Shown: one piece after another, positions 1 through 64,000 of the stretch
Numbering within the stretch: position 1 is the first letter of the stretch
How the letters are laid out: every line of letters begins with the position of its first letter
NCBI GenBank assembly: GCA_030690165.1
Contig: JAUYHF010000055.1
Location: forward strand, 3,493-67,492
Direction of reading: 5' to 3'
Length of the DNA stretch: 64,000 nt
Origin: Deltaproteobacteria bacterium
Lineage (GTDB): Bacteria > Desulfobacterota > GWC2-55-46 > UBA9637
The notes under the pieces: generated by a model
Seen by the model: the letters and a program-made list of their open reading frames with translations, nothing else
Database searches by the model: none
Told to the model about the DNA's origin: nothing
Program-made: the position numbers and the translations under genes

Positions 1-43
1 GCTGGTAAGAATCTGCCGTTTAAAAAAACCATATCATCCATAG

Positions 44-1459
44 CTAAACCAGCTTTCTAATCCCTAACCCCTGTTCTTCAATGCCAATTGCCTTGAAAAA
101 CGCCTTGGCCTTCAATATTGTCTCCTGATATTCTTCTTCCGGCTTAGAATCAGCAACAATACCGCCGCCTACATTCAGATATAAATGCCCGTTTTTTAAC
201 ACAGCAGTCCTTATTGCCATTGACATATCCATATTGCCGCAGAAATCTATCCAGCCTATTGCCCCTGTGTATATGCCGCGTGGCGTGGGTTCCATCTCTT
301 CTATTATCTCCATTGCCCTAATCTTGGGTGCGCCGGTTACTGAGCCGCCGGGGAAAAATAACCTTAAGCAATCTACAGGGCTCATCCCATTTTTTACCTT
401 TCCAGTAACCGTGGAAACCATGTGGTGAAGCGTAGGATATGCGCATATTTTTTTTAGGGATTTTACCTTTACTGAGCCGTATTCGCAGAACATCCCCAAA
501 TCGCTTCTCTCTAAATCCACTATCATTATATGTTCTGCCTTTTCCTTTTTGCTGTTTTTAAGGTCTCTTATGAGATATTGATCTCCTGTTATGTTCTTTC
601 CCCTCGGTCTTGTCCCTTTTATCGGGCTCGTTTCTGCGATGTTGTCTTTAATTTTAAGAAGCCTCTCAGGCGAATTGGATATTATCTGGAAATCCCCATA
701 ATTAAGGAAAGCTCCAAATGGAGCAGGGTTTATCTTTCGCAGGGTATTGTAAAGGGCTGCCGGATTCCCTTTATAATTGACAATAAATCTTTGAGACAGA
801 TTTGCCTGATATATGTCTCCAGATGCGATATATCCCTGTATAATCTTGATTGCATCAATATAACCGGTTTTAGTAAAATTTGACTCGATGTTATCTTTGT
901 ATGTGCTCGTCTGCGAAGGGAGAATCCTTTGCCTGTCATCTGCGCTGATAATGTCCAACAATCGGCTTACCCGCTCTTTTGCTAATAATTTTTCCTCTCT
1001 GCCGTCAGAAGTTAAGCCGGCGGAAATGCAATAACCTTTATTTATTTTGCAGTCATAAACAAAAATGGTATCATATACGCCCAGAATACAATTGGGGATA
1101 ACAGGAAGGACGGCCTTTTTCTTTGAAAGATCCTCGATCTGATTTTTCAGGTCATATCCGAAATAGCCTGCCATGCCTCCCCCTTGAAAAGGGAAGGGGA
1201 GTGATAATCTTCTTTTGGCTTTTTTGAATTTATTGAATATAGAATTTACTGTGGTAAATACATCATCTGTTGTAATCTTTATTGAACCGCAGCCGGTAAC
1301 TTCTACCTTGTTATTTTGCGCCTTTATTAAAATAAGCGGATTTGCGCCCAGCAGAGAATATCTATTTATGCCGCAGCTATCTAAGAAAAAGGGAAAAGGC
1401 TGCGCGCATATTTTACGGAAAACATCTAAAGGTTTGGCAGGACATGCCTCTATCACCAT
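44..1459 (-). CDS. Chorismate-utilising enzyme, aminodeoxychorismate synthase / anthranilate synthase component I family
   Basis: 471-aa ORF; chorismate-binding C-terminal motifs (PGGSVTGAPK, MSMAIRTAV) typical of PabB/TrpE; no adjacent glutamine amidotransferase subunit visible. Confidence 0.7.
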   Translation of the reverse strand: MVIEACPAKPLDVFRKICAQPFPFFLDSCGINRYSLLGANPLILIKAQNNKVEVTGCGSIKITTDDVFTTVNSIFNKFKKAKRRLSLPFPFQGGGMAGYFGYDLKNQIEDLSKKKAVLPVIPNCILGVYDTIFVYDCKINKGYCISAGLTSDGREEKLLAKERVSRLLDIISADDRQRILPSQTSTYKDNIESNFTKTGYIDAIKIIQGYIASGDIYQANLSQRFIVNYKGNPAALYNTLRKINPAPFGAFLNYGDFQIISNSPERLLKIKDNIAETSPIKGTRPRGKNITGDQYLIRDLKNSKKEKAEHIMIVDLERSDLGMFCEYGSVKVKSLKKICAYPTLHHMVSTVTGKVKNGMSPVDCLRLFFPGGSVTGAPKIRAMEIIEEMEPTPRGIYTGAIGWIDFCGNMDMSMAIRTAVLKNGHLYLNVGGGIVADSKPEEEYQETILKAKAFFKAIGIEEQGLGIRKLV

Positions 1460-1607
1460 GGCTGGGCAAAAGCTTATAATCTTTTTTAAGACAGGTCAAG
1501 GCTATAAATGTCTCTAAATAGGATGTCTCTAAAAAGTATTGACATTTTGCACGGCTTGTGCAAAAAACTTCTATCTAAAATAAATAGTGAAAGGAGGTGA
1601 ATATCTA

Positions 1608-1946
1608 ATGAAAAAGATTTTAGTATTATTGGTAGCATTAACAGTCGCTGTCGCATTCAGCGCTGTTACATTTGCTGATGAGGGACATGCGAAGACAGAG
1701 CCAGCTAAAGCAGCGACATCTGCCAAAACAGCCACCAAGGGAGGCGGCGAGGTAACAGCAGTTGATGTGAATGCAATGACAATTACAGTGAAGACAAAGA
1801 AGGGCGGCGAAAAGGTCATTGCTATTACAGATGCGTCTAAGATTACTGTAGGCAAAGAGACAAAGGCAATCGCGGATGTAAAGGTCGGCGATATGGTAAA
1901 GGTAAAAGTTCTAAAGGCTGCAAAGAACCCCTGCGCAAAGAAATAA
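1608..1946 (+). CDS. Small secreted lysine/alanine-rich protein, unknown function
   Basis: ATG at 1608 preceded by strong RBS AGGAGGTG (1592-1599); N-terminal signal peptide MKKILVLLVALTVAVAFSAVTFA; ORF-track start at 1587 is a GTG upstream of the RBS. Confidence 0.6.
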   Translation: MKKILVLLVALTVAVAFSAVTFADEGHAKTEPAKAATSAKTATKGGGEVTAVDVNAMTITVKTKKGGEKVIAITDASKITVGKETKAIADVKVGDMVKVKVLKAAKNPCAKK

Positions 1947-1973
1947 GCGCTTTTGAACCGCGCTGATTTTTAA

Positions 1974-2009
1974 AAGGCATTGTCCGATTGGGCAATGCCT
2001 TTTATTTTC
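1974..2009 (+). terminator. Rho-independent terminator
   Basis: Inverted repeat AAGGCATTG / CAATGCCTT (9-bp stem) with loop, followed by TTTTATTTT. Confidence 0.6.
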
Positions 2010-2075
2010 CCCGCTCTTACTCATTGCAATTTCCTTATTTGGATGATAACCTTTTTTTGCAAATGAGGAGATTGT

Positions 2076-2993
2076 ATGCCGCCCTTTAAATCAGGTTTTG
2101 TGTCAATCATAGGCCGTCCGAATGTCGGAAAGTCCACGCTCCTTAACACAATCCTCGGAGAGAAGATTGCTATAGTCTCCCCTAAGCCCCAGACCACAAG
2201 GAACAGGATCCGCGGTATTAAAAATATGGAGGATGCCCAGATAATATTTCTGGATACACCTGGCATACATTCTGACAAGGGATATCTGAACGAATTTATG
2301 ATAAGGGAGGCAATCTCTGCAATTGAAGATGTTGATGTAATCATTTATCTTGTTGAGGCTTCAAAGACGCTTGAAAAGGACGATTCTTTGATTATTGACA
2401 ATCTAAGGCGGATTAAATCCCCTGTCCTACTCGGCATAAATAAAACAGATATAACGCGGAAAGACAATATTCTGCCTTTGATAAATGAATATTCAAAACT
2501 ATACCCGTTCAAAGAGATTATCCCTATATCTGCGACCCGGGGAGAGGGAATAGAGACGCTTGTAAAGCTAGTCGTGGAGCTGCTGCCGGAGGGGCCGAAA
2601 TATTTCCCGGAGGATATATTAACAGACCTTCCTGAACGTTTTATAGTTGCTGAGATTGTAAGGGAAAAGATATTTAAGCTTACAAGACAGGAGATACCTT
2701 ACTCAACTGCTGTGGTGATTGATTCTTTTAAAGAAAATCCGAAGCTTGTCCCTGCAGGTAATAAGCAGGGAAAGGGGCTTGTCTCTATATCTGCGACAAT
2801 CAATGTGGAGAGGGACTCGCAAAAGGGGATTATAATCGGCAAGGGCGGAAAGATGCTGAAGGAGATCGGCACGCTCGCCCGCATTGATATTGAAAAACTC
2901 CTTGGCGCAAAGGTCTATCTTGAGCTCTTTGTAAAAGTGGAAAAGGACTGGACAAAGGATAAAAAACTATTAAAGGAGTTTGGATACCATTGA
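2076..2993 (+). CDS. era: GTPase Era
   Basis: G1 motif GRPNVGKST, DTPG, NKxD, C-terminal KH domain; 305 aa. Confidence 0.9.
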   Translation: MPPFKSGFVSIIGRPNVGKSTLLNTILGEKIAIVSPKPQTTRNRIRGIKNMEDAQIIFLDTPGIHSDKGYLNEFMIREAISAIEDVDVIIYLVEASKTLEKDDSLIIDNLRRIKSPVLLGINKTDITRKDNILPLINEYSKLYPFKEIIPISATRGEGIETLVKLVVELLPEGPKYFPEDILTDLPERFIVAEIVREKIFKLTRQEIPYSTAVVIDSFKENPKLVPAGNKQGKGLVSISATINVERDSQKGIIIGKGGKMLKEIGTLARIDIEKLLGAKVYLELFVKVEKDWTKDKKLLKEFGYH

Positions 2994-4312
2994 AACCCAT
3001 TGTTGCAATAGTCGGCAGGCCAAATGTAGGAAAGTCAACATTGTTTAACCGCATCATCGGCAAACAAAAGGCCCTTGTCAAGAATGAGCCTGGCGTGACC
3101 AGAGACTTAAATTATGCGGATGTGGTTGAACAGGGGAGGGCATTTACCCTGATTGACACAGGCGGGTTTGAGCTGCCAAAAAGAGGCAGAGGGGATTTGA
3201 CTATGCTTACCAAGGTAAGAGAGCAGGTTATGCTTGCAATAGAAGAGGCCGACATTATTGTATTTCTCATGGACGGCCGCGAGGGTTTCCTTTCATCTGA
3301 TAGAGATATTGCAGATATATTGAGAAGGGCTGATAAAAAGCCCATTTATGCGGTAAATAAAATAGATACAGATAAGCAAGAGCAGGGGATTACTGATTTT
3401 TATGCCTTAGGCATGGAAGACCTCGCCTTTGTTTCAGCGGAAGGGGGGAGGGGAGTGTATGAACTGCTGGATAAAATAATAGACTCTATTCCTAAAACCA
3501 GCGCCAAAGAGGAAGAAGATAGGATAAAACTTGCTGTTGCAGGGAGGCCCAATGTCGGCAAATCCTCTCTTGTAAACAGACTGCTCGGATATAAAAGGGT
3601 CATTGTGAGCGATATTCCCGGCACCACAAGAGATGCAATTGACACGCCGTTCAATTATAATAAAAAAAAATATCTGCTTATAGACACAGCCGGCATAAGA
3701 AAGAAGACAAGGATTGCCAGAACGCTTGAGCAGTATTCTGTCATGTCGGCCATAAAAAGTATTGACAGGTGCAATATTGCGCTGCTCATCATAGATGCAA
3801 AGGACGGCTTGACAGAACAGGATGAGAAGATAGCAGGTCTTGCCTATGAGAGGGGGAAGGGGTGCATTATTGTTGTAAACAAATGGGACATTATTCAAAA
3901 GGAGACAAATACCATCAAGGAATATACAGAGAGGATAAGATGGAAGGCAGGCTTCTTACGGTTTGCGCCTGTGATATTCGTATCGGCATTCACAGGCCAA
4001 AGGGTCTTTAATATCCTTGAGAAAGTAGAAGAGGTGCTGGCGCAGCTTGAGAAAAGGGTGCCGACCTCACAGCTAAATAATTTTTTTGATGGTTTTAAAA
4101 AATATCACCAACCGCCTATCTATAAAAGCAAGGCCGTGAAGATTTATTACATAACCCAGACAGACATAAAGCCGCCCACATTTGTTGCCTTCGTGAATTT
4201 TACGGAAGGCATCCACTTCTCTTATGAACGGTTTCTTGTAAACAAGATTAGAGAGGCATTTGGATTGGATAAAATACCCATCAGGCTTTATTTTAGAAAG
4301 AGGCAGAGGTAA
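2990..4312 (+). CDS. der: Ribosome-associated GTPase Der/EngA, tandem GTPase domains
   Basis: Two GxxxxGKS P-loops (GRPNVGKST at N-term, GRPNVGKSS mid-protein), C-terminal KH-like domain; 4-bp overlap with era. Confidence 0.9.
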   Translation: MKPIVAIVGRPNVGKSTLFNRIIGKQKALVKNEPGVTRDLNYADVVEQGRAFTLIDTGGFELPKRGRGDLTMLTKVREQVMLAIEEADIIVFLMDGREGFLSSDRDIADILRRADKKPIYAVNKIDTDKQEQGITDFYALGMEDLAFVSAEGGRGVYELLDKIIDSIPKTSAKEEEDRIKLAVAGRPNVGKSSLVNRLLGYKRVIVSDIPGTTRDAIDTPFNYNKKKYLLIDTAGIRKKTRIARTLEQYSVMSAIKSIDRCNIALLIIDAKDGLTEQDEKIAGLAYERGKGCIIVVNKWDIIQKETNTIKEYTERIRWKAGFLRFAPVIFVSAFTGQRVFNILEKVEEVLAQLEKRVPTSQLNNFFDGFKKYHQPPIYKSKAVKIYYITQTDIKPPTFVAFVNFTEGIHFSYERFLVNKIREAFGLDKIPIRLYFRKRQR

Positions 4313-4313
4313 G

Positions 4314-5138
4314 ATGAAAAAATTTTTTATTATTATAGCTGACAGCATCAAGGCATTTTCTTATGATAATTGCCTTACTATGGCTGCGGCAATATCATTT
4401 TATGCCTTATTTTCTCTGCTCCCGCTCATGTTTCTGCTGTTCTCTTTTATAGGCTTTACTCTCGGAACTGAGACACGGTTTTTTGAACAAGTTTTAGAAT
4501 TTGTGAAAAAGAGTCTTCCTTATCTGAGCGACAGCATCGTGGGGGACATTAAAGGGCTTATAGCTAACCGCAAGGTCTTTGGCTGGTTTGGCATTATAAC
4601 GCTCATCTGGAGCGCTGAGTTTGTAATACTTGCCATAAGAGATGCAATGAATATCATTTTTGGAGAAGCGGAGAAGATGGGCTTCGTAAAAACCAGGCTG
4701 GTTGTATGGGGGACATTCTTTATCTGGTGTGCGGTTTTTCTTATTTCCATAGGTCTTCCTCTTGCCGCAGAAATTTTAAGCAGAATAAAAATAGCCGCCT
4801 TCGGCATAGATATATCCTACTATCTTGCGAGGAGTGTAACCTTTAAATATTTCATGCCGGTTGTAATTATGGTTATTGCTGTGGCCTTTATATTCAAAAT
4901 AATGGTCGGGAAAAACATAAAAGCAAGACATGCTATTTTAGGCAGCATAATATTCTCTGTTTTATGGGAGGCGGCAAAACAACTCTTTGCCTTATACATC
5001 ACACATTTCGGAAGTTTTAACAAGATGTATGGCTCTCTCGGCGCTATTATGATAATGCTTTTATGGATATTTTATTCTGCAATTATATTGCTTTTCAGCG
5101 CCGAGTTTATTGCATCTGTAAAGGCGCCCAGGAAATGA
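4314..5138 (+). CDS. YihY/BrkB family inner-membrane protein
   Basis: MKKFFIIIADSIKAFSYDNCLTMAAAISFYALFSLLPLMFLL is the typical YihY N-terminus; multiple TM helices; the ORF-track start at 4260 overlaps der, so ATG 4314 is preferred. Confidence 0.75.
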   Translation: MKKFFIIIADSIKAFSYDNCLTMAAAISFYALFSLLPLMFLLFSFIGFTLGTETRFFEQVLEFVKKSLPYLSDSIVGDIKGLIANRKVFGWFGIITLIWSAEFVILAIRDAMNIIFGEAEKMGFVKTRLVVWGTFFIWCAVFLISIGLPLAAEILSRIKIAAFGIDISYYLARSVTFKYFMPVVIMVIAVAFIFKIMVGKNIKARHAILGSIIFSVLWEAAKQLFALYITHFGSFNKMYGSLGAIMIMLLWIFYSAIILLFSAEFIASVKAPRK

Positions 5139-5379
5139 TACCCAAAAATAGACTTTGATTTTTGGGGAAACCTGCAAGTTGCCTGTCAGACGAGGCAGAG
5201 GCTATTTTTGCGACAAGCCGTATATCACCAATACGGTGAGGAGCAAAAATGCGCCGATAACGAAGTATGGCAGGCAAATCGCAGGTTTGTAAAATAGCGA
5301 GGTTTTTAATCGCTATTTTACAGTGATAACAAGATATTGCGCAGGGATTAGTATTTTGTTATAGTTTTTAGAATTTATT

Positions 5380-5889
5380 ATGATAAAACCTTATAAAGAC
5401 ATAAATCCAAGGATAGCTCCAACAGCATATATTGAAGAGAGCGCCCGGATAATCGGCGATGTGGAGATAGGCGAATATTCCAGCGTATGGTGCAATGCTG
5501 TCCTTCGCGGGGATGTCCATTATATCAGGCTGGGCAAACGGACAAATATTCAGGACAACTGCGTTCTTCACGGCACAAAAGGCGTTTATCCTGTGATACT
5601 CGGAGATGATATTACAGTGGGGCATAATGTTACGCTTCACGGCTGTGTGGTCAAGGACAGATGCCTTATCGGCATGGGTTCAATAATACTTGACGGCGTT
5701 GAGATTGGAGAGGATTCTATAATAGGCGCAGGCGCATTGGTTACCGAAAAAAGCATTATACCGCCGCGGAGCCTTGTAATGGGTCTGCCTGGAAAGGTTG
5801 TAAGACAGCTTAAAGACGCGGAGGTTTCAAGGATTTTACAATCTGCGAAAAACTATATTGAATATTCTGAAGGCTATAAAGGAAGATAA
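5380..5889 (+). CDS. Gamma-class carbonic anhydrase family / hexapeptide-repeat protein
   Basis: Left-handed beta-helix hexapeptide repeats; conserved His ligands (NCVLHG, VTLHG); 169 aa. Confidence 0.8.
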   Translation: MIKPYKDINPRIAPTAYIEESARIIGDVEIGEYSSVWCNAVLRGDVHYIRLGKRTNIQDNCVLHGTKGVYPVILGDDITVGHNVTLHGCVVKDRCLIGMGSIILDGVEIGEDSIIGAGALVTEKSIIPPRSLVMGLPGKVVRQLKDAEVSRILQSAKNYIEYSEGYKGR

Positions 5890-5922
5890 TCCCTGTCCTT
5901 CCCTATCAGGGGAGAGGATATA

Positions 5923-6897
5923 ATGAGCATGGGCATTGCAACACGATACGCATCAATTGACATTGGCACAAATACCCTAAGACTTCTTATTGCGGAAATC
6001 GACAATAAAAAATTAAAGCCTGTTTTCCTAAAAAGGATTATCACAAGGCTCGGCGGTGATTATAAAGAAGATATTGGCATATCGCCGGCAGCAGAGGAGA
6101 GGACAATAAATACCCTCGGGATATTCGCTGAAAAGATTAAAGAGTATGGTGTCCAAGAGATTAAGGCTGTTGCAACCAGTGTGGTGAGAAGGGCAAAGAA
6201 TAAAAAAGAATTTCTCAAAAATGTCCTTGAAAGAACAGGATTAGACGTGAGGGTAATATCAGGGGATGAAGAGGCAAGGCTCTCTTTGTTAGGAGTTTTG
6301 TCGGTTATCGGAAATGGGAACAAAAAGTGTCTTGTGGTTGATATAGGCGGTGGAAGCACAGAATTTATTGCAGTAGATGCCGGAAAGATGATTGGTGCGT
6401 GGAGTATGGAGATGGGAGTTGTGCATCTCACAGAAAACTATTTAAAGACAGACCCGCCGGCTCACAATGAGTTAGATGCGATGGAAAATGAGATAAACGG
6501 CATTATTGCAGATTTGAAGGATTTGATGAAAAAAGCCTGTCCCTGTGAGCTTAAAGCAGGGAACGGCTGTTTGCCTTCAGCCTTGCTGATAGGCACAGCA
6601 GGCACGATAACAACACTGGCATCAATTGATCAGAGGCTTGAAGAATATGATGCTGACAGGATAAATAATTATGTATTAAAATATGAAACTGTTAAAAAGA
6701 TATATCAATGGCTTGCGTCCATGCCTTTAAAAGAAAGGGAAAAGGTGTTATCCCTTGAGAAGGGGAGGGAGGATATTATAATACCTGGGGCGGCTATCGT
6801 ATTAAAGGCAATGGAAGGTTTTGGCTTTGATAAAATGACTGTAAGCGATGCCGGGCTTTTGGAAGGAATATTGTTAGATGAGACAGGTTTAGGTTGA
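5923..6897 (+). CDS. Ppx/GppA family phosphatase (exopolyphosphatase / pppGpp phosphohydrolase)
   Basis: ASKHA-fold N-terminus IDIGTNTLRLLIAE, second DIGGGSTE motif. Confidence 0.8.
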   Translation: MSMGIATRYASIDIGTNTLRLLIAEIDNKKLKPVFLKRIITRLGGDYKEDIGISPAAEERTINTLGIFAEKIKEYGVQEIKAVATSVVRRAKNKKEFLKNVLERTGLDVRVISGDEEARLSLLGVLSVIGNGNKKCLVVDIGGGSTEFIAVDAGKMIGAWSMEMGVVHLTENYLKTDPPAHNELDAMENEINGIIADLKDLMKKACPCELKAGNGCLPSALLIGTAGTITTLASIDQRLEEYDADRINNYVLKYETVKKIYQWLASMPLKEREKVLSLEKGREDIIIPGAAIVLKAMEGFGFDKMTVSDAGLLEGILLDETGLG

Positions 6898-6951
6898 GGG
6901 AAAGACATGCTGAGGAAAACCTTAACCTGTATCTATTAGGAGGTTTAATAT

Positions 6952-8418
6952 ATGCCAAAAAATAATAATATGAAAGAAGGTCTTGCCTTTGACGATGTTT
7001 TATTAGCGCCGGCATATTCAGAGATACTGCCAAGGGATGTGGATACATCTACACGACTTACAAATACAATCAAATTAAACATCCCTCTTTTAAGCGCTGC
7101 CATGGATACGGTTACGGAATCCCGCATGGCCATTGCCATAGCGCAGGAAGGCGGCATGGGTATAATCCATAAAAATATTACCATAGAAGAACAGGCAATA
7201 GAGGTTGACAAGGTAAAAAAATACGAAAGTGTTATCATACTTAAACCCAGAACCCTTGACCCGGAGCAGCGTTTATACGACGTATTGGAGATAAAAAAGA
7301 CTGAGCAGATATCCAGTTTTCCCATAGTGAAAAACGGGAAGCTCGTAGGCATCCTTACCAACAGAGATTTAAGATTTGAAAAAAACCTCTCCAAAAAAAT
7401 ATCGGATGTGATGACAAAAGAGCTTGTAACAGCGCCTGTTGGCACATCCATAGAAAAAGCAAAAGCCATCCTCCATCGCCACAGGATTGAAAAGCTGCCT
7501 GTAGTGGATAAAAACGGGCAACTAAAGGGTTTGATAACCATTAACGATATTGAAAAACGAGAAAAATATCCAAACTCCTGCAAAGATAAACTCGGCAGGC
7601 TTATGGTCGGCGCAGCGATTGGCGTTTCTTTTGACCGTGAAGCAAGGGTGGAGGCGCTTTTAAACGCAGGCGCTGATATCATTGCCATTGATACGGCCCA
7701 CGGCCACAGCAAGGGTGTGCTGAATGCTATTAGGGATACAAGGAAGAACTTTCCCAAATGCCAGCTTATAGCAGGCAATGTCGGGACATCTGAAGGCGCA
7801 GAGGCGCTTATAAAAGCCGGTGTTGACGTAATAAAGGTCGGTATCGGTCCAGGTTCTATATGCACGACAAGGATTGTAACAGGTGTTGGCATTCCACAGA
7901 TAACAGCTATTATGAATTGCGCGGCAGTTGCCAGGAAAAAGAATATACCGGTTATTGCTGATGGCGGCGTAAAGTTTTCAGGAGATATGGTAAAGGCCAT
8001 TGCCGCCGGCGCAGACTCTGTAATGATCGGCGGACTCTTTGCCGGCACAGATGAAAGCCCCGGCGAAACTGTATTATATCAGGGACGGACATATAAAATG
8101 TATAGGGGCATGGGCTCAATTGAAGCTATGAAAAAAGGCAGTAAAGATAGATACTTTCAAGATGATGTTGAGAGTGAACTTAAACTTATTCCTGAGGGTA
8201 TTGAAGGAAGGGTTCCGCATAAAGGGCCGGTATCTTCAACTATATTTCAGCTTATTGGCGGCTTAAAATCAGGCATGGGGTATTGTGGTTCAAGGACTAT
8301 TCCTCTTCTTCAAAAGAAGGCAAAATTGGTAAAAATAACCTTTGCAGGGCTGCGCGAGAGCCATGTCCACGATGTGATTATCACAAAAGAGGCGCCGAAT
8401 TATAAGGTGGTGGAGTAG
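6952..8418 (+). CDS. guaB: IMP dehydrogenase
   Basis: TIM barrel with tandem CBS domains; catalytic loop [11 protein letters not shown]; 488 aa. Confidence 0.95.
8356..8418 (+). repeat. Direct repeat copy A (guaB 3' end, 63 bp)
   Basis: 59/63 identical to 9171-9233; copy A is the in-frame end of guaB. Confidence 0.85.
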
Positions 8419-8438
8419 ATAAAATTGCAGAGCGGAAG

Positions 8439-8645
8439 ATGGGTAAAGGTATAGATATGAGAAAAAGTAAGGTTTTGAGGTTTGATGAAATTATGAACCT
8501 CTATGATGAATTGTTTCCTGGTAGAAAAGGGGTAAGGATTGATACCCTGCTAAAATCTGTTGCCCCGAAAACAGTAGCCGAAAGGTTAAAAGAGACCATC
8601 CGGATTTCAGAAAAATTAGTATGGAAAAGACCCTCAAAGAGATAA
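8439..8645 (+). CDS. Small hypothetical protein (68 aa), upstream partner of nucleotidyltransferase
   Basis: ORF overlaps the downstream NTase gene by 25 nt (translational coupling); no recognisable family. Confidence 0.4.
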   Translation: MGKGIDMRKSKVLRFDEIMNLYDELFPGRKGVRIDTLLKSVAPKTVAERLKETIRISEKLVWKRPSKR

Positions 8646-9172
8646 TCAGGATTTTTGAACATGCCGGAGATGTTAAGGCTTATGCCCTTATAGGCGGATT
8701 GGCTGTCGGCGGATGGATTGCGCCGAGGGCAACAAAGGATATAGATATTCTGGCTGATTTATCCGTTACTACCCGTTCCGCAATAGAACGAGTCCTGAAG
8801 AAGTTTTTAACAGCAGGTTTTAAAGGAAGCATACAAATAGGCGCCCCTGAAGATGATATAAAATTTTGTATAAAAGCAGTATCGGGCGAGAAGGTTCCCG
8901 TTGATATAATATTTGCCAGCCGGAAATGGGAGGCGGAAATAGTTGAGGAAGGCTTGCCGGTTGAGTTGTTGAAGGGCCTCTCCATTCCTCTGGTTAGGCC
9001 GGAGGGCTTGATAACGCTTAAGCTAAAAGCTGGCAGCTTTCAAGACATTGCAGATGCATCAAAGCTTTTAGTCGAAGCCGAGTATGATTTACAAAGATTA
9101 CGTAAACTGGCAAAGAGGGCAAGGGTTGATAAAAGGCTCGAAAGGCTTATGGAAAAATTAGAGCTGGCGTGA
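8621..9172 (+). CDS. Minimal Pol-beta superfamily nucleotidyltransferase (AbiEii/MNT-like fold), 183 aa
   Basis: hG[GS]...DxD motif: YALIGGLAVGGWIAPRATKDIDIL; short size; sits between direct repeats. Confidence 0.6.
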   Translation: MEKTLKEIIRIFEHAGDVKAYALIGGLAVGGWIAPRATKDIDILADLSVTTRSAIERVLKKFLTAGFKGSIQIGAPEDDIKFCIKAVSGEKVPVDIIFASRKWEAEIVEEGLPVELLKGLSIPLVRPEGLITLKLKAGSFQDIADASKLLVEAEYDLQRLRKLAKRARVDKRLERLMEKLELA

Positions 9173-9233
9173 GAGCCATGTCCACGATGTTATTATCACA
9201 AAAGAGGTGCCGAATTATAAGGCGGTGGAGTAA
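9171..9233 (+). repeat. Direct repeat copy B (pseudo 3' end of guaB)
   Basis: Encodes [20 protein letters not shown], a near-duplicate of the GuaB C-terminus, detached from any gene. Confidence 0.85.
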
Positions 9234-9661
9234 TGCAGTTAAACAAAGAATTATTCAATAGCTTTACAAAACAATATCAACTTTCCAAAACCCTTCGCTT
9301 TGAATTGGTGCCGCAGCAAGGGACAGAAAAATTAGTCAGGCAATTATTCGAAAAGCCAGAAGAAAATCATCATGAGATTATTCGAAAAGATTTAGAACTT
9401 TCCAAGAGTTACAAGCATGTAAAAAAACTAATTGATTGCAGGCACAGAAGCATTATTGATGAGGTTTTAAACAAGTTTACTTTTAATGAGAAGGAGTTAG
9501 CAATACTCAACAACAATGGCGATTTAGAGGAAGATGATGATACAGATAAAAAAGACCCGCTTAAAAAACTGCGAGAAAAAGTTGCCAGTGCTTTAGATGC
9601 AAAGTCCAAAATCATGTTTGACAACAAGTTGTTAAATCCAGTAAAATTTCTACTATTGTAG
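9233..9661 (+). pseudogene. cas12a: cas12a (cpf1) N-terminal remnant, 142 codons
   Basis: FTKQYQLSKTLRFELVPQQGT and YKHVKKLIDCRHRSIIDEVL match the conserved Cas12a N-terminus (WED-I/REC1); ORF ends in stop TAG that is part of the first CRISPR repeat; full-length Cas12a is ~1200-1300 aa. Confidence 0.75.
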
Positions 9662-9781
9662 ATTAAACTGGGCGCATGGAAATCTCCTTAGTCTAAAGCA
9701 CCAATAAAATTTCTACTATTGTAGATGAATCGGCCTGTGCGCCCGGACAGGAGTGTCTAAAGCACCAATAAAATTTCTACT
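9628..9781 (+). CRISPR. Type V-A (Cas12a-type) mini CRISPR array: 3 repeats (first 5'-degenerate, last 3'-truncated), 2 spacers
   Basis: Repeats at 9628-9663 (degenerate 5' half), 9691-9726 (GTCTAAAGCACCAATAAAATTTCTACTATTGTAGAT) and 9755-9781 (truncated); spacers 9664-9690 (27 nt) and 9727-9754 (28 nt); repeat 3' end AATTTCTACTATTGTAGAT is the Cas12a crRNA handle with TCTAC/GTAGA stem. Confidence 0.8.
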
Positions 9782-9858
9782 CCCCCTCCGTCATATTTTT
9801 TGATTGTTTATTCCGCTCTTTTAAGTTATATTTTCTTACCATTGCTGCAAATTCCTTT

Positions 9859-11418
9859 ATGCCGGACATCCATCAGCAAAAAATCCTCATATTAGATTTT
9901 GGCTCACAATATACCCAGCTCATCGCAAGAAGGGTGAGAGAGGCAAAGGTATATTGCGAGATACATCCTTATAATATCGGCATGGACGGGATAAAGGGTT
10001 TTAATGCCAAAGGCATTATCCTCTCAGGCGGACCGTCAAGTGTCTATGACAAAGATGCTCCTCTTATTCCCAAAGAGGTCTTTAATCTAAATATTCCAAT
10101 CCTTGGCATCTGTTACGGAATGCAGCTTACAGCCCATCTCCTTGGCGGCAAGGTGGAGAAATCTGCTCACAGGGAATACGGAAGCGCTGAACTTGTAATT
10201 GATGATGGTTCGGATTTGTTATCACGCATCACGCATCACGCACAACGCATCACACAAGTTTGGATGAGCCACGGCGACAGGGTTATTAAGATGCCGAAGG
10301 GATTTGTATCTATTGCCCACAGCAAAAATTCGCCTATATGCGCAATGAGTGATGACAGAAGAAAAATATTCGGCGTTCAGTTTCATCCTGAGGTTGTCCA
10401 TACACCAAAAGGCCGGCAGATTATCAAAAACTTCCTTTTTAAGATATGTGGATGCAAGCCTGTATGGACTATGGAATCATTCATAGACACTGCTGTAGCA
10501 GATATAAGGGAGCGGGTGGGGAAGAGAGGTATCGTGTGCGGTATAAGCGGCGGCGTTGATTCTGCCGTTGCAGCTGTTTTGCTTCATCGCGCAGCCGGTA
10601 GGCAGCTAACCTGTATATTTGTTGATAACGGTCTTTTGAGGGCAGGGGAGGCGGAGAAGGTGGAACAAGCTCTCAGGAAAAACTTCCGCATGAGGCTTAT
10701 TTGTATAGACGCCTCCAAAAGGTTTCTTAATAAGCTTACGGGAGTGGAAGACCCTGAAAAAAAGCGAAAGATTATCGGAAATGAATTTATAAGGGTTTTT
10801 GAAGAAGAGGCCATGAAATTAAAAAATGCGGCCTTTCTCGGGCAGGGGACATTGTATCCTGATGTGATTGAAAGCATATCATTCAAAGGCCCTTCAGCTA
10901 CTATAAAAAGTCATCATAATGTAGGCGGGCTCTTAAAAAAGATGAAGCTCAAGCTGGTAGAACCGTTAAGAGAATTATTTAAGGACGAGGTTCGCATCCT
11001 GGGCAGGGCATTGGGTATGCCTGAAGAGATAATAAACAGGCATCCATTTCCGGGGCCAGGCCTTGCTATAAGGGTTTTGGGTGAGGTTACAAAAGAGCGG
11101 TGTGAGATTCTGAGAAAGGCCGACAGTATAGCGCTGGAGGAGATAAAGATTGCGGGACTTTATATAAAGATCTGGCAGGCATTTGCAGTGCTTTTGCCGA
11201 TTAAAACAGTTGGCGTAATGGGAGACGAAAGGACTTATGAAAATGTAATTGCAATAAGGGCGGTAGAGAGTGTGGACGGAATGACAGCGGATTGGGTAAG
11301 ATTGCCTTATGATATTATGGCAAGAATTTCAACGAGAATAATAAATGAGGTAAAAGGTGTAAACAGGGTGGTTTACGATATAAGCACAAAACCCCCGAGT
11401 ACAATAGAATGGGAGTGA
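9859..11418 (+). CDS. guaA: GMP synthase (glutamine-hydrolysing)
   Basis: N-terminal class-I GATase ([20 protein letters not shown]), ATP-PPase SGGVDS motif, conserved C-terminal dimerisation domain ending IEWE. Confidence 0.95.
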
Positions 11419-11423
11419 ACAAA

Positions 11424-12137
11424 ATGGTAGAGGATTTAAAAGGCCAGGAGACTTGGCGGATATTCAAGATAATGAGCGAATTCATAGAGGGCTTTGAAGA
11501 ACTCTCAACAATAGGGCCGGCGGTATCCATATTCGGCTCTGCAAGATTTCACAGGAACCACCGCTATTATAAGAAGACACTGGAAATATCCACTCTTCTT
11601 GCAAAGGATGGCTATACCATCATAACCGGCGGAGGGCCTGGAGTCATGGAGGCAGCCAATAAGGGGGCGATAAATAATGCCGGTATCTCGGTGGGACTTA
11701 ATATAGTTTTGCCGCAGGAACAAAAACCAAATCAATTTCAGAATAAATCCTTATCCTTTAAGTATTTTTTTGCCAGAAAGGTAATGTTCATAAAATACGC
11801 CATGGGTTATGTCTGTATGCCGGGCGGGTTCGGGACATTGGATGAGTTTTTTGAGGCGCTGACCCTTGTTCAGACGCACAAGATATATCCGCTGCCTCTC
11901 ATACTGGTTGGGAAAGATTACTGGAGCGACCTGCTCAAATGGATGAAGACAACCATGTTAATAAAAGAAAAAACAATATCTAAGATAGATTTAGACCTCG
12001 TCAAAATAACTGATGACCCCAAAGAGGTTTTGGCAATAATAAATAAACACAGAGACTGGAAAATAAAAATTATAAAATCCGCCATAAAGAAAAAAAGAAT
12101 AAAAATCCACACAGATAGAAAAAGGGAGATGATATGA
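11424..12137 (+). CDS. LOG family protein (cytokinin riboside 5'-monophosphate phosphoribohydrolase-like, TIGR00730)
   Basis: GGGPGVMEAANKGA and PGGFGTLDEFFE motifs. Confidence 0.8.
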   Translation: MVEDLKGQETWRIFKIMSEFIEGFEELSTIGPAVSIFGSARFHRNHRYYKKTLEISTLLAKDGYTIITGGGPGVMEAANKGAINNAGISVGLNIVLPQEQKPNQFQNKSLSFKYFFARKVMFIKYAMGYVCMPGGFGTLDEFFEALTLVQTHKIYPLPLILVGKDYWSDLLKWMKTTMLIKEKTISKIDLDLVKITDDPKEVLAIINKHRDWKIKIIKSAIKKKRIKIHTDRKREMI

Positions 12138-12754
12138 GGATGGTTTCAAAAGACTTTACTCCCTCTTGTGCCGCCCTGATCATTGTAGATGTTCAAAACG
12201 ATTTTTGCCCGGGTGGTGCGCTGCCTGTTACAGATGGAGATAAGGTGATCCCTATCTTAAATGTCTATATCAAGAGGTTCCGGGAAGAGGGGGCTCCGGT
12301 CTTTGCAACAAGGGATTGGCATCCTAATGACCATAACTCTTTTAAGGAGAATGGCGGGATCTGGCCCCCCCACTGTGTTCAGGGGACAAGCGGGGCAGAA
12401 TTTCATCAAGGTCTTGACCTGTCAGGAGATGTTGAGATTGTATCAAAAGGCGCAGGCCCGAAGGATGAGGCCTATTCAGGTTTTCAGGGAACAAATCTCA
12501 CAGCAGAATTGAAAAAGAGAGAAATTAAGACGCTATATATCGGGGGCCTTGCCACAGACTATTGTGTGAAACATACCGTTCTGGATGCCCTTAAGGAGGG
12601 ATTTTCAGTCTTCTTCCTTGAGGATGGGTCAAGGGGTGTGGATGTAAATCCCGGTGACAGCAAAAAGGCGATAGATGATATGATATCGGCAGGCGCAAAG
12701 AGGATTGTTTTCTCAAATCTCTCTAAAAAGATACTGGAGGGGAAAAGTATATGA
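12134..12754 (+). CDS. pncA: Nicotinamidase / isochorismatase-family hydrolase
   Basis: ALIIVDVQNDFCPGGAL catalytic Asp region, isochorismatase fold; adjacent to NAPRTase gene. Confidence 0.75.
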   Translation: MRMVSKDFTPSCAALIIVDVQNDFCPGGALPVTDGDKVIPILNVYIKRFREEGAPVFATRDWHPNDHNSFKENGGIWPPHCVQGTSGAEFHQGLDLSGDVEIVSKGAGPKDEAYSGFQGTNLTAELKKREIKTLYIGGLATDYCVKHTVLDALKEGFSVFFLEDGSRGVDVNPGDSKKAIDDMISAGAKRIVFSNLSKKILEGKSI

Positions 12755-13926
12755 TGTTCCATACAGCCGATCCAAAGGATATAAAAGAAGGGAAAATAAC
12801 TGATGTCTATTTTGTCAGGACTATGGAGGTCCTTAAAGCAAAAGGGATTGACAAATGGGTAAAGGCGGAGTTTATTGCCAAAAATCTTCCAGATAACTGG
12901 GAGTGGGGTGTCCTCGCTGGCATTGAAGAGGCAGCGAACCTCCTCTCCGGGATAAAGGTGAATGTCAGGGCCATGAACGAGGGGACAATCTTCTTCCCCT
13001 ATCAGCCTGTCATTGAGATAGAGGGGATGTATTCTCAGTTCTGTGTTTATGAAACCGCCCTGCTCGGTCTTATCTGCCAGGCCTCGGGGATTGCCACAAA
13101 GGCAGCAAGGTGCAAGAGGCTGGCCGGCGATAGAGGCGTGATAAGCTTCGGTGCAAGGCGCATGCACCCGGCCCTAGCGCCTATGATAGAAAGGGCTGCC
13201 TATCTGGGCGGGTGTGATGGTGTGGCAGTAATAAAATCCGCAGAATTGATAGGAGAAGACCCTTCCGGAACCATGCCCCATGCCCTGATCATCATGCTTG
13301 GTGATACAGTAACAGCTATAAAGGCATTCCACGAGGTAGTAGACAAAAAGGTCAAGAGGGTCGCCCTGATAGATACCTTTAATGATGAGAAGTTTGAGGC
13401 CCTTAATGTGGCAGAGGCTATGGGGCCAGATCTTTTTGGGATCAGGCTTGATACCCCTGCGTCGAGGCGCGGGAATTTCAGGAGGATCATTGAAGAGGTG
13501 AGATGGGAGCTCGACTTAAGGGGATATAAGGATGTAAAGATATTTGTAAGCGGCGGGATAGATGAGAAGCATATACCTGATCTAAATCCCATAGTAGATG
13601 CCTACGGTATAGGTACATCCATCAGCAATGCGCCTGTGATCGATTTTGCAATGGATATCATGGAGGTAGAAGGAAAACCGATTGCCAAGAGGGGGAAGAT
13701 GTCCGGGTCAAAGTCTGTCTTAAGATGCAGGGGCTGCTACCATTATTACCTTGTTCCATCCATTGATAAACCGGATCTGTGCAAATGTGGCGGTAAGCTT
13801 GAGGAACTCCTTGTTCCTTTTCTAAAAGAAGGTGAACTTATCTCTCCTTTGCCTAAAGTAAGAGATATAAAAAGCTCTGTGCTATCACAGGTTAAACGGC
13901 TTACTTCTTATACTCATCAGCCTTGA
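12751..13926 (+). CDS. Nicotinate phosphoribosyltransferase (archaeal/thermophile type) with C-terminal Cys-rich Zn-ribbon
   Basis: NAPRTase family core; C-terminal CRGCYHYYLVPSIDKPDLCKCGGK; 4-bp overlap with pncA. Confidence 0.75.
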   Translation: MMFHTADPKDIKEGKITDVYFVRTMEVLKAKGIDKWVKAEFIAKNLPDNWEWGVLAGIEEAANLLSGIKVNVRAMNEGTIFFPYQPVIEIEGMYSQFCVYETALLGLICQASGIATKAARCKRLAGDRGVISFGARRMHPALAPMIERAAYLGGCDGVAVIKSAELIGEDPSGTMPHALIIMLGDTVTAIKAFHEVVDKKVKRVALIDTFNDEKFEALNVAEAMGPDLFGIRLDTPASRRGNFRRIIEEVRWELDLRGYKDVKIFVSGGIDEKHIPDLNPIVDAYGIGTSISNAPVIDFAMDIMEVEGKPIAKRGKMSGSKSVLRCRGCYHYYLVPSIDKPDLCKCGGKLEELLVPFLKEGELISPLPKVRDIKSSVLSQVKRLTSYTHQP

Positions 13927-14001
13927 GATCCTTGTGAGCCACCGACTGAGTAATAGAAATATCTTTGTCGCATAAGGTATATTATGTCAAATTATCCAGA
14001 G

Positions 14002-15057
14002 CTATGGAAGTGAGGCTGATTTTAACTCCTCGTCAAGCCGTATAAAGCCCTTCCCTTCTTTAGCCATAAGGCTTAATTGGAATCTATCCGATACTTCCCG
14101 GATATTTTTAATTGCATTTTCAGCCCTCTCTCCCTGCAATGGCTTTGCCTGGAATAAAACCTCTTTATTGTTCACATTTAAAGGTATTATCTCAGCCGAA
14201 GAAATCCTATTATTGCTGAATTTCACAATGGCTATCATGCCTTCAGGTATTGATTGACTGACAGACCCGAAGGCAAAATTCCCAAGGCTGTAAAATATAA
14301 GGCCATTTTTATACCTTTCAATCCCCTGGAGAACATGCGGATGGTGGCCTATGATTACACTTGCGCCGCTGTCTATTGCAAGATGCGCAAGTTTTATCTG
14401 ATATTCCTTTGGATATTTCGTCAGCTCTTCACCCCAGTGGAATGAAACTACAACAAAATCAACATGTTTCTTTATTTCAATAATGTCGTATCTCACATAT
14501 TCAAAAACACCTTGGGCAGTCCCGCCAGACTCTTTTGTGGCATAAAATTCCTCTGGAAAGACCTTTGAATATGCAAGAAAAGCAATCTTCTTATTTTTTA
14601 TGCTAATAATTACGGGCATCCTTGCGTCCTTTAAATCCTTGCCTGCGCCAGTATGTTTTAAATCTGCCTTATCCAGAAAATTTATCGTATCCTGCAATCC
14701 ATCCTGGCCATAATCCATAATGTGGTTATTTGCCAGTGTTACAACATCAAAACCAGCGGCCTTTATTGCGCCCGCTGCATCGGGGTCTATCTTTAAGATA
14801 AATTCCTTTTCCATAAATGCATCTCGTCTGTGCGTCAAAGGCGCTTCAAGATTGGCCACTGCAATGTCTGAATCCTTTAATATGCTTTTAGTCGGCTCAA
14901 ATGGGTATAAATAACCGTTCTGCTTCAAATATGGAGCGGCAGAACCGCCAAGATAAATATCCCCTACTGCAAGGATTGTTATAACATCGTCATCGGCGCA
15001 AGATATTGCCGGAGCGGTTAAGAAAAGGAGGTATAAACATAAAATGTGTTTTATCAT
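14002..15057 (-). CDS. CapA/PgsA family metallophosphoesterase-like protein, secreted
   Basis: Signal peptide; LAVGDIYLGG and GHHPHVLQG motifs typical of the CapA family. Confidence 0.75.
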   Translation of the reverse strand: MIKHILCLYLLFLTAPAISCADDDVITILAVGDIYLGGSAAPYLKQNGYLYPFEPTKSILKDSDIAVANLEAPLTHRRDAFMEKEFILKIDPDAAGAIKAAGFDVVTLANNHIMDYGQDGLQDTINFLDKADLKHTGAGKDLKDARMPVIISIKNKKIAFLAYSKVFPEEFYATKESGGTAQGVFEYVRYDIIEIKKHVDFVVVSFHWGEELTKYPKEYQIKLAHLAIDSGASVIIGHHPHVLQGIERYKNGLIFYSLGNFAFGSVSQSIPEGMIAIVKFSNNRISSAEIIPLNVNNKEVLFQAKPLQGERAENAIKNIREVSDRFQLSLMAKEGKGFIRLDEELKSASLP

Positions 15058-15059
15058 AT

Positions 15060-15614
15060 TTATTCTCTGATTGACCTTGGAACGCCGTAAATTTGCGCCT
15101 TGCGCCTGAGTTCTTCCAAGTCTGATTTTAGTTTATTCCGCTGGTTTTCGTTATCAGGCAGATTCTTTTTATAGGTTTCATATTTCTCTGCATCTTCCTT
15201 ACTGTATAATCTATAAAGCCTCCTGCCCCGGTCATAATCTGCCATAAAATTTTTCTCTTCCTCAATAGTTTTTTCAAGTTCCCCAATTTCTTTTTTACTG
15301 GCATCAAACTCTCTCTTCCACCACTCCAAAGGATAATCGCCATAAAGCTCTTCTTGTTGCTTTGCAGGAGGTTCCGATGGTTTGGGCGGTTGAATGGGTG
15401 GTTGGGAAGAAGAAGGCCCTTGCTCAGAAGGTTTTGCTTTCAGCGCCTTTACCTTATCTTTATATTTGGGCGGGACAAGAAGAATGTCGTCAACTACATG
15501 GATATCCCCTTTCTCATCCTGCCACTGGTAAAGGTCTGCAAACACGCCTGACGGCAGAATAAAGGCACAAAAAACAAAAACTACACAAAACTTTTTCTTA
15601 GTGCTAAAATACAT
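15060..15614 (-). CDS. Secreted DUF4124-like protein with Pro-rich linker and charged coiled-coil C-terminus
   Basis: Signal peptide followed by DLYQWQDEKGDIHVVDD (DUF4124 signature). Confidence 0.5.
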   Translation of the reverse strand: MYFSTKKKFCVVFVFCAFILPSGVFADLYQWQDEKGDIHVVDDILLVPPKYKDKVKALKAKPSEQGPSSSQPPIQPPKPSEPPAKQQEELYGDYPLEWWKREFDASKKEIGELEKTIEEEKNFMADYDRGRRLYRLYSKEDAEKYETYKKNLPDNENQRNKLKSDLEELRRKAQIYGVPRSIRE

Positions 15615-15632
15615 CGCACACCCTTTATCTAT

Positions 15633-16616
15633 ATGGACCCGCTAACACACAGCCTTTCCGGCGCTATACTTTCCAGAACAGGATTTTATCAAAGATTCGG
15701 CAGGATGGCTACAATAATCCTTGTTGCAGCCGCGATCATCCCTGATATTGACCATTTAACCCTGAGACTTGCAGGCCCCCTCGCCTATCTCAAATATCAT
15801 CGTGGATTTACGCACTCCATTTTTGGCGGCTTTGTAGTTGCTGCTATCATGGCCGGCATTGTCTGTTCAATAAAACGATTTAGAGAAAAATTAGGCTATC
15901 TAATAACCTTTGGCCTATTTTTATTAGGCATATATACCCATATCTTCCTTGACCTTATTACATCTTACGGAACACAGATACTTTTCCCATTCAGCGGCAA
16001 AAGATATTCCCTCGATCTCGTTTTTATCATAGACCTTTATTTCACCGCCTTGATGCTCATCCCGTTAATCGTCATAAGATTCAAGCGGAAATGGGCAAAG
16101 GCTATAGCCTTAATTTCTGTAGCGGGTATAATAATCTATCTGGGGGTTGCCTACGCAGGGAGAACCATTGCTATTGAAAGCGCTAATGCCTGGGCTCACA
16201 AACTTGGTATAATCAGCAAAAAAGTTGAGGCGCTCCCCCTCCCCTTCTCCCCTTTCAGATGGTCTGTGTATATAGAAGATGATAAAAGGTTTTATCAGGT
16301 TGATGTTGATGCGCTGAAAAACAGCGCAACATTTAATTCTTTTGAGAAAAAGCATGTCCCTGAAGGATTAAATCAGGAAACAGAGGGAAATAACATCATT
16401 GAAAAGGTTGAGAATCTGGAGATTGTAAAGACATATCTCTGGTTTGCCAGATTTCCCGTAGTGAGTATAAAGAAGGAAACTGAGGGCTATTCGGTGGAAT
16501 ATTTTGACCTTCGCTTTAATTCCCTGCCGCCGAGAAGGCCGTTTCTCTTGAAGTTGTTTGTTGACAGAAACGGGACGTTAAATAATGCGGAGCTTATGTT
16601 TCATACGACAAAATAA
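15633..16616 (+). CDS. Membrane-bound metal-dependent hydrolase (YbcI/DUF457-like) with C-terminal soluble domain
   Basis: MDPLTHSLSGAIL...IPDIDHL N-terminal motif, several TM helices. Confidence 0.6.
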   Translation: MDPLTHSLSGAILSRTGFYQRFGRMATIILVAAAIIPDIDHLTLRLAGPLAYLKYHRGFTHSIFGGFVVAAIMAGIVCSIKRFREKLGYLITFGLFLLGIYTHIFLDLITSYGTQILFPFSGKRYSLDLVFIIDLYFTALMLIPLIVIRFKRKWAKAIALISVAGIIIYLGVAYAGRTIAIESANAWAHKLGIISKKVEALPLPFSPFRWSVYIEDDKRFYQVDVDALKNSATFNSFEKKHVPEGLNQETEGNNIIEKVENLEIVKTYLWFARFPVVSIKKETEGYSVEYFDLRFNSLPPRRPFLLKLFVDRNGTLNNAELMFHTTK

Positions 16617-16697
16617 CACCATGCTATTTTTCATTTGACATAGGCTATTTAATTAGACTATATTAGTCATATCCATATAGATATGGAGGACAAATCT

Positions 16698-16991
16698 ATG
16701 AAGACCGCAAAGGTTTCTGAATTAAAGGCATCTATCAGCGAATACCTGTCAAAGGTAAAGGCAGGCGAAGAGGTTATTGTCACTGACAGGGGAAAGCCTG
16801 TCGCCAAGATTATTCCTTTGAAAAGAGGAGATATTGAAATACCGGCGCATCTATTAACGCTGGAGAAGGCAGGGCTTGTCCGCATCGGCGCAGGCAGACT
16901 GCCGGCAGGTTTTTGGGATATGCCGAGACCAAAGGATAAAAAAGGCCTGGCACTCGGCGCCCTTTTAAAAGAGCGGGAGGAAGGGAGATGA
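16698..16991 (+). CDS. Type II antitoxin, Phd/YefM (prevent-host-death) family
   Basis: MKTAKVSELKASISEYLSKVKAGEEVIVTDRGKPVAKIIPL; 4-bp overlap with downstream PIN gene. Confidence 0.7.
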   Translation: MKTAKVSELKASISEYLSKVKAGEEVIVTDRGKPVAKIIPLKRGDIEIPAHLLTLEKAGLVRIGAGRLPAGFWDMPRPKDKKGLALGALLKEREEGR

Positions 16992-17419
16992 TGTTCTGGG
17001 ATTCTTCAGCCATCATCCCTTTATGTATTGACGAGCCGCAGACCAAGACCATCCGGCAGATTGTCCTAAAAGACAGCGCCATAGCAGTTTGGTGGGGCAG
17101 TTTCATAGAATGCTGTTCAGCCTTTGCCCGCTTGCGGCGCGATGGGTTCCTCAAGCCTGATGAGGAAGACGGTGTGCGGCATCTCCTCACCCTTCTCTCG
17201 GATACATGGACAGAGATTGAACCCGGCGAAGATATACGGGATATTGCAGGCAGACTTCTTATGCTGCACCCTCTCCGCGCTGCAGATGCCTTGCAGCTAT
17301 CCGCCGCGCTTGTATGGGCTGGAAAGAGGCCAAAAGGTCATTATTTCGTCTGCCTTGATTCAAAATTGAGAGATGCGGCAAGAAAAGAAGGGTTCACGCT
17401 GCTTCCCGCCCAAATATAA
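16988..17419 (+). CDS. vapC: PIN-domain toxin (VapC-like)
   Basis: N-terminal acidic FWDSSAII, conserved LRAADALQLSAAL motif. Confidence 0.75.
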   Translation: MMFWDSSAIIPLCIDEPQTKTIRQIVLKDSAIAVWWGSFIECCSAFARLRRDGFLKPDEEDGVRHLLTLLSDTWTEIEPGEDIRDIAGRLLMLHPLRAADALQLSAALVWAGKRPKGHYFVCLDSKLRDAARKEGFTLLPAQI

Positions 17420-17535
17420 TTCCATGTCCGAGCTTTTTTAAATTATACCAAACAAATGCCTGCCCGCAAACCACAACCCAAAATATACATTGTTTTTTTA
17501 TGGACACCCTCTGCCAGTAAGGGCTATGAGAAATA

Positions 17536-17898
17536 TTACTTCTGAATCACAGTGATAGTTCCTTTCATACCAAAAACTTTATGATATATACAGTAATAGC
17601 TATATTCCCCGGGCTTATCAAAGGTAATGGAGAACTGACTTCCGGACCTCAGATTGTTTTTACCCTTGATTGCCCCGTCATCAAAGGTAATCGTATGCGC
17701 TACGTAGTCGTCATTTACCCACGAAACTGTATCGCCGGCATGAATCTGGGCAGTAAAGTTAGCAGTATTATCTATCCAGTCTTTCATGACTATCTTGACC
17801 TCATCAGCCATTACAGTTCCAGAATAAAATATAACAAACCACAAAGACACAAAGAATAAAATAATTCTTCCATAAAATTTGCAGATTAGAGAATACAT
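17536..17898 (-). CDS. Cupredoxin (plastocyanin/amicyanin-like blue copper protein), secreted
   Basis: Type-1 Cu ligand pattern H...C..H....M in GEYSYYCIYHKVFGMKGTITV; signal/TM N-terminus. Confidence 0.7.
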   Translation of the reverse strand: MYSLICKFYGRIILFFVSLWFVIFYSGTVMADEVKIVMKDWIDNTANFTAQIHAGDTVSWVNDDYVAHTITFDDGAIKGKNNLRSGSQFSITFDKPGEYSYYCIYHKVFGMKGTITVIQK

Positions 17899-17937
17899 AT
17901 CGGCACCTCCTCTTTTATATCTGCCAGCAAACTACAA

Positions 17938-19164
17938 CTACTCATACCTCAAACACTCCACCGGGGCCAGGAGAGACGCCTTTCTGGCAGGATAAAAACC
18001 AAAGAATATGCCGACTAATGCGGAAAAACCAAATGCCAGAAATATAGCGACAGCAGATATGGAAACCTCCCAGCCGGCAAAGTATGAAATGAGCCATGAG
18101 CCTCCCATGCCGAATAAAATACCTACGCCGCCGCCGATAACGGCCAACACTACCGCCTCTATCAAAAACTGCATGAGTATGTCCGCTCCCCTTGCGCCCA
18201 CTGCCATCCGTATGCCTATCTCCCTTGTCCTTTCCGTAACCGATACCAGCATGATATTCATTATGCCTATGCCGCCGACTATCAGAGAAACAGATGCGAT
18301 TGAACCTAAAAGGATTGACATTATCTTTGCCGATTGTTCAGCCGTTGCCAGCATCTCTGTAAGATTGCGGACAGTGAAATCATCCTCCCTGCCTGTGGGA
18401 ATGCGATGCCGCTGCCGGAGGAGGGCCGCAATATTCTTTTCAGCATCTTTAAGTGCCGAAGGAGCTACCGCCTTTACAGTAATCATCCTTACCATGCCGG
18501 GAAATGTTGTGCCGAAAAGTTTTTTCTGCGCGGTGGTAACGGGGATATAGACGCTGTCATCCTGATCCTGACCCATTGGCGATTGCCCCTTTCCCGATAA
18601 AACGCCGATAACCTTAAACGGTATCTTTTTTATCCTGATAATCTTACCCAGCGGGTCTTCATCGCCAAAGAGATTTTTAACTACGATATTGCCCACGAGC
18701 GCAACCTTTGTGGCTCCGTCAACATCCCGCTGGGTAAACACCATGCCTGATGCAACTGGCCAATCCCGCAAATCAAAGAAGCTCGGCGTCGTACCGGTAA
18801 TAATCGTGCTCCAGTTCTGGTTTCCGTAAACCACCTGCGCCGTGCCGGGCAGAAGCGGCGCAGCATACGCCACATCCGGCATCTCCTGCGCTATAGCCTT
18901 TGCATCGTCTGATGTGAGCGTGGGAGTTGATCCGAAACCCATTCTAAGTCCGCCGCTGGTGGCAGTTCCAGGCAGTATAATTAAAAGATTGGAACCTATG
19001 CTTGCAATCTGTTTTGCAACCTGTTCTCTTGCCCCTGAACCCACGGATATCATGGCTATCACCGCGGCGACGCCTATGATGATGCCGAGCATGGTAAGGC
19101 CTGAACGCATCTTGTTGATGCTCAGGGCATTGACTGCTATTTTTACGGTTGCGATGGTATTCAT
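17938..19164 (-). CDS. ABC transporter permease, MacB/LolCE-like (FtsX domain)
   Basis: N-terminal TM, large periplasmic domain, C-terminal FtsX 3-TM bundle. Confidence 0.8.
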   Translation of the reverse strand: MNTIATVKIAVNALSINKMRSGLTMLGIIIGVAAVIAMISVGSGAREQVAKQIASIGSNLLIILPGTATSGGLRMGFGSTPTLTSDDAKAIAQEMPDVAYAAPLLPGTAQVVYGNQNWSTIITGTTPSFFDLRDWPVASGMVFTQRDVDGATKVALVGNIVVKNLFGDEDPLGKIIRIKKIPFKVIGVLSGKGQSPMGQDQDDSVYIPVTTAQKKLFGTTFPGMVRMITVKAVAPSALKDAEKNIAALLRQRHRIPTGREDDFTVRNLTEMLATAEQSAKIMSILLGSIASVSLIVGGIGIMNIMLVSVTERTREIGIRMAVGARGADILMQFLIEAVVLAVIGGGVGILFGMGGSWLISYFAGWEVSISAVAIFLAFGFSALVGIFFGFYPARKASLLAPVECLRYE

Positions 19165-19397
19165 AAACTAACATCCTCCGGACTGTGATGTTGGCAAGAA
19201 ACTGGTTAAGCGCGCAAAATGGATGTTATCCAACTATGTAAATATAATGAAATTTGATAGTTGCGTCAAGTTGATTTTAAAATTTGTGATTTTAAAATTC
19301 GCTTGACCGATCTCAAAATTTGGGATAAAGTCCAGAAAACTGCTCAATAACTGGTTAGCCCGCCATAGCTGGCATGCTGGCGACCAGGGGGTCGGAC

Positions 19398-19805
19398 ATG
19401 GAGAAGATTGTTTGGAATCAGTCGTTCAGTGTTGGCGTTGCGAGGCTCGATGAACAGCACAAGAAGATCATTAATATGATCAATCTGCTACGTTCGAAGC
19501 CCGAAGTGGACGTTCGTTCTGAGACGGTGTCCGAACTGCTTACGAGGTTGACGAGGTACGCAAGCGACCATTTCGCTACGGAAGAGCAACTTCTTGTGGA
19601 ATACGGGTACCCTGAGGTGGCTACTCACAAAGAGGCCCACAGGGCCTACCGCATGAAAGTCGTGGCCCTCTGTCAAGATACAATGGATCACAACGCAGCA
19701 GTTCCTGATGAACTTCTGCGCTTCTTAGGTGACTGGTGGGTAAACCATATCCTCGGAGCCGACATGAGATATAGCTCGTTCCTCATGGAACGAGGCGTGA
19801 CATGA
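19398..19805 (+). CDS. Bacteriohemerythrin
   Basis: WNQSFSVGVARLDEQHKKIINMIN, HFATEEQLL, H/E iron ligands; GC-rich relative to flanks. Confidence 0.75.
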   Translation: MEKIVWNQSFSVGVARLDEQHKKIINMINLLRSKPEVDVRSETVSELLTRLTRYASDHFATEEQLLVEYGYPEVATHKEAHRAYRMKVVALCQDTMDHNAAVPDELLRFLGDWWVNHILGADMRYSSFLMERGVT

Positions 19806-19840
19806 ATGCCGTTGTCAGCCCAGAGAGTTAAAAGAGGATT

Positions 19841-20530
19841 TTAAGGGGTTTTATCGTCTTTTACCACAGTTCCGTCTTTAAAAATGATATGCCTGTCAGC
19901 ATAAGCGGCAATATCGGCCTCATGGGTTACCATAACAATGGTGATGCCGTTTTCTTTATTCAGCTTCTTAAAGAGCATCATAATATCAACGCTGGTTTGG
20001 GAATCAAGGTTGCCGGTCGGTTCATCCGCTAAAATCAGAGAGGGACTATTGATCAATGCACGCGCTATGGCAACCCTTTGCTGCTGTCCGCCTGACAACT
20101 GGCTGGGTCTGTGGTATTCCCTCCCCTCCAAACCAACGGAGTGTAATGCCGCCAAAGCCTTTGTTTTTCTTTCGTTTGATGTAGAATTGTTGTAGAGGAG
20201 CGGAAGTTCCACATTCTGGAGTGCGGACATGCGCTGGAGGAGATTAAAACTCTGAAACACAAAACCTATCTTTTTATTGCGTATGGCTGCAAGATTGTCC
20301 TTGCTTAAAGTCCCCACCTCATGTCCATCCAGCATATAATTGCCGGCAGTGGGTTTGTCAAGACAGCCGATGATATTCATGAATGTGGATTTGCCTGAAC
20401 CTGACGCCCCCATCACTGCCACAAACTCTCCTTTATCTATAGCAAGGGAAACGCCGCTGACGGCATGAAAATCCACATTGCCCATCTTGTATATCTTTAC
20501 AAGATTTTCAACCTCTATAAGCTCCGCCAT
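19841..20530 (-). CDS. ABC transporter ATP-binding protein (MacB/LolD-type)
   Basis: Walker A GASGSGKST, signature LSGGQQQRVAIARAL, Walker B ILADEPTGNLD. Confidence 0.9.
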   Translation of the reverse strand: MAELIEVENLVKIYKMGNVDFHAVSGVSLAIDKGEFVAVMGASGSGKSTFMNIIGCLDKPTAGNYMLDGHEVGTLSKDNLAAIRNKKIGFVFQSFNLLQRMSALQNVELPLLYNNSTSNERKTKALAALHSVGLEGREYHRPSQLSGGQQQRVAIARALINSPSLILADEPTGNLDSQTSVDIMMLFKKLNKENGITIVMVTHEADIAAYADRHIIFKDGTVVKDDKTP

Positions 20531-20532
20531 AG

Positions 20533-21726
20533 TTATCTCATTAAGCCATGAGGAGATCTGCCGGCGCCGGCCCGGCCCGGCTGATTATTATTTTTGACAG
20601 CGGTGTCGGTAATTACCTCATCCCCCTCCTTTATTTCCCCTTCCATAATCTCCGTAAAATTGCCGTCGCTGATGCCTGTCTTTATTGACACCGGTTTTAT
20701 TTGTTGACCGCCTTGCAGCCATACCTTTGAGCCTCTTTCCTGCTTGGCTGATTTATGATTGGCATATTCCTGTTCCTGCGGCTTAAACCGCAAAGCGGCA
20801 TTGGGTATCTTAATTACATTATCTTTTCTTGCTGTTACGATAGACACATTGGCAGTCATGCCAGGTTTTAATTCCATGTTTTTATTGGACACCTCAATAA
20901 TAACATCGTATGTAACAACATTCTGGACAATAATAGGGGCGTTGCGTATCTGTGAAACCTTTCCATTGAAAACCGATTCAGGAAAGGCGTCTACAGTAAA
21001 GTGCCCCTCCTGTCCCAACTTTACCGTTCCGATATCGGCCTCGTCAACATTGGTATTAACCTGCATCTTTGTCAAGTCTTTGGCTATGGTAAAAAGCGTA
21101 GGGGTCTGAAACGATGCGGCCACAGTCTGGCCTATGTCAACATTTCTGGATATGACTATGCCGTCAACCGGTGATTTGATAATCGTGTATTCAAGATTTA
21201 CCTCTGTAAGCTCCAAAGCCGCCTTCTGCTGCTCCACCTGAGCTTCGGCCGATTTCACCTGAGCCTTGGCGGAAAGATACGCCGCCTCTGCGCTGTCCCT
21301 GTCGCTCTGGCTGGCAAGACCCTCTTTGAATAATTTTGACGATCTGTCAAATTTATGCTTTTTATCAACAATGTCTGCATTGGATTTTTCCACATTGGCC
21401 TTTGCATTGATCAGATTCGCCCTTGCCTGATCCCGCTGGGCTGTGAATGTCTTTTGATCAAGCATGGCAATTAGCTGACCCTGTTTGACACGGGAATTAA
21501 AATCAGCATACAGTTCCTTTATTGTCCCTGAAACCTGACTGCCTACCTGAACAGTAACAACGGCATTGACCGTGCCTGTTGCAGAAATTTTTGATTCTAT
21601 GGAACCAACTTCAACCTTAGCAGTTTTGTATTTTATTATCTGATGACTTGTCTTTATCAGGAAAAACCATATGCCGGAAGCAACGGCTGCAAAGAGTGAA
21701 ATAGCTATGATTATTTTCTTGAACAT
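20533..21726 (-). CDS. Efflux transporter periplasmic adaptor (HlyD/MacA family)
   Basis: N-terminal TM, coiled-coil hairpin, beta-barrel/lipoyl domains. Confidence 0.8.
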   Translation of the reverse strand: MFKKIIIAISLFAAVASGIWFFLIKTSHQIIKYKTAKVEVGSIESKISATGTVNAVVTVQVGSQVSGTIKELYADFNSRVKQGQLIAMLDQKTFTAQRDQARANLINAKANVEKSNADIVDKKHKFDRSSKLFKEGLASQSDRDSAEAAYLSAKAQVKSAEAQVEQQKAALELTEVNLEYTIIKSPVDGIVISRNVDIGQTVAASFQTPTLFTIAKDLTKMQVNTNVDEADIGTVKLGQEGHFTVDAFPESVFNGKVSQIRNAPIIVQNVVTYDVIIEVSNKNMELKPGMTANVSIVTARKDNVIKIPNAALRFKPQEQEYANHKSAKQERGSKVWLQGGQQIKPVSIKTGISDGNFTEIMEGEIKEGDEVITDTAVKNNNQPGRAGAGRSPHGLMR

Positions 21727-21747
21727 AAAGTTAGATAACCCCTCTCC

Positions 21748-23043
21748 CTATCTCTTAAACACCCTCTTAAGTATATAATCCATATTTTTAACATGCCTTG
21801 AAATATCGAAACATGCTTCAATATCCTTTTGAGAAAGCCGCTCTGTCACTTCTTTATCTTTTAACAGCAATCCTTTAAATTCTTTCTTTTCCTTCCATGC
21901 CTTCATGGCGTTACGCTGGACTATCTGGTATGCATCCTCTCTTGCAGCGCCTTTTTCTGTAAGGGCGAGCAAAACGCTTTGCGAGAATATCAGACCATTG
22001 AGTTTATTTAGATTCTCTTTCATATTTTCAGGATAGACAACAAGGTCTCTAACAAGCCCTGTCATCCGTGTCAGCATGAAGTCAACGAGGATTGTTGCAT
22101 CCGGCGCAATAACCCTTTCAACAGAAGAATGGCTTATATCTCTTTCATGCCATAGCGGAATATTCTCCATTGCTGCGTTAGCATGACTTCTTACAAGCCT
22201 TGCAAGGCCTGTAAGATTTTCAGACAGGATGGGATTTCTCTTATGCGGCATAGCAGATGAGCCTTTCTGTCCATCGGTGAACGGTTCTTCTGCTTCAAGA
22301 ACCTCTGTTCTCTGAAGATGCCTTATCTCCACTGCAATCTTTTCAATGGATGAGGCGATGATGGCAAGGGTTGTGAAATATTCCGCATGTCTGTCTCTCT
22401 GGATAATCTGAGTTGCAACAGGCGCAGGCTTGAGCCCGAGTTTTTTGCACACATATTCTTCAACAGACGGCGGGATATTGGCAAATGTGCCTACTGCGCC
22501 GGAAAGTTTTCCGTATGAAATTATCTCCCTTGCCCTTTCCATCCTTGCAAGGTTTCTCTTCATCTCCTCATACCATAAGGCCATCTTAAGGCCAAAGGTT
22601 ATGGGCTCTGCATGGATGCCATGGGAACGGCCAATCATCACGGTATTTTTATGCTCAAATGCCCGTTTTTTGATTACCTCCATAAGCTTCTTTATATCTG
22701 TGATAATCAAATCCGCAGCCTCTTTTAAAAGCAGGGCAAGGGATGTGTCAAGTATGTCAGAAGACGTCAGCCCTCTGTGGATATATCTTGAATCAGGCCC
22801 GATAAACTCGGCAACAGAGGTAAGAAACGAGATTACGTCGTGCTTTACCATTCTTTCAATCTCGTCAATTCTCCGAATGTTAAAATCTGCTTTGGTCTTG
22901 ATGTTATTCAACGCATTCTTTGGAATCTCACCAAGCTTTGCCCATGCCTCGCATGCAAGGATTTCCACCGCAAGCCATTTTTTGAATTTATTTTCTGGCT
23001 CCCAGATTCTTGCCATTTCTTTTCTTGAATATCTCTCTATCAT
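21748..23043 (-). CDS. purB: Adenylosuccinate lyase
   Basis: 431 aa; fumarate-lyase signature SSAMPHKRNP. Confidence 0.9.
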   Translation of the reverse strand: MIERYSRKEMARIWEPENKFKKWLAVEILACEAWAKLGEIPKNALNNIKTKADFNIRRIDEIERMVKHDVISFLTSVAEFIGPDSRYIHRGLTSSDILDTSLALLLKEAADLIITDIKKLMEVIKKRAFEHKNTVMIGRSHGIHAEPITFGLKMALWYEEMKRNLARMERAREIISYGKLSGAVGTFANIPPSVEEYVCKKLGLKPAPVATQIIQRDRHAEYFTTLAIIASSIEKIAVEIRHLQRTEVLEAEEPFTDGQKGSSAMPHKRNPILSENLTGLARLVRSHANAAMENIPLWHERDISHSSVERVIAPDATILVDFMLTRMTGLVRDLVVYPENMKENLNKLNGLIFSQSVLLALTEKGAAREDAYQIVQRNAMKAWKEKKEFKGLLLKDKEVTERLSQKDIEACFDISRHVKNMDYILKRVFKR

Positions 23044-23058
23044 AAAAAGATCCTTTCT

Positions 23059-23754
23059 TTAATGTCCCATAATTGCTTCTATCATAAATATCAGAACGAA
23101 ACCGGATAAAACAGATAGTATCACATTTATATTAAACTTTCTGTGGGCCTCAAGCAATAAGTCACCCACGCCTATATAAATGAATGCCCCTGCAACAAAC
23201 GCAATAACAGGTTCGTGGAACGTCTTTGGGATAAAGACCGCTGTATATGAGCCGATGGGATAGGCAATTGCCGCAAGTATAATGGGGACAAGCATTTTCC
23301 TGGCGCTGTAACCAATGTCCTTCATAAGAATAGTTGCAGTGATATCCTGCGGGATCTCATGGATAACAACAGCGACCATAATGATAAACCCGATATGCGG
23401 GTCTGTCAGATAGCCTATGGTTATAGCAACGCCATCAGTTATATTATCCAGAGCCATGCCAAATATAGAAACCATGTTTATGCTGTGCTGCTCGCATTCC
23501 ATCTCTCCGCATGAATGAAGAACAGTAAGTTTTCCGATTAAATAGAATGACAGGAAACCGAGGGCGAGCACCCATGCGTCTTTTTTGAGATTTGCTTCAG
23601 GAAGAAGGTCCAGAAATACTGTGGCAATAACAACCCCGGCAGAAACAGCGATTATGTAGCGGATGCCTTTAAAATCAATAAAAAGCGGAAGAAGGCCGGC
23701 TATGAGCGTAACAATACCGGCAAATAATCCATATAAGACATACATTTCAAGCAT
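23059..23754 (-). CDS. ZIP family metal (Zn/Fe) permease
   Basis: HEIPQDITATIL motif, 8 TM. Confidence 0.8.
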   Translation of the reverse strand: MLEMYVLYGLFAGIVTLIAGLLPLFIDFKGIRYIIAVSAGVVIATVFLDLLPEANLKKDAWVLALGFLSFYLIGKLTVLHSCGEMECEQHSINMVSIFGMALDNITDGVAITIGYLTDPHIGFIIMVAVVIHEIPQDITATILMKDIGYSARKMLVPIILAAIAYPIGSYTAVFIPKTFHEPVIAFVAGAFIYIGVGDLLLEAHRKFNINVILSVLSGFVLIFMIEAIMGH

Positions 23755-23918
23755 ATATTTTACGCCAATACGAAATGAGGCAAGATTAGTGTAATCAGCC
23801 TACTTAACTAACATAAACCTGTTTGATATGCAAGAGGTTACCAATTTCCCTTTGTGAAACCCCTGTATCTTTTCTTTCTGTTCTTTTAATTTTAATTCAT
23901 AAATCCTTGACCTCAACC

Positions 23919-24539
23919 TTAACCTTGCCTCCTTCTTTTATATCTCTTCAGCCTATATATATCTTCTCTTTCCCTTTCTTCCAGCACTCTCTCTATGGTC
24001 TTTATGCCGTTTTTTATGGATGGCACAAGAATCTCCTCCATGGCGTTTATCTTTCTCGTATCAGCCCTTATCTCCTCGCCAACCCTCTTGAGCCTTATCT
24101 CGCAGGAGGCAATGGCAACAACAGCATCCATCACCTTTTCAAAGCCCTTTGCAGCCTCAATTGCCAACGTCCCTTCTCCGGCCGGTGAAATATCCCTCGC
24201 ATCCATAGTCCTTACAAATGCCTTCTGCTCTATACTGGGGACATTTACGCCCCATATATTCTTCACCTTTATATCAAGGGATATATCCCTTTTTGACGCA
24301 TAGGCTGTTGAATAAAGCGCATCGCCAAGAAATGCCCTTGCAAGATGCAGTTCGTAAGCTGCATCTCTAATCTGTGAGTTCAGTTTAGTCCTGAGTTTAA
24401 GACATTCTCCAAGACACCTGAAAAAATCCTTCATCAGGGCTTCACGTTTGCTTCTTAATAGTTTCGCCCCGCTCTTTAGCACAAGAAGCCGCGCATTGAG
24501 AAGCAGAAGGTTTATTCTTGTAGATGAAAACTTTTCCAT
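23919..24539 (-). CDS. atpD: A/V-type ATP synthase subunit D
   Basis: MEKFSSTRINLLLLNARLLVLKSGAKLLRSKREAL is the V-type D N-terminus. Confidence 0.85.
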   Translation of the reverse strand: MEKFSSTRINLLLLNARLLVLKSGAKLLRSKREALMKDFFRCLGECLKLRTKLNSQIRDAAYELHLARAFLGDALYSTAYASKRDISLDIKVKNIWGVNVPSIEQKAFVRTMDARDISPAGEGTLAIEAAKGFEKVMDAVVAIASCEIRLKRVGEEIRADTRKINAMEEILVPSIKNGIKTIERVLEEREREDIYRLKRYKRRRQG

Positions 24540-24624
24540 AGTCAGTTCATGCGAAAATAGATTTTTTAATACAGTAGGGGCGACCCTTGTGGTCGCCCGA
24601 AAGCGGGAGGGGCAAGCCCCTCCC

Positions 24625-26010
24625 CTACGGGGAATGGGAATAATATTTCTCTACAAACTCCTCTTTTATCCTTATAAGCTCGGTCTTTGGCAGCATTGAT
24701 AAAAGCCGCCACCCTAGTTTCAAAGTATCCTCTATTGACCTGTCAACATCTCCCTGCCCCACGAACACCCTTTCAAATTCATCCGCAAATTTCAAATATC
24801 TCTTATCCATATCCGTAAGACCTTCTTCACCAATAATTGTGGCAAGCCTTCTCGTATCCCTGCCCTTTGCATAAGAGGCATACAACTGGTCAGCCAGACC
24901 CCGATGGTCTTCTCTCGTCTTTTCTCTCCCGATGCCGAGATTCATAAGCCTTGAAAGCGACGGAAGCACATCCACTGGCGGATTGATGCCTTTCCTGAAT
25001 AATGTCCTGCTCAAAACAATCTGCCCCTCTGTTATATAACCGCTCAGGTCTGCAATAGGGTGTGTTATATCATCATCAGGCATTGTAAGTATAGGGATAA
25101 GTGTAATGGAGCCGCTTCTGCCCTTTATCCTCCCTGCCCTCTCATAAATTGCCGCAAGATCCGTATACATGTAGCCGGGATAGCCTCGCCTGCCTGGTAT
25201 CTCCTCCCTTGCGCTCCCGATTTCGCGCATGGCCTCGCAGTAGTTTGTCATATCCGTCAGTATTACCAGAACATGATGCCCTTTTTCAAACGCAAGATAT
25301 TCTGCCGCAGCCAATGCGCTCCTCGGCGTGAACATCCTTTCAATAGTCGGATCCTCTGCCTTGTTTATAAACGCAACTGTCCTTTCCATTGCCCCGCTCT
25401 CTTCAAATACATTCTTAAAGAAAAATGCCTCCCTTGAAGTAATTCCCATAGCGCCAAAGACAATGGAAAACTGCTCTCCGCCGCCGACCTTTGCCTGCCG
25501 GACAATCTGCGCCGCTATCTCATTGGCAGGAAGCCCTGCGCCTGAGAATATGGGCAGCTTTTGCCCGCGCACCAAAGTGTTCAAACCGTCTATGGTTGAT
25601 ATGCCGGTTTGGATAAAATGGGCAGGCTTATCCCGCGCAGCAGGATTTATGGGAAGGCCGTTTATGTCCGGTCTTGCTTCGGGTATAATCTGGGAAAGGC
25701 CGTCTGCAGGCTCTCCAAGACCATTAAAAATCCTTCCGAGCATATCAAGGGATACGCCAATCTTCGCAGTCTCGCCTTTAAGTATAATCTTTGATGATAC
25801 AGTATCAATACCCGATGTGCCTTCCAGCACCTGCACCACAGCAAGGCCTTCCATAATCTGGAGTATCTGCCCTTTTCTCGCTTCACCGGAAGCCAAACAC
25901 ACATCCACCATCTCTCCAAGACTACCGGCGCTAACGCCTTCAACAAATATAAGCGGGCCTTGTATGCCGGTTATGGATTGGTATTCGTAGGTTAATAAAT
26001 TCATAGCCAT
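24625..26010 (-). CDS. atpB: A/V-type ATP synthase subunit B
   Basis: Non-catalytic nucleotide-binding subunit, 461 aa. Confidence 0.9.
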
Positions 26011-27770
26011 TATTTGGAAGTAATTTCATCCATCTCTTTTATCATCTCCCCTGCCCTTTGCTTGAACACATCACTTGGTATATCCTGCATCCTCATAAGC
26101 CTTGCAATCACCGGGCTTGCAATGAGCTTTTCCAGATATACCCCTTGCTCCAATGCCGTTTTAGCCATATTATAAAATTCAATTATGCACTTCATCATCC
26201 AGTATTGCTTTTCCATTGTGCAGAATGCGTCTGCCTCATTAAATACGCTCTGCCGTAAAAACACCTCTTTGATAACCCTTCCCATCTCCATGGTGAGCCG
26301 GTCTATATCCTGCAATGCCTCAAGACCGATGACCTGAACCACCTCTTTTAGCTCTCCTTCTCTTTCCAGCATTTTCATAATATCATCTCTCAACAAAACC
26401 GCATCCTCTGCCATCTCCTTGCCAAACCAATCTTTAAGTAAATTGTAATAGAGGCTAAAACTCTTATTCCAATCAACCGCCGGAAAGTGCCTTCTGTATG
26501 CAAGGTCTGTGTCTAATGCCCACAGAGCGCCTGCAACTCTGAGTGATGCCTGCGTTACGGGTTCGGAAAAATCTCCTCCCGGCGGCGATACTGCGCTGAC
26601 AATAGTAACAGAGCCTGTTCTTTCTTCATTGCCGAGACATTTTACCTTGCATGCCCTTTCGTAAAAATTTCCGAGCCGTGTTGCAAGATACGGCGGATAG
26701 CCTTCTTCGCCAGGCATCTCCTCCATCCTTGATGAAATTTCTCTCAAAGCCTCTGCCCACCTTGAGATGGAATCGGTCATAAGCGCAACGCGGTATCCCA
26801 TGTCCCGGAAATACTCGGCAATAGTTGCGCCTATGAAGATAGACGCCTCTCTTGCTGCAACAGGCATATTTGATGTATTCACTATAAGAACGGTTCTTAA
26901 ACTCAAGGGCAAACCTGTGGATGGGTCTGAAAGTTTAGGAAAGTCCGACAGCACCTCTGTCATCTCATTGCCCCGCTCTCCGCATCCGACATAAACAATA
27001 ATATCCGATTTTGCATACCTTGCGAGGGTCTGCTCCACAATGGTCTTGCCGGTTCCAAAACCGCCCGGCACAATTGCTGCGCCGCCTTCTGCCACAGGAA
27101 ACATGGTATCAAACACACGTTGACCTGTAATAAACGGCGTATTCGGCAATATTCGCTCTTTAAACGGCCTTGGCTGTCTTACCGGCCATTCTTGAAAGAG
27201 CGATATGGTGGAGTTATCCTCAAAGATGACAACAGGCTCATCGCCTGTAATCTCACCTTTGCGAACTTCTTTGACAATCCCTCCCACCACCCCCTTATGA
27301 AAGGGGGGGATTGGGGGGGTTAGGATTCTATGTTCAATCCTCTCATTTTCCTTGACAATGCCGACAACATCTCCTGATTTAATTGCATCCCCTTTTTTTA
27401 CCTTTGGGATAAACTCCCATTTTTTATCCAGCAACACATTAAGGCTTATCCCCTTTTTTATAAAATCGCCTGACTTTAGCCTCAATGCTTCAAGCGGTCT
27501 TTGTATGCCGTCAAACACATTAGATAAAAGGCCTGGGCCGAGTCTTATGGTTAATGGTTTGCCATGGCTTATCACTTCTTCGCCCACAGAAAGCCCTGTC
27601 GTATCTTCATAGACCTGCAATATTGCCTGTTCGCCCTGAATCCTTACAATCTCCCCAAGAAGGCCGTCCCTGCCGACAAGGGCGGTAGTATGCATCTTAG
27701 AACCGTTCATGCCCTTTGCGGTAACGGTGGGACCGGAAACCCCTGATATCGTGCCTTTGATGATTTGCAT
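26010..27770 (-). CDS. atpA: A/V-type ATP synthase catalytic subunit A
   Basis: Walker A GGFGTGKT, 586 aa with the V-type non-homologous region. Confidence 0.9.
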
Positions 27771-27771
27771 A

Positions 27772-28101
27772 TTACCTCTTTATCTTCACCTGATACCCTA
27801 TCGCCCTTCTTATAAGCCTGGCCACATACGACTCCATCTCTGCCTCGGCTTGCCATGATTTTGGAGTGTCTATCGGAACTATTACAGGGACGCCGGTTTT
27901 TCTAACCCTTTTCAAAATTCCTTCATCAACCTTTGCCAAAAACTTTTCCTCAACAACCAGAAGGCCGTATTCTCCGGTTTTGATAATATCGTTTAAAACA
28001 GCCGTAATATCCCAGCCCTCTTCAACCTCTTTGACCTCAACGCCGGCAAGCTTAAACCCAAGAGATGTGTCAGGATACGTGATTACAATAAGTTTGGACA
28101 T
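27772..28101 (-). CDS. atpF: A/V-type ATP synthase subunit F
   Basis: ~109 aa, operon position between C and A. Confidence 0.7.
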   Translation of the reverse strand: MSKLIVITYPDTSLGFKLAGVEVKEVEEGWDITAVLNDIIKTGEYGLLVVEEKFLAKVDEGILKRVRKTGVPVIVPIDTPKSWQAEAEMESYVARLIRRAIGYQVKIKR

Positions 28102-28104
28102 ATT

Positions 28105-29175
28105 TTAAATAATAATAAACCTCTTTACTTCAATTGACGGCATATCAAAAATCTTTGACCTGGCAATGATTCTCAGGTTTTTTATCTCGCGTATCTTTTT
28201 ATAAACAAAGCAGACGGCAAGGGCAATGCTCAACGGCTCTATCACAGCAAGTCTGCACATCTCCTTTCTCGTCAATTCTTCAAGCTGTTCTTCCAGAAAA
28301 AATGCCTCGTCATGGTCTGCTGCGCTGATTGCCTTTTTCCAAATGCTGTCTTTAACCGAATCTGCAAGCCCTCGCAGGACTGTTTTTTTATCCTTGCTCG
28401 CTGAAAGCTGTAAAAACCCATCCTTATTAATCCTTTCGCCTCCTTCAAGAAAATAACCGGCGGCTCTGGCAGCAGATAGCCCTTCACCGGCCAGCTTTAA
28501 GAGCGTTGATATGTTTATGCTGTCTATCCTTTGTATTACAAATCTTTTAATTATTTTTTTGTTCAGCTCATTCCCCTCTGCTGCAGAAAGGCAATATTTA
28601 TGGACAAAACGGTCCAGCGCAAGCTCAATGATTATAAGGTCTCTTTCTCTCAGGTACTGCTCTATTGCGTCTTTGAGCGGCGTTGCATACGGGCTTCTCC
28701 ATGTATGAAGGAGCTTTGCCGCCTCCTGTATATCTTTTTGCAGATTTAATTCCTTCAATGCAGATTCGTCCATCTCGCCTGCCGGGATAAGAACAGATAT
28801 GCTGTCGTCAGGCGAAATCCCGTTTGCCCTGGCCCTTGCAATAGCCTTTAAGTCATAGGCCTCCCATATGGAAAATACAGCGCGCAGCAGAATCCTTGCA
28901 TCCTCAGGGGAATAATCCCACAACTGCCTAAATGCCCTTGCAAGGTTTACTCTGAATGCGCCTTCCGCAATATCTGTTTCATTTTTATATCTTGCTGAGG
29001 CAGCCTCTATATCCCTTGTGTAGACGGTATCTTTTAAGCAATATAAAAGAGCCTGAATACCTTCTGCGCCAATCAGTTTATCATAGGCCGCTTGAGTTAA
29101 GCATTCGCCCTTCCATGCCTTTATTCTGGCGTTTAGATAGCTTAAGTCCATTTTTTTAAAAAAGAATCTTATCAA
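28105..29175 (-). CDS. atpC: A/V-type ATP synthase subunit C (d)
   Basis: ~350 aa all-helical, position E-C-F. Confidence 0.7.
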   Translation of the reverse strand: MIRFFFKKMDLSYLNARIKAWKGECLTQAAYDKLIGAEGIQALLYCLKDTVYTRDIEAASARYKNETDIAEGAFRVNLARAFRQLWDYSPEDARILLRAVFSIWEAYDLKAIARARANGISPDDSISVLIPAGEMDESALKELNLQKDIQEAAKLLHTWRSPYATPLKDAIEQYLRERDLIIIELALDRFVHKYCLSAAEGNELNKKIIKRFVIQRIDSINISTLLKLAGEGLSAARAAGYFLEGGERINKDGFLQLSASKDKKTVLRGLADSVKDSIWKKAISAADHDEAFFLEEQLEELTRKEMCRLAVIEPLSIALAVCFVYKKIREIKNLRIIARSKIFDMPSIEVKRFIII

Positions 29176-29707
29176 TCATTGAAACAAGTTCCGGTCTTGC
29201 TTTTTCTAATCTTGAGTTCAAGGTATTTATTATCTTAAATCTTTTATCCCTGCTCATAATAACAACCCCTGGCAGCATATCTCCCGCATCAGAAAGAATT
29301 TCGAAAGCCTTCTCATCTTTCATGGAATCATCCCATCCATCCATTGCCTCTTTGCAAAGCCTTTTCAGTATGTCAGGATAATCTTTTCCCTTCCTCAGTT
29401 CACTCAGCCTCCCTGCCACGCCCTCAAAAACCTTTGTTACGGCAAGCTGCCTTTGCCTCAGGATAATTTCATTTGCATGCAATCTCGCATCAGCCAGCCT
29501 TTTTATCCTTTCCTTTTGCAGAGAAGCCTTTGCCTGCTCAAGCCTTTCTCGCTTCATCTTTTCCAATTTTTCTGCAGCCTTTTTTATAATATCATCCGCC
29601 TCTTTTTGAGCATCCTCTATGATAGAGGCGCACTCCCGCCTTGTGTCTTCCTCAAGCGTTTTTAATAATTCTTTTTCAATCATTTGTGCGCCTTTGACAA
29701 CACTCAA
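29156..29707 (-). CDS. atpE: A/V-type ATP synthase subunit E
   Basis: Charged coiled-coil N-terminus, 183 aa. Confidence 0.7.
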   Translation of the reverse strand: MSVVKGAQMIEKELLKTLEEDTRRECASIIEDAQKEADDIIKKAAEKLEKMKRERLEQAKASLQKERIKRLADARLHANEIILRQRQLAVTKVFEGVAGRLSELRKGKDYPDILKRLCKEAMDGWDDSMKDEKAFEILSDAGDMLPGVVIMSRDKRFKIINTLNSRLEKARPELVSMIDKILF

Positions 29708-29756
29708 GGCTAAAGCCTTGAGCTACCATGTAACTCAATCTTTTAGGATTGAGCCT

Positions 29757-29966
29757 CTAAGACAAAATCAGATAGGCTATAACAAAACCGAGTATCACCA
29801 TAGTCTCAGGTATAGCCACCAGGATAATAATAACGCCGCCCAACTCAGGCTTTTCTGCCACGGCGCCGGCGCCGGCAGAACCGATTCTACTCTGGGCCCA
29901 CGCAGTTGCCAGCGCAGGGATTGCTATAGCCATGGCCGCAGCCAACGCAATAAGACCTTTTTCCAT
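29757..29966 (-). CDS. atpK: A/V-type ATP synthase proteolipid subunit K
   Basis: 69-aa two-helix hairpin with conserved Glu (AIPETMVILGFVIAYLIL). Confidence 0.75.
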   Translation of the reverse strand: MEKGLIALAAAMAIAIPALATAWAQSRIGSAGAGAVAEKPELGGVIIILVAIPETMVILGFVIAYLILS

Positions 29967-29990
29967 AAAACACCTCCATTATTAAAGTTT

Positions 29991-30078
29991 CAGAGTGTCA
30001 AAGCGTCATAGAGTCAAAGTTTTTTCTCCGCCTTTTCTCTGATACTCTGATACTATGACTCTCTGATACTTTGACTCT
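29991..30078. repeat. Octanucleotide-tandem hairpin element copy A (CTYTGAYA units, inverted arms)
   Basis: Left arm CAGAGTGTCAAAGCGTCATAGAGTCAAAG (3 inverted octamers), spacer, right arm CTCTGATA CTCTGATA CTATGACT CTCTGATA CTTTGACT; abuts atpI stop codon. Confidence 0.8.
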
Positions 30079-31967
30079 TATTTATGTTTTCTGAACGGTT
30101 CATATCTCCTTCCGCCTGTCTCGTAAAACTTGCTGAAAAATTCCACATAATGAAGCCTCAATGAATGCATGGTCGGGCCGAGAACGCCGAGGAATATGTT
30201 TATGGTGTGGATTATACCTGCGATAAGAATGCCGAGGATTATATTGCCTGCCAATCCGCCCAGTTTATTCGCCACAATGGCCAATACGACCGACGCCGTT
30301 CCTATAGCCATGATACGGGCATATGAAAGGATATTGCCGAGCGCCTTTATTACCTCCAATGGCCCAATGATCCCTTCAAGCAGTATAAGGATAACTAAGG
30401 CCGCTGTCATAACTGCTGCGCCTGGGGTCATTAATCCCTTCGGCAGATATTTTGCCAAAACTGCAAGTATAATAAGAAAGGCAAGCATCAATATTAATGC
30501 AGATGCCTTTGCCGCAGCCTGTCTGGCCTTGCCCCTGTGGATATAATTCGTTATTGCAAGCAAAAAACCAAGGATTACATGACCTAACCCTATTCCAATT
30601 GCCAGTATTAAAAAGACCTTTAATGCCTTTAATCTGTCAAAGATTATGGGATGTAAAATGCCGAGCCTTTCTCCCAGATCGCCGAAAAACTCCCCAAAGA
30701 GCGCCCCAAAAACAATTGCAAAAACACTGGATATTGTAAAGACAGAGGCAAGATTAGTGATAAAATCCCGCTCCTTAAATCTCCTTTTCATATAAATGCT
30801 GACAACGAAAAGTATGCTGCCATAGCCGATGTCGCCTAACATAAGGCCGAAAAAAGTCGGAAAGAACAGCGCAAGATAGGGTGTCGGGTCTATTGAGCCG
30901 TATTTGGGCGGCGGCAGGATATTGATAAAGACCTCAAACGGCCTTAAAAATTTCGGATTCTTTATATAAACAGGTATCAAATCCACCTCGTCTTCTCTTA
31001 CCCCCATCTCCCGAACCATAACCTTGTCCCCGAATTTCTCTCTAACAGCATTGGAAAGCGTATTGTATTCATCCTTTGGAATCCATCCTGCAATGACAAA
31101 CGCAAATCTCGTATGGCCGCAGTATGCAAGAACCTTGAATTCATCAAGGGTGCTCAGCAAGAACTCCATGAGACCTTCAAGTTTTTTATACCATTCCTCT
31201 GATAACTCCTTAAATTTATTGTCAATATCTCTTATGAGAAGCGGTATCTCTTCTCTCCTCTTTATCATATTTTTGAGCGCATCAAAGAGTGTCATGTCAA
31301 CATATCTGTGCGGGAGCTTTATCTCTGATATGGCCTCGGTGGAAATAAGCGCCTTTACTCTCGTATCATATTGCCGCGGATAGGTAATAACAATGCCTAT
31401 TATATCTTTATCTATATCCTTTACAAAGAACTGATACCTTGTTTCTGTAATGCGGTTTATCTCATTTTCGAACAAAGGTATAATATCTTCTTTGGCCAGC
31501 TCAATGGTAATGCCGATCGTCTCAAAATTATTGAGCCCCTTTAATTTTGCCACAAGCGGCGCAATGCCTTTTAATATTTTTTCATATCGCGCAATAGATG
31601 AAATCTCCTCTGTAAGCTCCGCCTTTTCAGCATGGAGCCCCTTGACCTCCTTTTCCAATCCATCTACTTCATGCAGAAAGGCATCGGATGCAATGTCGGC
31701 AATTACGAACCCATCTCCTCTTTCAACCCCGGATGCAGGAAGAAGGAGATATATCCCCTTCAATCTATCCGCTATCCTCTCAAGCCTTTCCTTAAGCAAA
31801 GCCTTTTCCTTCTCAACAGGCATCCTCCTCATATATGAATCTTCAAAGGCAATCCTTGCGGGCATGCTCTCTATATGAACAATGCCAAGGTTATGAAGCA
31901 GTCTTATAACCTCATCCAGCATGCCCTTTGAGCCGATAAGCTGCACCTTGCTCATTGCCTTTATCAT
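30078..31967 (-). CDS. atpI: A/V-type ATP synthase subunit I (a)
   Basis: 629 aa, N-terminal soluble plus C-terminal multi-TM domain with conserved Arg. Confidence 0.8.
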   Translation of the reverse strand: MIKAMSKVQLIGSKGMLDEVIRLLHNLGIVHIESMPARIAFEDSYMRRMPVEKEKALLKERLERIADRLKGIYLLLPASGVERGDGFVIADIASDAFLHEVDGLEKEVKGLHAEKAELTEEISSIARYEKILKGIAPLVAKLKGLNNFETIGITIELAKEDIIPLFENEINRITETRYQFFVKDIDKDIIGIVITYPRQYDTRVKALISTEAISEIKLPHRYVDMTLFDALKNMIKRREEIPLLIRDIDNKFKELSEEWYKKLEGLMEFLLSTLDEFKVLAYCGHTRFAFVIAGWIPKDEYNTLSNAVREKFGDKVMVREMGVREDEVDLIPVYIKNPKFLRPFEVFINILPPPKYGSIDPTPYLALFFPTFFGLMLGDIGYGSILFVVSIYMKRRFKERDFITNLASVFTISSVFAIVFGALFGEFFGDLGERLGILHPIIFDRLKALKVFLILAIGIGLGHVILGFLLAITNYIHRGKARQAAAKASALILMLAFLIILAVLAKYLPKGLMTPGAAVMTAALVILILLEGIIGPLEVIKALGNILSYARIMAIGTASVVLAIVANKLGGLAGNIILGILIAGIIHTINIFLGVLGPTMHSLRLHYVEFFSKFYETGGRRYEPFRKHK

Positions 31968-32287
31968 TTATATCCCTCTATTACATAACGCACCACCATA
32001 TCAACAGCCTTTCCTTCTCTCTCCTCTGCCGGCTTCTTTAAATCCTGAGCCTTTTTAAAAGCATCTTGCTTTATCGTCTCGGCCTCTTTATCAATCTTCG
32101 CCATTTCCTGTTTTTTATAATCTTCCAGAGCAGTATCAAGTTCTTTTAACATTGACAGCCTTATCTCATCTGCCTTGATAAGGGCGTTTTTTTTAATATG
32201 TGCGGCCTTTCCCCTTGCCTCATTTAAAAGATTATCAAGCTCCTCTTCTTTTTGCTTTAAAGATTCTATGACATCAAATTCATTCAT
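31964..32287 (-). CDS. A/V-type ATP synthase subunit H/G-like (first gene of operon)
   Basis: 107-aa charged coiled coil, 4-bp overlap with atpI. Confidence 0.5.
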
Positions 32288-32465
32288 TATCTTTGCCCTC
32301 TTCCATATCTTCTTCCCCTTCCTCGGCTTTCACAGAATATTTTCCATCTGCCCACTTGCCGAGGTCAATCAAACTGCACCTTTCTGAACAGAACGGCCTA
32401 TAGGAATTGCCTTCCCACACAGCATCCTTTTTGCATACAGGACATTTGATTTTTTTCTCTGTCAT
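32280..32465 (-). CDS. yacG: DNA gyrase inhibitor YacG (zinc-binding)
   Basis: CPVCKK...[17 protein letters not shown] matches YacG zinc-finger. Confidence 0.7.
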
Positions 32466-33554
32466 TTGTTTAAAAGATACGCCTCTATAAACTCATCTAT
32501 CTTTCCATCAAGCACTGCGTCTACATTGCCTGTTTCCACACCTGTTCTATGGTCTTTTATCAAACGGTACGGCTGCAATACATAGGAGCGGATCTGACTT
32601 CCCCATGTAATCTCCTTTTTCCCTTTGTGAAACTCCTGCATCTTTTCTTCCTGTTCTTTTAATTTTAATTCATAAATCCTTGACCTCAGTATCTTCATGG
32701 CCAGTTCCCTATTTTTATGCTGGCTCCGCTCGGCCTGACACGCAACGATTATACCAGTCGGAATATGGCTTATCCGCACTGCTGTCTCCACTTTATTTAC
32801 ATTCTGGCCGCCTGCGCCGCCTGACCTGAAAGTATCTATCTTTAGGTCTGCTTCTTTCACATCAACCTCAATATCGTCTTCAATCTCAGGATAGACAAAC
32901 ACGGATGCAAACGACGTGTGCCTTCTCTGATTTGCATCAAATGGCGATATTCTGACAAGACGGTGCACGCCAACCTCTGCCTTTAGATAGCCGTAGGCAT
33001 ACTCACCCTCTACAGTCAATGTAACGCTCTTTATGCCTGCTTCTTCTCCGGGCTGATAATCGACCACAGTAACGTTATATCTCTTTTTCTCAGCCCATCG
33101 GGTATACATCCTGAAGAGTATCTCTGCCCAGTCCTGCGCCTCTGTGCCGCCCGCGCCAGGATGGATGGAGAGGATGGCGCTCAGTTTGTCATGCTCTCCG
33201 CCAAGCATCCTCTGGATATCCAATTGATGTATGTAGTTTTCAGTATCGGATAATTTCGCCTCCGCCTCTTTTGCGGTTTCAGGGCTGTTCTCTGAATTGG
33301 CAAGTTCCAGCAGGATAGACGCATCTTCCAGACCTTTTTCAATATCGGCTACTGCTGCAATCTCTGCCTTGAGCGCTGCCTGCGTCTTGAGAAGGCTCTG
33401 CGCCTCTGAAGCCTTTTCCCATAAGGCAGGATTTGCTGCGGCCTTTTCTATCTCGCTTAATTTTTTACCCTTTGCATCCAGGTCAAAGATAACCCCGGAT
33501 TTCAATCAATTTATTCTGAAGCCCTTTCAGTCTTTCCTGAATCTCGTCAAACAT
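32462..33554 (-). CDS. prfB: Peptide chain release factor 2, programmed +1 frameshift
   Basis: ATG at 33554, 24 codons, then CTT TGA C shift site (+ strand 33482-33488) preceded by SD-like CGGGG; +1 frame continues into the SPF and GGQ domains. Confidence 0.9.
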
Positions 33555-33743
33555 TCAATCCTCCGCAAAATCATGATAATCATATTTTACACAGAAGATG
33601 AGACAAATCAAGTTGTTTATGGGCGTTTTTCTTTGCCTGCCCTCCTTTTCGTTTTCCAGTTAATCCATGTTTTCGGTTGCAATTCAGCAGGCCATGGAGT
33701 ACATTGTGCGGGCGCAACAAGTTGATAAAGAACGGGGTATTGC

Positions 33744-35639
33744 ATGGCATTAGTGAGTTTACAGAACGTCAAGGTCAGCTTCGGCGGGCCGCTCCTGCTC
33801 GAAGGAGTCGATCTCTCCATCGACCGCGGTGAGCGGGTCTGTCTGGTCGGACGGAACGGTACTGGCAAGTCCACGATCATGAAGCTCATCACCGGAGAGA
33901 TAAAGCCAGACGGCGGCAATATCGTGTTCCAGCAGGGCGTGCGCATCACGCTTCTGACGCAGGAGGTTCCCAATGCGCTTTTCGGCAGCGTGTTCAACGT
34001 GGTATCGAGCGCCTTCGGCGAGCAGGGGAAACTGCTTGCCGCTTATCATCACGTGAGCGCCAAACTGGCCCATGACCACAGCGAGAAGCTGATGTCCGAG
34101 CTCGAGGATGTGCAGCACAAATTCGAGGCAGCGGGCGGGTGGCAGATGCAGCAGCGCGTTGATGAGATACTGACGCGATTGCAGCTTCCCGAAGACGTTG
34201 AGTTCTCGGAACTTTCGGGCGGTCTCAAGCGACGTGTTCTGCTGGCCAGGGCATTGGCAGACGCACCGGACCTCTTGCTCCTCGACGAGCCAACGAACCA
34301 CCTGGATATAGATGCCATTGCCTGGCTCGAGGAATTTCTGCTCTCATTCGGCGGGACATTGCTCTTCGTGACCCACGACCGCATGCTGCTACAGAAGCTC
34401 GCAACACGGATCGTTGATCTCGACCGGGGCAGACTCACGAGCTGGCCCGGCAGTTACCAAACCTATATAGAGCTTAAACAGGCGGCGCTCGATGGAGAGG
34501 CTGTAGAGAATGCTAAGTTTGACAAGAAGCTTGCCGCTGAAGAGATCTGGATCCGCCAGGGTGTCAAGGCGCGCAGGACGCGCAATGAAGGCCGCGTGCG
34601 TGCGCTCATGGAACTGCGCAGAACAAGGAGCGATCGGCGAGAGTTGATTGGCGTGGCGCGCATGCAGACACAGGAAGCAGAACGCACAGGCAAGCTGGTT
34701 ATAGAGACGACTGGGGTAAGCCACAGCTACAACGGGAATGTGGTTATCCGCGATTTTTCAACGACCATCATCCGTGGGGACAAGATCGGTATAATCGGGC
34801 CGAACGGCTCGGGCAAGACCACGTTGCTCAAGATACTGCTTGGCGACCTGAAGCCGCAAAAGGGTACAGTGAAGCACGGCACGAACCTCGAAGTGGCCTA
34901 TCTCGACCAGCACCGTGGACAGCTTGATGATGCAAAGACCGTTCAGGATAATGTTGCGCACGGCAATGACCATGTGATCATTAACGGCAATAGGCGGCAT
35001 GTCATCGGCTACCTGCAAGATTTTCTGTTCGCGCCTGCCCGTGCCCGCAGTCCCGTGAATGTTCTATCCGGCGGAGAGCGGAACCGTCTGTTGCTCGCGA
35101 AGCTCTTTACCCAGCCGTCGAACGTGCTTGTGCTCGATGAGCCCACGAACGACTTGGATATCGAGACACTCGATCTGCTCGAGGAGCTCTTGATGGATTA
35201 CCCCGGTACGGTGCTGCTCGTGAGCCACGACCGCGCGTTCATCAACGATGTCGTCACCAGCACTCTCGTGTTAGAGGGCAATGGCAGGGTGAGTGAATAT
35301 GTCGGAGGATATGACGACTGGCTTCGCCAGAAACAGCCGATGAATGTGGTCCATGCTGTCCCGTCAAAGGTTGAGGTTAAAAATGTGGAGCCGAGTCCTC
35401 AAAAAAAGAACCCGCGCAAACTGAGCTTTAAAGAGCAGAAAGAGCTTGATACTCTGCCGAAGCGTATTGAAGATCTTGATGCGGAGCAGCGGCAGATCCT
35501 GGCGACCATGGCTGATCCGGTCTTTTATCGGGAGAGCGGCAAAAAGGTCACTGTGTATAAGGCACGGCATGAAGTGTTGGAAAAAGAACTTGCCGAGGCG
35601 TATAAGCGGTGGGATGAACTGGAGGCAGTGAAGGGTTAA
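33744..35639 (+). CDS. uup: ABC-F family ATPase, Uup-like (two ABC domains, C-terminal coiled coil)
   Basis: Two Walker A motifs (GRNGTGKST, GPNGSGKTT), two LSGG signatures; GC content visibly higher than flanks. Confidence 0.85.
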   Translation: MALVSLQNVKVSFGGPLLLEGVDLSIDRGERVCLVGRNGTGKSTIMKLITGEIKPDGGNIVFQQGVRITLLTQEVPNALFGSVFNVVSSAFGEQGKLLAAYHHVSAKLAHDHSEKLMSELEDVQHKFEAAGGWQMQQRVDEILTRLQLPEDVEFSELSGGLKRRVLLARALADAPDLLLLDEPTNHLDIDAIAWLEEFLLSFGGTLLFVTHDRMLLQKLATRIVDLDRGRLTSWPGSYQTYIELKQAALDGEAVENAKFDKKLAAEEIWIRQGVKARRTRNEGRVRALMELRRTRSDRRELIGVARMQTQEAERTGKLVIETTGVSHSYNGNVVIRDFSTTIIRGDKIGIIGPNGSGKTTLLKILLGDLKPQKGTVKHGTNLEVAYLDQHRGQLDDAKTVQDNVAHGNDHVIINGNRRHVIGYLQDFLFAPARARSPVNVLSGGERNRLLLAKLFTQPSNVLVLDEPTNDLDIETLDLLEELLMDYPGTVLLVSHDRAFINDVVTSTLVLEGNGRVSEYVGGYDDWLRQKQPMNVVHAVPSKVEVKNVEPSPQKKNPRKLSFKEQKELDTLPKRIEDLDAEQRQILATMADPVFYRESGKKVTVYKARHEVLEKELAEAYKRWDELEAVKG

Positions 35640-35678
35640 AATTGATAGCATGGTCTGGGCCTCTTGCAAAATACATTG

Positions 35679-37235
35679 TCATTTTCTTTTTCTCTTCACA
35701 ACCAACAAGCAAAAACCAACAACAAACAGGAAGCACCCAATTGCAAATATATCACCATATCTTGAATAAAATGTAAACAGGCGCGCATCTCTTAATTTTA
35801 CTTCATCGCCTATTGTTTCCCTTGTAAAAATGCCGCTTTGCGCCCTAACCCTGCCAATAGGGTCAATCACGCCGCTTATGCCTGTATTGGCCGACCTTAT
35901 CAAAAAAACCTTATTTTCCACAGCACGAAAGATTGCCTGAGAAAAATGTTGATAAGGCGCGGATGTCTTGCCGAACCATGCGTCGTTGGTGATGTTGATT
36001 AAAAAACCGGCGCCATCTTTTATAAAACCTCTTGCAAGTTCCGGAAATATTGATTCAAAACATATCAGGACGCCAAAACTATTACCTTCAAATTCAAGCG
36101 GCTCAAGCCATTTACCCGGAGTAAAATCACCCACGCCAACAACAAGTTTATGGATAAATGGTAGATATTTTTTAAGCGGCACATATTCACCGAAAGGCAC
36201 AAGGTGGATCTTATCATATTTTCCAATGATTTCACCCTCTGGCGATATGAGAAATGCGCTGTTGTAATATTTTACCTCCCCGCCAAAACCTGGTCCATAC
36301 GCAGGGCTGCCGGTAAGTAGATAGGTATTGGTTTGTTTTGGCACGTTAAATATCTCCATCCCCAAATCTTTATCAGACTGAAGGTAGAATGGAACCGCTG
36401 TTTCCGGCCAGATTATCAGCCTTACGCCTTGCTTCGCCGTATCAAGGCTTAAATTTCTATAAATATCCACTGTTTGTTTTTGAAAAGAGGCGTCCCATTT
36501 CCTGCCCTGGTCAATATTGCCCTGGACAATGGCAATCCTGAGGGTTTTCCAATGCTCAGAAACTTTGTCTATTTCAGAAATTCTGAAAAGGCCGTATATT
36601 AAAACCACCATCAGAATAATAAAAACAAGAAGCCCCTCTTTAACAGGCAGCCTCTTTTCTTTTCCAATCCAGTACGACAGCGCAAAAAAGATTACCGCGT
36701 TGACCATGACTATTAAAAAAGATATTCCATATACGCCTGTAATATCCGCTATCTGAATCAACGGGAGAAAGGTAGACTGAGAATAACCGAGGAGAGCCCA
36801 CGGAAAGCCGAATGTAATCATGTTGCCCCGCAGGTATTCCAGCGCCACCCACAATGATGGGGCAAACAGGATTGTGAGCATTGGGCTCATGCTGACTGAT
36901 GACATCGCCGCCATGCCAAGCCCAAACATGCCAAAGAAGAGACTTAGATACAAGGCAAGGAGCATGAGAATCAGCACTCCGGTAAAGAATGGAATGCCTC
37001 CGTAACTGACCATTGAGTTGACAACCCAATAGATTGTTCCCAGGAAAAAAATAAATCCCCACAGAAGGCCGAGAAAAAAACCGCTTTTCTTATTATTGCC
37101 GTCCAATGCAAAAAAGAACGACGTCATACCGATCCACGCCAGAAATTCCAGATCAATGGGCGGGAATGCGGCAGCAAGCGCTATTGCCGAAAGTAAGGTT
37201 AAAAAAATATTACGCCACATTTTATTTTGATACAA
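35679..37235 (-). CDS. lnt: Apolipoprotein N-acyltransferase
   Basis: N-terminal multi-TM plus C-terminal CN-hydrolase domain, 518 aa. Confidence 0.85.
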   Translation of the reverse strand: MYQNKMWRNIFLTLLSAIALAAAFPPIDLEFLAWIGMTSFFFALDGNNKKSGFFLGLLWGFIFFLGTIYWVVNSMVSYGGIPFFTGVLILMLLALYLSLFFGMFGLGMAAMSSVSMSPMLTILFAPSLWVALEYLRGNMITFGFPWALLGYSQSTFLPLIQIADITGVYGISFLIVMVNAVIFFALSYWIGKEKRLPVKEGLLVFIILMVVLIYGLFRISEIDKVSEHWKTLRIAIVQGNIDQGRKWDASFQKQTVDIYRNLSLDTAKQGVRLIIWPETAVPFYLQSDKDLGMEIFNVPKQTNTYLLTGSPAYGPGFGGEVKYYNSAFLISPEGEIIGKYDKIHLVPFGEYVPLKKYLPFIHKLVVGVGDFTPGKWLEPLEFEGNSFGVLICFESIFPELARGFIKDGAGFLINITNDAWFGKTSAPYQHFSQAIFRAVENKVFLIRSANTGISGVIDPIGRVRAQSGIFTRETIGDEVKLRDARLFTFYSRYGDIFAIGCFLFVVGFCLLVVKRKRK

Positions 37236-37995
37236 AAGAAAAGATATAGAAGATAAAAAAGGTCACACCTGTTCCAAGAAGGGCGCCGAGTAGTATCTCA
37301 AATTTTGTGTGTATGCCTCCCACGAGACGGCTGTGGCTCACCATTAGCGCCATAACAAAGGTGAGAACCGTTACAACAGGGTCAAGCGTCAGGAGAACAA
37401 CAGCAGCCCAGATGGAAAAGGCAACAGCAGAATGACCGCTCGGCATACCACCGTGAAGCGGAGCGCCCTTTCCCAAATATGCCTTTGATACAACAACATT
37501 TATAAGCACAACAAGCAGCGACACAACGGCAATATGGACTTTAAACGCGCTGCCGGTTCGCAATACCTGAGAAAACGGGATGGTCAAATATTTGGAAAAA
37601 ATAATATAACCCATAATAAACACGCCAATGGATGATATTAAAACAGCTCCTGCTGAAACATCCTTGGCTATCTTTGCCAGCGCATGATATTTTTTGCCGC
37701 AGACAATATCTACCGCAGTTTCAATGGCGGTGTTTACCATCTCTGCAAATAACAATATTACAATGGAGAGCGAAAGAAGCGCAAACTCGGCTGCGGGAAG
37801 ATTTAAGATAAGGCTTAAAAAGAGAGATGCCGCTGCTGCAGCAAAGAAGTACCTTATATGCCTCTGATGTCTTACTGCATATATGACGCCCTCTATGGCG
37901 CAATTGAGGCTTTCAAAAATATTTTTTGGTTTTACGAGTTCTTTATCTTCTTCCAATTTATAATCTCCAGATATATTACATTTTACAATCTGCAC
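37222..37995 (-). CDS. dgkA: Diacylglycerol kinase (DgkA) fused to PAP2 phosphatase domain
   Basis: N-terminal DgkA fold (NCAIEGVIYAVRHQRHIRYF, EMVNTAIETAVD); C-terminal PAP2 motifs KxxxxxxRP-like, PSGHS, SRLVGGIH. Confidence 0.7.
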   Translation of the reverse strand: MQIVKCNISGDYKLEEDKELVKPKNIFESLNCAIEGVIYAVRHQRHIRYFFAAAAASLFLSLILNLPAAEFALLSLSIVILLFAEMVNTAIETAVDIVCGKKYHALAKIAKDVSAGAVLISSIGVFIMGYIIFSKYLTIPFSQVLRTGSAFKVHIAVVSLLVVLINVVVSKAYLGKGAPLHGGMPSGHSAVAFSIWAAVVLLTLDPVVTVLTFVMALMVSHSRLVGGIHTKFEILLGALLGTGVTFFIFYIFSFVSK

Positions 37996-38435
37996 TTTGC
38001 AATCTTCATTAGTCTCTTCTCCTCTTTCTTCATCCTCAAAGCCTCTTTGCGTCCTTTTTCGTGGTCAAAACCCAATAGATGAAGTATGCCGTGAATCAAA
38101 AGCCTTGCCATCTCTTGATTCAGAGTTACGCCATTTTCTTTCGCCTGTGTTTTTGCAGTTTCTACTGATATGACAACATCGCCCAAAATGAGTTGGGAGT
38201 TGGGAGTTCGGGGTTCGGAGTTAAAATCCCACATGGGAAACGAAAGCACATCCGTAGACTTATCCTTTTTTAAATAACGTTTATTCAGTTTCTGAATGCC
38301 GGCATTGTCAGTCAGGAGTACGCTCAACTCCGCATTGTCACGGCAGCCCAAATCTTTTAATACCTCTCTTGCCAGCCTCTTTATCTCCTTTATCCCAGCC
38401 CCCGCCTTCTGCTCTTTTTGTATCAATACCTTCAA
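37983..38435 (-). CDS. ybeY: rRNA maturation endoribonuclease YbeY
   Basis: HGILHLLGFDHE zinc motif. Confidence 0.85.
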   Translation of the reverse strand: MKVLIQKEQKAGAGIKEIKRLAREVLKDLGCRDNAELSVLLTDNAGIQKLNKRYLKKDKSTDVLSFPMWDFNSEPRTPNSQLILGDVVISVETAKTQAKENGVTLNQEMARLLIHGILHLLGFDHEKGRKEALRMKKEEKRLMKIAKCRL

Positions 38436-40053
38436 TAACTCCCCCTTGATATATAAAATCTGTTCTTTCCGGATATTCTATTCTCTGATGGAACATGCCG
38501 ATGAGCGCCCTTTTAAAATTCCTTGCAATGGCATTAATGTCTTTTACTGTTAATTCGCATTCGTCTAATTGGCCGTCCATAAATACCCTGTTTATTATCC
38601 TTTGAACCATAGCCTGAATATTTGCCGATGTCGGGTCAGGGATGGTCTTGGATGCGGCCTCCACCACATCGGCCAGCATCACCAGACCTGCCTCCTTGCT
38701 TCTCGGTTTAGGTCCTGGGTACCGAAAATCCTTTTCGTCAACCTCGTAGATATTTATACCCTCCTTAGCCTTTGCCTTCTGATAAAAATAGCTTATGAGA
38801 GATGTGCCGTGGTGCTGCCGGATTATCTCTGTAATCTCCTCTCCAAGCCTGTGATCGTTTGCAAGCTCTACGCCTTCGGTTACATGCGATATAAGTATCC
38901 TGGCGCTCACCTCGGGCGCAAGACTGTCGTGTTTATTTTCACCCCGCATATTCTCAATAAAATATAATGGGTTTTTTACCTTGCCGATATCATGATAATA
39001 GGCGCTTACCTTTGCCAGAAGAGGATTGGCATTCACTGCCTCTGCTGCCGCCTCCACCATGCTCCCTATAATAATTGAATGGTGATACGTGCCAGGGGCA
39101 TGGAGCGCAAGTTCCTTTAACAGCGGGTGGTCCATCCTTGCCAGTTCAAGATGCCTTATATTGGTTGTGTATCCGAATACAATCTCAAATACAGGCGCCA
39201 CGCCTGTAACTATCACTGATGTTATCTGGCCGCCAATGAATCCAAAGAGGATTGTAATGACACCTTCTGTTAATGACCAGTTGCCTTTGAGAATGATAAA
39301 ACTTGCAATGACAAGCACATTTATACAACCCAGGATAAGACCTGCCTTTGTTATGGTAGCCCTTTGCGTGGCATGGCGGACAGCTTTGGCCGCTGCAATT
39401 CCGCCGATAAAAAAATATGCCGCAAGACCCAGGCTGCCTTCTAAAAACACGCCTGATATCAGACTTATTACTGCGGCAAAAATCAGCGCGGTCTCTGAAT
39501 TCAGGAAAAGCCGGACAAGCATCGGCCCTGCGGCTGCCGGCAGGAGATACAGATACGGATGAAATGGTATGACAGGAAATGCTGTTTCAATGGACTTTGC
39601 AATAAATAACGAAAGCCTGACAAGCGTGAGAATGGTTATCAGTATAACACCCATGAGGAGGATGTCCTTGGGTGATGACGCAAATTTTCTTATATTCCGC
39701 GCAGAAAAGGTGTAGGCGGTGTAAAAAAGAATTATGCTAAAAAGAAAGACGCCAACGGTAGAAATTAAAAAACCTTTGCCGTAAGAGGCATCCTGCACCG
39801 CCTTCAGTTTTTTAACCGCATCTTCTGTAATCCTGTCCCCTCCCCTTACAACAATCTCCCCCTTTTTTATATCTGTCCCCTCCAATGTGATATCATGGTC
39901 AGCCATAACATCTATGACCGCAATATCACCGGCCTTGTAGGAATAACCAAAAAGCGAAATGTTTGTAGAAAATAAAAGAGCCACAATGCCGCTAATTAGA
40001 ACAGCAGTGGCCCATCTCTGAAAAACAGGGGATTTTATTGATGCTGTGTGCAT
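38338..40053 (-). CDS. pgpH: 7TM-HD membrane phosphohydrolase (PgpH/YqfF family, c-di-AMP phosphodiesterase-like)
   Basis: N-terminal TM plus extracytoplasmic domain, 7TM bundle, cytoplasmic HD domain (HHSIIIGSMVE, YYHDIGK); operon phoH-pgpH-ybeY-dgkA. Confidence 0.8.
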   Translation of the reverse strand: MHTASIKSPVFQRWATAVLISGIVALLFSTNISLFGYSYKAGDIAVIDVMADHDITLEGTDIKKGEIVVRGGDRITEDAVKKLKAVQDASYGKGFLISTVGVFLFSIILFYTAYTFSARNIRKFASSPKDILLMGVILITILTLVRLSLFIAKSIETAFPVIPFHPYLYLLPAAAGPMLVRLFLNSETALIFAAVISLISGVFLEGSLGLAAYFFIGGIAAAKAVRHATQRATITKAGLILGCINVLVIASFIILKGNWSLTEGVITILFGFIGGQITSVIVTGVAPVFEIVFGYTTNIRHLELARMDHPLLKELALHAPGTYHHSIIIGSMVEAAAEAVNANPLLAKVSAYYHDIGKVKNPLYFIENMRGENKHDSLAPEVSARILISHVTEGVELANDHRLGEEITEIIRQHHGTSLISYFYQKAKAKEGINIYEVDEKDFRYPGPKPRSKEAGLVMLADVVEAASKTIPDPTSANIQAMVQRIINRVFMDGQLDECELTVKDINAIARNFKRALIGMFHQRIEYPERTDFIYQGGVIEGIDTKRAEGGGWDKGDKEAGKRGIKRFGLP

Positions 40054-40111
40054 AACTAAAAATAGGTTGAGGTTGAGTAATTACTATGTTGAGTTTTTCT
40101 TAACCTTAACC

Positions 40112-41110
40112 TTATGTCTCCTCTTTCTTCCTCCCCCTTCCCTCGTATGCCTTAATTATCTCCTTAACCAGCGGGTGCCTCACCACATCCTTCTCGGTAA
40201 AATATGAAAACCCTATGCCTTCAATGCCCTGCAATACCTTCTGGGCATCTACAAGGCCGGACGGCTTTGCAAGGGGGAGGTCTATCTGAGTTATGTCTCC
40301 TGTTATAACTGCCTTTGAGCTGAACCCAAGCCGCGTCAAAAACATCTTCATCTGCTCGGATGTAGTGTTCTGGGCCTCATCCATGATTACAAAAGAATCA
40401 TTGAGCGTCCTGCCGCGCATAAATGCGAGCGGGGCAACCTCTATCATCCCCCTCTCTATGAGTTTTTCCGCCCTTTCAAAATCAATCATATCGTGAAGCG
40501 CATCGTAGAGAGGTCTCAGATATGGGTCAACCTTTGCAGCCAGATCGCCCGGCAAAAATCCGAGTTTTTCTCCTGCCTCTACAGCGGGTCTGGTGAGTAT
40601 TATCCTGTCCACCTCTTTTTTCGACAGCGCAGCCACTGCCATCGCCATCGCCAGATATGTCTTGCCTGTCCCTGCCGGTCCTATGCCAAAAACAATATCG
40701 TATTTTCTTATCATATCTATATACTTTTTCTGCGCAGGACTCTTTGGCGAAATAATCTTTTTCTTAAATGATATATAGACAGTATCGGTGAATATATCGG
40801 CAAGGTGGACTTCTCTATCCGTCTCAATCGCCCTTATGGCGTAGTCTATATCAGTTGGATGAAGGGCATAGCCCTTTTGGAGCAGTTCGCACAGTTCTTT
40901 TAAAAGCCTTTCTGCCAGTTGAACCCTTTGACCCTCGCCGTGGACTACAATAAGATTTCCTCTTGTATCAAGCTTTACCCCAAGTTTTTTCTCCAGACGC
41001 TTCAGATTTTCACCTGTCTCGCCGAACAGAGAAGCGGCAATAGCATTATCCTCTATCGTAATGTGCTTAAAGATTTTTTCTTCTATGTTCAACAAGGCCT
41101 GACTCCTCAA
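40112..41110 (-). CDS. ybeZ: PhoH-like ATPase (YbeZ)
   Basis: Walker A GPAGTGKT; TTG start. Confidence 0.85.
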
Positions 41111-41121
41111 AAAAATAGCAT

Positions 41122-41197
41122 CACAGAGTCAGAGGGTCATAGTGTCAAAGTCTTTTCTCATACTCTGACACTTTGACTCTTTGATACTTTGACTCTT
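41122..41197. repeat. Octanucleotide-tandem hairpin element copy B
   Basis: CACAGAGTCAGAGGGTCATAGTGTCAAAG ... CTCTGACA CTTTGACT CTTTGATA CTTTGACT; abuts stop codon of GH57 gene. Confidence 0.8.
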
Positions 41198-41198
41198 G

Positions 41199-42932
41199 TT
41201 ATTTAAACTCCAGCTCTTTAAACCATGCAATATCAATGTCAGGAAAAAGGTCATCCCTTTTCTGGCACATATCAAGAAAAATTTTATCGCTATTTGAAAT
41301 ATCCTTTCCTTCGCCTTTATCCCTTGCCAACCCGGCAAGCCTTTTAAAATCCTCGTAATGCCTTACAATCCTTGCCTCTGCGTAATCCTTTGCAGAAAAG
41401 GTGCTTATAAGAAACTGCCAATCAGAGGCCTCAAGTATGAGAAGCTCTCTGGCAGCCTGTTTAAGAATATCCTGCAGCAGGTTGTCTTCTTTTTTGTTGC
41501 CGTATTGCCTTGCGATTTTTATCATCTCTTCCTCTGCCTCGTAGATATGCTTCCATGTCCACTGGTTAGTGTCATTGAGCCATATCCAGTGATAGCCTCC
41601 CTCTCCCCACGAACCTTCAGGCAGTGATATGACCTCTGTTGGTCTTTGCCTGTCAAGATATTCGCCTGCAGTTACCATGTCTATACTTCCATCAAGATGA
41701 ACGGCCTTTATTACGCTGTAAAGCCATTCAGGCCCTTCAAACCACCAGTGGCCAAATAATTCCGCATCATATGGAGATACAACAATGCCGGGCTCATTTT
41801 GAGCCTTGAGATACTCAGATAGATTTACCTTTATAAGTTCTTTAAAATGCTCAGCCTGCTCTGATGTTCTCGCGTAAGCAATTTCAGGCACATATCTTTC
41901 TTTATCCGCAAGGTCTGCCTTTGCGCTGGTAACCCTCCAGTATTTCATGCCGCCAGGAAATCGCTTTTTATGAAAATCAAGGTAATTGCCATCCCCCGGA
42001 TAGCCCCACTCCCCGCTCCAAACCTGAAGGCCGGTCTTTGGATCTCTTGTAAAAACAGCCACAGGCATTTTTCCCTCTGCCGCGGAACCAACCCAATAGG
42101 CCTTATAAGGCGTCTTCTCTGCAGCCTCAGGCAGCGGCTTATACTGTTCAGAAAATCTTGCCCAGAGATTTTGCAGGGCCTCAAATCTGTCAAGATAGAC
42201 GCCTATTGCCTTTCCGCCCTTTAACAGGTGCGCATCTATAAAGAAATACTCAATATGATTCTCGCTTAAAAATTCTTCCACACCCTTTCTGCTATAAGCC
42301 TCCACTTTGACGCCTGTATCAACCGGCGGCGACCATTTATAACCCGGCCTGTAGGCGCACTCCGGCAGCCATATACCCCGGGGCTGTTTTCCAAAATGTC
42401 TTTTATACGACGATACCCCTTGTTTGACCTGCGCCTGTATGCTTATATCCTGTGAAAGGAGCGGAAAATATCCGTGGGTTGCCCCGCAGGTGATTATCTC
42501 TATATGCCCCTCTCTCTGCATATCTGCAAAAGCCTTTACAATATTCTGTTCATATTTTTCCATGAAATCCTTGTATATGTTCCGGTAAAAGTCTTTCCAC
42601 ATCCTGGCGAGCTTTGCGAAATCAGCCTGGCCAAGGGCCTCAAACTCCTCTATATCTTTACCTGCCGCTTCCAATTTCTGGCCAAGGTATGTCTTAAACT
42701 CTGATTTAAAGGACTGATTTACAAGCATCTCTGTTAAAACAGGCGTAAGCCCAAGGGTCACCTTCGGGCTAATTCCCTCTGCAATTAAACGGTTAAAGAC
42801 GTTCAAAAGCGGTATATATGTCTCTGCCGCCGCCTCATTCAGCCAGTCTGTTCCGTGAGGCCATCTGCCGTGCGATAGAACATAAGGAAGGTGGGAATGT
42901 AAAACAAAGGTAAATGAACCAATCTTTTCCAT
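41199..42932 (-). CDS. GH57 family 1,4-alpha-glucan branching enzyme
   Basis: N-terminal FVLHSHLPY GH57 signature, 577 aa. Confidence 0.8.
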   Translation of the reverse strand: MEKIGSFTFVLHSHLPYVLSHGRWPHGTDWLNEAAAETYIPLLNVFNRLIAEGISPKVTLGLTPVLTEMLVNQSFKSEFKTYLGQKLEAAGKDIEEFEALGQADFAKLARMWKDFYRNIYKDFMEKYEQNIVKAFADMQREGHIEIITCGATHGYFPLLSQDISIQAQVKQGVSSYKRHFGKQPRGIWLPECAYRPGYKWSPPVDTGVKVEAYSRKGVEEFLSENHIEYFFIDAHLLKGGKAIGVYLDRFEALQNLWARFSEQYKPLPEAAEKTPYKAYWVGSAAEGKMPVAVFTRDPKTGLQVWSGEWGYPGDGNYLDFHKKRFPGGMKYWRVTSAKADLADKERYVPEIAYARTSEQAEHFKELIKVNLSEYLKAQNEPGIVVSPYDAELFGHWWFEGPEWLYSVIKAVHLDGSIDMVTAGEYLDRQRPTEVISLPEGSWGEGGYHWIWLNDTNQWTWKHIYEAEEEMIKIARQYGNKKEDNLLQDILKQAARELLILEASDWQFLISTFSAKDYAEARIVRHYEDFKRLAGLARDKGEGKDISNSDKIFLDMCQKRDDLFPDIDIAWFKELEFK

Positions 42933-43030
42933 AAGCCTCCTATGAATAAAAGGGTCGAGAACCCTCTAACCCTTATCCATTTTATGTTATTTTGATTTCT
43001 ATCATAAGGCTGCGCCTTTTGCAATTTCAA

Positions 43031-45817
43031 TCAATATCCAACTCCCCTTGCCTCTTCATACCACTTATCAAAGTGATGCGCTAACAGAAGTTTTGAAAAA
43101 TCTGAATCCTTATTAACTATCTCATAGACAATTGTAGGGGTTGCCGACTCAAAACCCTTAAATATTATTTCTCCTGCCTTGCATATCACATCTATCTGTT
43201 TAATCCCCTCTGTCATAAACACGCCAAACCACAATTCCAGCGCCTTAAACGGAAAGAAGAAGGTATTTTGTGTTTCTTTGTTCAATTCAGTTATCCGAAC
43301 CTCCCGCTTAAAAAAGAACCCCCTTCCGCTGTTCTCTTTAATATATGCCTTTAACGCATCCGCGCTCAATGCCTGGCCTTTATTATATATATCGCTGGCA
43401 GCGCTCAATATCCTTAGAGAGGAAAGGGGCTCGCCGGAAATAATTCTTCTAAAATCTCTGAAACATTCCTGGGCCAGCGCAGAAGCCAGGTCTTTTGCCT
43501 CAGACATATCTTTACGGATAATCATGCCTTCCAGATGCTCATCCATGCTTGGAGGCACAAGGAAACCATATGTCTTATCTATATAAACATCAAGCGGATA
43601 TTTGAGGCTTGGGTTGCGCCTCTTAATCCTTTCTTCTTCAAGAAGCCTCTCCATCTTTGCCCTTACTATAGAACTTCTCGCAGTGCCTCTGGCTGCTTCA
43701 TTTATCTTTTCTCCAATAGCCACCTTTAACTCGCCCCAGAAAGCGTCTCTCATTACAATAATCTCAGCCTTGCTGCCATAGGTAATAAAGAGACCTGCCT
43801 CCATCTCCTGTCCTATCGCAGCCTCCAATTCATCTTTATATGTTTTCTCCAGCCTGTCCTCCTTCTCCTTCAATTCTATTGCCCTGGCCTCTAATCCTTT
43901 ACCGCCGGCAGCCACAGCCTTCTCCAATTCAGCCATTTCCCTGCCAAACTCCTCTTTCATTGCCTCAAAGTTCTTATGGATGCTGCGGAGAAGCTCTTCT
44001 TCTGCAATATGATGAACCCTTCTCTCTAATTGCTCTTTATACCTCTTCATAACCAGCCGAATATCCTTTGCCAAGGCAATAAGATTGCTGACCCCGCCGG
44101 AAAATACCACGGCGTCGCCAAGCAGATTGTTCAATTTTATGTTCTTTTCATCATATGCCAAACCAGGGGCTGAAGAGCCGTATCTGCCTGCGGCCCTGAG
44201 GATGGGCTTATAGAAATTTGATTCCATAAAGTCCGCCATTATGATCTCCTTTGCCCTCAGGGTCTTCCTTGTAAAATCCTTCATGTCTACAAAGAGATGT
44301 CCTTCATCCTCTGCCTCTAACTCCTTTAATATTGCCATACTATCAGAGGAAAACCGGTAAAGCCTTCCCCTTTCATATTCCATTTTCAATGTCTCGATAG
44401 AAAACTCACCGCGCCTGTCAACCATCAATTCACGCATGGGACCGGCAAACCTCTCCACATCTTCATCAAATCTGTACGCGGTAAATGACTCTAATATGTC
44501 CCTAACGTACATGCCCCCTTTTCTTATTCCTAATAAGCCGCTAAAGGTGGTTTTTTTAACGGAGTCTATAAACTCCTCTATTGCATCTATTCTCTCTATT
44601 CTGCCTATATCCTTTTGAAACTGCGCCTTTATATTTTCTAAACCTTCCTTCAGTCTCGTCGTTATCTTTGTATCCGTAAAGAGCATCTGAATAAATCTAT
44701 TGTCCTGATATAATTCGGCAAGCATCTGGTTAATCCCCATTCCAGGGGTGTCGTAATCCAGAAGGTAATCGCCTATCAGCTGTCTTAAATGGTTTATATT
44801 GGAGAACCTGAAAAGCCCTTCTCTGAGAGACGAATCCTTTTTTATCTCATTTTCCATCATCTGGATAATACTTGCGGCATCCTGATTGGGGACAGATTTC
44901 AAATCTGTCCCCAGTGCATTGTCATAAAATGGCTTTAATAAAGAGACTACATCGGCCTGAAGCCCGTATGGATTTAAATCGCTTAAAATAATATTCCCAT
45001 GAATGGTCAAAAAACTTCTTGGTGTAAACCATTCCTCAAAAACCATCGGCGCTGCAGAGCTATTAGAAGCCGTTATTTGTCTTATTTCAGACGCCACATC
45101 CTTTACAGCAGCCTTAAAAACAAAATACAGGGCAAGCCCTGCTATCTGATCCAGCCTTTCATAACTAAGGCCTTTTATCTTTGTATTTCTTATAATGGCC
45201 TCTTTCTTCCGTATGGCAATATTTATCATAGCCATAATCGCCAGAACAGATGTCTTCTCCACGCCTTCCAAGCGCACCTCTTCAAGCACGGCCTTTCCCA
45301 ATATTCCCTTGACCAGCGCATAAAATGTCTTTCCATAACCATCCGGAGAAAGCCATGCCTTTAATATCCCGCTGTCAATAAAGGGTGTTGTTGTTAATAT
45401 TTCGCAGGCAATATTTTTTTCTACTGAGCCGGGCAGGAAATAATCTGTCCTATAAGTCTTCTCTGAGAGGGTTGTTTTTATATCAATGGTGGAAGGAAGG
45501 CTGCCTTTGATTTCGTGTTCAGAGCCTGGTTCAAAACGTCTTCTTAAAAGTATCAGCAGCGCAAGAATGGCTCTTTCTATTACAGACTCATCTTCTACGC
45601 CGAACAGGCAGGGTATCTTTAAGTCTTTTATAGACTCCCCTAAACGGAATCTCGTATAAGAAGGCTCTATCATCCACAATCTGCCTGTTTTAAGTTCAAA
45701 TCCTTTTTGTAAAATACCATCAAGGACTTTGAGCCTCTCTTTGACGAATGTATGGTAGGTATCTGTCGGCATAGAATTAGCAGGCAGCTTACAACAGATG
45801 GGTGCGCTTCGCTTCAT
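43031..45817 (-). CDS. Large hypothetical protein (928 aa), no recognisable catalytic motifs
   Basis: Long uninterrupted ORF with normal codon usage; mostly alpha-helical with a central charged coiled-coil segment. Confidence 0.6.
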   Translation of the reverse strand: MKRSAPICCKLPANSMPTDTYHTFVKERLKVLDGILQKGFELKTGRLWMIEPSYTRFRLGESIKDLKIPCLFGVEDESVIERAILALLILLRRRFEPGSEHEIKGSLPSTIDIKTTLSEKTYRTDYFLPGSVEKNIACEILTTTPFIDSGILKAWLSPDGYGKTFYALVKGILGKAVLEEVRLEGVEKTSVLAIMAMINIAIRKKEAIIRNTKIKGLSYERLDQIAGLALYFVFKAAVKDVASEIRQITASNSSAAPMVFEEWFTPRSFLTIHGNIILSDLNPYGLQADVVSLLKPFYDNALGTDLKSVPNQDAASIIQMMENEIKKDSSLREGLFRFSNINHLRQLIGDYLLDYDTPGMGINQMLAELYQDNRFIQMLFTDTKITTRLKEGLENIKAQFQKDIGRIERIDAIEEFIDSVKKTTFSGLLGIRKGGMYVRDILESFTAYRFDEDVERFAGPMRELMVDRRGEFSIETLKMEYERGRLYRFSSDSMAILKELEAEDEGHLFVDMKDFTRKTLRAKEIIMADFMESNFYKPILRAAGRYGSSAPGLAYDEKNIKLNNLLGDAVVFSGGVSNLIALAKDIRLVMKRYKEQLERRVHHIAEEELLRSIHKNFEAMKEEFGREMAELEKAVAAGGKGLEARAIELKEKEDRLEKTYKDELEAAIGQEMEAGLFITYGSKAEIIVMRDAFWGELKVAIGEKINEAARGTARSSIVRAKMERLLEEERIKRRNPSLKYPLDVYIDKTYGFLVPPSMDEHLEGMIIRKDMSEAKDLASALAQECFRDFRRIISGEPLSSLRILSAASDIYNKGQALSADALKAYIKENSGRGFFFKREVRITELNKETQNTFFFPFKALELWFGVFMTEGIKQIDVICKAGEIIFKGFESATPTIVYEIVNKDSDFSKLLLAHHFDKWYEEARGVGY

Positions 45818-45841
45818 CCATCCTACGAAACTCCTTACTGC

Positions 45842-46528
45842 TTACTGTCTTTTAATAATTCCCTCAAAAATCCCTCTCCCATCCTCTCCCCCAAGGATTG
45901 ATTCACAAACCCTTTCAGGGTGAGGCATAGCTCCGAAGACATTTCCTTTTTCGTTGATTATGGCTGCAATATTATTGACTGAGCCGTTTGGGTTGATATT
46001 CTCTGTAATTCGGCCGTCCTGAGTAGAATATCTGAAAATTATCTGGTTATTATCCTCCAGCCTTTTGATAGCGTCTTTATCCGCAAAATAATTTCCGTCA
46101 GCATGGGCAATAGGGATGTTTAATATCTGGTTTTTCTGATATGTATTTGTAAACATGGTCTGGTTATTCTCTACCTTTACATAAACATTCTGGCAGATGA
46201 ACTTAAGGCTCCTGTTTCTCATCAAGACCCCCGGCAAAAGCCCTGCCTCTGTTAATATCTGAAAACCATTACATATGCCTATAACACGACCGCCTTTATT
46301 TGCAAAACGAATCACCTCATTCATTACCGGTGAAAATCTGGCAATAGCTCCGGTCCGTAAATAGTCTCCATATGAAAATCCGCCTGGCAGGATAATACAG
46401 TCAAACCCTTTGAGGCTTGTATCCTTATGCCAGATATATTCAGCCTCCTGGCCCATAACATGCTTGGCCGCATGATAGCAGTCGTGGTCGCAGTTTGAGC
46501 CTGGGAATACGATTATGCCAAATCTCAT
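45842..46528 (-). CDS. purQ: Phosphoribosylformylglycinamidine synthase, glutaminase subunit
   Basis: Class-I GATase triad (GICNGFQ, His-Pro-Glu). Confidence 0.85.
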
Positions 46529-46782
46529 TCTATCTCTACCCTGTAGTCTTCAACAACAGTATTTGCCAGAAGTTTTTCGCACATTTCCTTAAGGCTTTTT
46601 TCCGCATCTTGTTTAGATGAGGTGTCAAGCTCAACTTCAATAAACTTGCCTATTCTTAAACCCTTGACCTCACTGTATCCCATAGATGCAAGGGCATCGC
46701 CCACAGCCTTTCCCTGCGGGTCAAGCACGCCTTTTTTTAATGTCACAAAAACCTTTGCCTTCATAAAATCTCTATCTTTCAT
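46525..46782 (-). CDS. purS: Phosphoribosylformylglycinamidine synthase subunit PurS
   Basis: 85 aa, overlaps purQ by 4 bp. Confidence 0.8.
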
Positions 46783-48100
46783 AGACTACCCTTCCTGCAA
46801 CTATTGTCTTTACAGCCTTCCCTTTCATTTTCCACCCGTCAAACGGCGTATTCCTGCTCTTTGATTTTAATTCTTTGGCATCCACAATCCACTCCTTGTT
46901 CAAGTCAACAATTGCTATATCAGCATCGGCCCCGACTTTTAATTGCCCCTTGCTGTCAAGCCCAAACAGTTTTGCCGGATTTGCGGATAATTTTGCAATC
47001 AATTCCGACAATGTTAAAACATTATCGGAAACAAGCCTTAAACACAGAGGCAGGGCTGTTTCCAGACCGATAATCCCGTTTGCCGCCTTATCAAACTCAA
47101 CATCCTTTTCATCAAGCGTTTGCGGTGCATGGTCGGTTGCAATCGCATCTATTGTTCCATCCTCAAGCCCTCTTTTTATTGCATCAATATCTTGCATGGT
47201 TCTAAGCGGTGGGTTCATCTTTGTATTTGTATTATAGCCTATAACAGCCTCATCCGTCAGGGTAAAATGATGCGGCGTAACCTCTGCCGTAATATTTAAT
47301 CCTCTTTGTTTTGCATTTCTTACAAGCGCAACAGATCCTTTTGTGCTTATATGGGCAATATGCAATCTTCCTTCTGTAAGCTCCGCCAGTGCAATGTCTC
47401 TTGCCGCCATAATATCCTCTGCTGCATCGGGAATGCCTTTAAGTCCGAGTTTTGTTGACACAAAACCTTCATTCATAACGCCATCCCCTGCAAGACCTGT
47501 GTCTTCGCAGTGGCTTATTACCAATAAGTTAAACTGCTTTGCATATTCCATTGCCAGTCTCATAAGCCCGCTGTTTGCAACAGGCCTTCCGTCATCAGAT
47601 ATTGCAACGCATCCTGAATCTTTTAATTCTCCTATCTCTGCAAGGGTTTCACCTTTCAGTCCTTTGCTTATTGCGCCAATGGGAAGAACATTTATAACAC
47701 CTTCTTCCATTGCCTTTTTAAGTATATACCGTGTAACCGATGTATTATCATTTACCGGGTTTGTATTTGCCATGCACGCAATTGAGGTAAATCCGCCTGC
47801 TGCTGCCGCCATTGTGCCTGTCCTGATGGTCTCCTTATATTCATAACCAGGTTCCCGCAGATGCGTATGCATATCAATAAAACCCGGGCAGACAAGTAGT
47901 CCAGAGGCATCAATGGTTCGGAGTCCAGTGTCAGAGTCTTTAACCCTTTGCCCCTTTGACACTTTGACTCTTTGACCTTCTATTCTGATTTCTTTTATCT
48001 TTTCCCCCTCAATCAATACATCCCCTATCCCATCAACCCCATTTGCAGGGTCTATCACCCTTCCGCCTTTGATTAAGAACTTATTCACGGCTGCCTCCAA
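46772..48100 (-). CDS. pyrC: Dihydroorotase, carrying an in-frame repeat-element insertion near the N-terminus
   Basis: [13 protein letters not shown] metal-binding motif; insertion encodes [19 protein letters not shown]. Confidence 0.85.
47926..47977. repeat. Octanucleotide-tandem hairpin element copy C, inside pyrC coding sequence
   Basis: CAGTGTCAGAGTCTTT ... CTTTGACA CTTTGACT CTTTGACC; same family as 29991-30078 and 41122-41197. Confidence 0.75.
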
Positions 48101-49007
48101 GCAACAGATAAAACAGCGCCATTCTCACAGCAACGCCGTTTTTGACCTGACCTAATATCAGTGAATACGGCCCGTCAGCAACATCAGATGAAATCTCAAC
48201 ACCCCTGTTTATTGGCCCCGGGTGAAGTATGACAACATCCTTTTTTGCATTTGCAAGTTTTACAGAATCAAGGCCAAACAACCTTGAATACTCCCTCACT
48301 GTCGGGAACAGTCCTGCCTTCTGCCTTTCCAGTTGAATCCTTAATATCATTATAACATCCGCATCTTTTATAGCATCTTCTATTTTGTAAAATACCCTGC
48401 ACCCGGTTTTTTCAATGCCGGAAGGCATCATTGTAGGAGGCCCTGCAACCATGACCTCTGCACCAAGTTTTATGAAGCCGTATATATTGCTTCTCGCAAC
48501 CCTTGAATGAGAAATATCGCCTATTATTGCAATCTTTAAGCCCTCTATCTTTTCAAATCTTTCCCTGACAGTCAATAAATCAAGGAGCGCCTGGCTTGGG
48601 TGTTCATGGCTGCCGTCCCCTGCATTTATCACAGAGCACTTTACAAGCCTTGCAAGTATTTCAGACGCGCCGCTTGAAGGGTGTCTCAAGACTATGCAGT
48701 CCGGGTGCATTGCCTCAAGATTTTTTGCAGTGTCTTTTAATGTCTCGCCCTTTACAACACTGCTTGTTGACACAGAGATATTTATCGCGTCAGCGCTCAT
48801 CCTCTTTGCGGCAATCTCAAAGGATGTCCTTGTCCTTGTAGATGCCTCATAAAAAAGATTTATGATGGTTCTGCCGCGAAGCGTCGGAACCTTTTTTATC
48901 TCCCTTTCAGAGACCTCTTTAAAGGACTGCGCAGTTGATAAGATAAGTTCTATCTCGTCTCTTGCAAGATCTTCAATAGTTAATATATCTTTTCTCTTAA
49001 GCCTCAT
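48081..49007 (-). CDS. pyrB: Aspartate carbamoyltransferase catalytic subunit
   Basis: STRTR and HPxQ motifs. Confidence 0.9.
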
Positions 49008-49519
49008 TCAATCTCCACAGTCACATCATCCTCGCCATCTGTCTCTTTCAAGCGCACCTTTACCTTTTCCTGTACTGAGGTGGGCGCATTCTTGCCGACA
49101 TAATCCGGTCTTATGGGAAGTTCCCTGTGCCCCCTGTCTATCAGGACGGCAAACTGGATATTGGCAGGCCTTCCGAAGTCCATTATCACATTCATCGCAG
49201 CCCTGATTGTCCTTCCTGTAAAAAGCACATCATCAACAATAATAACCTTTTTATTATCAAGGGGAACGGGTATATCTGTTTCTTTTAATACCGGCTGGTC
49301 ATGCTTCATCCCGATATCATCCCTGTAAAGAGTTGCGTCAACAGCGCCGACCGGCAGGTTAACATCCTCTGTTTTATTTAATATCTCCCTTAATCTTCTG
49401 GCAATATATACGCCGCGGGTCGGAATGCCAAGGATGACGATATTTTCAACACCCTTATTCTTTTCAATAATCTCGTGCGCTATCCTTGTCAGCGCCCTTT
49501 CCATGTCCTTTTCATCCAT
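49004..49519 (-). CDS. pyrR: Bifunctional pyr operon regulator / uracil phosphoribosyltransferase PyrR
   Basis: [17 protein letters not shown]-terminus, PRTase motif [13 protein letters not shown]; start taken at internal ATG (ORF-track start 49570). Confidence 0.8.
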
Positions 49520-49692
49520 TATATGTTTTCTATGCATATCAACCTTCCCCGTAAGACGGCTCTGACGCAAAAAAATACCCCCTTATTTTTTAATAGCCTG
49601 ATTAAGGAGGTATCAAAAACATTTAAGTTATATTTTATCATTTCCAATCCCTTTCTTAACCTCTCCGGGTCAAATTAAAAGGGGAGGTAGAA

Positions 49693-50079
49693 CTACTGCT
49701 TTGCCCTTATCAGCCTAACAGCGTCTATATTAAAATAAAGCGTCCTGGTGTATCTGTCAAAAAAATTTACATCTATCTTATAGCGAAGAGAAACCTCTAT
49801 GTCGGAATCCCTTCTATCCACAATAATATCCTTCTCCTCAATGGGAAGCCCAAACTCCTTAACCCTGATCATGATATATTTTACTATCTGCTCGTCAGTG
49901 TACAGATGAGCGTTATCGGCATCATTTGCAACCTCTGTATTTATCATGTAGTAAGTAATGTATGGCGGGGCAAATTTGATGCCGATATAGACCGCGGCAA
50001 CTATCAAAATAACCCAAAAGAGGGTCCCAATGCTTATCTTGCCGTCTTTATTCTTCCATCTCCTCCCCATTTTAAACAT
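49693..50079 (-). CDS. Hypothetical membrane-anchored protein (128 aa)
   Basis: Single N-terminal TM (IGTLFWVILIVAAVYIGIKF), no family recognised. Confidence 0.45.
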   Translation of the reverse strand: MFKMGRRWKNKDGKISIGTLFWVILIVAAVYIGIKFAPPYITYYMINTEVANDADNAHLYTDEQIVKYIMIRVKEFGLPIEEKDIIVDRRDSDIEVSLRYKIDVNFFDRYTRTLYFNIDAVRLIRAKQ

Positions 50080-50234
50080 TTATACACTGTTATTATTATG
50101 AGAGTCAATGTAAATTTTCCAAATTCCCTTTAATCGGTTGACTTTTGTAAATCGGTATAGTATATAAAAACCTCAGTTTATTAGTTTGTAATCCTGAAAA
50201 AGGCAGTTATTCCCAATTCAGAATTTGTTCACTG

Positions 50235-50308
50235 GCGGGCGTAATTCAATGGTAGAATGGAAGCTTCCCAAGCTTCATACGAGGGTTCGATTCCCTTCGC
50301 CCGCTCCA
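50235..50308 (+). tRNA. tRNA-Gly (anticodon CCC)
   Basis: Cloverleaf: acceptor GCGGGCG/CGCCCGC, anticodon stem GAAGC/GCTTC, loop TTCCCAA, T-loop TTCGATT, CCA encoded. Confidence 0.85.
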
Positions 50309-50331
50309 AAAAATAATATTACAGCCGTGAA

Positions 50332-50779
50332 AATGAAAAAGAGATATCATATTTTCTCCATATTATTCTCCATCTATTTTTCTGTCTTTGCCATATCTCC
50401 ACTTACATGCGCCTACAGCTATAATGATATTGCTGCACAAACGGATATCTCAATAAAAAATATAAGGTTATTTGCCATAGACCTGCTCTTATCATCGCTT
50501 GCCAAAAAGGAAAGCAGGGAACAGAATAATGACAACAATCCCGCATCTTCTTTCCATATTTTGCTGAAAAAGAAGAAGGCAACTTTATCTTCAAATAAGA
50601 TAGAAATATCAAGCAATGTTTTTTTAAAGACCGGCCATGCAACAGAGGTTTTTACCTTCTTGACGGAAACATTTTCTGCAATGTCAGCGCCTCAGGGTAA
50701 CAAATCTGTATTTCGAAACGGCTTTTATCTGCCCCATTCCGGCCTTTCGCCGCCTTTCATCACATCGCGCTTATCGTGA
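50332..50779 (+). CDS. Possible small secreted protein (149 aa), weak call
   Basis: ATG with N-terminal hydrophobic stretch; AT-rich, low-complexity; lies directly downstream of tRNA-Gly. Confidence 0.3.
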
Positions 50780-50911
50780 CCATATAACTTAATAATCTCA
50801 TCCAACATAAGATATGGCTTTATTAATCCGCAATTTGTATCAATTTGTTTTTTCACGTTCACATTGATTTTATCACAGAGAGTTAATATATTTTACATAG
50901 GAGGAAATATT

Positions 50912-51676
50912 ATGAAGAGATTTTTACTTTTTATGACAATCGCTATCCTGTTTACTGTTTGGGGATGCAGTAAAAAAGTCGTGACATCAGAGACAGCCGT
51001 TGGACAGATACCAAAGAAAGAGGCAGCCCAGACAGAGGCGGTCAAGGAGAAAGAAACCGCCGCAGTTACCGCGCCTGTTGAGGCTCCATCCATAACACCA
51101 GAAGCCGTGAAACAAGAGGAAGCTGTTACAGAGGAGAAAGAAGCCGCCGCAGTTGCCGCGCCTGTTGAAGTTCCATCCATAATACCAGAAACCGTGAAAT
51201 CAAAGGAAGCTGCTATAGAGGAGAAAGAAACTGCCGCAGTTACTGCGCCTGTTGAGGCTCCATCCATAATACCAGAAGCCGTGAAATCAAAGGAAGCTGC
51301 TATAGAGGAGAAAGAAACTGCCGCAGTTACTGCGCCTGTTGAGGTATTAAAGCTGCAGGACATATTCTTTGATTTCGACAGGTTCCTTATCAGGGAAGAG
51401 GCCAGGCCGGTTCTTGAGACAAATGCGGATTACTTGAAAGCCAATAAGGATTCTAAAATTCTTATTGAAGGCCACTGTGATGAAAGGGGAACCTCGGAAT
51501 ACAATATGGCCCTTGGCGAGAGAAGGGCGCAGTCTGCAAAAAAATACCTTATTGATCTGGGTATAGACCCATCGAGGATATCCACTATAAGTTACGGTAA
51601 AGAAAAGCCATTCTGCACAGACCACAACGAGGGATGCTGGCAAGAAAACAGAAGGGCGCATTTTACCATAAAGTAA
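50912..51676 (+). CDS. OmpA/Pal-family lipoprotein with ~29-aa tandem repeats in linker
   Basis: RBS GGAGG, lipobox LFTVWGC; four 87-nt repeats (ETAAVTAPVEAPSIIPEAVKSKEAAIEEK) between 51046 and 51340; C-terminal OmpA-like peptidoglycan-binding domain. Confidence 0.8.
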   Translation: MKRFLLFMTIAILFTVWGCSKKVVTSETAVGQIPKKEAAQTEAVKEKETAAVTAPVEAPSITPEAVKQEEAVTEEKEAAAVAAPVEVPSIIPETVKSKEAAIEEKETAAVTAPVEAPSIIPEAVKSKEAAIEEKETAAVTAPVEVLKLQDIFFDFDRFLIREEARPVLETNADYLKANKDSKILIEGHCDERGTSEYNMALGERRAQSAKKYLIDLGIDPSRISTISYGKEKPFCTDHNEGCWQENRRAHFTIK

Positions 51677-51751
51677 GAATCCTATCTGCATTTCTTATAC
51701 AAGATTTTATACACAACGTCACCGTAAAGGGAAGAACGTGGAGGTCTAATC

Positions 51752-54013
51752 ATGAAGATTACAATCCGACTTATTATTTCTCTCCTTTTTGCGGTGGCGC
51801 TCGTGGCTGCTGTCTTCTCATATTATCAGGTCAGCGCCGAAAAGGACCGTCTTACAGGCGAGCTGGAGCGGAGGACCATTATTCTGGCCGAGGGCATGCA
51901 TGAATCCATAATCCCACTTATAACATCCAATTCCCTTTCTAAACTAAACCGTCTCGTGACGCGGTTCGGAAACCGCGGACGGCTCAAAGGGGTAGCTGTA
52001 TACGACAGGCAGGGCAATATCATGGCAATAACACCTGATCTGGCGCTGAAGATTGAGAAGCCCCTTCCAGAGGTAGTAAGCGCCATCGAAGAAAAAAGTC
52101 CTGCGGGGATGTTTGTCCGTATTGATGACAATAATATGTATCTTTATGTCCTTCCTGTTCAGCAGGATGACGAGGTTATAGGCGCCATAACACTATTTCA
52201 CGAGGCCTCCTATATAGATGTGAGGATCAGGGAGATATGGAGACACAATCTTATCAGGCTTCTGATCCTCTCGTTTATGATCGTTATAATTACCCTTATA
52301 ATCGTGCGCTGGAGTATCACAGGCCCAATAGCCCGGATTGCGGAATGGATGAGTGAGTTAAGGAAAGGAAAGATAAACAGACCTATGAATTTTATAAAGG
52401 GAGACATACTGGCTCCCCTGATTTCTGAGGTTACGCATCTGGGCAGAAGCCTTGCCATGGCGCGCGCGAGGGCAGATGAGGAGGCAAAACTGCGTTTCCA
52501 TGCCGAGTCACTCTGGACAGCGCACAGGCTAAAGGAGCATATGCGTGTTGAACTCGGCGGCAAAAAATTGTTCATGGTCTCAAACAGGGAGCCTTACATG
52601 CACACCAAAGAGGGACGCATGGTCAAATGCATCGTACCGGCAGGCGGGGTGGTTACTGCGCTGGACCCTGTAATGAGGATATGCGACGGTATCTGGATCG
52701 CCCACGGCAGCGGAGATGCGGACAGGGAAAGAGTGGATGGCAATGACAAATTGCGTGTGCCGCCGGAAGAGCCCGCGTATACGCTCAAGAGGATATGGCT
52801 CACAAAAGAGGAGGAAGACGGCTATTATTACGGGTTTGCAAATGAGGGCATCTGGCCGCTTTGCCACATTACCCATACCCGCCCTGTCTTCCGTCTGGAG
52901 GACTGGGGGTATTATCAAAGGGTAAACGAAAAGTTTGCCGAGGTGCTGCTGGAAGAGATCTCCGGAGAAGAGTCGCCGCTGGTTTTAATCCAGGACTACC
53001 ATTTTGCCCTCCTTCCGCTTCTGGTCAAGGAAAAGCGGCCTGATGCGAAGGTATCCCTTTTCTGGCACATACCCTGGCCAAATCCTGAGGCCTATGGGAT
53101 ATGTCCATGGCTGCGGGAGATACTGATAGGCATGCTCGGGGCTGATATTATCGGTTTCCACACACAATTCCACTGTAATAATTTTTTGGATACCGTTGAT
53201 CGTTTTCTCGAATCAAAGCTCGACTGGGAACAATTCTCGGTAGAGCGGGGCGGCAGCACGACTATCGTCAAGCCATTTCCCATAAGCGTCGATTTTGATG
53301 GTTTAACACTGAATACCCCGGCTGCCCATGATAAAGAATCGCTAAAGGAAAATCTGCTCAAAGAGATTGGGGCGCAGGGCAAGATTATCGGCATAGGGGT
53401 CGATCGTGTTGATTATACAAAGGGTATCCCTGAACGGTTCAGGGCAATTGAGAGATTTCTGGAGAAATACCCTGATTTTATAGGCAGGTTTACCTTTGTA
53501 GAATTAGGGGCCCCGAGCCGGCTTCATGTAAAACGATACAGAGACCTGATGACTGAGGTGGAAGAGACTGTGGAGAAGATCAACTGGCGTTTTCAGACCA
53601 AAGGGTGGAAACCTATTGTCTTCCTTAAGGCACACCACAGCCATGATGAGATTAACCAATTTTATAAGATTGCTGACCTCTGTATGGTTACTTCCCTCCA
53701 TGACGGAATGAATCTGGTTGCGAAAGAGTTTGTCGCCTCCCGAAGCGATGAAGACGGTGCGTTAATCCTCAGCCAGTTTACCGGCGCTTCCCGCGAGCTA
53801 AAGGATGCGGTTATCGTAAACCCTTATGATATAGAAATGATGGCAGATGCCATATATATATCGCTCAACATGGATTCCTCTGAAAAGTCTGAGCGAATGA
53901 GACGGATGCGCGCTGCGGTAAGGGAACAAAATATTTACCGCTGGGCAGGGAATTTAATTACAAGCCTGGCGCGTCTAAGGCTGCCTGACACTTCAAATGA
54001 AAAGGCCGGATAA
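51752..54013 (+). CDS. otsA: Alpha,alpha-trehalose-phosphate synthase (GT20) with N-terminal 2TM sensor + HAMP extension
   Basis: C-terminal ~500 aa is canonical OtsA; N-terminal 240 aa has TM1, ~150-aa extracytoplasmic domain, TM2, HAMP-like helix. Confidence 0.85.
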   Translation: MKITIRLIISLLFAVALVAAVFSYYQVSAEKDRLTGELERRTIILAEGMHESIIPLITSNSLSKLNRLVTRFGNRGRLKGVAVYDRQGNIMAITPDLALKIEKPLPEVVSAIEEKSPAGMFVRIDDNNMYLYVLPVQQDDEVIGAITLFHEASYIDVRIREIWRHNLIRLLILSFMIVIITLIIVRWSITGPIARIAEWMSELRKGKINRPMNFIKGDILAPLISEVTHLGRSLAMARARADEEAKLRFHAESLWTAHRLKEHMRVELGGKKLFMVSNREPYMHTKEGRMVKCIVPAGGVVTALDPVMRICDGIWIAHGSGDADRERVDGNDKLRVPPEEPAYTLKRIWLTKEEEDGYYYGFANEGIWPLCHITHTRPVFRLEDWGYYQRVNEKFAEVLLEEISGEESPLVLIQDYHFALLPLLVKEKRPDAKVSLFWHIPWPNPEAYGICPWLREILIGMLGADIIGFHTQFHCNNFLDTVDRFLESKLDWEQFSVERGGSTTIVKPFPISVDFDGLTLNTPAAHDKESLKENLLKEIGAQGKIIGIGVDRVDYTKGIPERFRAIERFLEKYPDFIGRFTFVELGAPSRLHVKRYRDLMTEVEETVEKINWRFQTKGWKPIVFLKAHHSHDEINQFYKIADLCMVTSLHDGMNLVAKEFVASRSDEDGALILSQFTGASRELKDAVIVNPYDIEMMADAIYISLNMDSSEKSERMRRMRAAVREQNIYRWAGNLITSLARLRLPDTSNEKAG

Positions 54014-54875
54014 TACCTTAAAACCGATTTATATTTTTGGAAGGAATAGTGCTCAAGCCTGGCTTTCTGGAGCAGAAGGCTGCCGCAAGATGGCATTGTT
54101 TTTGGATTATGATGGCACATTGGCGCCTATTCAGAAAAACCCTGCCGAATGCATCCTGCCGGATGGACTGAGGAGACAATTGAGCGCGCTGGCAGACACA
54201 GATTGCTGCACTGTTTCCATCCTGAGCGGAAGAAGGCTTCATGACATCAAAAAAAGGATCGGTATCCGTAAGATTTACTATGGAGGAAATCACGGGATAG
54301 ATATCTGCGGTCCCGGTCTGAGATACACACATCCTGAGGCCATGCGAATAAAACCGCTTATTGACGATGTAAAAAAGAGGCTTGAAAAAGAAATCAGGGG
54401 GATTGCAGGCGCATGGCTTGAGGGAAAACTGTTTACATTGAGCCTGCATTTCCGTGCCGTAAGACAGGATAATATCCGGCATGTCAAAAAAATCTTTTAT
54501 AGGGTAATTGAGCGTTTTCCGGAAAAAGGACGTTTATCCGTAATCAGGGGGAAGAAGGTTCTGGAACTCGTTCCCAATATATCGTGGGGGAAAGGGGAGG
54601 CCAGCCTGTGGTTGCTGAAGCAATGGGGAGGCAGATACCTGCCTGTATATGTGGGAGATGACAAAACGGATGAGACCGCCTTTAAAGCACTTAGTAAAAC
54701 AGGCATAACCATCCGCATCGGGAAATCCAGGAATACATCAGCCCGCTTCTATCTTAAGGGATACCGGGAGGTTCCACGATTATTAGAGCAACTCAGGGAT
54801 ATAATAAAAAAACCTGCCCTTTATTCGGAGTTTGAAGGTGAGGCAAAATACTCATGCGCCAACCCACTGCATTGA
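53997..54875 (+). CDS. otsB: Trehalose-6-phosphate phosphatase
   Basis: HAD motif LFLDYDGTL; overlaps otsA by 17 nt. Confidence 0.85.
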   Translation: MKRPDNTLKPIYIFGRNSAQAWLSGAEGCRKMALFLDYDGTLAPIQKNPAECILPDGLRRQLSALADTDCCTVSILSGRRLHDIKKRIGIRKIYYGGNHGIDICGPGLRYTHPEAMRIKPLIDDVKKRLEKEIRGIAGAWLEGKLFTLSLHFRAVRQDNIRHVKKIFYRVIERFPEKGRLSVIRGKKVLELVPNISWGKGEASLWLLKQWGGRYLPVYVGDDKTDETAFKALSKTGITIRIGKSRNTSARFYLKGYREVPRLLEQLRDIIKKPALYSEFEGEAKYSCANPLH

Positions 54876-54944
54876 ATTAGTGTGTTGTTCTATACTCCTT
54901 TCTTGACAAAAAGATTTTGAAAGGATATATCTTAGCAAACTTAT

Positions 54945-55493
54945 ATGGATAAGCCTATACCTGTGAAAACGGAAAAAAAGATCAGGCAGCATTATTTTGT
55001 GGCAAAAGAACTGCAGATTACTATAACCATTCTGGTAGTATTGGCGCTTTTAGGCGGAGCGTTTTTACAGTCAATATCCTCGGCGCTAAGTTCATTTTTT
55101 GGCTTTACAACACCTGCTTTAACCATCTTTCTTACCATTGGTTATGTTGCGATTGTTGCAATTTTGTCCATCTTTTTTGCCCACAAGTTTCTCGGACCGT
55201 TTAAAAGACTGGAATACGAGATGAAGATCATTAGCAGCGGAGAGTTGGATAAACGGCTCTCTATCAGAACAAAAGATGACCTGTATGTCAGAAACTTTGT
55301 CGCCTATGTCAATAAATTTATAGAAAACTTTGAAAACATGAGCAAGGATTACAGCAAACTCCACAGCGTCATATCTATCCAAATGGGTGATATAATAAAA
55401 AAAATAGAAAAGGGGCAGCACAACCCGGAGGATATAAAGGAGACCCTCAAAACCATTCAGAGACATATACACGAATTAAGAGAGAAATGGTAA
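54945..55493 (+). CDS. Stand-alone 2TM + HAMP-like small membrane protein
   Basis: Two TM helices followed by GPFKRLEYEMKIISSGELDKRLSI (HAMP signature) and a coiled coil. Confidence 0.5.
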   Translation: MDKPIPVKTEKKIRQHYFVAKELQITITILVVLALLGGAFLQSISSALSSFFGFTTPALTIFLTIGYVAIVAILSIFFAHKFLGPFKRLEYEMKIISSGELDKRLSIRTKDDLYVRNFVAYVNKFIENFENMSKDYSKLHSVISIQMGDIIKKIEKGQHNPEDIKETLKTIQRHIHELREKW

Positions 55494-56302
55494 TCCCTTT
55501 CCTTAAAAATCTTTTCTTTATTGCCTTCACTATAATCCTTTTAATAGTTGATAACTTCATTGGCGAATGCGCATCGCAGCCAAAAATATCTAATGCCCTT
55601 AAAGGAACAAATGTTCAGCGTTCCATGGTAGTTGCCGTTATTGATGGAGACACCATTGAGATTGAAGGAGGGCAACGGGTAAGGTATCTTGGCATTGACA
55701 CCCCTGAGACAGGGCAGCCATTTTATGAAGAAGCAAGGAACAAAAATAAAGACTTTGTTCTTGGAAAGAATGTCAGATTGGAGGTGTGCAAAAGTGAACC
55801 AACTGACAAATATGGAAGGCTTCTTGCCTATGTTTACATAAACCAAACAATGGTCAATAGAGAGCTTCTAATATCCGGCTATGCCAGGATACTTATAATC
55901 CCTCCATGCGGCGTTGAAAAGGCAGACGAGTTCAGGCAATATCAAAAAGGAGCGATGAAAAAGAAGGTCGGACTGTGGGGTAAGAGAAAACCGGTGATAA
56001 TAAAAGATTTTATCCCTGCATCGGATGCTGCCAGATTTATTGATGAAAGGAAGGCAATATATGGAAAGGTCATGGGGGTGCGGGAAGGAAAAAATATAAT
56101 TTTTATTGAGATAGGAAATACCTCCAAAATAGACTTAAGGGTCGTGATATTTCAGCAGGATAAAAAGAACTTTAAAGATGACAGGATTGATCCCTTAACC
56201 CATTATCAGGGTAAAAAAGTAGTTGTATATGGAAAAATAAAAATGTATAAAGGAAACACTGAGGTTATCGTAGGCAGCCCATCTCAAATAGAGGTGTGGT
56301 GA
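55487..56302 (+). CDS. Secreted/membrane-anchored thermonuclease (SNase) homologue with C-terminal OB-fold-like domain
   Basis: [10 protein letters not shown]...YLGIDTPE...RLLAYVY SNase motifs; N-terminal hydrophobic anchor. Confidence 0.75.
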
Positions 56303-57078
56303 GCGAAGCGGCCATGCTGCTCGTTATTGACATAGGCAATACAAATATCGTCATTGGCATTTATGACAGGAACAGGCTTGCCCATCATTGGCGTCTTGGC
56401 ACAAAAAAGGCGCGGACTGCTGATGAGTACGGGATTATGATGATGGGCTTTTTTAATTTCGGCGGGATACAAATAGACAGTATTGACGGCGCCATACTAT
56501 CCTGTGTTGTCCCTCCGCTTACAGATACATTTCTTGAAATGTCGGAAGTATATTTTAAAATCAAACCAATCGTTGTCGGCCCCGGCATAAAGACAGGCGT
56601 GCCGATTATGACAGACAACCCAAAAGAGGTTGGCGCTGACAGGATTGTGAATGCGGTTGCCGCGTATGAAATTTATAAAAGCGCTGTTATCGTTGTTGAT
56701 TTCGGCACAGCCGCAACATTTGACTATGTGTCTCAAAAAGGGGAATATCTGGGCGGCGCTATTGCCCCCGGTATAGGCATATCAATGGATGCGCTTTTTC
56801 AAAGGGCTGCAAAACTTCCGAGGGTTGAAATATCCAAACCAAAAAATATTGTCGGCAAGAATACAGTTGACAGCATTCAGTCAGGCATATTTTATGGATA
56901 TATAGGGCTCGTGGATGGCATTGTTGAAAGGATGAAGAAAGAGGTTGGGGCAAAAACCAGGGTTGTGGCTACAGGCGGCTTTGCCGGACTTATTGCGCCG
57001 GAGAGCAGGACAATTGAAGATGTTAATGAGTTCCTGACCCTTGATGGCCTGAAGATTATTTATGAAAGGAATGTGTAA
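56296..57078 (+). CDS. coaX: Type III pantothenate kinase
   Basis: [22 protein letters not shown] fold. Confidence 0.85.
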
Positions 57079-57593
57079 TGATAGCAGAGTCTTCAGAGGA
57101 GAAGTTTAAACAAGGGATGCAATTTTTAAAAAACAACAATCTTGAGAAGGCAACGAGGTCGTTTGAAAAGGCATATCAAGAGGATAAGGAAAATGCAAGG
57201 TATATGTCTTATTACGGAATGTGCGTTGCAATGAAATGGGGAGAGATAGGGTTGGGAATTGAGCTCTGCACAAGGGCGGTAAAGAAGGAATTTTATAAGA
57301 CTGAATATTACATAAATCTTTCCAGGGTATATATTAAGGCCGACAATAAGAAAGGAGCCATTAATGTTTTAAAAAAAGGGCTCAGGTTTGACCCTGAAAA
57401 TGATATTATCCATGAAGAACTGGTAAAATTCGGGGCAAGAAAAAAACCTATAATACCATTTATGAATCGCTCTAATCCAATCAATAAGTTTCTCAGCATA
57501 TTTTTCAGGAAGACAATGCCTGGCCTTATCAGCAGGCTCAAAAGAGAAGAAAGAGACGTGAAGAAAGATGTGGGTGGAGCAAGGCAACTATGA
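57078..57593 (+). CDS. Tetratricopeptide-repeat protein
   Basis: TPR-like helical repeats. Confidence 0.55.
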   Translation: MIAESSEEKFKQGMQFLKNNNLEKATRSFEKAYQEDKENARYMSYYGMCVAMKWGEIGLGIELCTRAVKKEFYKTEYYINLSRVYIKADNKKGAINVLKKGLRFDPENDIIHEELVKFGARKKPIIPFMNRSNPINKFLSIFFRKTMPGLISRLKREERDVKKDVGGARQL

Positions 57594-58642
57594 AGATATC
57601 ACCCAATCTGGAAAAATTTATCTCCCCTCAAACACCAAAGGAAACAAGGCTTATGGCTGCAAAGGCTGTGCTTCCTATGGGGCCAAAGGATATTGTTGCC
57701 GTCCTTTCCATCCTTATCAGCGATACAGATATCGAGGTCAGTGAAACAGCAAGAAAAAGCCTTGAAGGGATCCCATCCCATTTATTGCTGACGGTTTTGG
57801 ATGGCGATTTAGATCCTCTTGTTATAAAAACCGTCGTCAATATACATAAGGGTAATGATGCCGTACTTGTTATGGCGGCTTTAAATCGCAATACGGATGA
57901 TGAGACCATGGCGCTTATGGCCTCGAATGCCCCGGAAGGTGTGGCGCGGGTTATAGCGGAAAATCAGACCAGGCTTATGCGTAACCCCTCCCTTCTGGAT
58001 GCGCTTAAGACCAATCCTTCTGTCGGTAAATCCGTTGTTGACAGGGTTACAGTCTTTCTTATATCAGTTGGCAAGATATGCCCAAAAGAAGCGGCTGTCT
58101 CTATGCCTGCCGAGGTAGAGCCTCTGCAAATAAAGGAGCCAGAGAAGGAGGTTGTATTACCGGCGGAAGAGGTTGCTGCCGTTGACGCTGAATTGAAGAT
58201 AGAAAAAGAGGCTGCAACTGAGGCGGAAAAGGAAAGTCTTTATAAGAGGGTGCAGCATTTGAATGTTTCAGAAAAGATTAAGCTTGCCCTGCTCGGCAAT
58301 AAAGAGGCAAGGGACATACTAATGAAAGATTCCAATAAACTTGTTTCCTCTACAGTGTTAAAAAATCCAAGGATTACTGAAGACGAGATTACGAAGGTGG
58401 TTAACTCAAGGAGTATTTCGGATGATATACTCAGGCAGGTGGCAGGCAACAAAGAATGGCTAAAAAAATATCCCATCAAATTAGGCATGGTGAATAATCC
58501 TAAGACGCCCTTGACAGTCGCCATCCGGCTCTTAAATCAGTTAAATGGAAAAGATGTGCAGCATATTGCCAAAAGCAAAAATGTTTCAAGCGCCTTGTCA
58601 TCGGCGGCAAAAAAGATAGTTCTGCAGAAGGAGAAAAAATAG
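57590..58642 (+). CDS. Hypothetical alpha-helical repeat protein (350 aa)
   Basis: Repeated NP.T/ITxDEI...L motifs in C-terminal half; acidic linker. Confidence 0.5.
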   Translation: MKISPNLEKFISPQTPKETRLMAAKAVLPMGPKDIVAVLSILISDTDIEVSETARKSLEGIPSHLLLTVLDGDLDPLVIKTVVNIHKGNDAVLVMAALNRNTDDETMALMASNAPEGVARVIAENQTRLMRNPSLLDALKTNPSVGKSVVDRVTVFLISVGKICPKEAAVSMPAEVEPLQIKEPEKEVVLPAEEVAAVDAELKIEKEAATEAEKESLYKRVQHLNVSEKIKLALLGNKEARDILMKDSNKLVSSTVLKNPRITEDEITKVVNSRSISDDILRQVAGNKEWLKKYPIKLGMVNNPKTPLTVAIRLLNQLNGKDVQHIAKSKNVSSALSSAAKKIVLQKEKK

Positions 58643-58649
58643 ACTCCAT

Positions 58650-59552
58650 ATGTATGATGTAATCATTATAGGCGGAGGCCCTGCCGGCCTTACAGCAGGC
58701 ATATATGCCCAGAGGGCAAGGCTTAAAACGCTCCTTCTGGAAAAGGAGATGGTAGGCGGCCAGATTGCCGTAAGCGATGTTATAGAGAACTATCCTGGTT
58801 TTCCGTCAATAAGCGGCGCAGACCTTATGGAGAAGTTTGAGGGGCATGCGAAGGGACTGGGGCTTGAAATTAGAATGACGGATGTTATAGCAGTTGAAGA
58901 TATGGGCAAAGAAGTGATTGTAAAGACCTCTGAGGGAGATTTGACAGCAAGGACAGTGATTGTGGCCACAGGCGCAAAACCAAGAAGGCTCGGCATTTCC
59001 GGAGAAAAGGAATTTACAGGCAAGGGAGTTTCATACTGCGCAACGTGCGACGGCCCGTTTTTTAAAGGGCAGAGGGTTCTGGTTATCGGCGGCGGCGATA
59101 CGGCTGTAAAAGAGGCTGTTTATCTATCAAGGATTGCTGGTAAGGTTTATATTGTCCATAGAAGAGACCAACTCAGGGCTGAAAAGATAATTCAAGAAAA
59201 AGCCCTTTCCATCCCGAATATAGAGATGCTGTGGAGCCATGTTTTGAAAGAGATAAAAGGGGAAAAAGGGGTTGAAAAGGTTGTCTTGCAGAACCTCAAG
59301 GATAACAGCTTAAAGGAGATTGACGCCGAGGGGGTGTTTATCTTTACTGGCATAAATCCAACAACTGATTTTGTTGATGTGGAAAAGGATAAAAGCGGTT
59401 TTATAAAGACCGACCAGAATATGCAGACATCTGTAAAAGGCATATTTGCGGCAGGGGACTGTAGGACAACACCGCTTAAACAGGTATCAACAGCAGTTGG
59501 AGATGGCGCAATAGCCGCATTCATGGCAGAAAAGTATATAGAAGAGAGATAG
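58650..59552 (+). CDS. trxB: Thioredoxin-disulfide reductase
   Basis: GGGPAG FAD motif, redox-active CATC, GGGDTA NADPH motif. Confidence 0.9.
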   Translation: MYDVIIIGGGPAGLTAGIYAQRARLKTLLLEKEMVGGQIAVSDVIENYPGFPSISGADLMEKFEGHAKGLGLEIRMTDVIAVEDMGKEVIVKTSEGDLTARTVIVATGAKPRRLGISGEKEFTGKGVSYCATCDGPFFKGQRVLVIGGGDTAVKEAVYLSRIAGKVYIVHRRDQLRAEKIIQEKALSIPNIEMLWSHVLKEIKGEKGVEKVVLQNLKDNSLKEIDAEGVFIFTGINPTTDFVDVEKDKSGFIKTDQNMQTSVKGIFAAGDCRTTPLKQVSTAVGDGAIAAFMAEKYIEER

Positions 59553-59587
59553 GTTAGGCTAAAAACCACCTAACCCTCGGATTTATT

Positions 59588-59664
<77 letters not shown>

Positions 59665-59779
59665 ATAGAAAAATATCTTAAACTACTACGATAACAAAAG
59701 TCAAGGTTTTTAAAAAAATACTAATGGGTTGCATAAATATCTTTATTTGCTATACTATAAACCTATTGTAGGGCAATTT

Positions 59780-60379
59780 ATGAGAATCGTAATTATAGTA
59801 TTTTTGATTGTCATTTTATCCGCAGAATGTATTTTCTTGCGTCACGCAATTGCCGATATTTACGTCTATACGGACGAAAAAGGCATTACACATTTTTCCA
59901 ACACTCCCACCTCGCCTAAATACCGCTTAAAGATACGGGAGGTTCGTTTTGATTATAAAAGACTGTCTTCCGGCGTGTATGATAAACCTATAAACGATGC
60001 ATGTATAAAGCACGGTATTGACCCTTTGCTTGTAAAGGCCATCATAAAGGCAGAGTCGGATTTCGATCCGCAGACTGTATCAGTAAAAGGGGCCAGGGGA
60101 TTAATGCAGCTTATGCCGGAGACTGCTGATGATATGGGGGTTGCTGATATAGATGATCCGCAAAATAATATTGACGGCGGCGTAAAATATCTTAAACGTC
60201 TTATGGGAATATTCAAATCTGATTTAAAGCTGGTAGTTGCGGCATACAATGCAGGCGAGAATGCGGTTATTAAATATAAGAGCGTCCCGCCATTTAAAGA
60301 AACCAGGCAGTATGTTAAAAAGGTGTTAAAATATTTAAATGATTATGAGCAGACTGGAGTTAAACTTGCAAAAGAGTGA
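59780..60379 (+). CDS. Lytic transglycosylase (SLT domain) with N-terminal DUF4124-like segment
   Basis: IYVYTDEKGITHFSNTP then ESDFDP...GARGLMQLMPETA, AYNAGENAV. Confidence 0.7.
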   Translation: MRIVIIVFLIVILSAECIFLRHAIADIYVYTDEKGITHFSNTPTSPKYRLKIREVRFDYKRLSSGVYDKPINDACIKHGIDPLLVKAIIKAESDFDPQTVSVKGARGLMQLMPETADDMGVADIDDPQNNIDGGVKYLKRLMGIFKSDLKLVVAAYNAGENAVIKYKSVPPFKETRQYVKKVLKYLNDYEQTGVKLAKE

Positions 60380-60938
60380 TGTTTTTAAGTCTGTCCAGAG
60401 ACACGAGGCATGGAATCTCCCGAACGCTGTTTCGATACTGCGAATACTTACTGTCCCTGTTCTTATACTACTTCTCCTGTCGCCTGACAAAGAGATTAGC
60501 ATTATTGCAGCCGTTATATTTGCTGCCGCATCTATGACAGATTGGCTGGATGGCTATCTTGCAAGAAGGATGGCTGTAGAAACCATATTTGGCAAGTTTT
60601 TAGACCCGTTAGCTGATAAGCTGCTTATAGTTACGTGCCTTGTTATGCTTATATCATTAGGCAGGGCTCCGGCATGGATGGTTGCCCTTATAACAGGCAG
60701 AGAGATAGCGGTTACAGGATTAAGGGCTATGGCGTCTGTTGAAGGGGTTGTTATTGCGGCCGGCAGGCTTGGGAAATATAAGACAATATTCCAGATAGCT
60801 TCTGTTGCAGCGCTGATAGTTCATTATAAATTTTTAGGGATAGATTTTCATATTGCGGGAATGGTTCTCCTCTGGATTGCCCTTGTATTTACCATCTGGT
60901 CAGCCGTGGATTACTTTGTCAGATTTTTAAGAAAATAA
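60339..60938 (+). CDS. pgsA: CDP-diacylglycerol--glycerol-3-phosphate 3-phosphatidyltransferase
   Basis: CDP-alcohol phosphatidyltransferase motif DGYLARR...G...D...AD; start codon uncertain. Confidence 0.8.
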   Translation: MIMSRLELNLQKSDVFKSVQRHEAWNLPNAVSILRILTVPVLILLLLSPDKEISIIAAVIFAAASMTDWLDGYLARRMAVETIFGKFLDPLADKLLIVTCLVMLISLGRAPAWMVALITGREIAVTGLRAMASVEGVVIAAGRLGKYKTIFQIASVAALIVHYKFLGIDFHIAGMVLLWIALVFTIWSAVDYFVRFLRK

Positions 60939-60995
60939 CCGTGATATAGCATTGGAGTCTGTTTTATTGTTATTGCAGCAGTCTGTGAGCTAAAA

Positions 60996-61070
60996 TGGAG
61001 CCGGCGAAGGGAATTGAACCCTTGACCTGCTGATTACGAATCAGCTGCTCTGCCCCTGAGCTACGCCGGC
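60996..61070 (-). tRNA. tRNA-Thr (anticodon CGT)
   Basis: Reverse complement GCCGGCGTAGCTCAGGGGCAGAGCAGCTGATTCGTAATCAGCAGGTCAAGGGTTCAATTCCCTTCGCCGGCTCCA. Confidence 0.85.
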
Positions 61071-61180
61071 AGGTAAAAAACGGTCTAAATATGATTCAAA
61101 CTGTGAGGTTTTTATTTAACACTTAACTTTCAACTTGTCAATGGCAACATGGAAATTAGGGATTAGAAATTAAAAAATAT

Positions 61181-62656
61181 ATGACGCAGCCATCAAAATT
61201 CAAGGTTTCTGAAAACCTTAATTCCACAATTCCTCAAATGGATAGGGTTCTCATTGTAGATGACGACCTGATGATCAAGGTGATGCTTGAGGATATACTT
61301 CATGCGCATGGCTATCAGACCTACCATGCCTCAAACGGCCGTGAAGCTGTGAGACTTGTGAAGGAACACACGCCTGAAATAATTCTCATGGATATTGTAA
61401 TGCCTGAAATGGACGGCATAGCGGCATGCAAGGCTATACGCAGTACGACCCTGCCCATCCGCCCCTCCATCATCATGGTCTCCAATAAAAGCGATAAAGA
61501 TGCCATAATTGAGGCGCTTGAAAAAGGGGCCGATGACTTCATAACAAAGCCTGTTGATGATATGGAACTCATTGCCAGAATCCATGCACAGTCCAGGATA
61601 AGGGGATTTTACCGGGAAATCTATGAAGATAAAAAAAATCTGGAAACCATATTTGATGTCACAAAGACTATTTCTTCAATGCTTAAGACTGAGGAGGTGC
61701 TTTATACAATTGTCAAGAGGGTGGCTGATATTACCGGCGCTGTCAGGTGTTCAATAGTGCTTATTTCACAAGAGGATATAGGCTATGTGCTTGCATCGCA
61801 TGAAAGCCCAACAATAAAAGAGATTAAACTTGATTTAAACAAATATCCTGAAATAAGAGAGGCTCTCAAAAGCAAAAGGCCTGTTGTTATTGAAGATATA
61901 TCAAGACATCCGCTCATGGCAGAGGTAAAGGATCTTGTAAAAGATCTTGATAGGATGAATGTGCTTGTCCTGCCCATTATATGGGAAGAAGAGGTTATCG
62001 GCACCCTTTTCTTAAGAACCAGAAGGCTCGGCAAAGGCTTTACAGAAAAGGATATAAATCTCTGCCAGATAATAGCGCAATCAGCATATCATGCAATTAA
62101 AAATGCCAGATTATTTGAAGAGGTCTCAAAAGAAAAAGAGGAGATGAAGACACTGGCCATAACCGACAGTCTGACCGAGGTATACAACCATAATTTCTTT
62201 TATACAAGATTAGAGGAGGAATTCAACAGGACGGTCAGATACGAAACACCAATCTCGCTGATAATGATGGATATAGATGATTTCAAGAGGATAAATGACA
62301 CCTACGGACATAGAACAGGAGACCATGTTTTGAAAGAAGTTGCCGATATGATTAAAAAGCTTGTAAGAAAAACCGATATAGTTGCAAGATATGGCGGAGA
62401 GGAGTTCTCCGTTATACTTCCGCATACAAATCTGGATGGGGCAGAAGAAGAGGCTGAGAGGATAAGAGAAGCCATCTCAAGCCATGCATACGCAAATCTG
62501 ACTAAGGAAACAATAACAATAAGCCTTGGCGTAGTTTCCTATCCAAGCGGGAAAACAATAATGAATGCCGGAGACTTTGTTAATCTTGCCGATACCGCCC
62601 TTTATGAAGCAAAAAGGAGCGGTAAAAATAAGGTCGTGGTATTGGGACGTAAATAA
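61181..62656 (+). CDS. Response-regulator receiver + GAF + GGDEF diguanylate cyclase
   Basis: REC domain (DDD...phospho-Asp in ILMDIVMP), central GAF, C-terminal GGEEF active site (RYGGEEF). Confidence 0.85.
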   Translation: MTQPSKFKVSENLNSTIPQMDRVLIVDDDLMIKVMLEDILHAHGYQTYHASNGREAVRLVKEHTPEIILMDIVMPEMDGIAACKAIRSTTLPIRPSIIMVSNKSDKDAIIEALEKGADDFITKPVDDMELIARIHAQSRIRGFYREIYEDKKNLETIFDVTKTISSMLKTEEVLYTIVKRVADITGAVRCSIVLISQEDIGYVLASHESPTIKEIKLDLNKYPEIREALKSKRPVVIEDISRHPLMAEVKDLVKDLDRMNVLVLPIIWEEEVIGTLFLRTRRLGKGFTEKDINLCQIIAQSAYHAIKNARLFEEVSKEKEEMKTLAITDSLTEVYNHNFFYTRLEEEFNRTVRYETPISLIMMDIDDFKRINDTYGHRTGDHVLKEVADMIKKLVRKTDIVARYGGEEFSVILPHTNLDGAEEEAERIREAISSHAYANLTKETITISLGVVSYPSGKTIMNAGDFVNLADTALYEAKRSGKNKVVVLGRK

Positions 62657-62663
62657 AACAGGC

Positions 62664-63941
62664 TTAATTGCCTTTCCCTGAAACCTTTATAGCGCAAAGA
62701 CTTCCGCACATAGTGCAGACCTCTTTATCAGACGGCGGGCTGGATTCCCTTAAAAGCCTTGCCCTCGCAGGGTCAAGAGAAAGCCTTATCTGCTCATCCC
62801 AATTTAATGCCTTCCTTGCCTTTGCCATCTGAATATCCCTGTCCATTGCGCCCTTTACCCCTTTTACAATATCCGCTGCATGGGCTGCGATCCTTGACGC
62901 AATAACCCCTTCCCTTACATCATCTATTGTTGGAAGCCTCAAATGCTCTGACGGAGTCACGTAGCAGAGAAAATCCGCGCCTGCAGCGCCTGCAATTGCG
63001 CCCCCTATCGCAGATGTGATGTGGTCATAGCCTGGCGCTATATCAGTGACAAGAGGGCCAAGCACATAAAAAGGCGCGCCATGGCAGAGTCTTTTCTGCA
63101 AGAGGATATTTGCCTCTATCTGATTTAGAGGCATATGACCAGGGCCCTCTATCATAACCTGCACCCCTTCAGATACAGCTTTTTGAGCCAGCTCCCCAAG
63201 GGTTACAAGCTCTTCAATCTGCCCCCTGTCAGTTGCATCGGCAAGACATCCTGGCCTGAGTCCGTCGCCGAGGCTTAAAACCATGTCATATTCCTTTGCA
63301 ATTCTTAAAAGCCTGTCATAATTTTCAAACAAAGGGTTTTCTTTTTTATTGAAGTTTATCCACTCTGCTGTCAGCGCGCCGCCGCGGCTGACAATGCCCA
63401 TTATCCTCCCCTCATTCTTAATCCTCTCAAGAGTCTGCATGGTCACACCGCAGTGAACGGTGATAAAATCAACGCCATCCTCTGCGTGCCTTTCAATAAT
63501 CTCAAAAATATCATCTGCCTCCAATTCCACAAAAGATTTGCCTTTCTTTGCGGCCTCCAAAGCTGCCTGATATATCGGCACAGTGCCGATTGGCGCAGGA
63601 GACTCCCTTATAACAGCCCTTCTTATTTCATCTATCTCTCCGCCTGTTGAAAGATCCATAACAGCATCCGCCCCTGCCTCTACGGCTGCGTGGAGTTTTT
63701 TAAGCTCTTCTTCAAGGCTTGCCCTGTCCTGAGATGTTCCGATATTGGCGTTTATCTTTGTCCTGAGCCCCTTGCCTATCGCAAGCGGTTCAATGGATTT
63801 GTGCTTTTTGTTTTTAGTTATGATTACAGTCCCATCCATAATGGATGAGCGGATATATCCAGTTTCCACTCCTTCTTTGAGCGCTGCCTGTTTCATTTCG
63901 TTTGTTATTATACCCTTCCGGGCCTGTTCTAATTGTGTCAT
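62664..63941 (-). CDS. thiC: Phosphomethylpyrimidine synthase
   Basis: 425 aa; radical-SAM ThiC with C-terminal CxxCxxxxC cluster motif (CTMCGSLCAIK). Confidence 0.9.
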   Translation of the reverse strand: MTQLEQARKGIITNEMKQAALKEGVETGYIRSSIMDGTVIITKNKKHKSIEPLAIGKGLRTKINANIGTSQDRASLEEELKKLHAAVEAGADAVMDLSTGGEIDEIRRAVIRESPAPIGTVPIYQAALEAAKKGKSFVELEADDIFEIIERHAEDGVDFITVHCGVTMQTLERIKNEGRIMGIVSRGGALTAEWINFNKKENPLFENYDRLLRIAKEYDMVLSLGDGLRPGCLADATDRGQIEELVTLGELAQKAVSEGVQVMIEGPGHMPLNQIEANILLQKRLCHGAPFYVLGPLVTDIAPGYDHITSAIGGAIAGAAGADFLCYVTPSEHLRLPTIDDVREGVIASRIAAHAADIVKGVKGAMDRDIQMAKARKALNWDEQIRLSLDPARARLLRESSPPSDKEVCTMCGSLCAIKVSGKGN

Positions 63942-64000
63942 ATTATCTCCCTCAATATTTCCTTCACTGCCTTCTCCGGTTCTTTTGTTCCTATCACCGC

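Follow-up and report, generated by a model that had tools for sequence, protein, structure and literature searches.

The guaB-guaA interval and its contents

In the window, by which is meant the whole stretch of 64,000 nucleotides analysed here, guaB and guaA are separated by a two-gene cassette, a second copy of the guaB 3' end, the beginning of a cas12a gene and a short CRISPR array. The features of this interval, all on the forward strand, are given below. All genomes compared with it are metagenome-assembled genomes (MAGs) or metagenome contigs, and are designated by L numbers where they need to be told apart.

6952..8418, +: guaB (IMP dehydrogenase), intact, TAG stop (Pfam IMPDH, E 9e-166)
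8352..8417, +: repeat copy A, the functional guaB tail (repeat search)
8383..8417, +: 35-nt terminal block of guaB, identical in the window, L106, L003, L005 and L065
8419..8445, +: 27-nt spacer ATAAAATTGCAGAGCGGAAGATGGGTA, at the same position in L106 and L091/L115
8446..9174, +: cassette block of ~727 nt, conserved across other genomes at 80-94% nucleotide identity, with sharp edges
8457..8645, +: putative antitoxin of 62 aa, the length annotated for homologues elsewhere (68 aa if the ORF is read from 8439)
8621..9172, +: AbiEii/DUF1814 nucleotidyltransferase (NTase), 183 aa, MenT1-like putative toxin, overlapping the upstream gene by 25 nt
9167..9174, +: probable illegitimate junction between the cassette end, GCGTGAGA, and guaB sequence, GCGCGAGA (8352-8359)
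9171..9233, +: repeat copy B, an orphaned, untranslated guaB tail ending in TAA (repeat search)
9233..9661, +: 5' remnant of cas12a, about 135 codons, running into a CRISPR repeat (PADLOC Cas12a, E 3e-20)
9628..9781, +: orphan type V-A mini-array (hybrid repeat 9628-9663, repeat 9691-9726, truncated repeat 9755-9781)
9664..9690 and 9727..9754, +: spacers of the mini-array (repeat analysis)
9782..9858, +: 77 nt that separate the truncated repeat from guaA and hold no copy of the guaB tail
9859..11418, +: guaA (profile search and comparison with L116/L065)

The duplicated guaB end was recovered by a repeat search of the window as a direct repeat of 66 nt (8352-8417 against 9167-9232), identical at 62/66 positions (94%). 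It had been described in the initial annotation as a 63-mer (8356-8418 against 9171-9233) with 59/63 identity, and a recount gives exactly this figure, the stop codon being among the four mismatches. A second copy of the tail appeared in 0/100 shuffled sequences, and no third copy lies within the 64-kb window. The first mismatch of the longer repeat, a T at 9170 (inside GCGTGA), belongs to the NTase stop codon, which is found in every cassette copy; the guaB-derived part of copy B therefore begins at 9171-9175, and this mismatch is cassette sequence rather than repeat divergence. The substitutions in copy B are all unique to it, two being non-synonymous, one of these in the conserved KEAPNYK. 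The 5' part of copy A (GTG ATT ATC) is the same as in the backbone relative L116.

Exactly two overlapping ORFs lie between the repeat copies (8439/8457-8645 and 8621-9172), in agreement with the 68-aa gene and the 183-aa NTase first annotated there. The NTase matches Pfam AbiEii PF08843 with 29.5 bits (cut-off 22.5) and MenT1 of PDB 8AN4 with E 1e-9, in an alignment that preserves PRxTxDxD and, in motif III, the Lys and Asp. The 62-aa protein has no match in PDB, Pfam, NCBIfam or PADLOC and no detectable similarity to MenA1; its overlapping gene is conserved and always present in cassette copies, with a dN/dS of about 0.2-0.3. Judged by sequence and gene arrangement, the two genes are MenAT1-like and a putative toxin-antitoxin pair, and a dN/dS of 0.2-0.5 across the cassette indicates purifying selection. 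Further copies (L017, L083-L090, L092-L104 and L106-L115) occupy at least 12 genomic contexts besides the window. Many of them are preceded by a family promoter, AAACCTTTACAT..N..TATACT, which is absent in the window; there the cassette, lacking a promoter of its own, is presumably now read from that of guaB.

Copy B runs directly into the cas12a remnant: its stop codon overlaps the ATG of the remnant in TAATG (9231-9235), as had been noted at the outset. Residues 6-134 of the remnant align with positions 2-122 of the PADLOC model, TIGR04330 gives a partial match, and the start MQLNKELFN is common to other Cas12a proteins. The CAGTTAAA that follows copy B was also considered as native intergenic sequence, a reading that was dropped because other Cas12a proteins start MQLNKELF. 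Since copy B leads without a break into a genuine cas12a start, the orphan tail belongs to the cas12a side and not to the cassette. Of the full-length Cas12a with its RuvC domain and the cas4/cas1/cas2 genes of a type V-A locus, only Cas12a residues 1 to ~135 are left, with no other Cas ORFs in 9233-9858. The array repeats end in AATTTCTACT-NTT-GTAGAT, with two full 3' handles and one truncated repeat; this motif we take to be the Cas12a handle. The only contig with context on record for the closest Cas12a fragment, L105, was set aside as an informative relative, its context being unrelated.

The arrangement with the cassette-to-copy-B junction recurs in four assemblies from different pipelines and samples (the NCBI MAG, Logan SRR13727534, JGI Ga0209751 and ENA ERZ4903137). 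In the Logan contig L001 the arrangement is identical; the JGI contig Ga0209751_10269866 (L091) and the ENA contig ERZ4903137 k141_2920647 (L115) carry it at 97-99% identity. In these two sister strains the second tail, here called copy B', is followed by only ATGCGGTTAAATATAAT of cas12a and then by an HSDR_N gene. As the window comes from a MAG, and strain variants coexist in such samples, an assembly chimera could be imagined in which a guaB-cassette strain was merged with a co-occurring guaB-cas12a strain. However, the junction is found in all four assemblies with two distinct downstream continuations, and the collapse of a 62-nt repeat in a de Bruijn graph would not create a junction between cassette and tail. 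The repeat arrangement is no assembly artefact, and a chimera is the least credible of the alternatives considered here.

The same slot in related genomes

Among about 25 relatives with adjacent guaB and guaA, the tail duplication occurs only in the lineage of the window. Retention of the second tail for a function, for example ribosome binding or translational coupling for the gene that follows (GGTGGAGTAATG) or attenuation of the guaBA operon, would find some support in the Shine-Dalgarno-like GGTGGAG that it holds, which precedes the guaA ATG in L005 and L065, and in the fact that no terminator is predicted between guaB and guaA. The restriction to one lineage speaks against such a function, as do the lack of an Rfam match and the nature of the gene to be served, a dead cas12a stub. 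Moreover, copy B of the window and copy B' of the sister strains differ at 5/62 positions, although these strains are 97-98% identical elsewhere. We regard a functional second tail as very improbable.

The empty site proposed as a check in the initial annotation exists: L005 and L065 read guaB-TAATG-guaA, and the closest relative, L116/L117, reads guaB-TAG-9 nt-GTG guaA. Empty sites in relatives are nevertheless expected under every rival explanation too. The earlier suggestion that the gap has accepted at least two foreign insertions also holds, since it contains the toxin-antitoxin cassette and cas12a with a CRISPR array, and in the sister strains a restriction-type gene. A general hotspot could not be derived from other long guaB-guaA gaps, which contain ordinary genes and no defence insertions: an OmpA-like gene in L010, and membrane/TPR-like genes with conserved genes of unknown function in L024/L027/L034.

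Another relative, L106, has the same guaB-TAG stop, the same 27-nt spacer and a cassette of the same clade as the window, and no second tail. Its cassette 3' flank resembles the family consensus (GATG..AAAGGC) and extends beyond the truncation point of the window copy. The dS separating the window from L106 is 0.11-0.17 in the cassette and 0.79 in guaB. The cassette and its guaB junction were thus shared long after guaB had diverged, and any crossover must fall in the invariant 35-nt block.

These comparisons bear on the reading first given to the repeats, in which a small two-gene element, mobilised by an integrase acting in trans, would have integrated site-specifically at the guaB 3' end and brought a replacement tail, leaving attL/attR-like copies on both sides. 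A discrete insert directly behind a conserved gene, with direct repeats on both sides and empty sites in relatives, is what such an element would produce, and the same cassette family does lie in the guaB-guaA gap of a more distant lineage, L017. The junctions of L017 are different, however, and lack a duplication, and L106 has the left junction of the window without the right repeat. None of the at least 12 other cassette contexts has a guaB tail, att-like repeats or flanking repeats of >10 nt. At the right junction there is no shared core site but 8 nt of microhomology that take in the NTase stop codon, and copy B leads into cas12a and not into the sequence seen at the empty site of L116/L117. 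No recombinase lies between the repeats or within about -3.3/+9 kb (ORFs and the Pfam annotation of the Logan contig), which bears out the absence of an integrase reported from the start. An integron attC was not seen either: there is no inverted repeat at or after 9172, and the flanks of other copies are purine-rich and not palindromic. Searches for integron structure, tRNA or tmRNA targets and Rfam families at the locus returned nothing. The att reading is largely refuted, and little probability can be left to it.

The alternative offered with it, a duplication-mediated insertion, came nearer the truth, but assigned the duplication to the wrong event. In a further reading, the first insertion of the cassette would itself have made a long target duplication on a single chromosome, by a staggered break or template switch, and L106 would later have lost copy B. 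The duplication is indeed short and local, and microhomology at one junction fits replication template switching. Against this, the L106 flank passes the truncation point of the window, so that L106 is not derivable from the window state by deletion. The left spacer is common to L003, which has no cassette, and the sequence to the right of copy B is cas12a, so the flanks are not those of one split target. The dS discordance, moreover, requires transfer between lineages. A target duplication of this kind is therefore an unlikely source of the second tail.

The cassette occupies the guaB-guaA slot in two lineages, L017 and the clade of the window and L106, with different junctions. Under random placement the chance of this coincidence is a few per cent, a rough estimate from ~13 contexts and ~3000 assumed intergenic sites. 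The end of guaB and the start of guaA might form a dedicated docking slot for defence cargo, for which the MenAT1-like cassette has a real preference, a proposal we hold to be unlikely. If true, it would amount to an unrecognised, recombinase-independent mode of targeting or retention of promoter-less toxin-antitoxin cassettes behind highly expressed essential genes.

Allele breakpoints and the origin of the second tail

The guaB of the window is 94.1% identical to that of L116 at the nucleotide level, with no mismatch over 8332-8396 and seven over 8397-8418. The window equals L116 up to 8396 and L106 from 8383, that is, one junction inside conserved homologous sequence and no novel join. As the window-specific differences from L116 start at 8397, the foreign allele has its left breakpoint within 8383-8396. 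The 35-nt terminal block that covers this interval is the longest invariant stretch, and the longest exact match, in guaB, and is probably the homologous anchor. The 27-nt spacer beyond it matches the post-guaB sequence of the cassette-less L003 at 19/23 positions (P about 1e-8); it is chromosomal sequence outside the cassette. As a remnant of the G/A-rich 'linker' that accompanies Nitrospirae cassette copies the spacer was rejected, the similarity by eye being poor compared with the 19/23 match to L003.

On the other side, the first ~57 nt of guaA (9859-9915) are of L065 type, and from 9919 on the gene is nearly identical to that of L116; this switch marks the right breakpoint of the foreign allele. 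Relative to L116, the composite from 8397 to ~9915 behaves as one exchangeable allele between the conserved guaB 3' and guaA 5' ends. Comparison of guaA with L005 and L065, made to see whether the gene is foreign, gives a raised dS ratio and no raised dN ratio; it is the closer relative L116 that resolves the breakpoints. Mosaic patches are present in guaB and guaA relative to L116, and no mosaic signal was found in guaB relative to L106, L003, L005 or L065. The patches indicate recombination, not its route.

At the right end of the cassette, GCGTGAGA and GCGCGAGA share 7/8 nt, and the sequences on either side are unrelated. Past this point other cassette copies continue with GCGTGAGATGT (consensus) and the window with GAGCCATG, which is guaB. 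How far the microhomology truly extends depends on the sequences of the parents, and as few as 2-3 nt may be involved.

The explanation we favour, with a probability of roughly 70%, is that the duplicated guaB tail is the scar of a joining of two alleles, one bearing the cassette and one bearing cas12a, by homology-facilitated illegitimate recombination, with no integrase or att logic involved. The guaB-guaA gap would be a variable slot in a groundwater deltaproteobacterial lineage, its contents swapped between lineages by homologous recombination, with the conserved ends of the two genes, the last ~35 nt in guaB and the first ~60 nt in guaA, as the anchors of exchange. One allele, X, would have read guaB-TAATG-cas12a...CRISPR-guaA, with a type V-A locus inserted exactly at the overlapping guaB/guaA stop/start. 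The other, Y, would be guaB-TAG-spacer followed by the MenAT1-like toxin-antitoxin cassette, the arrangement that stands on its own in L106. The window would then be a fusion in which the left part of Y, through the NTase stop, was joined to X 62 nt before the end of the X guaB, at the short microhomology GCGTGAGA/GCGCGAGA, one end being anchored by homology and the other joined illegitimately. Left orphaned beyond the cassette, the X-side tail would have undergone neutral decay, and the Y-side tail would have been selected as the real guaB end. The cas12a locus may afterwards have collapsed through microhomology deletions.

An intact X allele is predicted to read guaB ...GGAGTAATGCAGTTAAAC... 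full cas12a-cas4-cas1-cas2-array-ATGCCGGAC guaA, with a tail matching copy B or B'. Among the extant genomes found, none has guaB followed directly by full-length cas12a, and we infer allele X from copy B, from what is left of cas12a and from possible short scars in L091/L115 and L003. The order of events, the recipient allele and the route of uptake we infer likewise. Seen directly in the sequences are the repeat, the empty sites, allele Y with no duplication, the sharp borders of the cassette, the microhomology, the breakpoints relative to L116 and the discordance in dS. Copy B' of L091/L115 is one substitution away from the L003-type tail, and copy B of the window is three away from the backbone-type tail. 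By these distances two opposite directions of transfer have about the same probability: with an L003-type ancestor of copy B the incoming DNA would be the cas12a block, and with a backbone-type ancestor the cassette block. The 62-nt repeats could in turn mediate precise loss of the toxin-antitoxin pair.

If the favoured fusion is correct, the locus would be a case, at nucleotide resolution, of defence genes being shuffled without mobile-element machinery in uncultured groundwater bacteria. Short invariant ends of essential genes may serve as homology anchors, and illegitimate joins may leave orphaned tails behind. Such tails would be fossil junctions from which an order of events could be reconstructed, here the arrival of cas12a, its decay, the arrival of the cassette and the fusion.

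Relation to known systems

The mechanism is ordinary, though well documented at guaB-guaA. In homology-facilitated illegitimate recombination (de Vries & Wackernagel 2002; Prudhomme et al. 2002; Meier & Wackernagel 2003, as cited in PMC5361080 and PMC3240628), one incoming end is anchored in homology, here probably the guaB terminus or guaA start, and the other joins at a microhomology of a few bases, with no recombinase or specific site. It differs from the present case in that the event here would be deduced from comparative sequence in uncultured bacteria rather than observed experimentally, and in that the outcome is a 62-nt duplication, where more usually a deletion accompanies the event.

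Orphaned 3' fragments of this kind, formed by this mechanism, have been described for rhs, CDI and T6SS loci and natural transformation (PMC5361080; PMC3240628; PMC3784515). In effector-immunity loci of the rhs, CDI and T6SS types, 3'-end ('C-terminal') displacement comes with orphaned gene ends (Poole et al. 2011, PMC3150448; Kirchberger et al. 2017, PMC5361080). As in those loci, a conserved upstream gene would be the anchor, and the new module would push the old 3' end and its cargo downstream, where the old end persists as an untranslated fragment duplicating part of the conserved gene. The anchor here, however, is the housekeeping guaB and not a polymorphic toxin gene, and the cargo is a putative toxin-antitoxin pair and a CRISPR-Cas remnant, with a single displaced tail and no array of them. 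Jackson and colleagues reportedly described 3'-end displacement with orphaned gene ends in 2009.

Genomic islands in the 3' ends of tRNA, tmRNA and protein genes likewise have a direct repeat of the gene end flanking foreign DNA, with the functional end kept. Unlike islands with att repeats, the locus has no integrase and has one microhomology junction, and the repeat is no property of the insert, as the orphan copy belongs to the neighbouring block. A duplicated gene end need not be an att site.

The cassette resembles MenAT1 of M. tuberculosis (MenT1 Rv0078A/MenA1 Rv0078B; PMC10435456) in its short (~185-196 aa) DUF1814/AbiEii NTase with the catalytic motifs and in its small (62-68 aa) overlapping upstream gene, whose protein has no DNA-binding domain. 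It differs in that the small protein has no detectable similarity to MenA1, and its toxin-antitoxin role is putative.

The slot itself shares with core-gene-flanked defence hotspots the collection of toxin-antitoxin, CRISPR-Cas and restriction-modification cargo at one position, as seen in L091, L106 and L003. Such hotspots are exchanged by flanking homology in E. coli, Pseudomonas and Vibrio pangenomes. The guaB-guaA slot differs from them in being very small and inside an operon, with anchors of only tens of nucleotides.

Duplicated guaB end and neighbouring genes

The 3' end of guaB occurs twice in the window, and a repeat search resolves the copies as a 66-nt direct repeat pair (8352-8417 and 9167-9232) with 94% identity. 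This bears out the initial annotation, in which 59 of 63 positions match exactly. No second copy of that 63-mer arises in shuffled windows, and no third copy of the guaB tail lies within the 64-kb window. As the same annotation had it, two overlapping ORFs separate the functional tail (copy A) from the orphan one (copy B), and copy B ends in a stop codon that overlaps the ATG of a cas12a remnant as TAATG. The genes concerned are:

6952-8418, guaB
8457-8645, upstream ORF, putative antitoxin of 62 aa, its length kept in all homologous loci
8621-9172, 183-aa NTase, above the Pfam AbiEii threshold
9233-9661, Cas12a remnant, first ~135 residues (PADLOC E 3e-20)
9859-11418, guaA

An assembly artefact is ruled out as the source of this arrangement, because three further contigs show it: a Logan contig of SRR13727534 has the identical form (L001), a contig from JGI (L091) carries it at 97-99% identity, and an ENA contig (L115) has it too. 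L091 and L115 represent one sister strain, in which the sequence 3' of copy B differs from the window's.

Alignment pairs the 183-aa protein with MenT1 of M. tuberculosis (PDB 8AN4) at E 1e-9, and both the PRxTxDxD motif and the residues of motif III are kept. MenT1 is a tRNA nucleotidyltransferase toxin neutralised by MenA1 (68 aa), which is encoded directly upstream (PMC10435456). Family searches gave no match for the 62-aa protein, and comparison with MenA1 found no similarity. Both genes have a dN/dS of 0.2-0.5, indicating that selection keeps them. A second toxin-antitoxin-like pair, a PhdYeFM antitoxin and a 143-aa protein, is located ~5 kb downstream of guaA (about 16698-17419; L001 11407-12128).

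Elsewhere in the window, a 183-nt insertion at 5141-5323 (+) separates yihY/BrkB-like and hexapeptide-transferase genes. Its ends are marked by a 5-bp duplication (TGATA), the closest relative (L116) has the empty site AAATGATAACAAG, and the same element occurs in an unrelated contig (L096, 3616-3803) at 95% identity with the duplication (A)TTATT. Its RNA is predicted to fold into a long hairpin with terminal hairpins (MFE -82 vs -41.8 kcal/mol for shuffles, z = -10.3) and matches nothing in Rfam, even at E <= 1. The insertion looks like a MITE-like mobile element.

Extent and junctions of the cassette

Protein and locus searches detected the cassette, a block of ~727 nt (8446 to ~9174 in the window), in at least 12 other contexts at 80-94% nucleotide identity. 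Most of these are groundwater contigs of Nitrospirae and deltaproteobacteria, and the neighbours include macB, pgi, coaX, a smpB neighbourhood and uvrA. Homology begins ~10 nt 5' of the first ATG or, for many copies, at a conserved promoter (AAACCTTTACAT...TATACT), and stops at the NTase stop codon or a few bases beyond. None of these contexts contains a guaB tail, flanking direct repeats >10 nt or a recombinase beside the cassette. Judged from these comparisons, cassette extent is not set by guaB-tail repeats. The window cassette is without the family promoter and starts 27 nt 3' of the guaB stop with no terminator predicted between them, and is therefore presumably transcribed from guaB.

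Cassette copies in L084, L096, L100, L092/L093 and L017 share a recurrent purine-rich linker of ~170 nt (...GGTGAAGGAAATAAATCAGTCCCATTATTGCTTAGATTAAGAT), which lies upstream and/or downstream of them and on both sides in L100; L084 also contains a tandem second pair of AbiEii type. This pattern suggests that TA cassettes form arrays, separated by repeated linker sequence. In L017, the cassette family lies in the guaB-guaA gap with other junctions and at lower identity (82%), reflecting either coincidence or site preference.

In L106, a deltaproteobacterial MAG, guaB-TAG is followed by the same 27-nt spacer and a same-clade cassette at 93-94% identity, with no second guaB tail, so the left junction once existed without the duplication. 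Sequence 3' of its NTase stop appears related to the cassette-family consensus, and because this flank runs on beyond the window's truncation point, deletion from the window state cannot yield L106. The window copy follows the cassette consensus GCGTGAGATGT as far as GCGTGAGA and then turns into guaB sequence; the matching place in guaB has GCGCGAGA, and the mismatched T at 9170 belongs to the cassette. The right end of the cassette is best read as a microhomology join to guaB. Together with L106 and the other cassette copies, this join leaves unsupported the proposal that the guaB-tail repeats are attL/attR-like ends of an inserted element.

Probable exchange at the guaB-guaA interval

The closest relative (L116/L117), which came from a guaA search, is syntenic throughout (dS against the window 0.24 for guaB and 0.22 for guaA) and holds the empty guaB-guaA site that alignment of related genomes had been proposed to find. 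The window equals L116 over 8332-8396, after which 7 of the last 22 guaB nt differ and agree with three other related sequences (L106, L003 and L065). guaA opens with 57 nt of L065-type states, and the L116 match resumes from 9919. Measured against this nearest backbone, the composite from 8397 to ~9915 is one allele between two conserved anchors. In the comparison of the window with L106, the cassette genes have dS 0.11-0.17, against 0.79 for guaB, last 150 codons included. The cassette and its junction with the guaB stop were therefore shared between lineages long after guaB divergence, which places the crossover within guaB's final 35 nt. That terminal block is identical in five lineages and is guaB's longest invariant run, the next longest being 14 nt.

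High divergence from L116, against a background of 0-4 mismatches/60 nt, also occurs at 7312-7551 in guaB (11-13) and 10159-10278 in guaA (18-26), the latter at the position of a short, imperfect (ATCACGC)n repeat (around 10222-10258); these patches suggest further recombination mosaicism. At 9840-9861, guaA has lost the Shine-Dalgarno-like GGTGGAG present 5' of guaA in relatives, where guaA is translationally coupled to guaB. The motif is now within copy B, ahead of the dead cas12a ATG, and no ribosome-binding site is obvious in CAAATTCCTTTATG, the sequence before guaA in the window.

Copy B leads straight into ATGCAGTTAAAC, which reads as a genuine Cas12a N-terminus because other Cas12a proteins also begin MQLNKELF. 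The remnant runs fused into a CRISPR repeat, followed by one full and one truncated repeat. The sister strain retains the counterpart of copy B (copy B') and only 17 nt of the cas12a start, then an HSDR_N-domain gene. Since copies B and B' are both contiguous with the Cas12a start, the orphan tail belongs to the cas12a-side arrangement. A near-consensus promoter-like site at 9618-9647 (+) (TTGACA-18-TAAAAT, 11/12) is made exactly where the cas12a stub meets the first CRISPR repeat, and this predicted promoter could drive expression of the orphan mini-array and guaA; in total, promoter-like sites are no more numerous here than expected by chance.

Proposed history and known parallels

It is proposed that the conserved ends of guaB and guaA are sites of homologous recombination through which the contents of the slot between them are exchanged. 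In two related sequences (L005 and L065), guaB and guaA overlap as TAATG, and a type V-A locus would have entered exactly there to give allele X (guaB-TAATG-cas12a...CRISPR-guaA); ATGC stands at both edges, the cas12a start and the guaA start. A second allele, Y, consists of guaB-TAG-spacer-cassette, and the window would be Y joined to X, with the join 62 nt short of the 3' end of guaB in X. After fusion, copy B would have decayed and the cas12a locus collapsed by deletion, leaving a stub fused into the CRISPR repeat and, in the sister strains, almost nothing. Intact allele X was not found among the relatives and contigs compared. In L003, a related sequence without the cassette, the stretch 3' of the guaB stop (7462-7500, AAGACAGTTAAATAAAATTACAGACTTGAAGATG; in a shorter reading, TAAAGACAGTTAAATAAAATTACAG...) resembles the first ~20 nt of cas12a and then the window's 27-nt spacer. 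It may be the scar of a deleted cas12a locus, and this scar-then-spacer order suggests, from a short match, that Y derived from X by deletion.

Copy A does not vary among the three strains, and the orphan tail differs at 5/62 positions between strains with 97.7% identical cassettes. The substitutions of copy B are unique to it, and two change conserved residues; it is three substitutions from the backbone type, and copy B' is one from the L003-type tail. By a rough estimate of our own from these counts, histories with X or with Y as the recipient allele have about equal probability. The initial view of the guaB-guaA spacer as an insertion hotspot finds support in this clade only.

As the mechanism is already known, the novelty is modest, and the value of the case lies in a clean reconstruction across multiple genomes. 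The Y-X fusion fits the expected outcome of homology-facilitated illegitimate recombination, and interchromatid integration during transformation is a documented route to duplications (PMC3784515). For rhs, CDI and T6SS loci, the same outcome as the window's Y-X join has been described under the name 3'-end displacement (PMC5361080, PMC3240628, PMC3150448).

Follow-up and report, generated by a model that had tools for sequence, protein, structure and literature searches.

The guaB-guaA interval and its insert

The window, by which we mean the whole 64-kb stretch of DNA that was analyzed, carries guaB, encoding IMP dehydrogenase (6952..8418), and guaA, encoding GMP synthase (9859..11418), on the + strand, as are all window features described below. 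The guaB product has an IMPDH Pfam match and 97% amino acid (aa) identity to its relatives. In the closest relatives that we compared, the groundwater contigs L010 to L014 (guaB 97% identical at the aa level), the gap between guaB and guaA is 9 nt. Alignments of the window to L012 and L010 stop at 8405 and resume at 9865, with 90 to 96% nucleotide identity between the window and L010 to L014 on either side of this sharp boundary. The lineage-specific insert (8406..9864) is 1,459 nt (1.46 kb) long and stands in place of 28 nt of the closest relatives compared, which comprise the last 12 nt of guaB, the 9-nt spacer, and the first 6 nt of guaA. The first-pass annotation had placed a decayed type V-A CRISPR-Cas locus in the middle of the guaBA operon. 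With only 9 nt between the two genes in these relatives, the cas12a stub described below does lie between guaB and guaA, within the insert. The insert has two parts, an AbiEii-like cassette bracketed by guaB tails and the stub with its mini-array.

The two-gene cassette (8439..9172) is the neighbor of the stub and lies outside the CRISPR remnant. Its second gene (8621..9172) encodes a 183-aa AbiEii/DUF6036-like nucleotidyltransferase, with a Pfam AbiEii match (PF08843; E value, 9e-7) of 29.5 bits, above the cutoff of 22.5 bits; the PADLOC AbiEii match of this open reading frame (ORF) is marginal. The upstream ORF (8439..8645) encodes 68 aa, has no family match, and is much shorter than AbiEi. 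The same cassette is found 3' of guaB in L015, at 92.6% nucleotide identity, with guaB itself about 80 to 90% identical between both genomes, and 3' of guaB in L019, where guaB is 97% identical. L015 and L016 have restriction-modification (R-M)-type and toxin-antitoxin (TA) genes in the guaB flanks, the R-M-type genes downstream of guaB, with guaA not nearby, which marks the site as a variable defense hotspot.

Two copies of the guaB tail flank the cassette. Copy 1 (66 nt, 8352..8417) is the end of guaB itself, and copy 2 (9167..9232) is noncoding, with 4 of its 66 positions different from those in copy 1. Copy 2 supplies a purine-rich, Shine-Dalgarno-like stretch (GGTGGAG) for the stub, and its TAA stop overlaps the ATG of the stub (GGAGTAATG). 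The right join of the cassette falls exactly at its stop codon, with few shared bases. This arrangement suggests that a single homologous crossover in guaB, paired with one illegitimate join, brought the cassette in, which would explain the 66-nt tail duplication. Homology-facilitated illegitimate recombination, as known from work on natural transformation, combines one homologous anchor with one illegitimate join. The cassette is like the product of such an event in that a 66-nt duplication of the end of the anchor gene flanks it; it differs in that the route is read back from the junction alone, and a Campbell-type insertion of a circular molecule would give the same structure. A foreign origin of the KVVE-type guaB tail was also considered and was rejected, as most relatives, including P0010/L019 (97% identity), have this tail.

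The 77-nt right flank between the array and the start of guaA (9782..9858) has no homologue in the relatives and contains neither a terminator-like site nor an obvious Shine-Dalgarno sequence. No terminator-like site was found on the + strand from 8300 to 9950. The window guaA starts with ATGCCG and has no obvious Shine-Dalgarno sequence, compared with GGAG..GTGCAA in the relatives.

The cas12a stub, the mini-array, and the missing genes

The 142-aa ORF (9233..9661) had been read as the N terminus of Cas12a from two peptide motifs. Both motifs are present in it, as is the N-terminal WED-I/REC1 signature of Cas12a (..Y.LSKTLRFEL..), and profile searches bear the assignment out. The ORF matches positions 1 to 108 of the 1,288 positions of TIGR04330 (E value, 8e-15) and, in PADLOC, 14 Cas12a models at profile positions of about 2 to 125 out of 1,141 to 1,363 (best E value, 3.4e-20); the match to Pfam REC1 is weak. 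Every matching profile is a Cas12a profile, and each match covers the N-terminal end alone. In the PDB, 25 sequences match, and all 25 are Cas12a/Cpf1-type effectors aligned at their N termini, over chain residues of about 3 to 110 (60 to 160 in one chain with an N-terminal extension). An exhaustive HMMER search returned 152 relatives of the stub. The closest full-length relative, P0172 (1,446 aa), is 66% identical across stub residues 10 to 138 and is a bona fide Cas12a, scoring 887 bits against the 300-bit full-length cutoff of TIGR04330. The ORF scores 53.7 bits against the same cutoff and falls short of a full-length Cas12a, which has about 1,200 to 1,500 aa and a score above the family cutoff. 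That it ends early was noted correctly in the first-pass annotation, although the proportion given there, 12%, becomes about 9% of the 1,446-aa relative or about 11% of an effector of 1,200 to 1,300 aa.

The cas12a-derived 5' fragment consists of 136 codons plus 1 nt (9233..9641) and corresponds by homology to WED-I and the start of REC1. The RuvC, Nuc, and PI domains and the WED RNase site of Cas12a are absent, homology ending at codon 136, and with the nuclease, PI, and RNA-processing parts missing the stub is unable to act as an effector. Judged from its sequence, it is a pseudogene fragment without anything catalytic, and the "hypothetical protein" annotation of MDP2682930.1 should be corrected to a Cas12a N-terminal fragment. 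A functional role for the 142-aa product, as a small protein built from the Cas12a N terminus, is in our view extremely unlikely. Its frame is open for 136 codons behind a Shine-Dalgarno-like stretch and a start codon that overlaps the stop of the guaB-tail copy, and dN/dS between the stub and the 5' region of the related L001 cas12a is 0.16. However, dS is saturated at 1.38, and the low ratio indicates that the sequence diverged while it was a working gene; it reflects a past as part of the full gene and is no sign of present selection. Moreover, a CRISPR repeat encodes the C terminus, the stubs of L003 and L001 have different end points (79 and 154 aa, respectively), and the fragment holds one WED strand and part of REC1, which by homology to solved Cas12a structures make up no independent domain.

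The claim that the last codons of the ORF are encoded by a CRISPR repeat, and that a deletion fused the 5' part of cas12a into it, agrees with the alignments. Relatives read on past the breakpoint (...KLLNPGSKNEDGE...), whereas the stub ends with ...KLLNP-VKFLLL and a stop; following ...FDNKLLNP, the relatives have GSKNEDGE...LE.W...KYL... and the window has VKFLLL and the stop codon. The residues V-K-F-L-L-L and the stop (9641..9661), that is, the final six codons and stop of the ORF as called, are encoded by TAAAATTTCTACTATTGTAG, identical to positions 15 to 34 of the full repeat. The cas12a-derived DNA ends at 9641 (...AAATCCAG), and from 9642 the sequence is TAAAATTTCTACTATTGTAGAT, positions 15 to 36 of the 36-nt repeat. 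No more than 3 nt (CCA) are common to cas12a and the repeat at the join, from which we infer illegitimate recombination.

A promoter-like site extends across the deletion junction (9618..9647; TTGACA-N18-TAAAAT), with 11 of 12 consensus positions matched. Its TTGACA lies within the cas12a remnant and its TAAAAT where the retained repeat begins, and only three matches of this quality occur on both strands of the 64-kb window. We treat it as a candidate, a consensus match noticed after the fact rather than a site with evidence of function. If active, it would start transcription inside the first handle and carry it through the second unit into guaA.

The array has only two spacer units, with a period of 63 to 64 nt, and is bounded by truncated repeats on both sides. 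Partial repeat 1 (9642..9663; repeat positions 15 to 36) keeps the whole 19-nt crRNA 5' handle and the hairpin. It is followed by spacer 1 (27 nt; 9664..9690), a full 36-nt type V-A repeat (GTCTAAAGCACCAATAAAATTTCTACTATTGTAGAT; 9691..9726), spacer 2 (28 nt, 64% G+C; 9727..9754), and partial repeat 3 (9755..9781; repeat positions 1 to 27), which lacks the hairpin. The sequence 3' of partial repeat 3 (CCCCCTCC...) is unrelated to the array, which places a second breakpoint on the guaA side, in addition to the one described in the first-pass annotation. The 3' end of the repeat folds as UCUAC/GUAGA, a 5-bp hairpin of the Cas12a-handle type. All repeat fragments agree with one another at 100% identity, and the array runs in the same direction as the stub, as in V-A loci. 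No Rfam family was found in the region.

No other fragment of the repeat was found in the 64-kb window, and none was expected from shuffled sequences. An identical repeat is present in an array of at least nine units on the GTDB groundwater MAG contig JACRNI010000062, the only other array with this repeat among GTDB genomes; it is located at a contig end and without cas genes. Searches of IMG/VR, GenBank phages, and PLSDB plasmids returned no copy of the repeat or the stub, and a scan of JGI metagenomes for the stub found no contig beyond L001. Neither the window nor IMG/VR contains a match to spacer 1. For spacer 2, the first 20 nt are found in three identical IMG/VR viral contigs (65% GC), with CTTG on the 5' side, but the agreement does not extend further: of the last 8 nt, only 1 matches, and the 3' half alone finds nothing. 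This match is probably due to chance, which by a rough, uncomputed estimate would give about 0.1 20-mer matches for each query against a database this large. Within the window, the full spacers with up to three mismatches found only themselves, and no spacer seed of at least 9 nt occurred with a TTV PAM, the sole seed match being one of 11 nt without a PAM.

We looked for the rest of the CRISPR-Cas system in the 64-kb window. A tblastn search with a 1,052-aa Cas12a C-terminal query found no C-terminal region of cas12a, and none of the tested ORFs of at least 150 aa was assigned to a Cas family by Pfam; their Pfam content is housekeeping (V-type ATPase, pur/pyr, etc.) plus the AbiEii-like pair. 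No Cas1 or Cas2 similarity was found by tblastn in the window, a weak test because the queries came from a type II locus. Beside the array, the leader and cas4, cas1, and cas2 are absent, the sequence 5' of the first repeat fragment being cas12a coding sequence. The earlier claim that the remainder of cas12a and the adaptation genes are gone is thus borne out for the window, and it is within these 64 kb that the array is an orphan. A CRISPR-associated transposon, considered because the array sits beside gua genes, or a homing array was rejected because no Tn7-like transposition genes (tnsB/tnsC/tniQ) were found in the Pfam content of the window; the effector fragment, besides, is Cas12a and not Cas12k.

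An array of this size could instead be a dedicated regulatory or decoy element, either a crRNA-like mini-array for tuning gene expression or a standalone-repeat RNA titrating Cas12a. It resembles regulatory mini-arrays and crRNA-like RNAs in being a small two-unit array with a complete handle in its first unit. Mini-arrays with two repeats, and standalone repeat units too, are frequent in the vicinity of cas12a (PMC10120712), and phages are reported in a preprint to hijack host crRNA-like regulatory RNAs (10.1101/2024.10.29.618823). However, we find a regulatory or decoy role very unlikely, given that there is no cas gene to regulate within 64 kb and that the window has neither a partially complementary promoter target nor a PAM-flanked partial match to a spacer. 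The repeats show no divergence, being identical to a normal array repeat, the repeat is absent from the phage, plasmid, and viral collections named above, and the stub on contig L003 has a different spacer.

Related stubs and probable recombination at guaB

A second stub was found on contig L003 (Logan SRR22387798). There, a 20-nt guaB-type tail (AATTATAAGGTGGTGGAGTGATG) is followed by a 79-aa ORF that starts with MQLNKELL, matches TIGR04330 at positions 3 to 66 (E value, 1e-25), and runs into the first base of a full repeat that differs from the window repeat by 1 nt. A spacer, different from those of the window, and a second repeat come after the first. The module is upstream of ppx-guaB, with ppx and guaB downstream of it, and not 3' of guaB. 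The L003 stub is 44% identical to the window stub at the aa level and has its breakpoint at codon ~74, which makes L003 a separate event in a different cas12a lineage.

At the DNA level, the window and L003 have the tail and the first ~10 codons in common. Beyond codon ~10, the window stub resembles the cas12a of L001, whose upstream region is unrelated. In L016, which has no cas12a, CAGTTAAATAAA (about 15 to 25 nt of the same sequence) directly follows the guaB stop. The closest cas12a relatives of the window have other N termini, so the 5' end of the window stub is mosaic. From these comparisons, an L003/L016-like start joined to an L001-like body points to a recombination history beyond a single deletion, and we read it as evidence that V-A loci resided and recombined at the guaB end in this clade. 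Two further candidates for such evidence were dropped. The right-flank similarity between the window and L003 is a 12-mer only (E value, 0.55), and P0005 as a third "MQLNKELF" lineage is a protein-level SRC assembly that is possibly chimeric. P0002 and P0005, the closest intact-looking relatives, are both protein-level SRC assemblies without a contig. The first-pass annotation had suggested that the orthologous interval of related strains would show an intact V-A locus; none was found at guaB in the eleven guaB contexts of relatives (L003 and L010 to L019).

The window comes from a MAG, and assembly often breaks or collapses arrays (that on L005 stops at the contig end), so that a chimeric join or a collapse within CRISPR repeats might be suspected. 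We regard such an artifact as exceedingly improbable. With about 3 nt shared at the junction of cas12a and repeat, and no shared word found at the right junction, there is too little common sequence for a k-mer-based false join, and a collapse could alter the number of spacers but could not make a stub. An analogous stub-repeat fusion with a different breakpoint is present in L003, an unrelated sample. Logan contig L004 is also 100% identical to the window over 1,600 nt, although it possibly derives from the same reads as the MAG and is therefore not independent confirmation.

The shared sequences at guaB raise the question of whether the remnant has been kept because it is useful, either as homology arms for the exchange of V-A cassettes or through a junction promoter driving guaA after the split of the operon. 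We think this unlikely. In favor of homology arms, two cas12a lineages (44% aa identity) share a guaB-type tail, the first ~10 codons, and a near-identical repeat; the 5' end is mosaic, the closest cas12a relatives having other N termini; L016 retains a short piece of the same sequence after guaB; and recapture by recombination at V-A remnants has been proposed in Francisella (PMC10120712). In favor of the promoter, there is the 11/12 site, with no terminator-like site before guaA and no obvious guaA Shine-Dalgarno sequence. However, retention of both ends is expected in any case because the end points of a deletion are bounded by the needed flanking genes. No intact locus is seen at the guaB site, the third "MQLNKELF" example may be chimeric, the right-flank similarity amounts to the 12-mer mentioned above, and the promoter is a consensus match made post hoc. 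It is likewise doubtful that the 3' end of guaB is a long-standing docking site for V-A loci in the groundwater clade, with the stub and tail and the terminal repeats as homology arms. If it were, V-A cassettes with different cas12a alleles would be lost and recaptured there by recombination, and the window and L003 would each represent an "empty socket" state.

A probable type V-A remnant in the gua operon

We interpret the locus as a nonfunctional remnant of a type V-A CRISPR-Cas locus that arose by internal deletion, a reading to which we assign a probability of about 85%. Illegitimate recombination would have joined codon 137 of cas12a to position 15 of a repeat, removing about 90% of cas12a, any cas4, cas1, and cas2, the leader, and further repeat-spacer units. 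The second breakpoint, toward guaA, truncated the array at repeat position 27, and a 136-codon stub and two spacer units are what remains. Both units retain a complete 19-nt 5' handle with its hairpin, and the array RNA would be processed and usable only with a compatible Cas12a made elsewhere in the genome, in trans. Because there is no terminator-like site between guaB and guaA, the array is probably cotranscribed with the gua operon or transcribed from the promoter-like site at the junction.

The remnant may have arrived already truncated within the mosaic 1.46-kb insert rather than decayed in situ, as no relative with an intact V-A locus between guaB and guaA was found. The "recent" date that the first-pass annotation gave to the decay is likewise open to doubt: the repeats are undecayed, yet the two copies of the guaB tail just upstream have 4 differences in 66 positions. 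Two further observations weigh against the remnant reading as set out here, namely, the L003/L016-like start of the stub as opposed to its L001-like body and the position of the L003 module upstream of ppx-guaB.

The canonical V-A locus, for example that of Francisella novicida U112, reportedly has the order cas12a-cas4-cas1-cas2-leader-array, a layout said to go back to Zetsche and colleagues in 2015. The window locus is like it in the N-terminal signature of Cas12a, the spacers of 27 to 28 nt, the array codirectional with cas12a, and the 36-nt repeat ending in AAUUUCUAC-UAUU-GUAGAU. It differs in lacking the leader, the adaptation genes, and most (about 90%) of cas12a and in having one full and two partial repeats. 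Like orphan CRISPR arrays and degraded cas loci generally, it has no adjacent cas genes and would be workable only with Cas proteins supplied in trans; unlike them, it preserves the exact junction as an ORF running from the effector gene into the repeat, so the loss event can be read directly.

The nearest known parallel is Francisella hispaniensis, where the V-A locus is gone and a standalone repeat unit remains beside the last degenerate repeat (Shmakov et al. 2023, PMC10120712). In both cases, the V-A locus is missing between conserved flanking genes and repeat-derived sequence is left. However, the F. hispaniensis remnant has no cas12a coding fragment. In the window, by contrast, the left break falls within cas12a at codon 137, two spacers are still present, and the repeats show no decay. 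The host here is an uncultured groundwater deltaproteobacterial/Thermodesulfobacteriota MAG rather than Francisella.

The locus is a new example of a known phenomenon, the ordinary decay of a defense locus in a variable hotspot, and reveals no new mechanism. It shows at base resolution how a class 2 CRISPR-Cas locus can be lost: a single internal deletion extends from effector gene to repeat, and a short, transcribable orphan array persists within an essential operon. Considered alongside the L003 stub and the variable R-M and TA genes in the guaB flanks, it marks a defense hotspot in this uncultured lineage. Shmakov et al. (2023, PMC10120712) suggested that V-A remnants are recombination targets for recapture, and the locus may serve as a modest test case for this idea of loss and recapture raised for Francisella.

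The AbiEii-like cassette and the deletion junction

At the 3' end of guaB, a two-gene cassette (8439..9172), made up of a 68-aa ORF and a gene for a 183-aa AbiEii/DUF6036-like nucleotidyltransferase, is bracketed by a 66-nt stretch of the guaB tail that occurs twice in direct orientation (8352-8417 and 9167-9232; four differences). The same gene pair also lies 3' of guaB in two further contigs, L015 and L019, and is absent after guaB in the closest relatives compared (L010 to L014). Downstream, a near-consensus sigma-70-type promoter match, TTGACA-N18-TAAAAT (9618-9647, + strand; a consensus match only), straddles the junction at which the cas12a fragment was joined to the CRISPR repeat. Just three sites on the two strands of the window, this one included, match the consensus at 11/12 positions.

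Related cas12a 5' regions and the partial match of spacer 2

On metagenomic contig L003, a stub with two repeats, analogous to that of the window, sits upstream of ppx-guaB (1-440) and not downstream of guaB, where an RNase P RNA gene lies on the opposite strand (2984-3220). A related cas12a 5' region with 72% amino acid identity was found on the low-coverage 1.1-kb contig L001 (572-1036); its homology ends directly after ...DAKLL, with a stop codon 21 codons on, which may reflect a further truncation, a frameshift, or faulty assembly.

Over its first 20 nt (9727-9746), spacer 2 is an exact match to three identical IMG/VR contigs of 65% GC (L007 8075-8094, L008 2134-2153, and L009 102-121), in each case with the 5' flank CTTG. 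The last 8 nt do not match at these sites, and judged by this comparison the 20-nt match is therefore probably due to chance.

The guaA start and other repeats in the window

The guaA start region (9840-9864) is replaced compared with close relatives, reading ATGCCG where these have GGAG..GTGCAA, so that the insert supplies the translation signals of guaA; a Shine-Dalgarno sequence is not obvious there. Within guaA, 4.7 copies of the heptanucleotide ATCACGC (10221-10253) code for a low-complexity stretch, and this segment is 59 to 74% identical to the closest relative, compared with mostly 87 to 100% for the remaining guaA. Elsewhere, an OmpA-family ORF (50864..51676) contains 3.4 copies of an 87-nt tandem repeat (51045-51344; 92% matches), and a 927-aa ORF (43031..45817, - strand), with a GH57 branching-enzyme gene on one side and a GATase_5 gene on the other, had zero matches in Pfam and NCBIfam.

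Defense genes around guaB and guaA in relatives

In L015, a 1,092-aa ORF between ppx and guaB (4526-7804) gave no match with Pfam or PADLOC. Methyltransferase and ResIII-helicase genes downstream of guaB in L015 (10526-16470) and L016 (10972-14807) are suggestive of restriction-modification systems. The closest relative, L010, carries a type II cas9-cas1-cas2 locus (15366-17467) about 4 to 6 kb downstream of guaA, and the window has no counterpart of it; CRISPR-Cas content therefore differs among near-identical backbones.

Follow-up and report, generated by a model that had tools for sequence, protein, structure and literature searches.

How does a CRISPR array with only two spacers come to lie between guaB and guaA, joined to a short piece of cas12a, and can it still do anything there? 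A preliminary description of this DNA, made from the sequence alone, identified an orphan type V-A mini-array in crRNA sense on the + strand, running in the same direction as a cas12a remnant and ending 77 bp before guaA, into which its transcripts might read. Here, we examine each boundary of this locus and compare it with related genomes. By the window we mean the whole stretch of DNA that was analysed, 64 kb in length. We conclude that this is probably a type V-A CRISPR-Cas locus reduced to a stump by internal deletion, and now a non-autonomous relic. The features on which this conclusion is built are collected in Table 1.

Table 1. Positions of the features at and around the array, numbered from the first letter of the window
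Feature	Position	Strand	Remarks
guaB (IMP dehydrogenase), left flank	6952–8418	+	Pfam IMPDH, E=9e-166
Direct repeat copy 1, 67 nt, true guaB 3′ end including stop	8352–8418	+	62/67 identical to 9167–9233
68-aa ORF, possible antitoxin	8439–8645	+	Overlaps next ORF
AbiEii-like nucleotidyltransferase toxin gene	8621–9172	+	Pfam PF08843, E=9e-7
Direct repeat copy 2, guaB pseudo-end	9167–9233	+	TAA overlaps cas12a ATG as TAATG
cas12a 5′ remnant, codons 1–136	9233–9641	+	About 9% of a protein of ~1450 aa
Candidate sigma-70-like promoter match	9618–9647	+	11/12 consensus positions; spans junction
R1′, partial repeat	9642–9663	+	Exact match to repeat nt 15–36; complete Cas12a handle retained
Spacer 1, 27 nt	9664–9690	+	44% GC; unique in window
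R2, full type V-A repeat, 36 nt	9691–9726	+	Identical 36-mer in L003 array
Spacer 2, 28 nt	9727–9754	+	68% GC; unique in window
R3′, partial repeat, 27 nt	9755–9781	+	Broken off inside hairpin; no fold
guaA leader, non-ancestral, 77 nt	9782–9858	+	Relatives have 9 nt here
guaA (GMP synthase), right flank	9859–11418	+	Pfam GATase and GMP_synt_C; homologues 88–98% identical

Anatomy and identity of the array

The array comprises one full repeat, R2 (GTCTAAAGCACCAATAAAATTTCTACTATTGTAGAT), flanked by two partial copies, with a periodicity of 63–64 nt. R1′ is an exact copy of the last 22 nt of the repeat, and R3′ of its first 27 nt; the 9 nt that follow R3′ have 0 of 9 positions in common with the repeat. 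Repeats of about 36 nt, and unique spacers within about 26–30 nt, are as expected of a type V-A array. The repeat begins with GTCTAA, and its 3′ end, AATTTCTAC-TATT-GTAGAT, contains the elements of the Cas12a 5′ handle (AAUUUCUAC, a loop of 4–5 nt, GUAGAU). The hairpin TCTAC/GTAGA, with its 4-nt loop, is calculated at −4.8 kcal/mol in R1′ and R2, and is absent from R3′. The handle occurs twice in the 64 kb, against 0.00 copies expected by chance from shuffles, and no further copy of it or of the 5′ part of the repeat is found within the window. Within the window, the 36-mer is confined to this locus, and it is not the common dispersed repeat that the preliminary description had allowed for.

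Comparison with known arrays points the same way. Both the Prevotella Pb2Cas12a repeat, which has served for CRISPRi in Bacteroides, and a variant repeat from enAsCas12a multiplex arrays have exactly the same 3′ 19 nt, AATTTCTACTATTGTAGAT. The Francisella repeat differs from the handle of the window by one loop base and has the same 5′ GTCTAA. Contig JACRNI010000062.1 (L003), which belongs to another deltaproteobacterial MAG of groundwater origin, ends in a regular array in which the entire 36-mer occurs at least eight times, separated by spacers of 26–28 nt. No spacer is common to the two arrays, and all three repeat pieces in the window are identical to the L003 consensus, with no mutations. 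Rfam models returned neither a CRISPR-DR nor any other family over 9550–9900, even at E≤10, and three tRNAs only for the whole window at the gathering score. The repeat is of type V-A, as shown by the cas12a fragment attached on the same strand, the identity of the handle and the L003 array; the same three observations rule out a non-CRISPR repeat.

Most of what had been said of the array thus stands: a type V-A mini-array with two spacers, its sequence and coordinates, the crRNA sense shared with the cas12a remnant, the truncation of the last repeat, the high GC content of spacer 2 (against 44% for the window) and the 77 bp that separate the end of R3′ from the start of guaA.

The two spacers are partly complementary to each other (−23.1 kcal/mol), a value matched by 7 of 5000 shuffles. 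This is probably chance, because natural pairs of L003 spacers reach −21.6 kcal/mol.

The cas12a stump and its junction with the repeat

The ORF that precedes the array (9233–9661, 142 aa; locus tag Q8P28_09035, on the 133-kb contig) starts as Cas12a. PADLOC Cas12a models match it with E-values down to 3e-20, residues 6–135 aligning with positions 2–125 of models of about 1150–1360 positions; in the best alignment, residues 6–134 are paired with positions 2–122 of 1147. NCBIfam TIGR04330 scores 53.7 bits, relative to a full-length cutoff of 300, and a PDB profile search matched 26 Cas12a/Cpf1 chains, all within the first ~135 residues. An exhaustive HMMER search recovered full-length relatives of 1446 aa (P0243, 67% identical) and 1487 aa (P0244, 59%), as well as a partial one of 413 aa (P0241, 82%); P0002 and P0241 are 82–83% identical to the stump.

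These four relatives show where the gene breaks off. In all of them, KIMFDNKLLN(P) is followed by ordinary REC1 sequence; the ORF of the window instead ends KLLNP-VKFLLL-stop, and its last six codons and the stop are encoded by the repeat itself (TAAAATTTCTACTATTGTAG), the reading frame passing through R1′ to a TAG at 9659–9661. DNA similarity to the cas12a gene of L001 stops at 9635. Because the homologues continue after KLLN(P) and the window switches to repeat-encoded VKFLLL, we take 9641/9642 to be a deletion junction, at which cas12a codon 136 is fused to repeat nt 15. The exact crossover lies somewhere in 9638–9647, with CCA common to both parents; a few further bases of microhomology could have come from the lysine-rich stretch with which cas12a continued. 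The coding content of 9628–9641 shows that the 5′ half of repeat 1 has not degenerated, contrary to what had been proposed: these 14 nt are the cas12a codons for (K)LLNP, conserved in the homologues, and they agree with the repeat at 6 positions. The 136 codons contain no internal stop.

Nothing else of a CRISPR-Cas system is seen nearby. Codons 1–136 are all that remains of an adjacent effector gene, and no ORF in the 64-kb window reaches 1000 aa. No leader precedes the first repeat, the first piece of which is fused straight to cas12a coding sequence. When the window's 56 largest ORFs were scanned, no Cas family besides that of the stump appeared among the matches listed; Cas1 and Cas4 are not among the best 25 of the 35 families matched, in a scan that covered ORFs of 140 aa and above, larger than cas2.

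Short N-terminal fragments of Cas12a dominate the top of the word-indexed homologue list, where none of the best 120 of 699 hits exceeds 376 aa. These may be stumps, split genes or cuts at contig ends; the search is apparently biased to short proteins, and the list gives no basis for claiming that full-length orthologues are absent. Two cases were checked on long contigs, a stump of 188 aa and a split gene. The 188-aa stump adjoins prophage tail genes in four assemblies.

An insertion between guaB and guaA

In four close relatives (L006/L007, L008/L009, L011 and L012), whose GuaA proteins are 90–96% identical to that of the window, guaB and guaA are only 9 nt apart. We therefore regard the 1440 nt from 8419 to 9858 as an insertion. 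Gene order is conserved in the three of these relatives that have long contigs; L011, a contig of 2.6 kb, shows the end of guaB, guaA and the next gene only. To the right of the block, homology with the relatives picks up again near guaA codon 2. At the empty sites, guaA starts with GTG, preceded by a purine-rich GGAG/AGAGG stretch that looks by eye like a ribosome-binding site; in the window, inspection by eye shows no Shine-Dalgarno sequence ahead of the guaA ATG. That the tight guaB–guaA pair has been split by this 1.44-kb block had been overlooked.

The insertion consists, in order, of the 68-aa ORF, the AbiEii-like gene, a duplicate of the guaB 3′ end, the cas12a stump, the array stump and the 77-nt leader of guaA. 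For the guaB ends of the relatives, identity is 59–63 of 67 positions with copy 1 of the duplicate and 54–58 of 67 with copy 2, except for L014, where it is 54 of 67 with both. The AbiEii-like protein scores 29.5 bits against PF08843 (cutoff 22.5) and covers profile positions 7–189 of 238; its ORF terminates 6 nt into the duplicated guaB end, and the gene is probably truncated C-terminally. No family in Pfam, PADLOC or NCBIfam matches the 68-aa ORF. The overlap of the two ORFs, at 8621–8645, is typical of many toxin-antitoxin pairs.

The right end of the insertion is shared with the closest relative, L010 (GuaA 98% identical), which has the 63 nt from 9796 to 9858 in common with the window. 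Upstream of this common leader, L010 has a different sequence and then the contig ends, which implies that the island's right end predates the present stump. Degenerate terminal repeats were sought in both leaders and rejected: the candidate upstream of guaA in L010 gave a local alignment with p ~0.11, and that at 9788–9823 of the window has 10 of 36 identities by eye.

A second stump in a related genome

A similar remnant lies on L014, a 3.2-kb contig from another sample, whose guaB and ppx are 87% and 70% identical to those of the window; L014 is a more distant relative than the genomes with the empty site. The contig begins with ~22 nt of guaB-like sequence, closer to the guaB end of the window than to that of L014 itself. 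It continues with cas12a codons 1 to ~74, of which the first ~100 nt are 83% identical to the DNA of the window and the remainder diverges. A full repeat (35/36 identical to that of the window), a 26-nt spacer and a second repeat with a stem mutation come next, followed by a tail of ~37 nt that resembles window positions ~9824–9858, and then by ppx and guaB. Both loci thus appear to have once stood directly after a guaB stop codon.

The truncation points differ, with codon ~74 joined to repeat nt 1 in L014 and codon 136 to nt 15 in the window, so the two stumps go back to separate deletions in related loci. On the simplest reading, internal deletions clear the middle of a dead island and its ends survive, since further loss would damage essential flanking genes.

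Searches for spacer targets and related repeats

The preliminary description proposed that the spacers be searched against phage, plasmid and metagenome databases. No protospacer was found for either, which leaves a foreign origin of the GC-rich spacer 2 hypothetical. Neither spacer 1 nor spacer 2 has an exact 20- to 22-mer in IMG/VR, and BLAST of both against phage and plasmid collections gave matches at chance level only (E ~3–10). The best plasmid match, 22 of 23 nt in Pseudomonas plasmids, extends into the repeat and has no T-rich PAM, and we set it aside as chance. The spacers match none of the loci that were fetched. Likewise, the L014 spacer and two L003 spacers have no exact 20–22-mers in IMG/VR.

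The 27-nt core of the repeat has no exact match in IMG/VR, and plasmids gave chance matches only. A solitary V-A-like repeat was found in the Methanosarcina virus MetMV. No intact locus in which guaB is followed by cas12a, an array and guaA was recovered, the scan of metagenomes with a profile of the stump yielding a single contig of 1 kb.

Discussion

What kind of history would leave such a structure? We propose that the ancestral locus, cas12a first and array last, stood directly after guaB, its ATG overlapping the guaB stop codon. An internal deletion would then have joined cas12a codon 136 (9641) to repeat nt 15 (9642), taking with it ~1300 codons of cas12a and some repeat-spacer units. 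By analogy with typical V-A loci, the adaptation genes (cas4-cas1-cas2) and the leader were probably lost as well. A second break would have cut the last repeat after nt 27, leaving the full repeat and the spacers on either side of it between 22 nt of one repeat and 27 nt of another.

In its present form, the stump is incapable of spacer acquisition or interference by itself, because it has neither an effector nor adaptation genes, and it may well have no function at all today. It is presumably co-transcribed passively with the genes upstream, with read-through into guaA. No terminator-like site is found on the + strand between 8300 and 10000, and transcripts from guaB, from the toxin-antitoxin genes or from the cas12a start should therefore run on into guaA. 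The read-through suggested earlier is strengthened to this extent; the transcription itself we infer.

The repeat pieces are still at consensus and the stump has no internal stop, which implies either that decay is recent or that something is being maintained. If something is maintained, it could be the guides. The transcript of the array would in that case be processed in trans, and its two guides used for interference, by a full-length Cas12a from another part of the genome or from a resident mobile element. Both guide units keep a full 19-nt handle and the bases flanking the site of Cas12a cleavage. Repeats are interchangeable among Cas12a orthologues provided that the stem is conserved, and the pieces here are unmutated relative to the L003 array. 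The only cut that Cas12a makes in pre-crRNA lies upstream of the handle, trimming of the 3′ end being left to other nucleases; guide 2 can therefore do without the truncated third repeat, and a Cas12a supplied in trans could load both guides. Many chromosomal arrays with no adjacent cas genes do match Cas systems encoded elsewhere, but the average size of such orphan arrays is lower, and decay is frequent among them (PMC7145637). The stump is also the only cas gene found in the 64 kb that we see of a 133-kb MAG contig, and neither spacer has a protospacer in IMG/VR or in the phage and plasmid collections. On balance, we think it unlikely that this is a working orphan mini-array. Were its guides in use, small RNAs of 40–44 nt should be present, starting with AAUUUCUACUAUUGUAGAU and continuing into spacer 1 or spacer 2.

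A different kind of use is suggested by a near-consensus promoter match at the junction, on account of which the stump could be non-neutral. The candidate has a −35 box TTGACA, from cas12a codons 129–131, an 18-nt spacer and a −10 box TAAAAT, from the repeat (9642–9647). Only three sites this good occur on both strands of the window (128 kb), and this one lies exactly across the junction. If active, it would start transcription at about 9654, inside the R1′ hairpin, and would yield one RNA with spacer 1, R2, spacer 2, R3′ and guaA. The deletion would then have created a hybrid promoter that drives guaA, which would explain its fixation, and the stump would have been co-opted. The insertion did replace the 9-nt guaB–guaA spacer and the native ribosome-binding region, and no terminator intervenes between the candidate and guaA. 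In L014, a 10/12 match inside the mini-array points at ppx-guaB; this, however, does not exceed shuffle expectation, and such matches arise readily in AT-rich repeats. Transcripts of guaA could come just as well from read-through of guaB, the predicted start falls within a hairpin, and the closest relative, L010, has the same guaA leader with a different upstream part. The evidence for the promoter is a match to consensus, and we judge its co-option improbable, though it would be compatible with a gutted V-A locus as the origin of the stump.

Taken together, the view that the stump is in use, whether as a hybrid promoter restoring expression of the essential guaA after the operon was split, through guides used in trans, or both, seems to us a poor prospect. 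If it were correct, the retention in L014 of a cas12a start and a mini-array before ppx-guaB would reflect selection, not chance, and the locus would be a small case of the wreckage of defence genes being re-used, for housekeeping expression or for residual immunity.

Finally, the locus could in principle have arisen in assembly, by the collapse or chimeric joining of cas12a with a longer array, given that metagenome assemblers often break or collapse CRISPR arrays and that the related L003 array stops at a contig end. We consider this highly implausible, because an independent assembly (Logan, from SRR13727534) shows 100% identity to the window across 14.4 kb, all junctions included, because the repeated pieces, of only 22 and 27 nt, would be shorter than k and give an unbranched path if Logan uses k=31, as we presume it does, and because the few nucleotides of microhomology, at most, at the cas12a–repeat junction are too little for a k-mer chimera.

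We therefore favor a gutted V-A locus. The points that merit modest attention are the base-resolved junctions, the position within a guaB–guaA pair, the overlap of a guaB stop with the cas12a ATG, the recurrence in L014 and the promoter match at the junction. The locus would offer a base-resolved view of how a class 2 CRISPR-Cas system is lost, with two ends of an island kept, each shielded by an essential neighbor. It also carries a caution for annotation. Array callers would report an orphan mini-array, and gene callers a hypothetical protein of 142 aa, the last six codons of which are CRISPR repeat.

Compared with the type V-A arrays of Francisella novicida, Prevotella bryantii (Pb2Cas12a), Acidaminococcus and Lachnospiraceae, the window likewise has a 36-nt repeat with a GTCTAA start, spacers of 27–28 nt, and an array downstream of cas12a in the same direction. 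It differs in keeping 9% of cas12a, no cas4, cas1 or cas2 and no leader, and in having two spacers only, between a first and a last repeat that are both cut. Its upstream neighbors are candidates for an AbiE type IV toxin-antitoxin pair, which would consist of an AbiEii toxin and an AbiEi antitoxin: the AbiEii-like toxin passes the Pfam cutoff with a partial profile, and its 68-aa partner is without a family match.

In type II-C arrays, such as those of Neisseria and Campylobacter, promoters are embedded in the CRISPR repeats. A TAAAAT box of the −10 type within the repeat could similarly start transcription inside the array of the window; unlike in II-C repeats, the putative −35 box would come from cas12a coding sequence at the junction, and the arrangement occurs once. 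Work by Medvedeva and colleagues and by Faure and colleagues, both of 2019, is said to have described mini-arrays and solitary repeat units on viruses and plasmids. The array of the window resembles these in its one or two spacers, compatible repeat and lack of cas genes. It differs from them in its conserved housekeeping neighborhood and its cas12a fragment. It is flanked by housekeeping genes, arranged as they are in the relatives, with no sign of a virus, a plasmid or an integrated element, and it is a deletion product, not an array purpose-built for a mobile element.

The closest counterparts are orphan and degenerate arrays, of which the I-F orphan arrays of E. coli and the degraded loci of Francisella tularensis are examples. 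Like the chromosomal arrays of this kind (PMC7145637), the one described here is short, lacks a working cas module alongside, and is a remnant that might be usable in trans; what sets it apart is that both breakpoints are resolved to the base and that part of the effector gene remains joined to the array. It is a case of ordinary genome decay within the class of degraded and orphan arrays, not a new kind of system.

Proposed assembly of the island

The 3′ end of guaB is duplicated in the window as a 67-nt direct repeat (62/67 identical). Its two copies flank an AbiE-like gene pair on both sides, and the TAA that ends copy 2 overlaps the ATG of cas12a. This arrangement suggests that guaB/guaA homology anchored the recombination by which the pieces of the island arrived, and that one join, within the toxin gene, was illegitimate. 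The AbiEii-like toxin ORF covers only positions 7–189 of the 238 in the Pfam profile and stops 6 nt inside the duplicated guaB end, and is therefore probably truncated as well. The 68-aa ORF upstream of it matches no family.

The insertion has also replaced the native translation signals of guaA, an essential gene. In relatives, GGAGCAAGAG precedes a GTG start 9 nt past guaB; ahead of the ATG in the window (AAATTCCTTTATG), no Shine-Dalgarno sequence is seen by eye.

Features discussed, with their positions
Feature	Sequence	Positions	Strand
guaB-end copies 1 and 2	window	8352-8418, 9167-9233	
68-aa ORF	window	8439-8645	
AbiEii-like toxin ORF	window	8621-9172	
Spacers 1 and 2	window	9664-9690, 9727-9754	
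Region of guaA start	window	9840-9864	
928-aa ORF	window	43031-45817	-
Tandem units	L001	1-240	
Solitary V-A-like repeat	L005 (MK170447.1 14841-14980)	3001-3140	
Cas9-Cas1-Cas2 locus	L008	15890-20155	
Hairpins and GC-rich sequence	L014	2935-3220	
Split cas12a	L015 (JACRPW010000044.1)	9175-11936	
Cas12a N-terminal stump	L016	9592-10158	

Spacers, repeats and neighboring loci

Spacers 1 and 2 of the window could form a 12-bp pairing (core GGGCGCA/TGCGCCC, -23.1 kcal/mol) that would enclose repeat 2, with an energy equalled in 7 of 5000 shuffles. This complementarity is probably due to chance, because natural spacer pairs in L003, an array with the identical repeat, reach -21.6 kcal/mol.

An unannotated, solitary V-A-like repeat, GTCCAAAGGACGGATTAAATTTCTACTATTGTAGAT, occurs in Methanosarcina virus MetMV, followed by ~50 nt and then a strong hairpin and T-run. 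This resembles a single-guide unit carried by the virus, and goes unmentioned in the MetMV paper (PMC7164591).

A Cas9-Cas1-Cas2 locus, encoding a 1011-aa Cas9, is present in a close relative (L008) whose guaA is 92% identical. It lies downstream of the guaA block, at a distance of ~4 kb, in a place that other genes occupy in the window; the clade thus varies in its CRISPR content. In L014, which holds a second cas12a-repeat stump, no guaA follows guaB. Two hairpins lie past guaB, and the GC-rich, structured-looking sequence after them might be an RNA gene. Elsewhere in the window, searches of Pfam, NCBIfam and PADLOC gave no match for a 928-aa ORF that adjoins a purQ-like gene.

Truncation of cas12a in other loci

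Junction with prophage tail genes is another route to cas12a truncation: in four assemblies (L016–L019), a 188-aa Cas12a N-terminal stump directly adjoins convergent tail genes. On L001, a ~120-nt unit occurs twice in tandem, upstream of the cas12a fragment P0003 (72% identical), whose ORF departs from the Cas12a alignment directly past 'KLL'. Since coverage of this contig is only 2.3x, the departure may be a sequencing error. Finally, L015 has a split cas12a at a contig end, one piece 353 aa long and the other at least 253 aa, with a BrnT-like toxin pair directly ahead; as in the window, toxin-antitoxin genes stand immediately upstream of cas12a.

What the first reader, a model, noticed from the sequence alone, without database searches (positions are those of the whole stretch)
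29991..30078. Dispersed octanucleotide-tandem hairpin element family (CTYTGAYA units) placed immediately 3' of stop codons
Copy A (29991-30078, between atpI stop and atpK start) and copy B (41122-41197, between the GH57 stop and phoH start) share the same architecture. Each has 3 inverted octamers (..AGTGTCAAAG CGTCATAG AGTCAAAG), a short spacer, and 4-5 direct octamers (CTCTGATA / CTTTGACT ...). This predicts a long imperfect hairpin in the transcript that starts exactly at the stop codon of the upstream gene. Such elements resemble REP/MITE-like terminator or RNA-stability elements, but a period-8 tandem organisation is unusual. Its placement inside the V-ATPase operon just before the proteolipid gene suggests a role in differential mRNA stability or stoichiometry.
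Basis: seen in the sequence. Interest (0 to 1): 0.55.

Follow-up and report, generated by a model that had tools for sequence, protein, structure and literature searches.

The report
Gene-less hairpin relatives of IVS-protein cassettes
The two hairpins are real copies of a widespread repeat made of inverted runs of the 8-base unit CTYTGAYN, and in other genomes the same arms enclose a small "23S rRNA intervening-sequence protein" gene, so these copies look like gene-less passengers of that poorly understood selfish cassette rather than purpose-built regulators of the ATPase operon.

Summary
All the genes concerned lie on the minus strand. Copy A (29980-30078) and copy B (41119-41198) are inverted arrays of 4-5 tandem octamers (CTYTGAYN) that fill the spacer from the upstream stop codon to the downstream ribosome-binding site. 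A third copy, C (47920-47977), lies in frame inside the dihydroorotase gene.

- **Distribution.** The same architecture occurs in 48 of 120 pattern-selected loci from MAGs of several phyla. It almost always sits between co-oriented genes.
- **Variation.** Arms change by 8-nt steps between near-identical strains. Copies B and C are absent from a syntenic relative.
- **No sign of RNA selection.** Arm pairing is fully explained by the shared motif: there is no covariation and no preference for the sense strand.
- **Link to a gene cassette.** In 9 of 9 loci tested, the same octamer arms bracket a PF05635 gene (23S_rRNA_IVP, Avd-like pentameric four-helix bundle). In an unbiased set of 76 PF05635 genes, nearly all are flanked by inverted tandem 7- or 8-mers. 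The repeat unit diverges together with the protein.

I read the window copies as gene-less, MITE-like derivatives of IVS-type cassettes. By analogy with rRNA IVSs, they are probably co-transcribed and possibly cut by RNase III. A dedicated role in V-ATPase stoichiometry is not supported.

The parts
30078..31967 (-). Upstream gene of copy A: V-type ATPase subunit I (atpI-like); TAA stop at 30078-30080
   Evidence: ORF list. Pfam V_ATPase_I E=1.1e-25. Same call on L156.
30037..30078 (-). Copy A, 5' arm in mRNA sense. On the + strand it reads five units CTCTGATA CTCTGATA CTATGACT CTCTGATA CTTTGACT followed by CT. It abuts the atpI stop codon.
   Evidence: L157 lacks exactly one 8-nt unit here.
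30020..30036 (-). Copy A spacer/loop (17 nt; + strand TTTTTTCTCCGCCTTTT)
29980..30019 (-). Copy A, 3' arm in mRNA sense: CTTTGACT CTATGACG CTTTGACA, then two degenerate units CTCTGAAA CTTTAATA
29757..29977 (-). Downstream gene of copy A: V-ATPase proteolipid (atpK-like, 69 aa), with its GGAGGTG ribosome-binding site at 29971-29977
   Evidence: Pfam ATP-synt_C on L156/L157.
41199..42932 (-). Upstream gene of copy B: GH57 branching-enzyme-like; TAA stop at 41199-41201
41119..41198 (-). Copy B. In sense: CAAG, 5' arm 41163-41194 (4 units), loop 41151-41162, 3' arm 41119-41150 (4 units). It is followed by GCTATTTTTTT and the GAGGAG ribosome-binding site.
   Evidence: Absent from the orthologous 35-nt spacer of the relative L158.
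40112..41095 (-). Downstream gene of copy B: phoH-like. The likely TTG start is at 41093-41095, by homology with L158. The mechanical ORF list extends it to 41110.
47920..47977 (-). Copy C: five units on the + strand (47938-47977) plus a truncated inverted arm (47920-47937). It is read in frame on the - strand as ...[19 protein letters not shown]... within a variable loop of dihydroorotase.
   Evidence: The loop is shorter and unrelated in relatives P0002/P0003 and L158.
46772..48079 (-). Dihydroorotase gene that hosts copy C
   Evidence: Pfam Amidohydro_1/DHOase. 100% identical to an NCBI 'MAG: Deltaproteobacteria bacterium' dihydroorotase.

Best explanation
Copies A, B and C belong to a dispersed family of inverted tandem-octamer repeats, (NRTCARAG)n - short A/T-rich spacer - (CTYTGAYN)n.

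In other genomes the same two arms enclose a small gene of Pfam family PF05635 (23S rRNA intervening-sequence protein, also called 'four helix bundle protein', Avd-like). That gene is the ORF of classical 23S rRNA intervening sequences (IVSs). The window copies are the gene-less form, comparable to a MITE relative to its parent element.

The family colonises two kinds of site. One is the spacer between the stop codon of one gene and the ribosome-binding site of the next gene in the same operon. The other is permissive loops of coding regions, but only in the orientation that lacks TGA. Its arms grow and shrink by 8-nt slippage.

Shown here:
- the architecture;
- multi-copy distribution across several phyla;
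- presence/absence and unit-number polymorphism;
- the forms with and without the gene;
- co-divergence of the repeat unit with the protein.

Inferred:
- the pentameric PF05635 protein recognises the tandem units, roughly one unit per subunit, and is needed for spread or maintenance of the cassette, with gene-less copies served in trans;
- the copies are co-transcribed with the operon, and the long imperfect stem is a substrate for RNase III, as shown for rRNA IVSs, which would separate the flanking cistrons.

Any effect on atpI/atpK expression would be a by-product and not the reason the element is there.
For: Family and placement:
- Three copies in 64 kb.
- 58 elements in 48 of 120 genome loci, from Nitrospinota, Nitrospirota/Thermodesulfovibrionales, 'Deltaproteobacteria', Omnitrophota, Planctomycetia and Acidobacteria MAGs.
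- About 90% lie between co-oriented genes, typically 0-10 nt after the stop codon.
- Flanks are ...AG | units ... units | CT..., with GGAGG at +10 to +16.

Dynamics:
- An 8-nt indel between near-identical contigs.
- B and C are absent from a syntenic relative that has no such arrays in 13.5 kb.
- Copies at different loci share the loop and inner units, and two MAGs share a 120-nt internal module.
- In-frame arrays occur in purC, murB, cobQ-like and transglutaminase genes.

Motif conserved, not pairing:
- Unit positions 1, 2, 4, 5 and 6 are 95-99% conserved (n=443 units).
- No covariation between the arms.

Link to PF05635:
- The gene lies between the arms in L114 (E=8.4e-36), L087 and L024.
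- 9 of 9 proteins of the octamer clade are flanked by this octamer family. In four of them the protein's TGA stop is the first unit of the downstream arm.
- Among these, L250 comes from the same MAG as hairpin loci L001/L019/L025/L061/L111.
- In 76 unselected PF05635 loci, the inverted-flank alignment score has a median of 35 against 17 in controls, and reaches 40 or more in 26/76 against 0/106.
- Flank arrays have period 7 (99 arrays) or 8 (18), with a median of 4.3 units per arm.
- Protein identity falls as flank-unit distance rises (0.62 down to 0.43; 0/1000 permutations).
- 28 of 40 cassettes lie in sense between co-oriented host genes.
- The same architecture occurs on finished Nostoc and Calothrix plasmids.
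- PDB relatives 2gsc and 2rld each have five chains.

Precedent from the literature: the Coxiella IVS has terminal inverted repeats and an S23p ORF, is excised by RNase III, and carries tandem heptamers whose number varies between strains (PMC4990558).
Against: - No PF05635 gene lies in the 64-kb window (HMM search). I could not show that this genome encodes a cognate protein.
- No target-site duplication, no clean empty-site junction and no recognisable transposase were found, so movement is inferred only from distribution.
- Binding of the protein to the repeats is untested.
- RNase III cleavage is by analogy only. The stems carry a mismatch or wobble about every 8 bp, and the sense strand shows no excess of G.U over A.C, which argues against selection for an mRNA hairpin.
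- The gene could instead have been captured into pre-existing hairpins, reversing the direction of derivation.
Confidence: 0.6

Rival explanations
1. Selected regulatory RNA hairpin. The stem-loop in the operon transcript protects the upstream cistron or uncouples the two cistrons, tuning subunit stoichiometry such as atpI against atpK.
For: Predicted RNA hairpins are stable. The element is placed exactly between the stop codon and the ribosome-binding site inside operons. E. coli REP elements are known to stabilise upstream mRNA (general knowledge).
Against: No covariation: 80.6% of cells paired against 81.1% in shuffles. Sense and antisense strands fold equally well (29 vs 24), with G.U 36 vs A.C 36. 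Mirrored position 3 avoids Watson-Crick pairing. The same element lies between unrelated genes and inside coding regions. A relative with the same gene order lacks it.
Confidence: 0.12
2. Arrays of binding sites on double-stranded DNA for a host global or nucleoid protein such as IHF/HU, as proposed for the paired tandem-octamer sites of Geobacter metallireducens. Pairing of the arms would be incidental.
For: The motif itself is conserved and the pairing is not. Analogous paired arrays in G. metallireducens were interpreted this way (PMC2700814).
Against: The sites are intra-operonic and intragenic, not in promoter regions. An 8-bp period is out of helical phase. The repeat unit co-diverges with the enclosed PF05635 gene and not with any universal host factor. 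A close relative lacks the arrays altogether.
Confidence: 0.1
3. Independent in-situ microsatellite growth. Each locus expanded its own 8-mer by replication slippage, with quasi-palindrome correction building the second arm, and nothing is copied between loci.
For: Unit-number polymorphism occurs. Arms evolve independently, for example L023 with four identical units in one arm only. The window also has direct heptamer arrays in coding regions.
Against: The same 7-base core recurs at dozens of loci and in several phyla. Copies at different loci share loops or internal modules. The arms bracket a specific gene family whose sequence tracks the unit.
Confidence: 0.08
4. Intrinsic transcription terminator or attenuator inside the operon.
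For: Copy B is followed in sense by a run of seven U. Long hairpins can pause RNA polymerase.
Against: No terminator-like site is called at A or B. Copy A has no U-tract. The stems are A/U-rich and interrupted. The elements lie mostly between co-transcribed genes and rarely at convergent gene ends (3 of about 50).
Confidence: 0.04
5. The unit acts through a motif embedded in it: TTGACA as tandem -35 promoter boxes, or CUUUGAC as the RF2-type +1 frameshift/stop site.
For: CTTTGACA contains both strings. TGA recurs in all three frames because 8 is not a multiple of 3 (read directly from the sequence).
Against: Only 15-30 nt separate the last unit from the next start codon, which leaves no room for a -10 box and a leader. 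No promoter firing from the element toward atpK or phoH is called: none lies in A, and the only hit overlapping B, a 9-of-12 match on the + strand, faces antisense into the GH57 gene. Ribosomes stop before the arrays. Half of the units read CTCTGAY, which does not fit the RF2 site. Related cassettes use unrelated heptamers. These are resemblances noticed after the fact.
Confidence: 0.02

Closest known systems
23S rRNA intervening sequences (IVSs) with an S23p/PF05635 ORF (Leptospira, Coxiella)
   Same: A long stem formed by terminal inverted repeats encloses a PF05635 gene. Gene-less short forms also exist. The element sits inside a transcribed region. The Coxiella IVS carries tandem heptamers whose number varies between strains, and its stem is cut by RNase III (PMC4990558).
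   Different: The copies here lie between protein-coding cistrons or inside coding regions, not in 23S rRNA helix 25 or 45. Their arms consist entirely of tandem octamers. The window copies carry no ORF. RNase III processing has not been tested.
Paired tandem-repeat 'global regulator binding sites' of Geobacter metallireducens (classes 1-3; Aklujkar et al. 2009, PMC2700814)
   Same: These are paired sites on opposite strands, each made of 3-5 tandem 7-9-nt units. They are multi-copy and occur for example between proB and proA within an operon.
   Different: The unit sequences differ (GTTGCTYN, TCTCCGTS[Y], MTYCTGA). They were interpreted as IHF/HU sites. No link to PF05635 genes was reported, and I could not examine that genome.
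Cyanobacterial STRR (short tandemly repeated repetitive) heptamer sequences
   Same: These are dispersed arrays of tandem 7-nt units in intergenic regions. Finished Nostoc and Calothrix plasmids show inverted tandem heptamers (GGGTGTR / YACACCC) bracketing 'four helix bundle'/'S23 ribosomal protein' genes directly after an upstream stop codon.
   Different: The period is 7 and the taxa and unit sequences are different. What I know of the original STRR papers is from memory; they were not held in the library. The link from STRR to PF05635 is my inference from three plasmid loci.
REP/BIME elements and REPINs with their RAYT transposase
   Same: These are short, high-copy imperfect palindromes between co-transcribed genes or at gene ends. 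No target-site duplication is seen. The repeat sequence co-evolves with a single associated protein-coding gene that is itself flanked by the repeats.
   Different: The arms here have no GTAG/CGTC-tagged single palindrome and are tandem arrays. The associated gene is a four-helix-bundle protein and not an HUH Y1 transposase.
Rickettsia palindromic elements (RPE); Correia and ERIC elements
   Same: RPEs are palindromic repeats that insert in frame into protein-coding genes. Correia and ERIC elements are co-transcribed hairpins cleaved by RNases. Both statements are from general knowledge.
   Different: There is no sequence or unit-structure similarity. Those elements are not built of tandem 7-8-mers and enclose no PF05635 gene.
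TAACTGA direct heptamer repeats of Beggiatoaceae (PMC4679880)
   Same: This is a short unit with stops in all three frames. It is abundant between genes, overlaps upstream stop codons, is shared across distant lineages and occurs occasionally inside ORFs in the stop-free orientation.
   Different: Those are almost all direct arrays placed just upstream of start codons (169 direct sets, 1 inverted), not inverted hairpins.

Membership tests
IVS-type PF05635 cassette (inverted tandem-repeat arms around a 23S_rRNA_IVP gene) | Terminal inverted repeats able to form a long stem | tested here: met
   Window folds. 80.6% of arm positions pair across 32 elements.
IVS-type PF05635 cassette (inverted tandem-repeat arms around a 23S_rRNA_IVP gene) | Arms of the same repeat family as those flanking PF05635 genes | tested here: met
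   L114, L087, L160-162, L250, L251 and L253 carry CTYTGAYN arms around the gene. L244-249 carry the variant unit GTTGAYAC.
IVS-type PF05635 cassette (inverted tandem-repeat arms around a 23S_rRNA_IVP gene) | Internal PF05635 ORF | tested here: not met
   Spacers of A and B are 17 and 12 nt. An HMM search finds no PF05635 ORF in the window. The window copies are therefore gene-less relatives and not full members.
IVS-type PF05635 cassette (inverted tandem-repeat arms around a 23S_rRNA_IVP gene) | Excision of the stem-loop from the transcript by RNase III | not testable with these tools
   Shown only for rRNA IVSs (PMC4990558).
Classical 23S rRNA IVS | Located in helix 25 or 45 of the 23S rRNA gene | tested here: not met
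   The copies lie between atpI and atpK, between GH57 and phoH, and inside pyrC. Rfam finds no rRNA in the window.
REP / REPIN-RAYT | Single 20-40-nt imperfect palindrome with a conserved GTAG or CGTC tetranucleotide at one end | tested here: not met
   Arms are 2-8 tandem octamers. The first unit base is T 52%, A 23%, C 14%, G 11%. CGTC is common in only a few genomes (L058, L096).
REP / REPIN-RAYT | Associated HUH Y1 transposase (RAYT) gene flanked by the repeats | not tested
   No Y1 transposase search was run. The only gene found repeatedly between the arms is PF05635.
MITE | Terminal inverted repeats plus target-site duplication | tested here: not met
   Inverted arms are present. Flanks are AG...CT, which is a palindromic continuation and not a direct duplication. 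Two copies of the long variant show no shared direct repeat.
MITE | Parent autonomous element with the same ends encoding a transposase | tested here: inconclusive
   A longer form with the same ends exists, but its gene (PF05635) is not a known transposase.
Intrinsic (rho-independent) terminator | Short G+C-rich stem followed directly by a U-tract | tested here: not met
   No terminator-like site at A or B. Only B has a U-run.
Known Rfam RNA family | Match to a curated covariance model | tested here: not met
   The gathering-threshold scan finds only three tRNAs. The E-value scan of 29900-48100 finds nothing at A, B or C.
STRR-like / G. metallireducens-like paired short tandem repeats | Dispersed arrays of tandem 7-9-nt units, paired in inverted orientation | tested here: met
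   The descriptive class is as in PMC2700814.

The most novel reading that the evidence does not exclude
PF05635 (IVS protein, Avd-like) pentamers are the sequence-specific partners of inverted tandem 7-8-nt repeats, with about one repeat bound per subunit. Together they would form a previously unrecognised class of transposase-less mobile cassette.

This cassette would live inside operons, inside rRNA genes (as classical IVSs) and in protein loops. It would spawn abundant gene-less hairpins such as copies A-C.

That single idea would explain three old loose ends: the origin of 23S rRNA IVSs, the function of the 'four helix bundle'/S23p proteins, and the dispersed tandem heptamer and octamer repeats of cyanobacteria (STRR) and Geobacter.
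Probability: 0.3. Interest if true: 0.85.

Novelty: new variant of a known kind. Interest (0 to 1): 0.68.

Why it matters
For this genome the hairpins are probably passengers, so they should not be annotated as regulators of the ATPase operon.

More broadly, the data tie together observations that have been treated separately:
- 23S rRNA intervening sequences and their uncharacterised S23p/PF05635 ORF, known since the early 1990s;
- the unexplained 'four helix bundle protein' genes found between unrelated genes, for example inside cas operons (PMC3936711);
- dispersed inverted tandem heptamer or octamer repeats noted in Geobacter and cyanobacteria.

Co-divergence of the repeat unit with the protein gives a directly testable hypothesis for what this protein family binds. 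It also gives a handle on how these elements spread. In addition, the elements insert 8-residue-periodic peptides into housekeeping enzymes and create 8-nt length polymorphisms, which matters for gene calling and for strain typing in MAGs.

Tried and rejected
- **Promoter idea (TTGACA in the unit).** Rejected. No promoter is called in A, and the only hit overlapping B is a 9-of-12 match on the + strand that faces antisense into the GH57 gene. There is no room for a -10 box and leader before the next start codon.
- **Terminator.** The simple scan calls none.
- **RF2-type CUUUGAC recoding site.** Noted, but treated as a resemblance seen after the fact. Ribosomes stop upstream, and half of the units are CTCTGAY.
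- **Rfam.** No family matches.
- **Literature string searches** for the octamer itself returned only unrelated primer hits.
- **Strand choice from G.U versus A.C.** There is no bias towards the sense strand. Wobble directions at unit positions 3 and 7 are uncorrelated, so a single functional 'foldable strand' is not supported.
- **Target-site duplication or a clean empty site.** The closest syntenic relative (about 85% protein identity) is too diverged in the spacers.
- **Autonomous copy with a transposase between distant arms.** None was found among the loci. This search led to the PF05635 gene instead.
- **Viral contigs.** 35 pattern hits were nearly all plain tandem arrays. Only L137 shows paired arms.
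- **Source MAG accession.** I tried to retrieve it in order to look for a cognate PF05635 gene, but only short Logan contigs were returned.
- **Ralph & McClelland 1993** is not held in the library.

Full report
**1. The observation**

Reading the window shows that all the genes concerned lie on the minus strand.

Copy A lies between the TAA stop of a V-ATPase subunit I gene (30078..31967) and the GGAGGTG ribosome-binding site of the proteolipid gene (29757..29966). Copy B lies between the TAA stop of a GH57 gene (41199..42932) and a phoH-like gene. Gene identities were confirmed by Pfam.

Each copy has three parts:
- an array of octamers on one strand (NRTCARAG as written on the + strand);
- a spacer of 12-17 nt;
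- an array of CTYTGAYN octamers.

Tandem Repeats Finder reports period 8 for both.

A two-unit pattern with up to 2 mismatches is found 26 times against 5.5 +/- 2.5 in shuffles, and the hits cluster at three sites. The third site, copy C (47920-47977), has five units plus a truncated inverted arm. It lies in frame inside dihydroorotase, where it reads ...[19 protein letters not shown]....

RNA folds are stable on both strands:

| Copy | Sense | Antisense |
|---|---|---|
| A | -29.4 kcal/mol (z -3.2) | -31.9 (z -5.4) |
| B | -32.3 (z -4.5) | -36.1 (z -6.4) |

**2. A widespread family**

I scanned one genome per species for four tandem units.

Of these, 48 loci (58 elements) show the full inverted architecture. 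They come from MAGs labelled Nitrospinota, Nitrospirae/Thermodesulfovibrionales, Deltaproteobacteria, Thermodesulfobacteriota, Omnitrophota, Planctomycetia, Acidobacteria and others. The remaining hits are mostly plain long tandem arrays.

About 90% of the elements lie between two co-oriented genes. They start typically 0-10 nt after the upstream stop codon. In 41 such cases:
- the two bases before the first full unit are A (39/41) and G (38/41);
- the two bases after the last unit are C (30/41) and T (37/41);
- GGAGG follows at +10 to +16.

No direct duplication of flanking sequence is visible.

Across 443 units, positions 1, 2, 4, 5 and 6 (C, T, T, G, A) are 95-99% conserved. Position 3 is T/C/A, position 7 is C/T, and position 8 is any base with A preferred.

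**3. Dynamics**

- **Unit number varies.** Two contigs from other samples carry the identical atpI-atpK spacer, and one of them lacks exactly one octamer.
- **Copies are absent from a relative.** A relative with about 85% identical proteins and the same gene order (pyrR-pyrB-pyrC-purS-purQ-x-GH57-phoH-HD-ybeY) has a 35-nt GH57-phoH spacer and a shorter, unrelated dihydroorotase loop. It has no 7-8-mer arrays anywhere in 13.5 kb.
- **Copies share internal sequence.** Copies at different loci in one MAG share the loop and inner units (L025:560 and L111:3638). Two different MAGs share a roughly 120-nt A/T-rich internal module between the arms.
- **Arrays occur in coding regions.** In-frame arrays are found in loops or linkers of purC, murB, a cobQ-like gene and a transglutaminase. 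They always lie in the orientation without TGA, and the other arm is missing or truncated.

These facts point to copying between sites plus slippage, not purely local growth.

**4. Is the hairpin itself selected?**

I compared 32 elements in mRNA orientation, taking the three inner units of each arm.
- 80.6% of positions form standard pairs. Shuffling the 3' arms among elements gives 81.1 +/- 0.7.
- The covariation score is 0.099 against 0.109.
- The sense strand folds better in 29 elements and the antisense strand in 24. Counting only differences above 5 kcal/mol, the split is 12 against 10.
- At unit position 3, G.U and A.C each occur 36 times in sense orientation.

Pairing therefore follows from having the same motif in inverted orientation. 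I find no evidence that an mRNA hairpin is under selection.

One unexpected feature remains. Mirrored position 3 is Watson-Crick in only 22% of cases against 40% expected (z = -5). One arm tends to read CTTTGA and the other CTCTGA (0/1000 in an arm-level test). This is unrelated to gene direction and to position 7. I have no explanation for it.

**5. The link to a gene**

While looking for arms separated by more than a loop, I found a 124-codon ORF exactly between the two arms in L114. It is a PF05635 (23S_rRNA_IVP) protein (E = 8.4e-36).

The same arrangement appears in other loci:
- L087: the upstream gene's TAA, the left arm, a ribosome-binding site, the ORF, the right arm, then the next gene. 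The ORF's TGA stop is the first unit of the right arm.
- L024: the arms are built of a CTGTGACN unit.
- L053: a Haloflavibacter isolate in which the gene is flanked by inverted tandem heptamers.

I then fetched 80 PF05635 loci from metagenomes, selected by the protein only. For each I aligned 200 nt upstream against the reverse complement of 200 nt downstream, with these results:
- The median score is 35, against 17 for 106 displaced controls. Scores of 40 or more occur in 26/76 loci against 0/106 controls. The matched arms are almost always tandem repeats.
- Of 118 clear flank arrays, 99 have period 7, 18 have period 8 and 1 has period 6. The median is 4.3 units per arm.
- The three proteins closest to L114 (59-65% identity) are the only ones flanked by the CTYTGAYN family.
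- Over all pairs, protein identity falls steadily as the distance between flanking units grows: 0.62, 0.59, 0.53, 0.47, 0.46, and 0.43 where the period differs (0/1000 permutations).
- 28 of 40 cassettes lie in the same orientation as both neighbouring host genes.

Further members of the octamer clade were retrieved by exact protein look-up, and all have the same arms:
- One lies between carA and carB in the very MAG (JASEHP01) that supplied five of the hairpin loci.
- One lies between argS and miaA in an Omnitrophota MAG.
- A Desantisbacteria set carries a variant unit, GTTGAYAC.

Named members of this protein clade come from Desantisbacteria, Thermodesulfovibrionales and Omnitrophota, which are taxa where the hairpins occur.

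Finished Nostoc punctiforme and Calothrix plasmids show 'four helix bundle'/'S23 ribosomal protein' genes flanked by inverted GGGTGTR / YACACCC heptamers directly after an integrase stop codon. The architecture is therefore not an assembly artefact.

An HMM built from these proteins finds none in the 64-kb window. The window copies are the gene-less form.

**6. What is known**

PF05635 proteins are the ORFs of the large 23S rRNA intervening sequences.
- In Coxiella, the 428-nt IVS has terminal inverted repeats that form a 28-bp stem. It is excised by RNase III. It carries three or four tandem heptamers (GACAGAT) upstream of the ORF, and their number differs between strains.
- The authors of that paper cite the older idea that the IVS is a mobile element whose ORF aids its mobility (PMC4990558).
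- The domain is still described as functionally uncharacterised (bioRxiv 10.1101/2024.02.27.582315).
- It resembles the Avd protein of diversity-generating retroelements (PMC10053308).
- PF05635 genes have been noticed between cmr3 and cmr2 and elsewhere in cas operons (PMC3936711).
- PDB relatives 2gsc and 2rld each contain five chains.
- Independently, the Geobacter metallireducens genome paper listed paired sites on opposite strands, each made of tandem 7-9-nt repeats. It guessed that they bind IHF/HU (PMC2700814).

In the library available to me I found no paper that links these repeats to PF05635 genes in general, or that describes the CTYTGAYN family. The library lacks most subscription journals, so prior description cannot be excluded.

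**7. Interpretation**

The best-supported reading is that A, B and C are gene-less relatives of an IVS-type cassette whose arms are inverted tandem octamers.

Shown here:
- the architecture, the distribution and the polymorphism;
- the forms with and without the gene;
- co-divergence of the unit with the protein.

Inferred:
- the pentameric protein recognises the repeats and helps the cassette, and in trans the gene-less copies, to persist or spread;
- the transcribed stem is cut by RNase III, as in rRNA;
- the intercistronic position is tolerated because the stem brings the stop codon and the next ribosome-binding site together, and because the second arm carries TGA in all three frames.

A dedicated role in V-ATPase stoichiometry is not supported, although a side effect on expression is possible.

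The rival explanations are a selected regulatory hairpin, host-protein binding arrays, purely local microsatellite growth, a terminator, and embedded promoter or recoding motifs. Each is weighed under the rival explanations.

**8. Verdict**

The finding is real and more interesting than it first appears. It is not an ATPase regulator. It is an entry point to a cross-phylum class of repeat-bounded PF05635 cassettes and their gene-less derivatives.

I classify it as a new variant of a known kind (IVS-like and REP-like palindromic elements). Interest is 0.68. Confidence is 0.6 in the overall explanation, about 0.9 for the family assignment and about 0.4 for the RNase III step.

Noticed in passing
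window 10221-10253: A direct array of about 4.7 tandem heptamers (ATCACGC) with no inverted partner. It lies inside what looks like the guaA (GMP synthase) coding region, just upstream of ...[12 protein letters not shown].
   Followed up: partly
window 38190-38222: A direct array of about 4.7 tandem heptamers (GAGTTSG) inside the ybeY-like ORF 37983..38435(-), read as ...NSEPRTPNSQL... The relative L158 has a different, longer sequence in this loop and no array.
   Followed up: partly
window 47880-47990 and proteins P0005-P0028: The same dihydroorotase loop carries different insertions in different lineages. One example is ...PPLEKGGRGDL...; another is ...GVEGSRGRGVEEKLEPLNPRTLEP... The second type (P0027...GVEGARGRGGKGKLEPLNPGTLEP...) is encoded by another inverted tandem-octamer array (AAGGGGTCGAGGGGGC / CTTGAACC) in L159:5783-5858.
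   Followed up: partly
L159 (13-kb JGI contig), e.g. 2737-2805, 10390-10462, 10661-10728, 12683-12761: One short contig carries at least five inverted tandem 7- or 8-mer arrays with different unit sequences. Some lie inside carB. This genome appears to be heavily colonised by several repeat families.
   Followed up: no
L042:3170-3362 and L106:4297-4481: This is a longer variant of the element. The octamer arms enclose a nearly identical, roughly 120-nt A/T-rich palindromic module in two different 'Deltaproteobacteria' MAGs, with unrelated flanks.
   Followed up: partly
L137 (IMG/VR contig IMGVR_UViG_3300032163_001657), 6430-6525, 8281-8320, 10007-10030, 11486-11509: A contig classified as viral carries one paired octamer element and three further arrays of the family. 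This could be a vector for spread, or a misclassified host fragment.
   Followed up: no
all octamer hairpins: The two arms differ systematically at unit position 3, CTTTGA in one arm and CTCTGA/CTATGA in the other. Mirrored bases there avoid Watson-Crick pairing (22% against 40% expected). The cause is unexplained.
   Followed up: yes
L160-L239 (PF05635 flanks): Flanking arrays have period 7 or 8 and almost never 6 or 9 (99, 18 and 1 of 118). The downstream-arm unit contains a stop codon in 45 of 59 cases, against 25 of 59 for the upstream arm.
   Followed up: partly
window 51045-51344: An 87-bp tandem repeat (3.4 copies, 92% matches) encodes 29-residue repeats in an OmpA/Pal-like lipoprotein (ORF 50864..51676, + strand). 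This looks ordinary.
   Followed up: yes
L001:2341-2372 and L034:889-962: Orthologous purC genes in two MAGs carry the octamer array at the same loop but with 4 and about 9.5 units. The array is therefore either old or the loop is a recurrent hotspot.
   Followed up: partly
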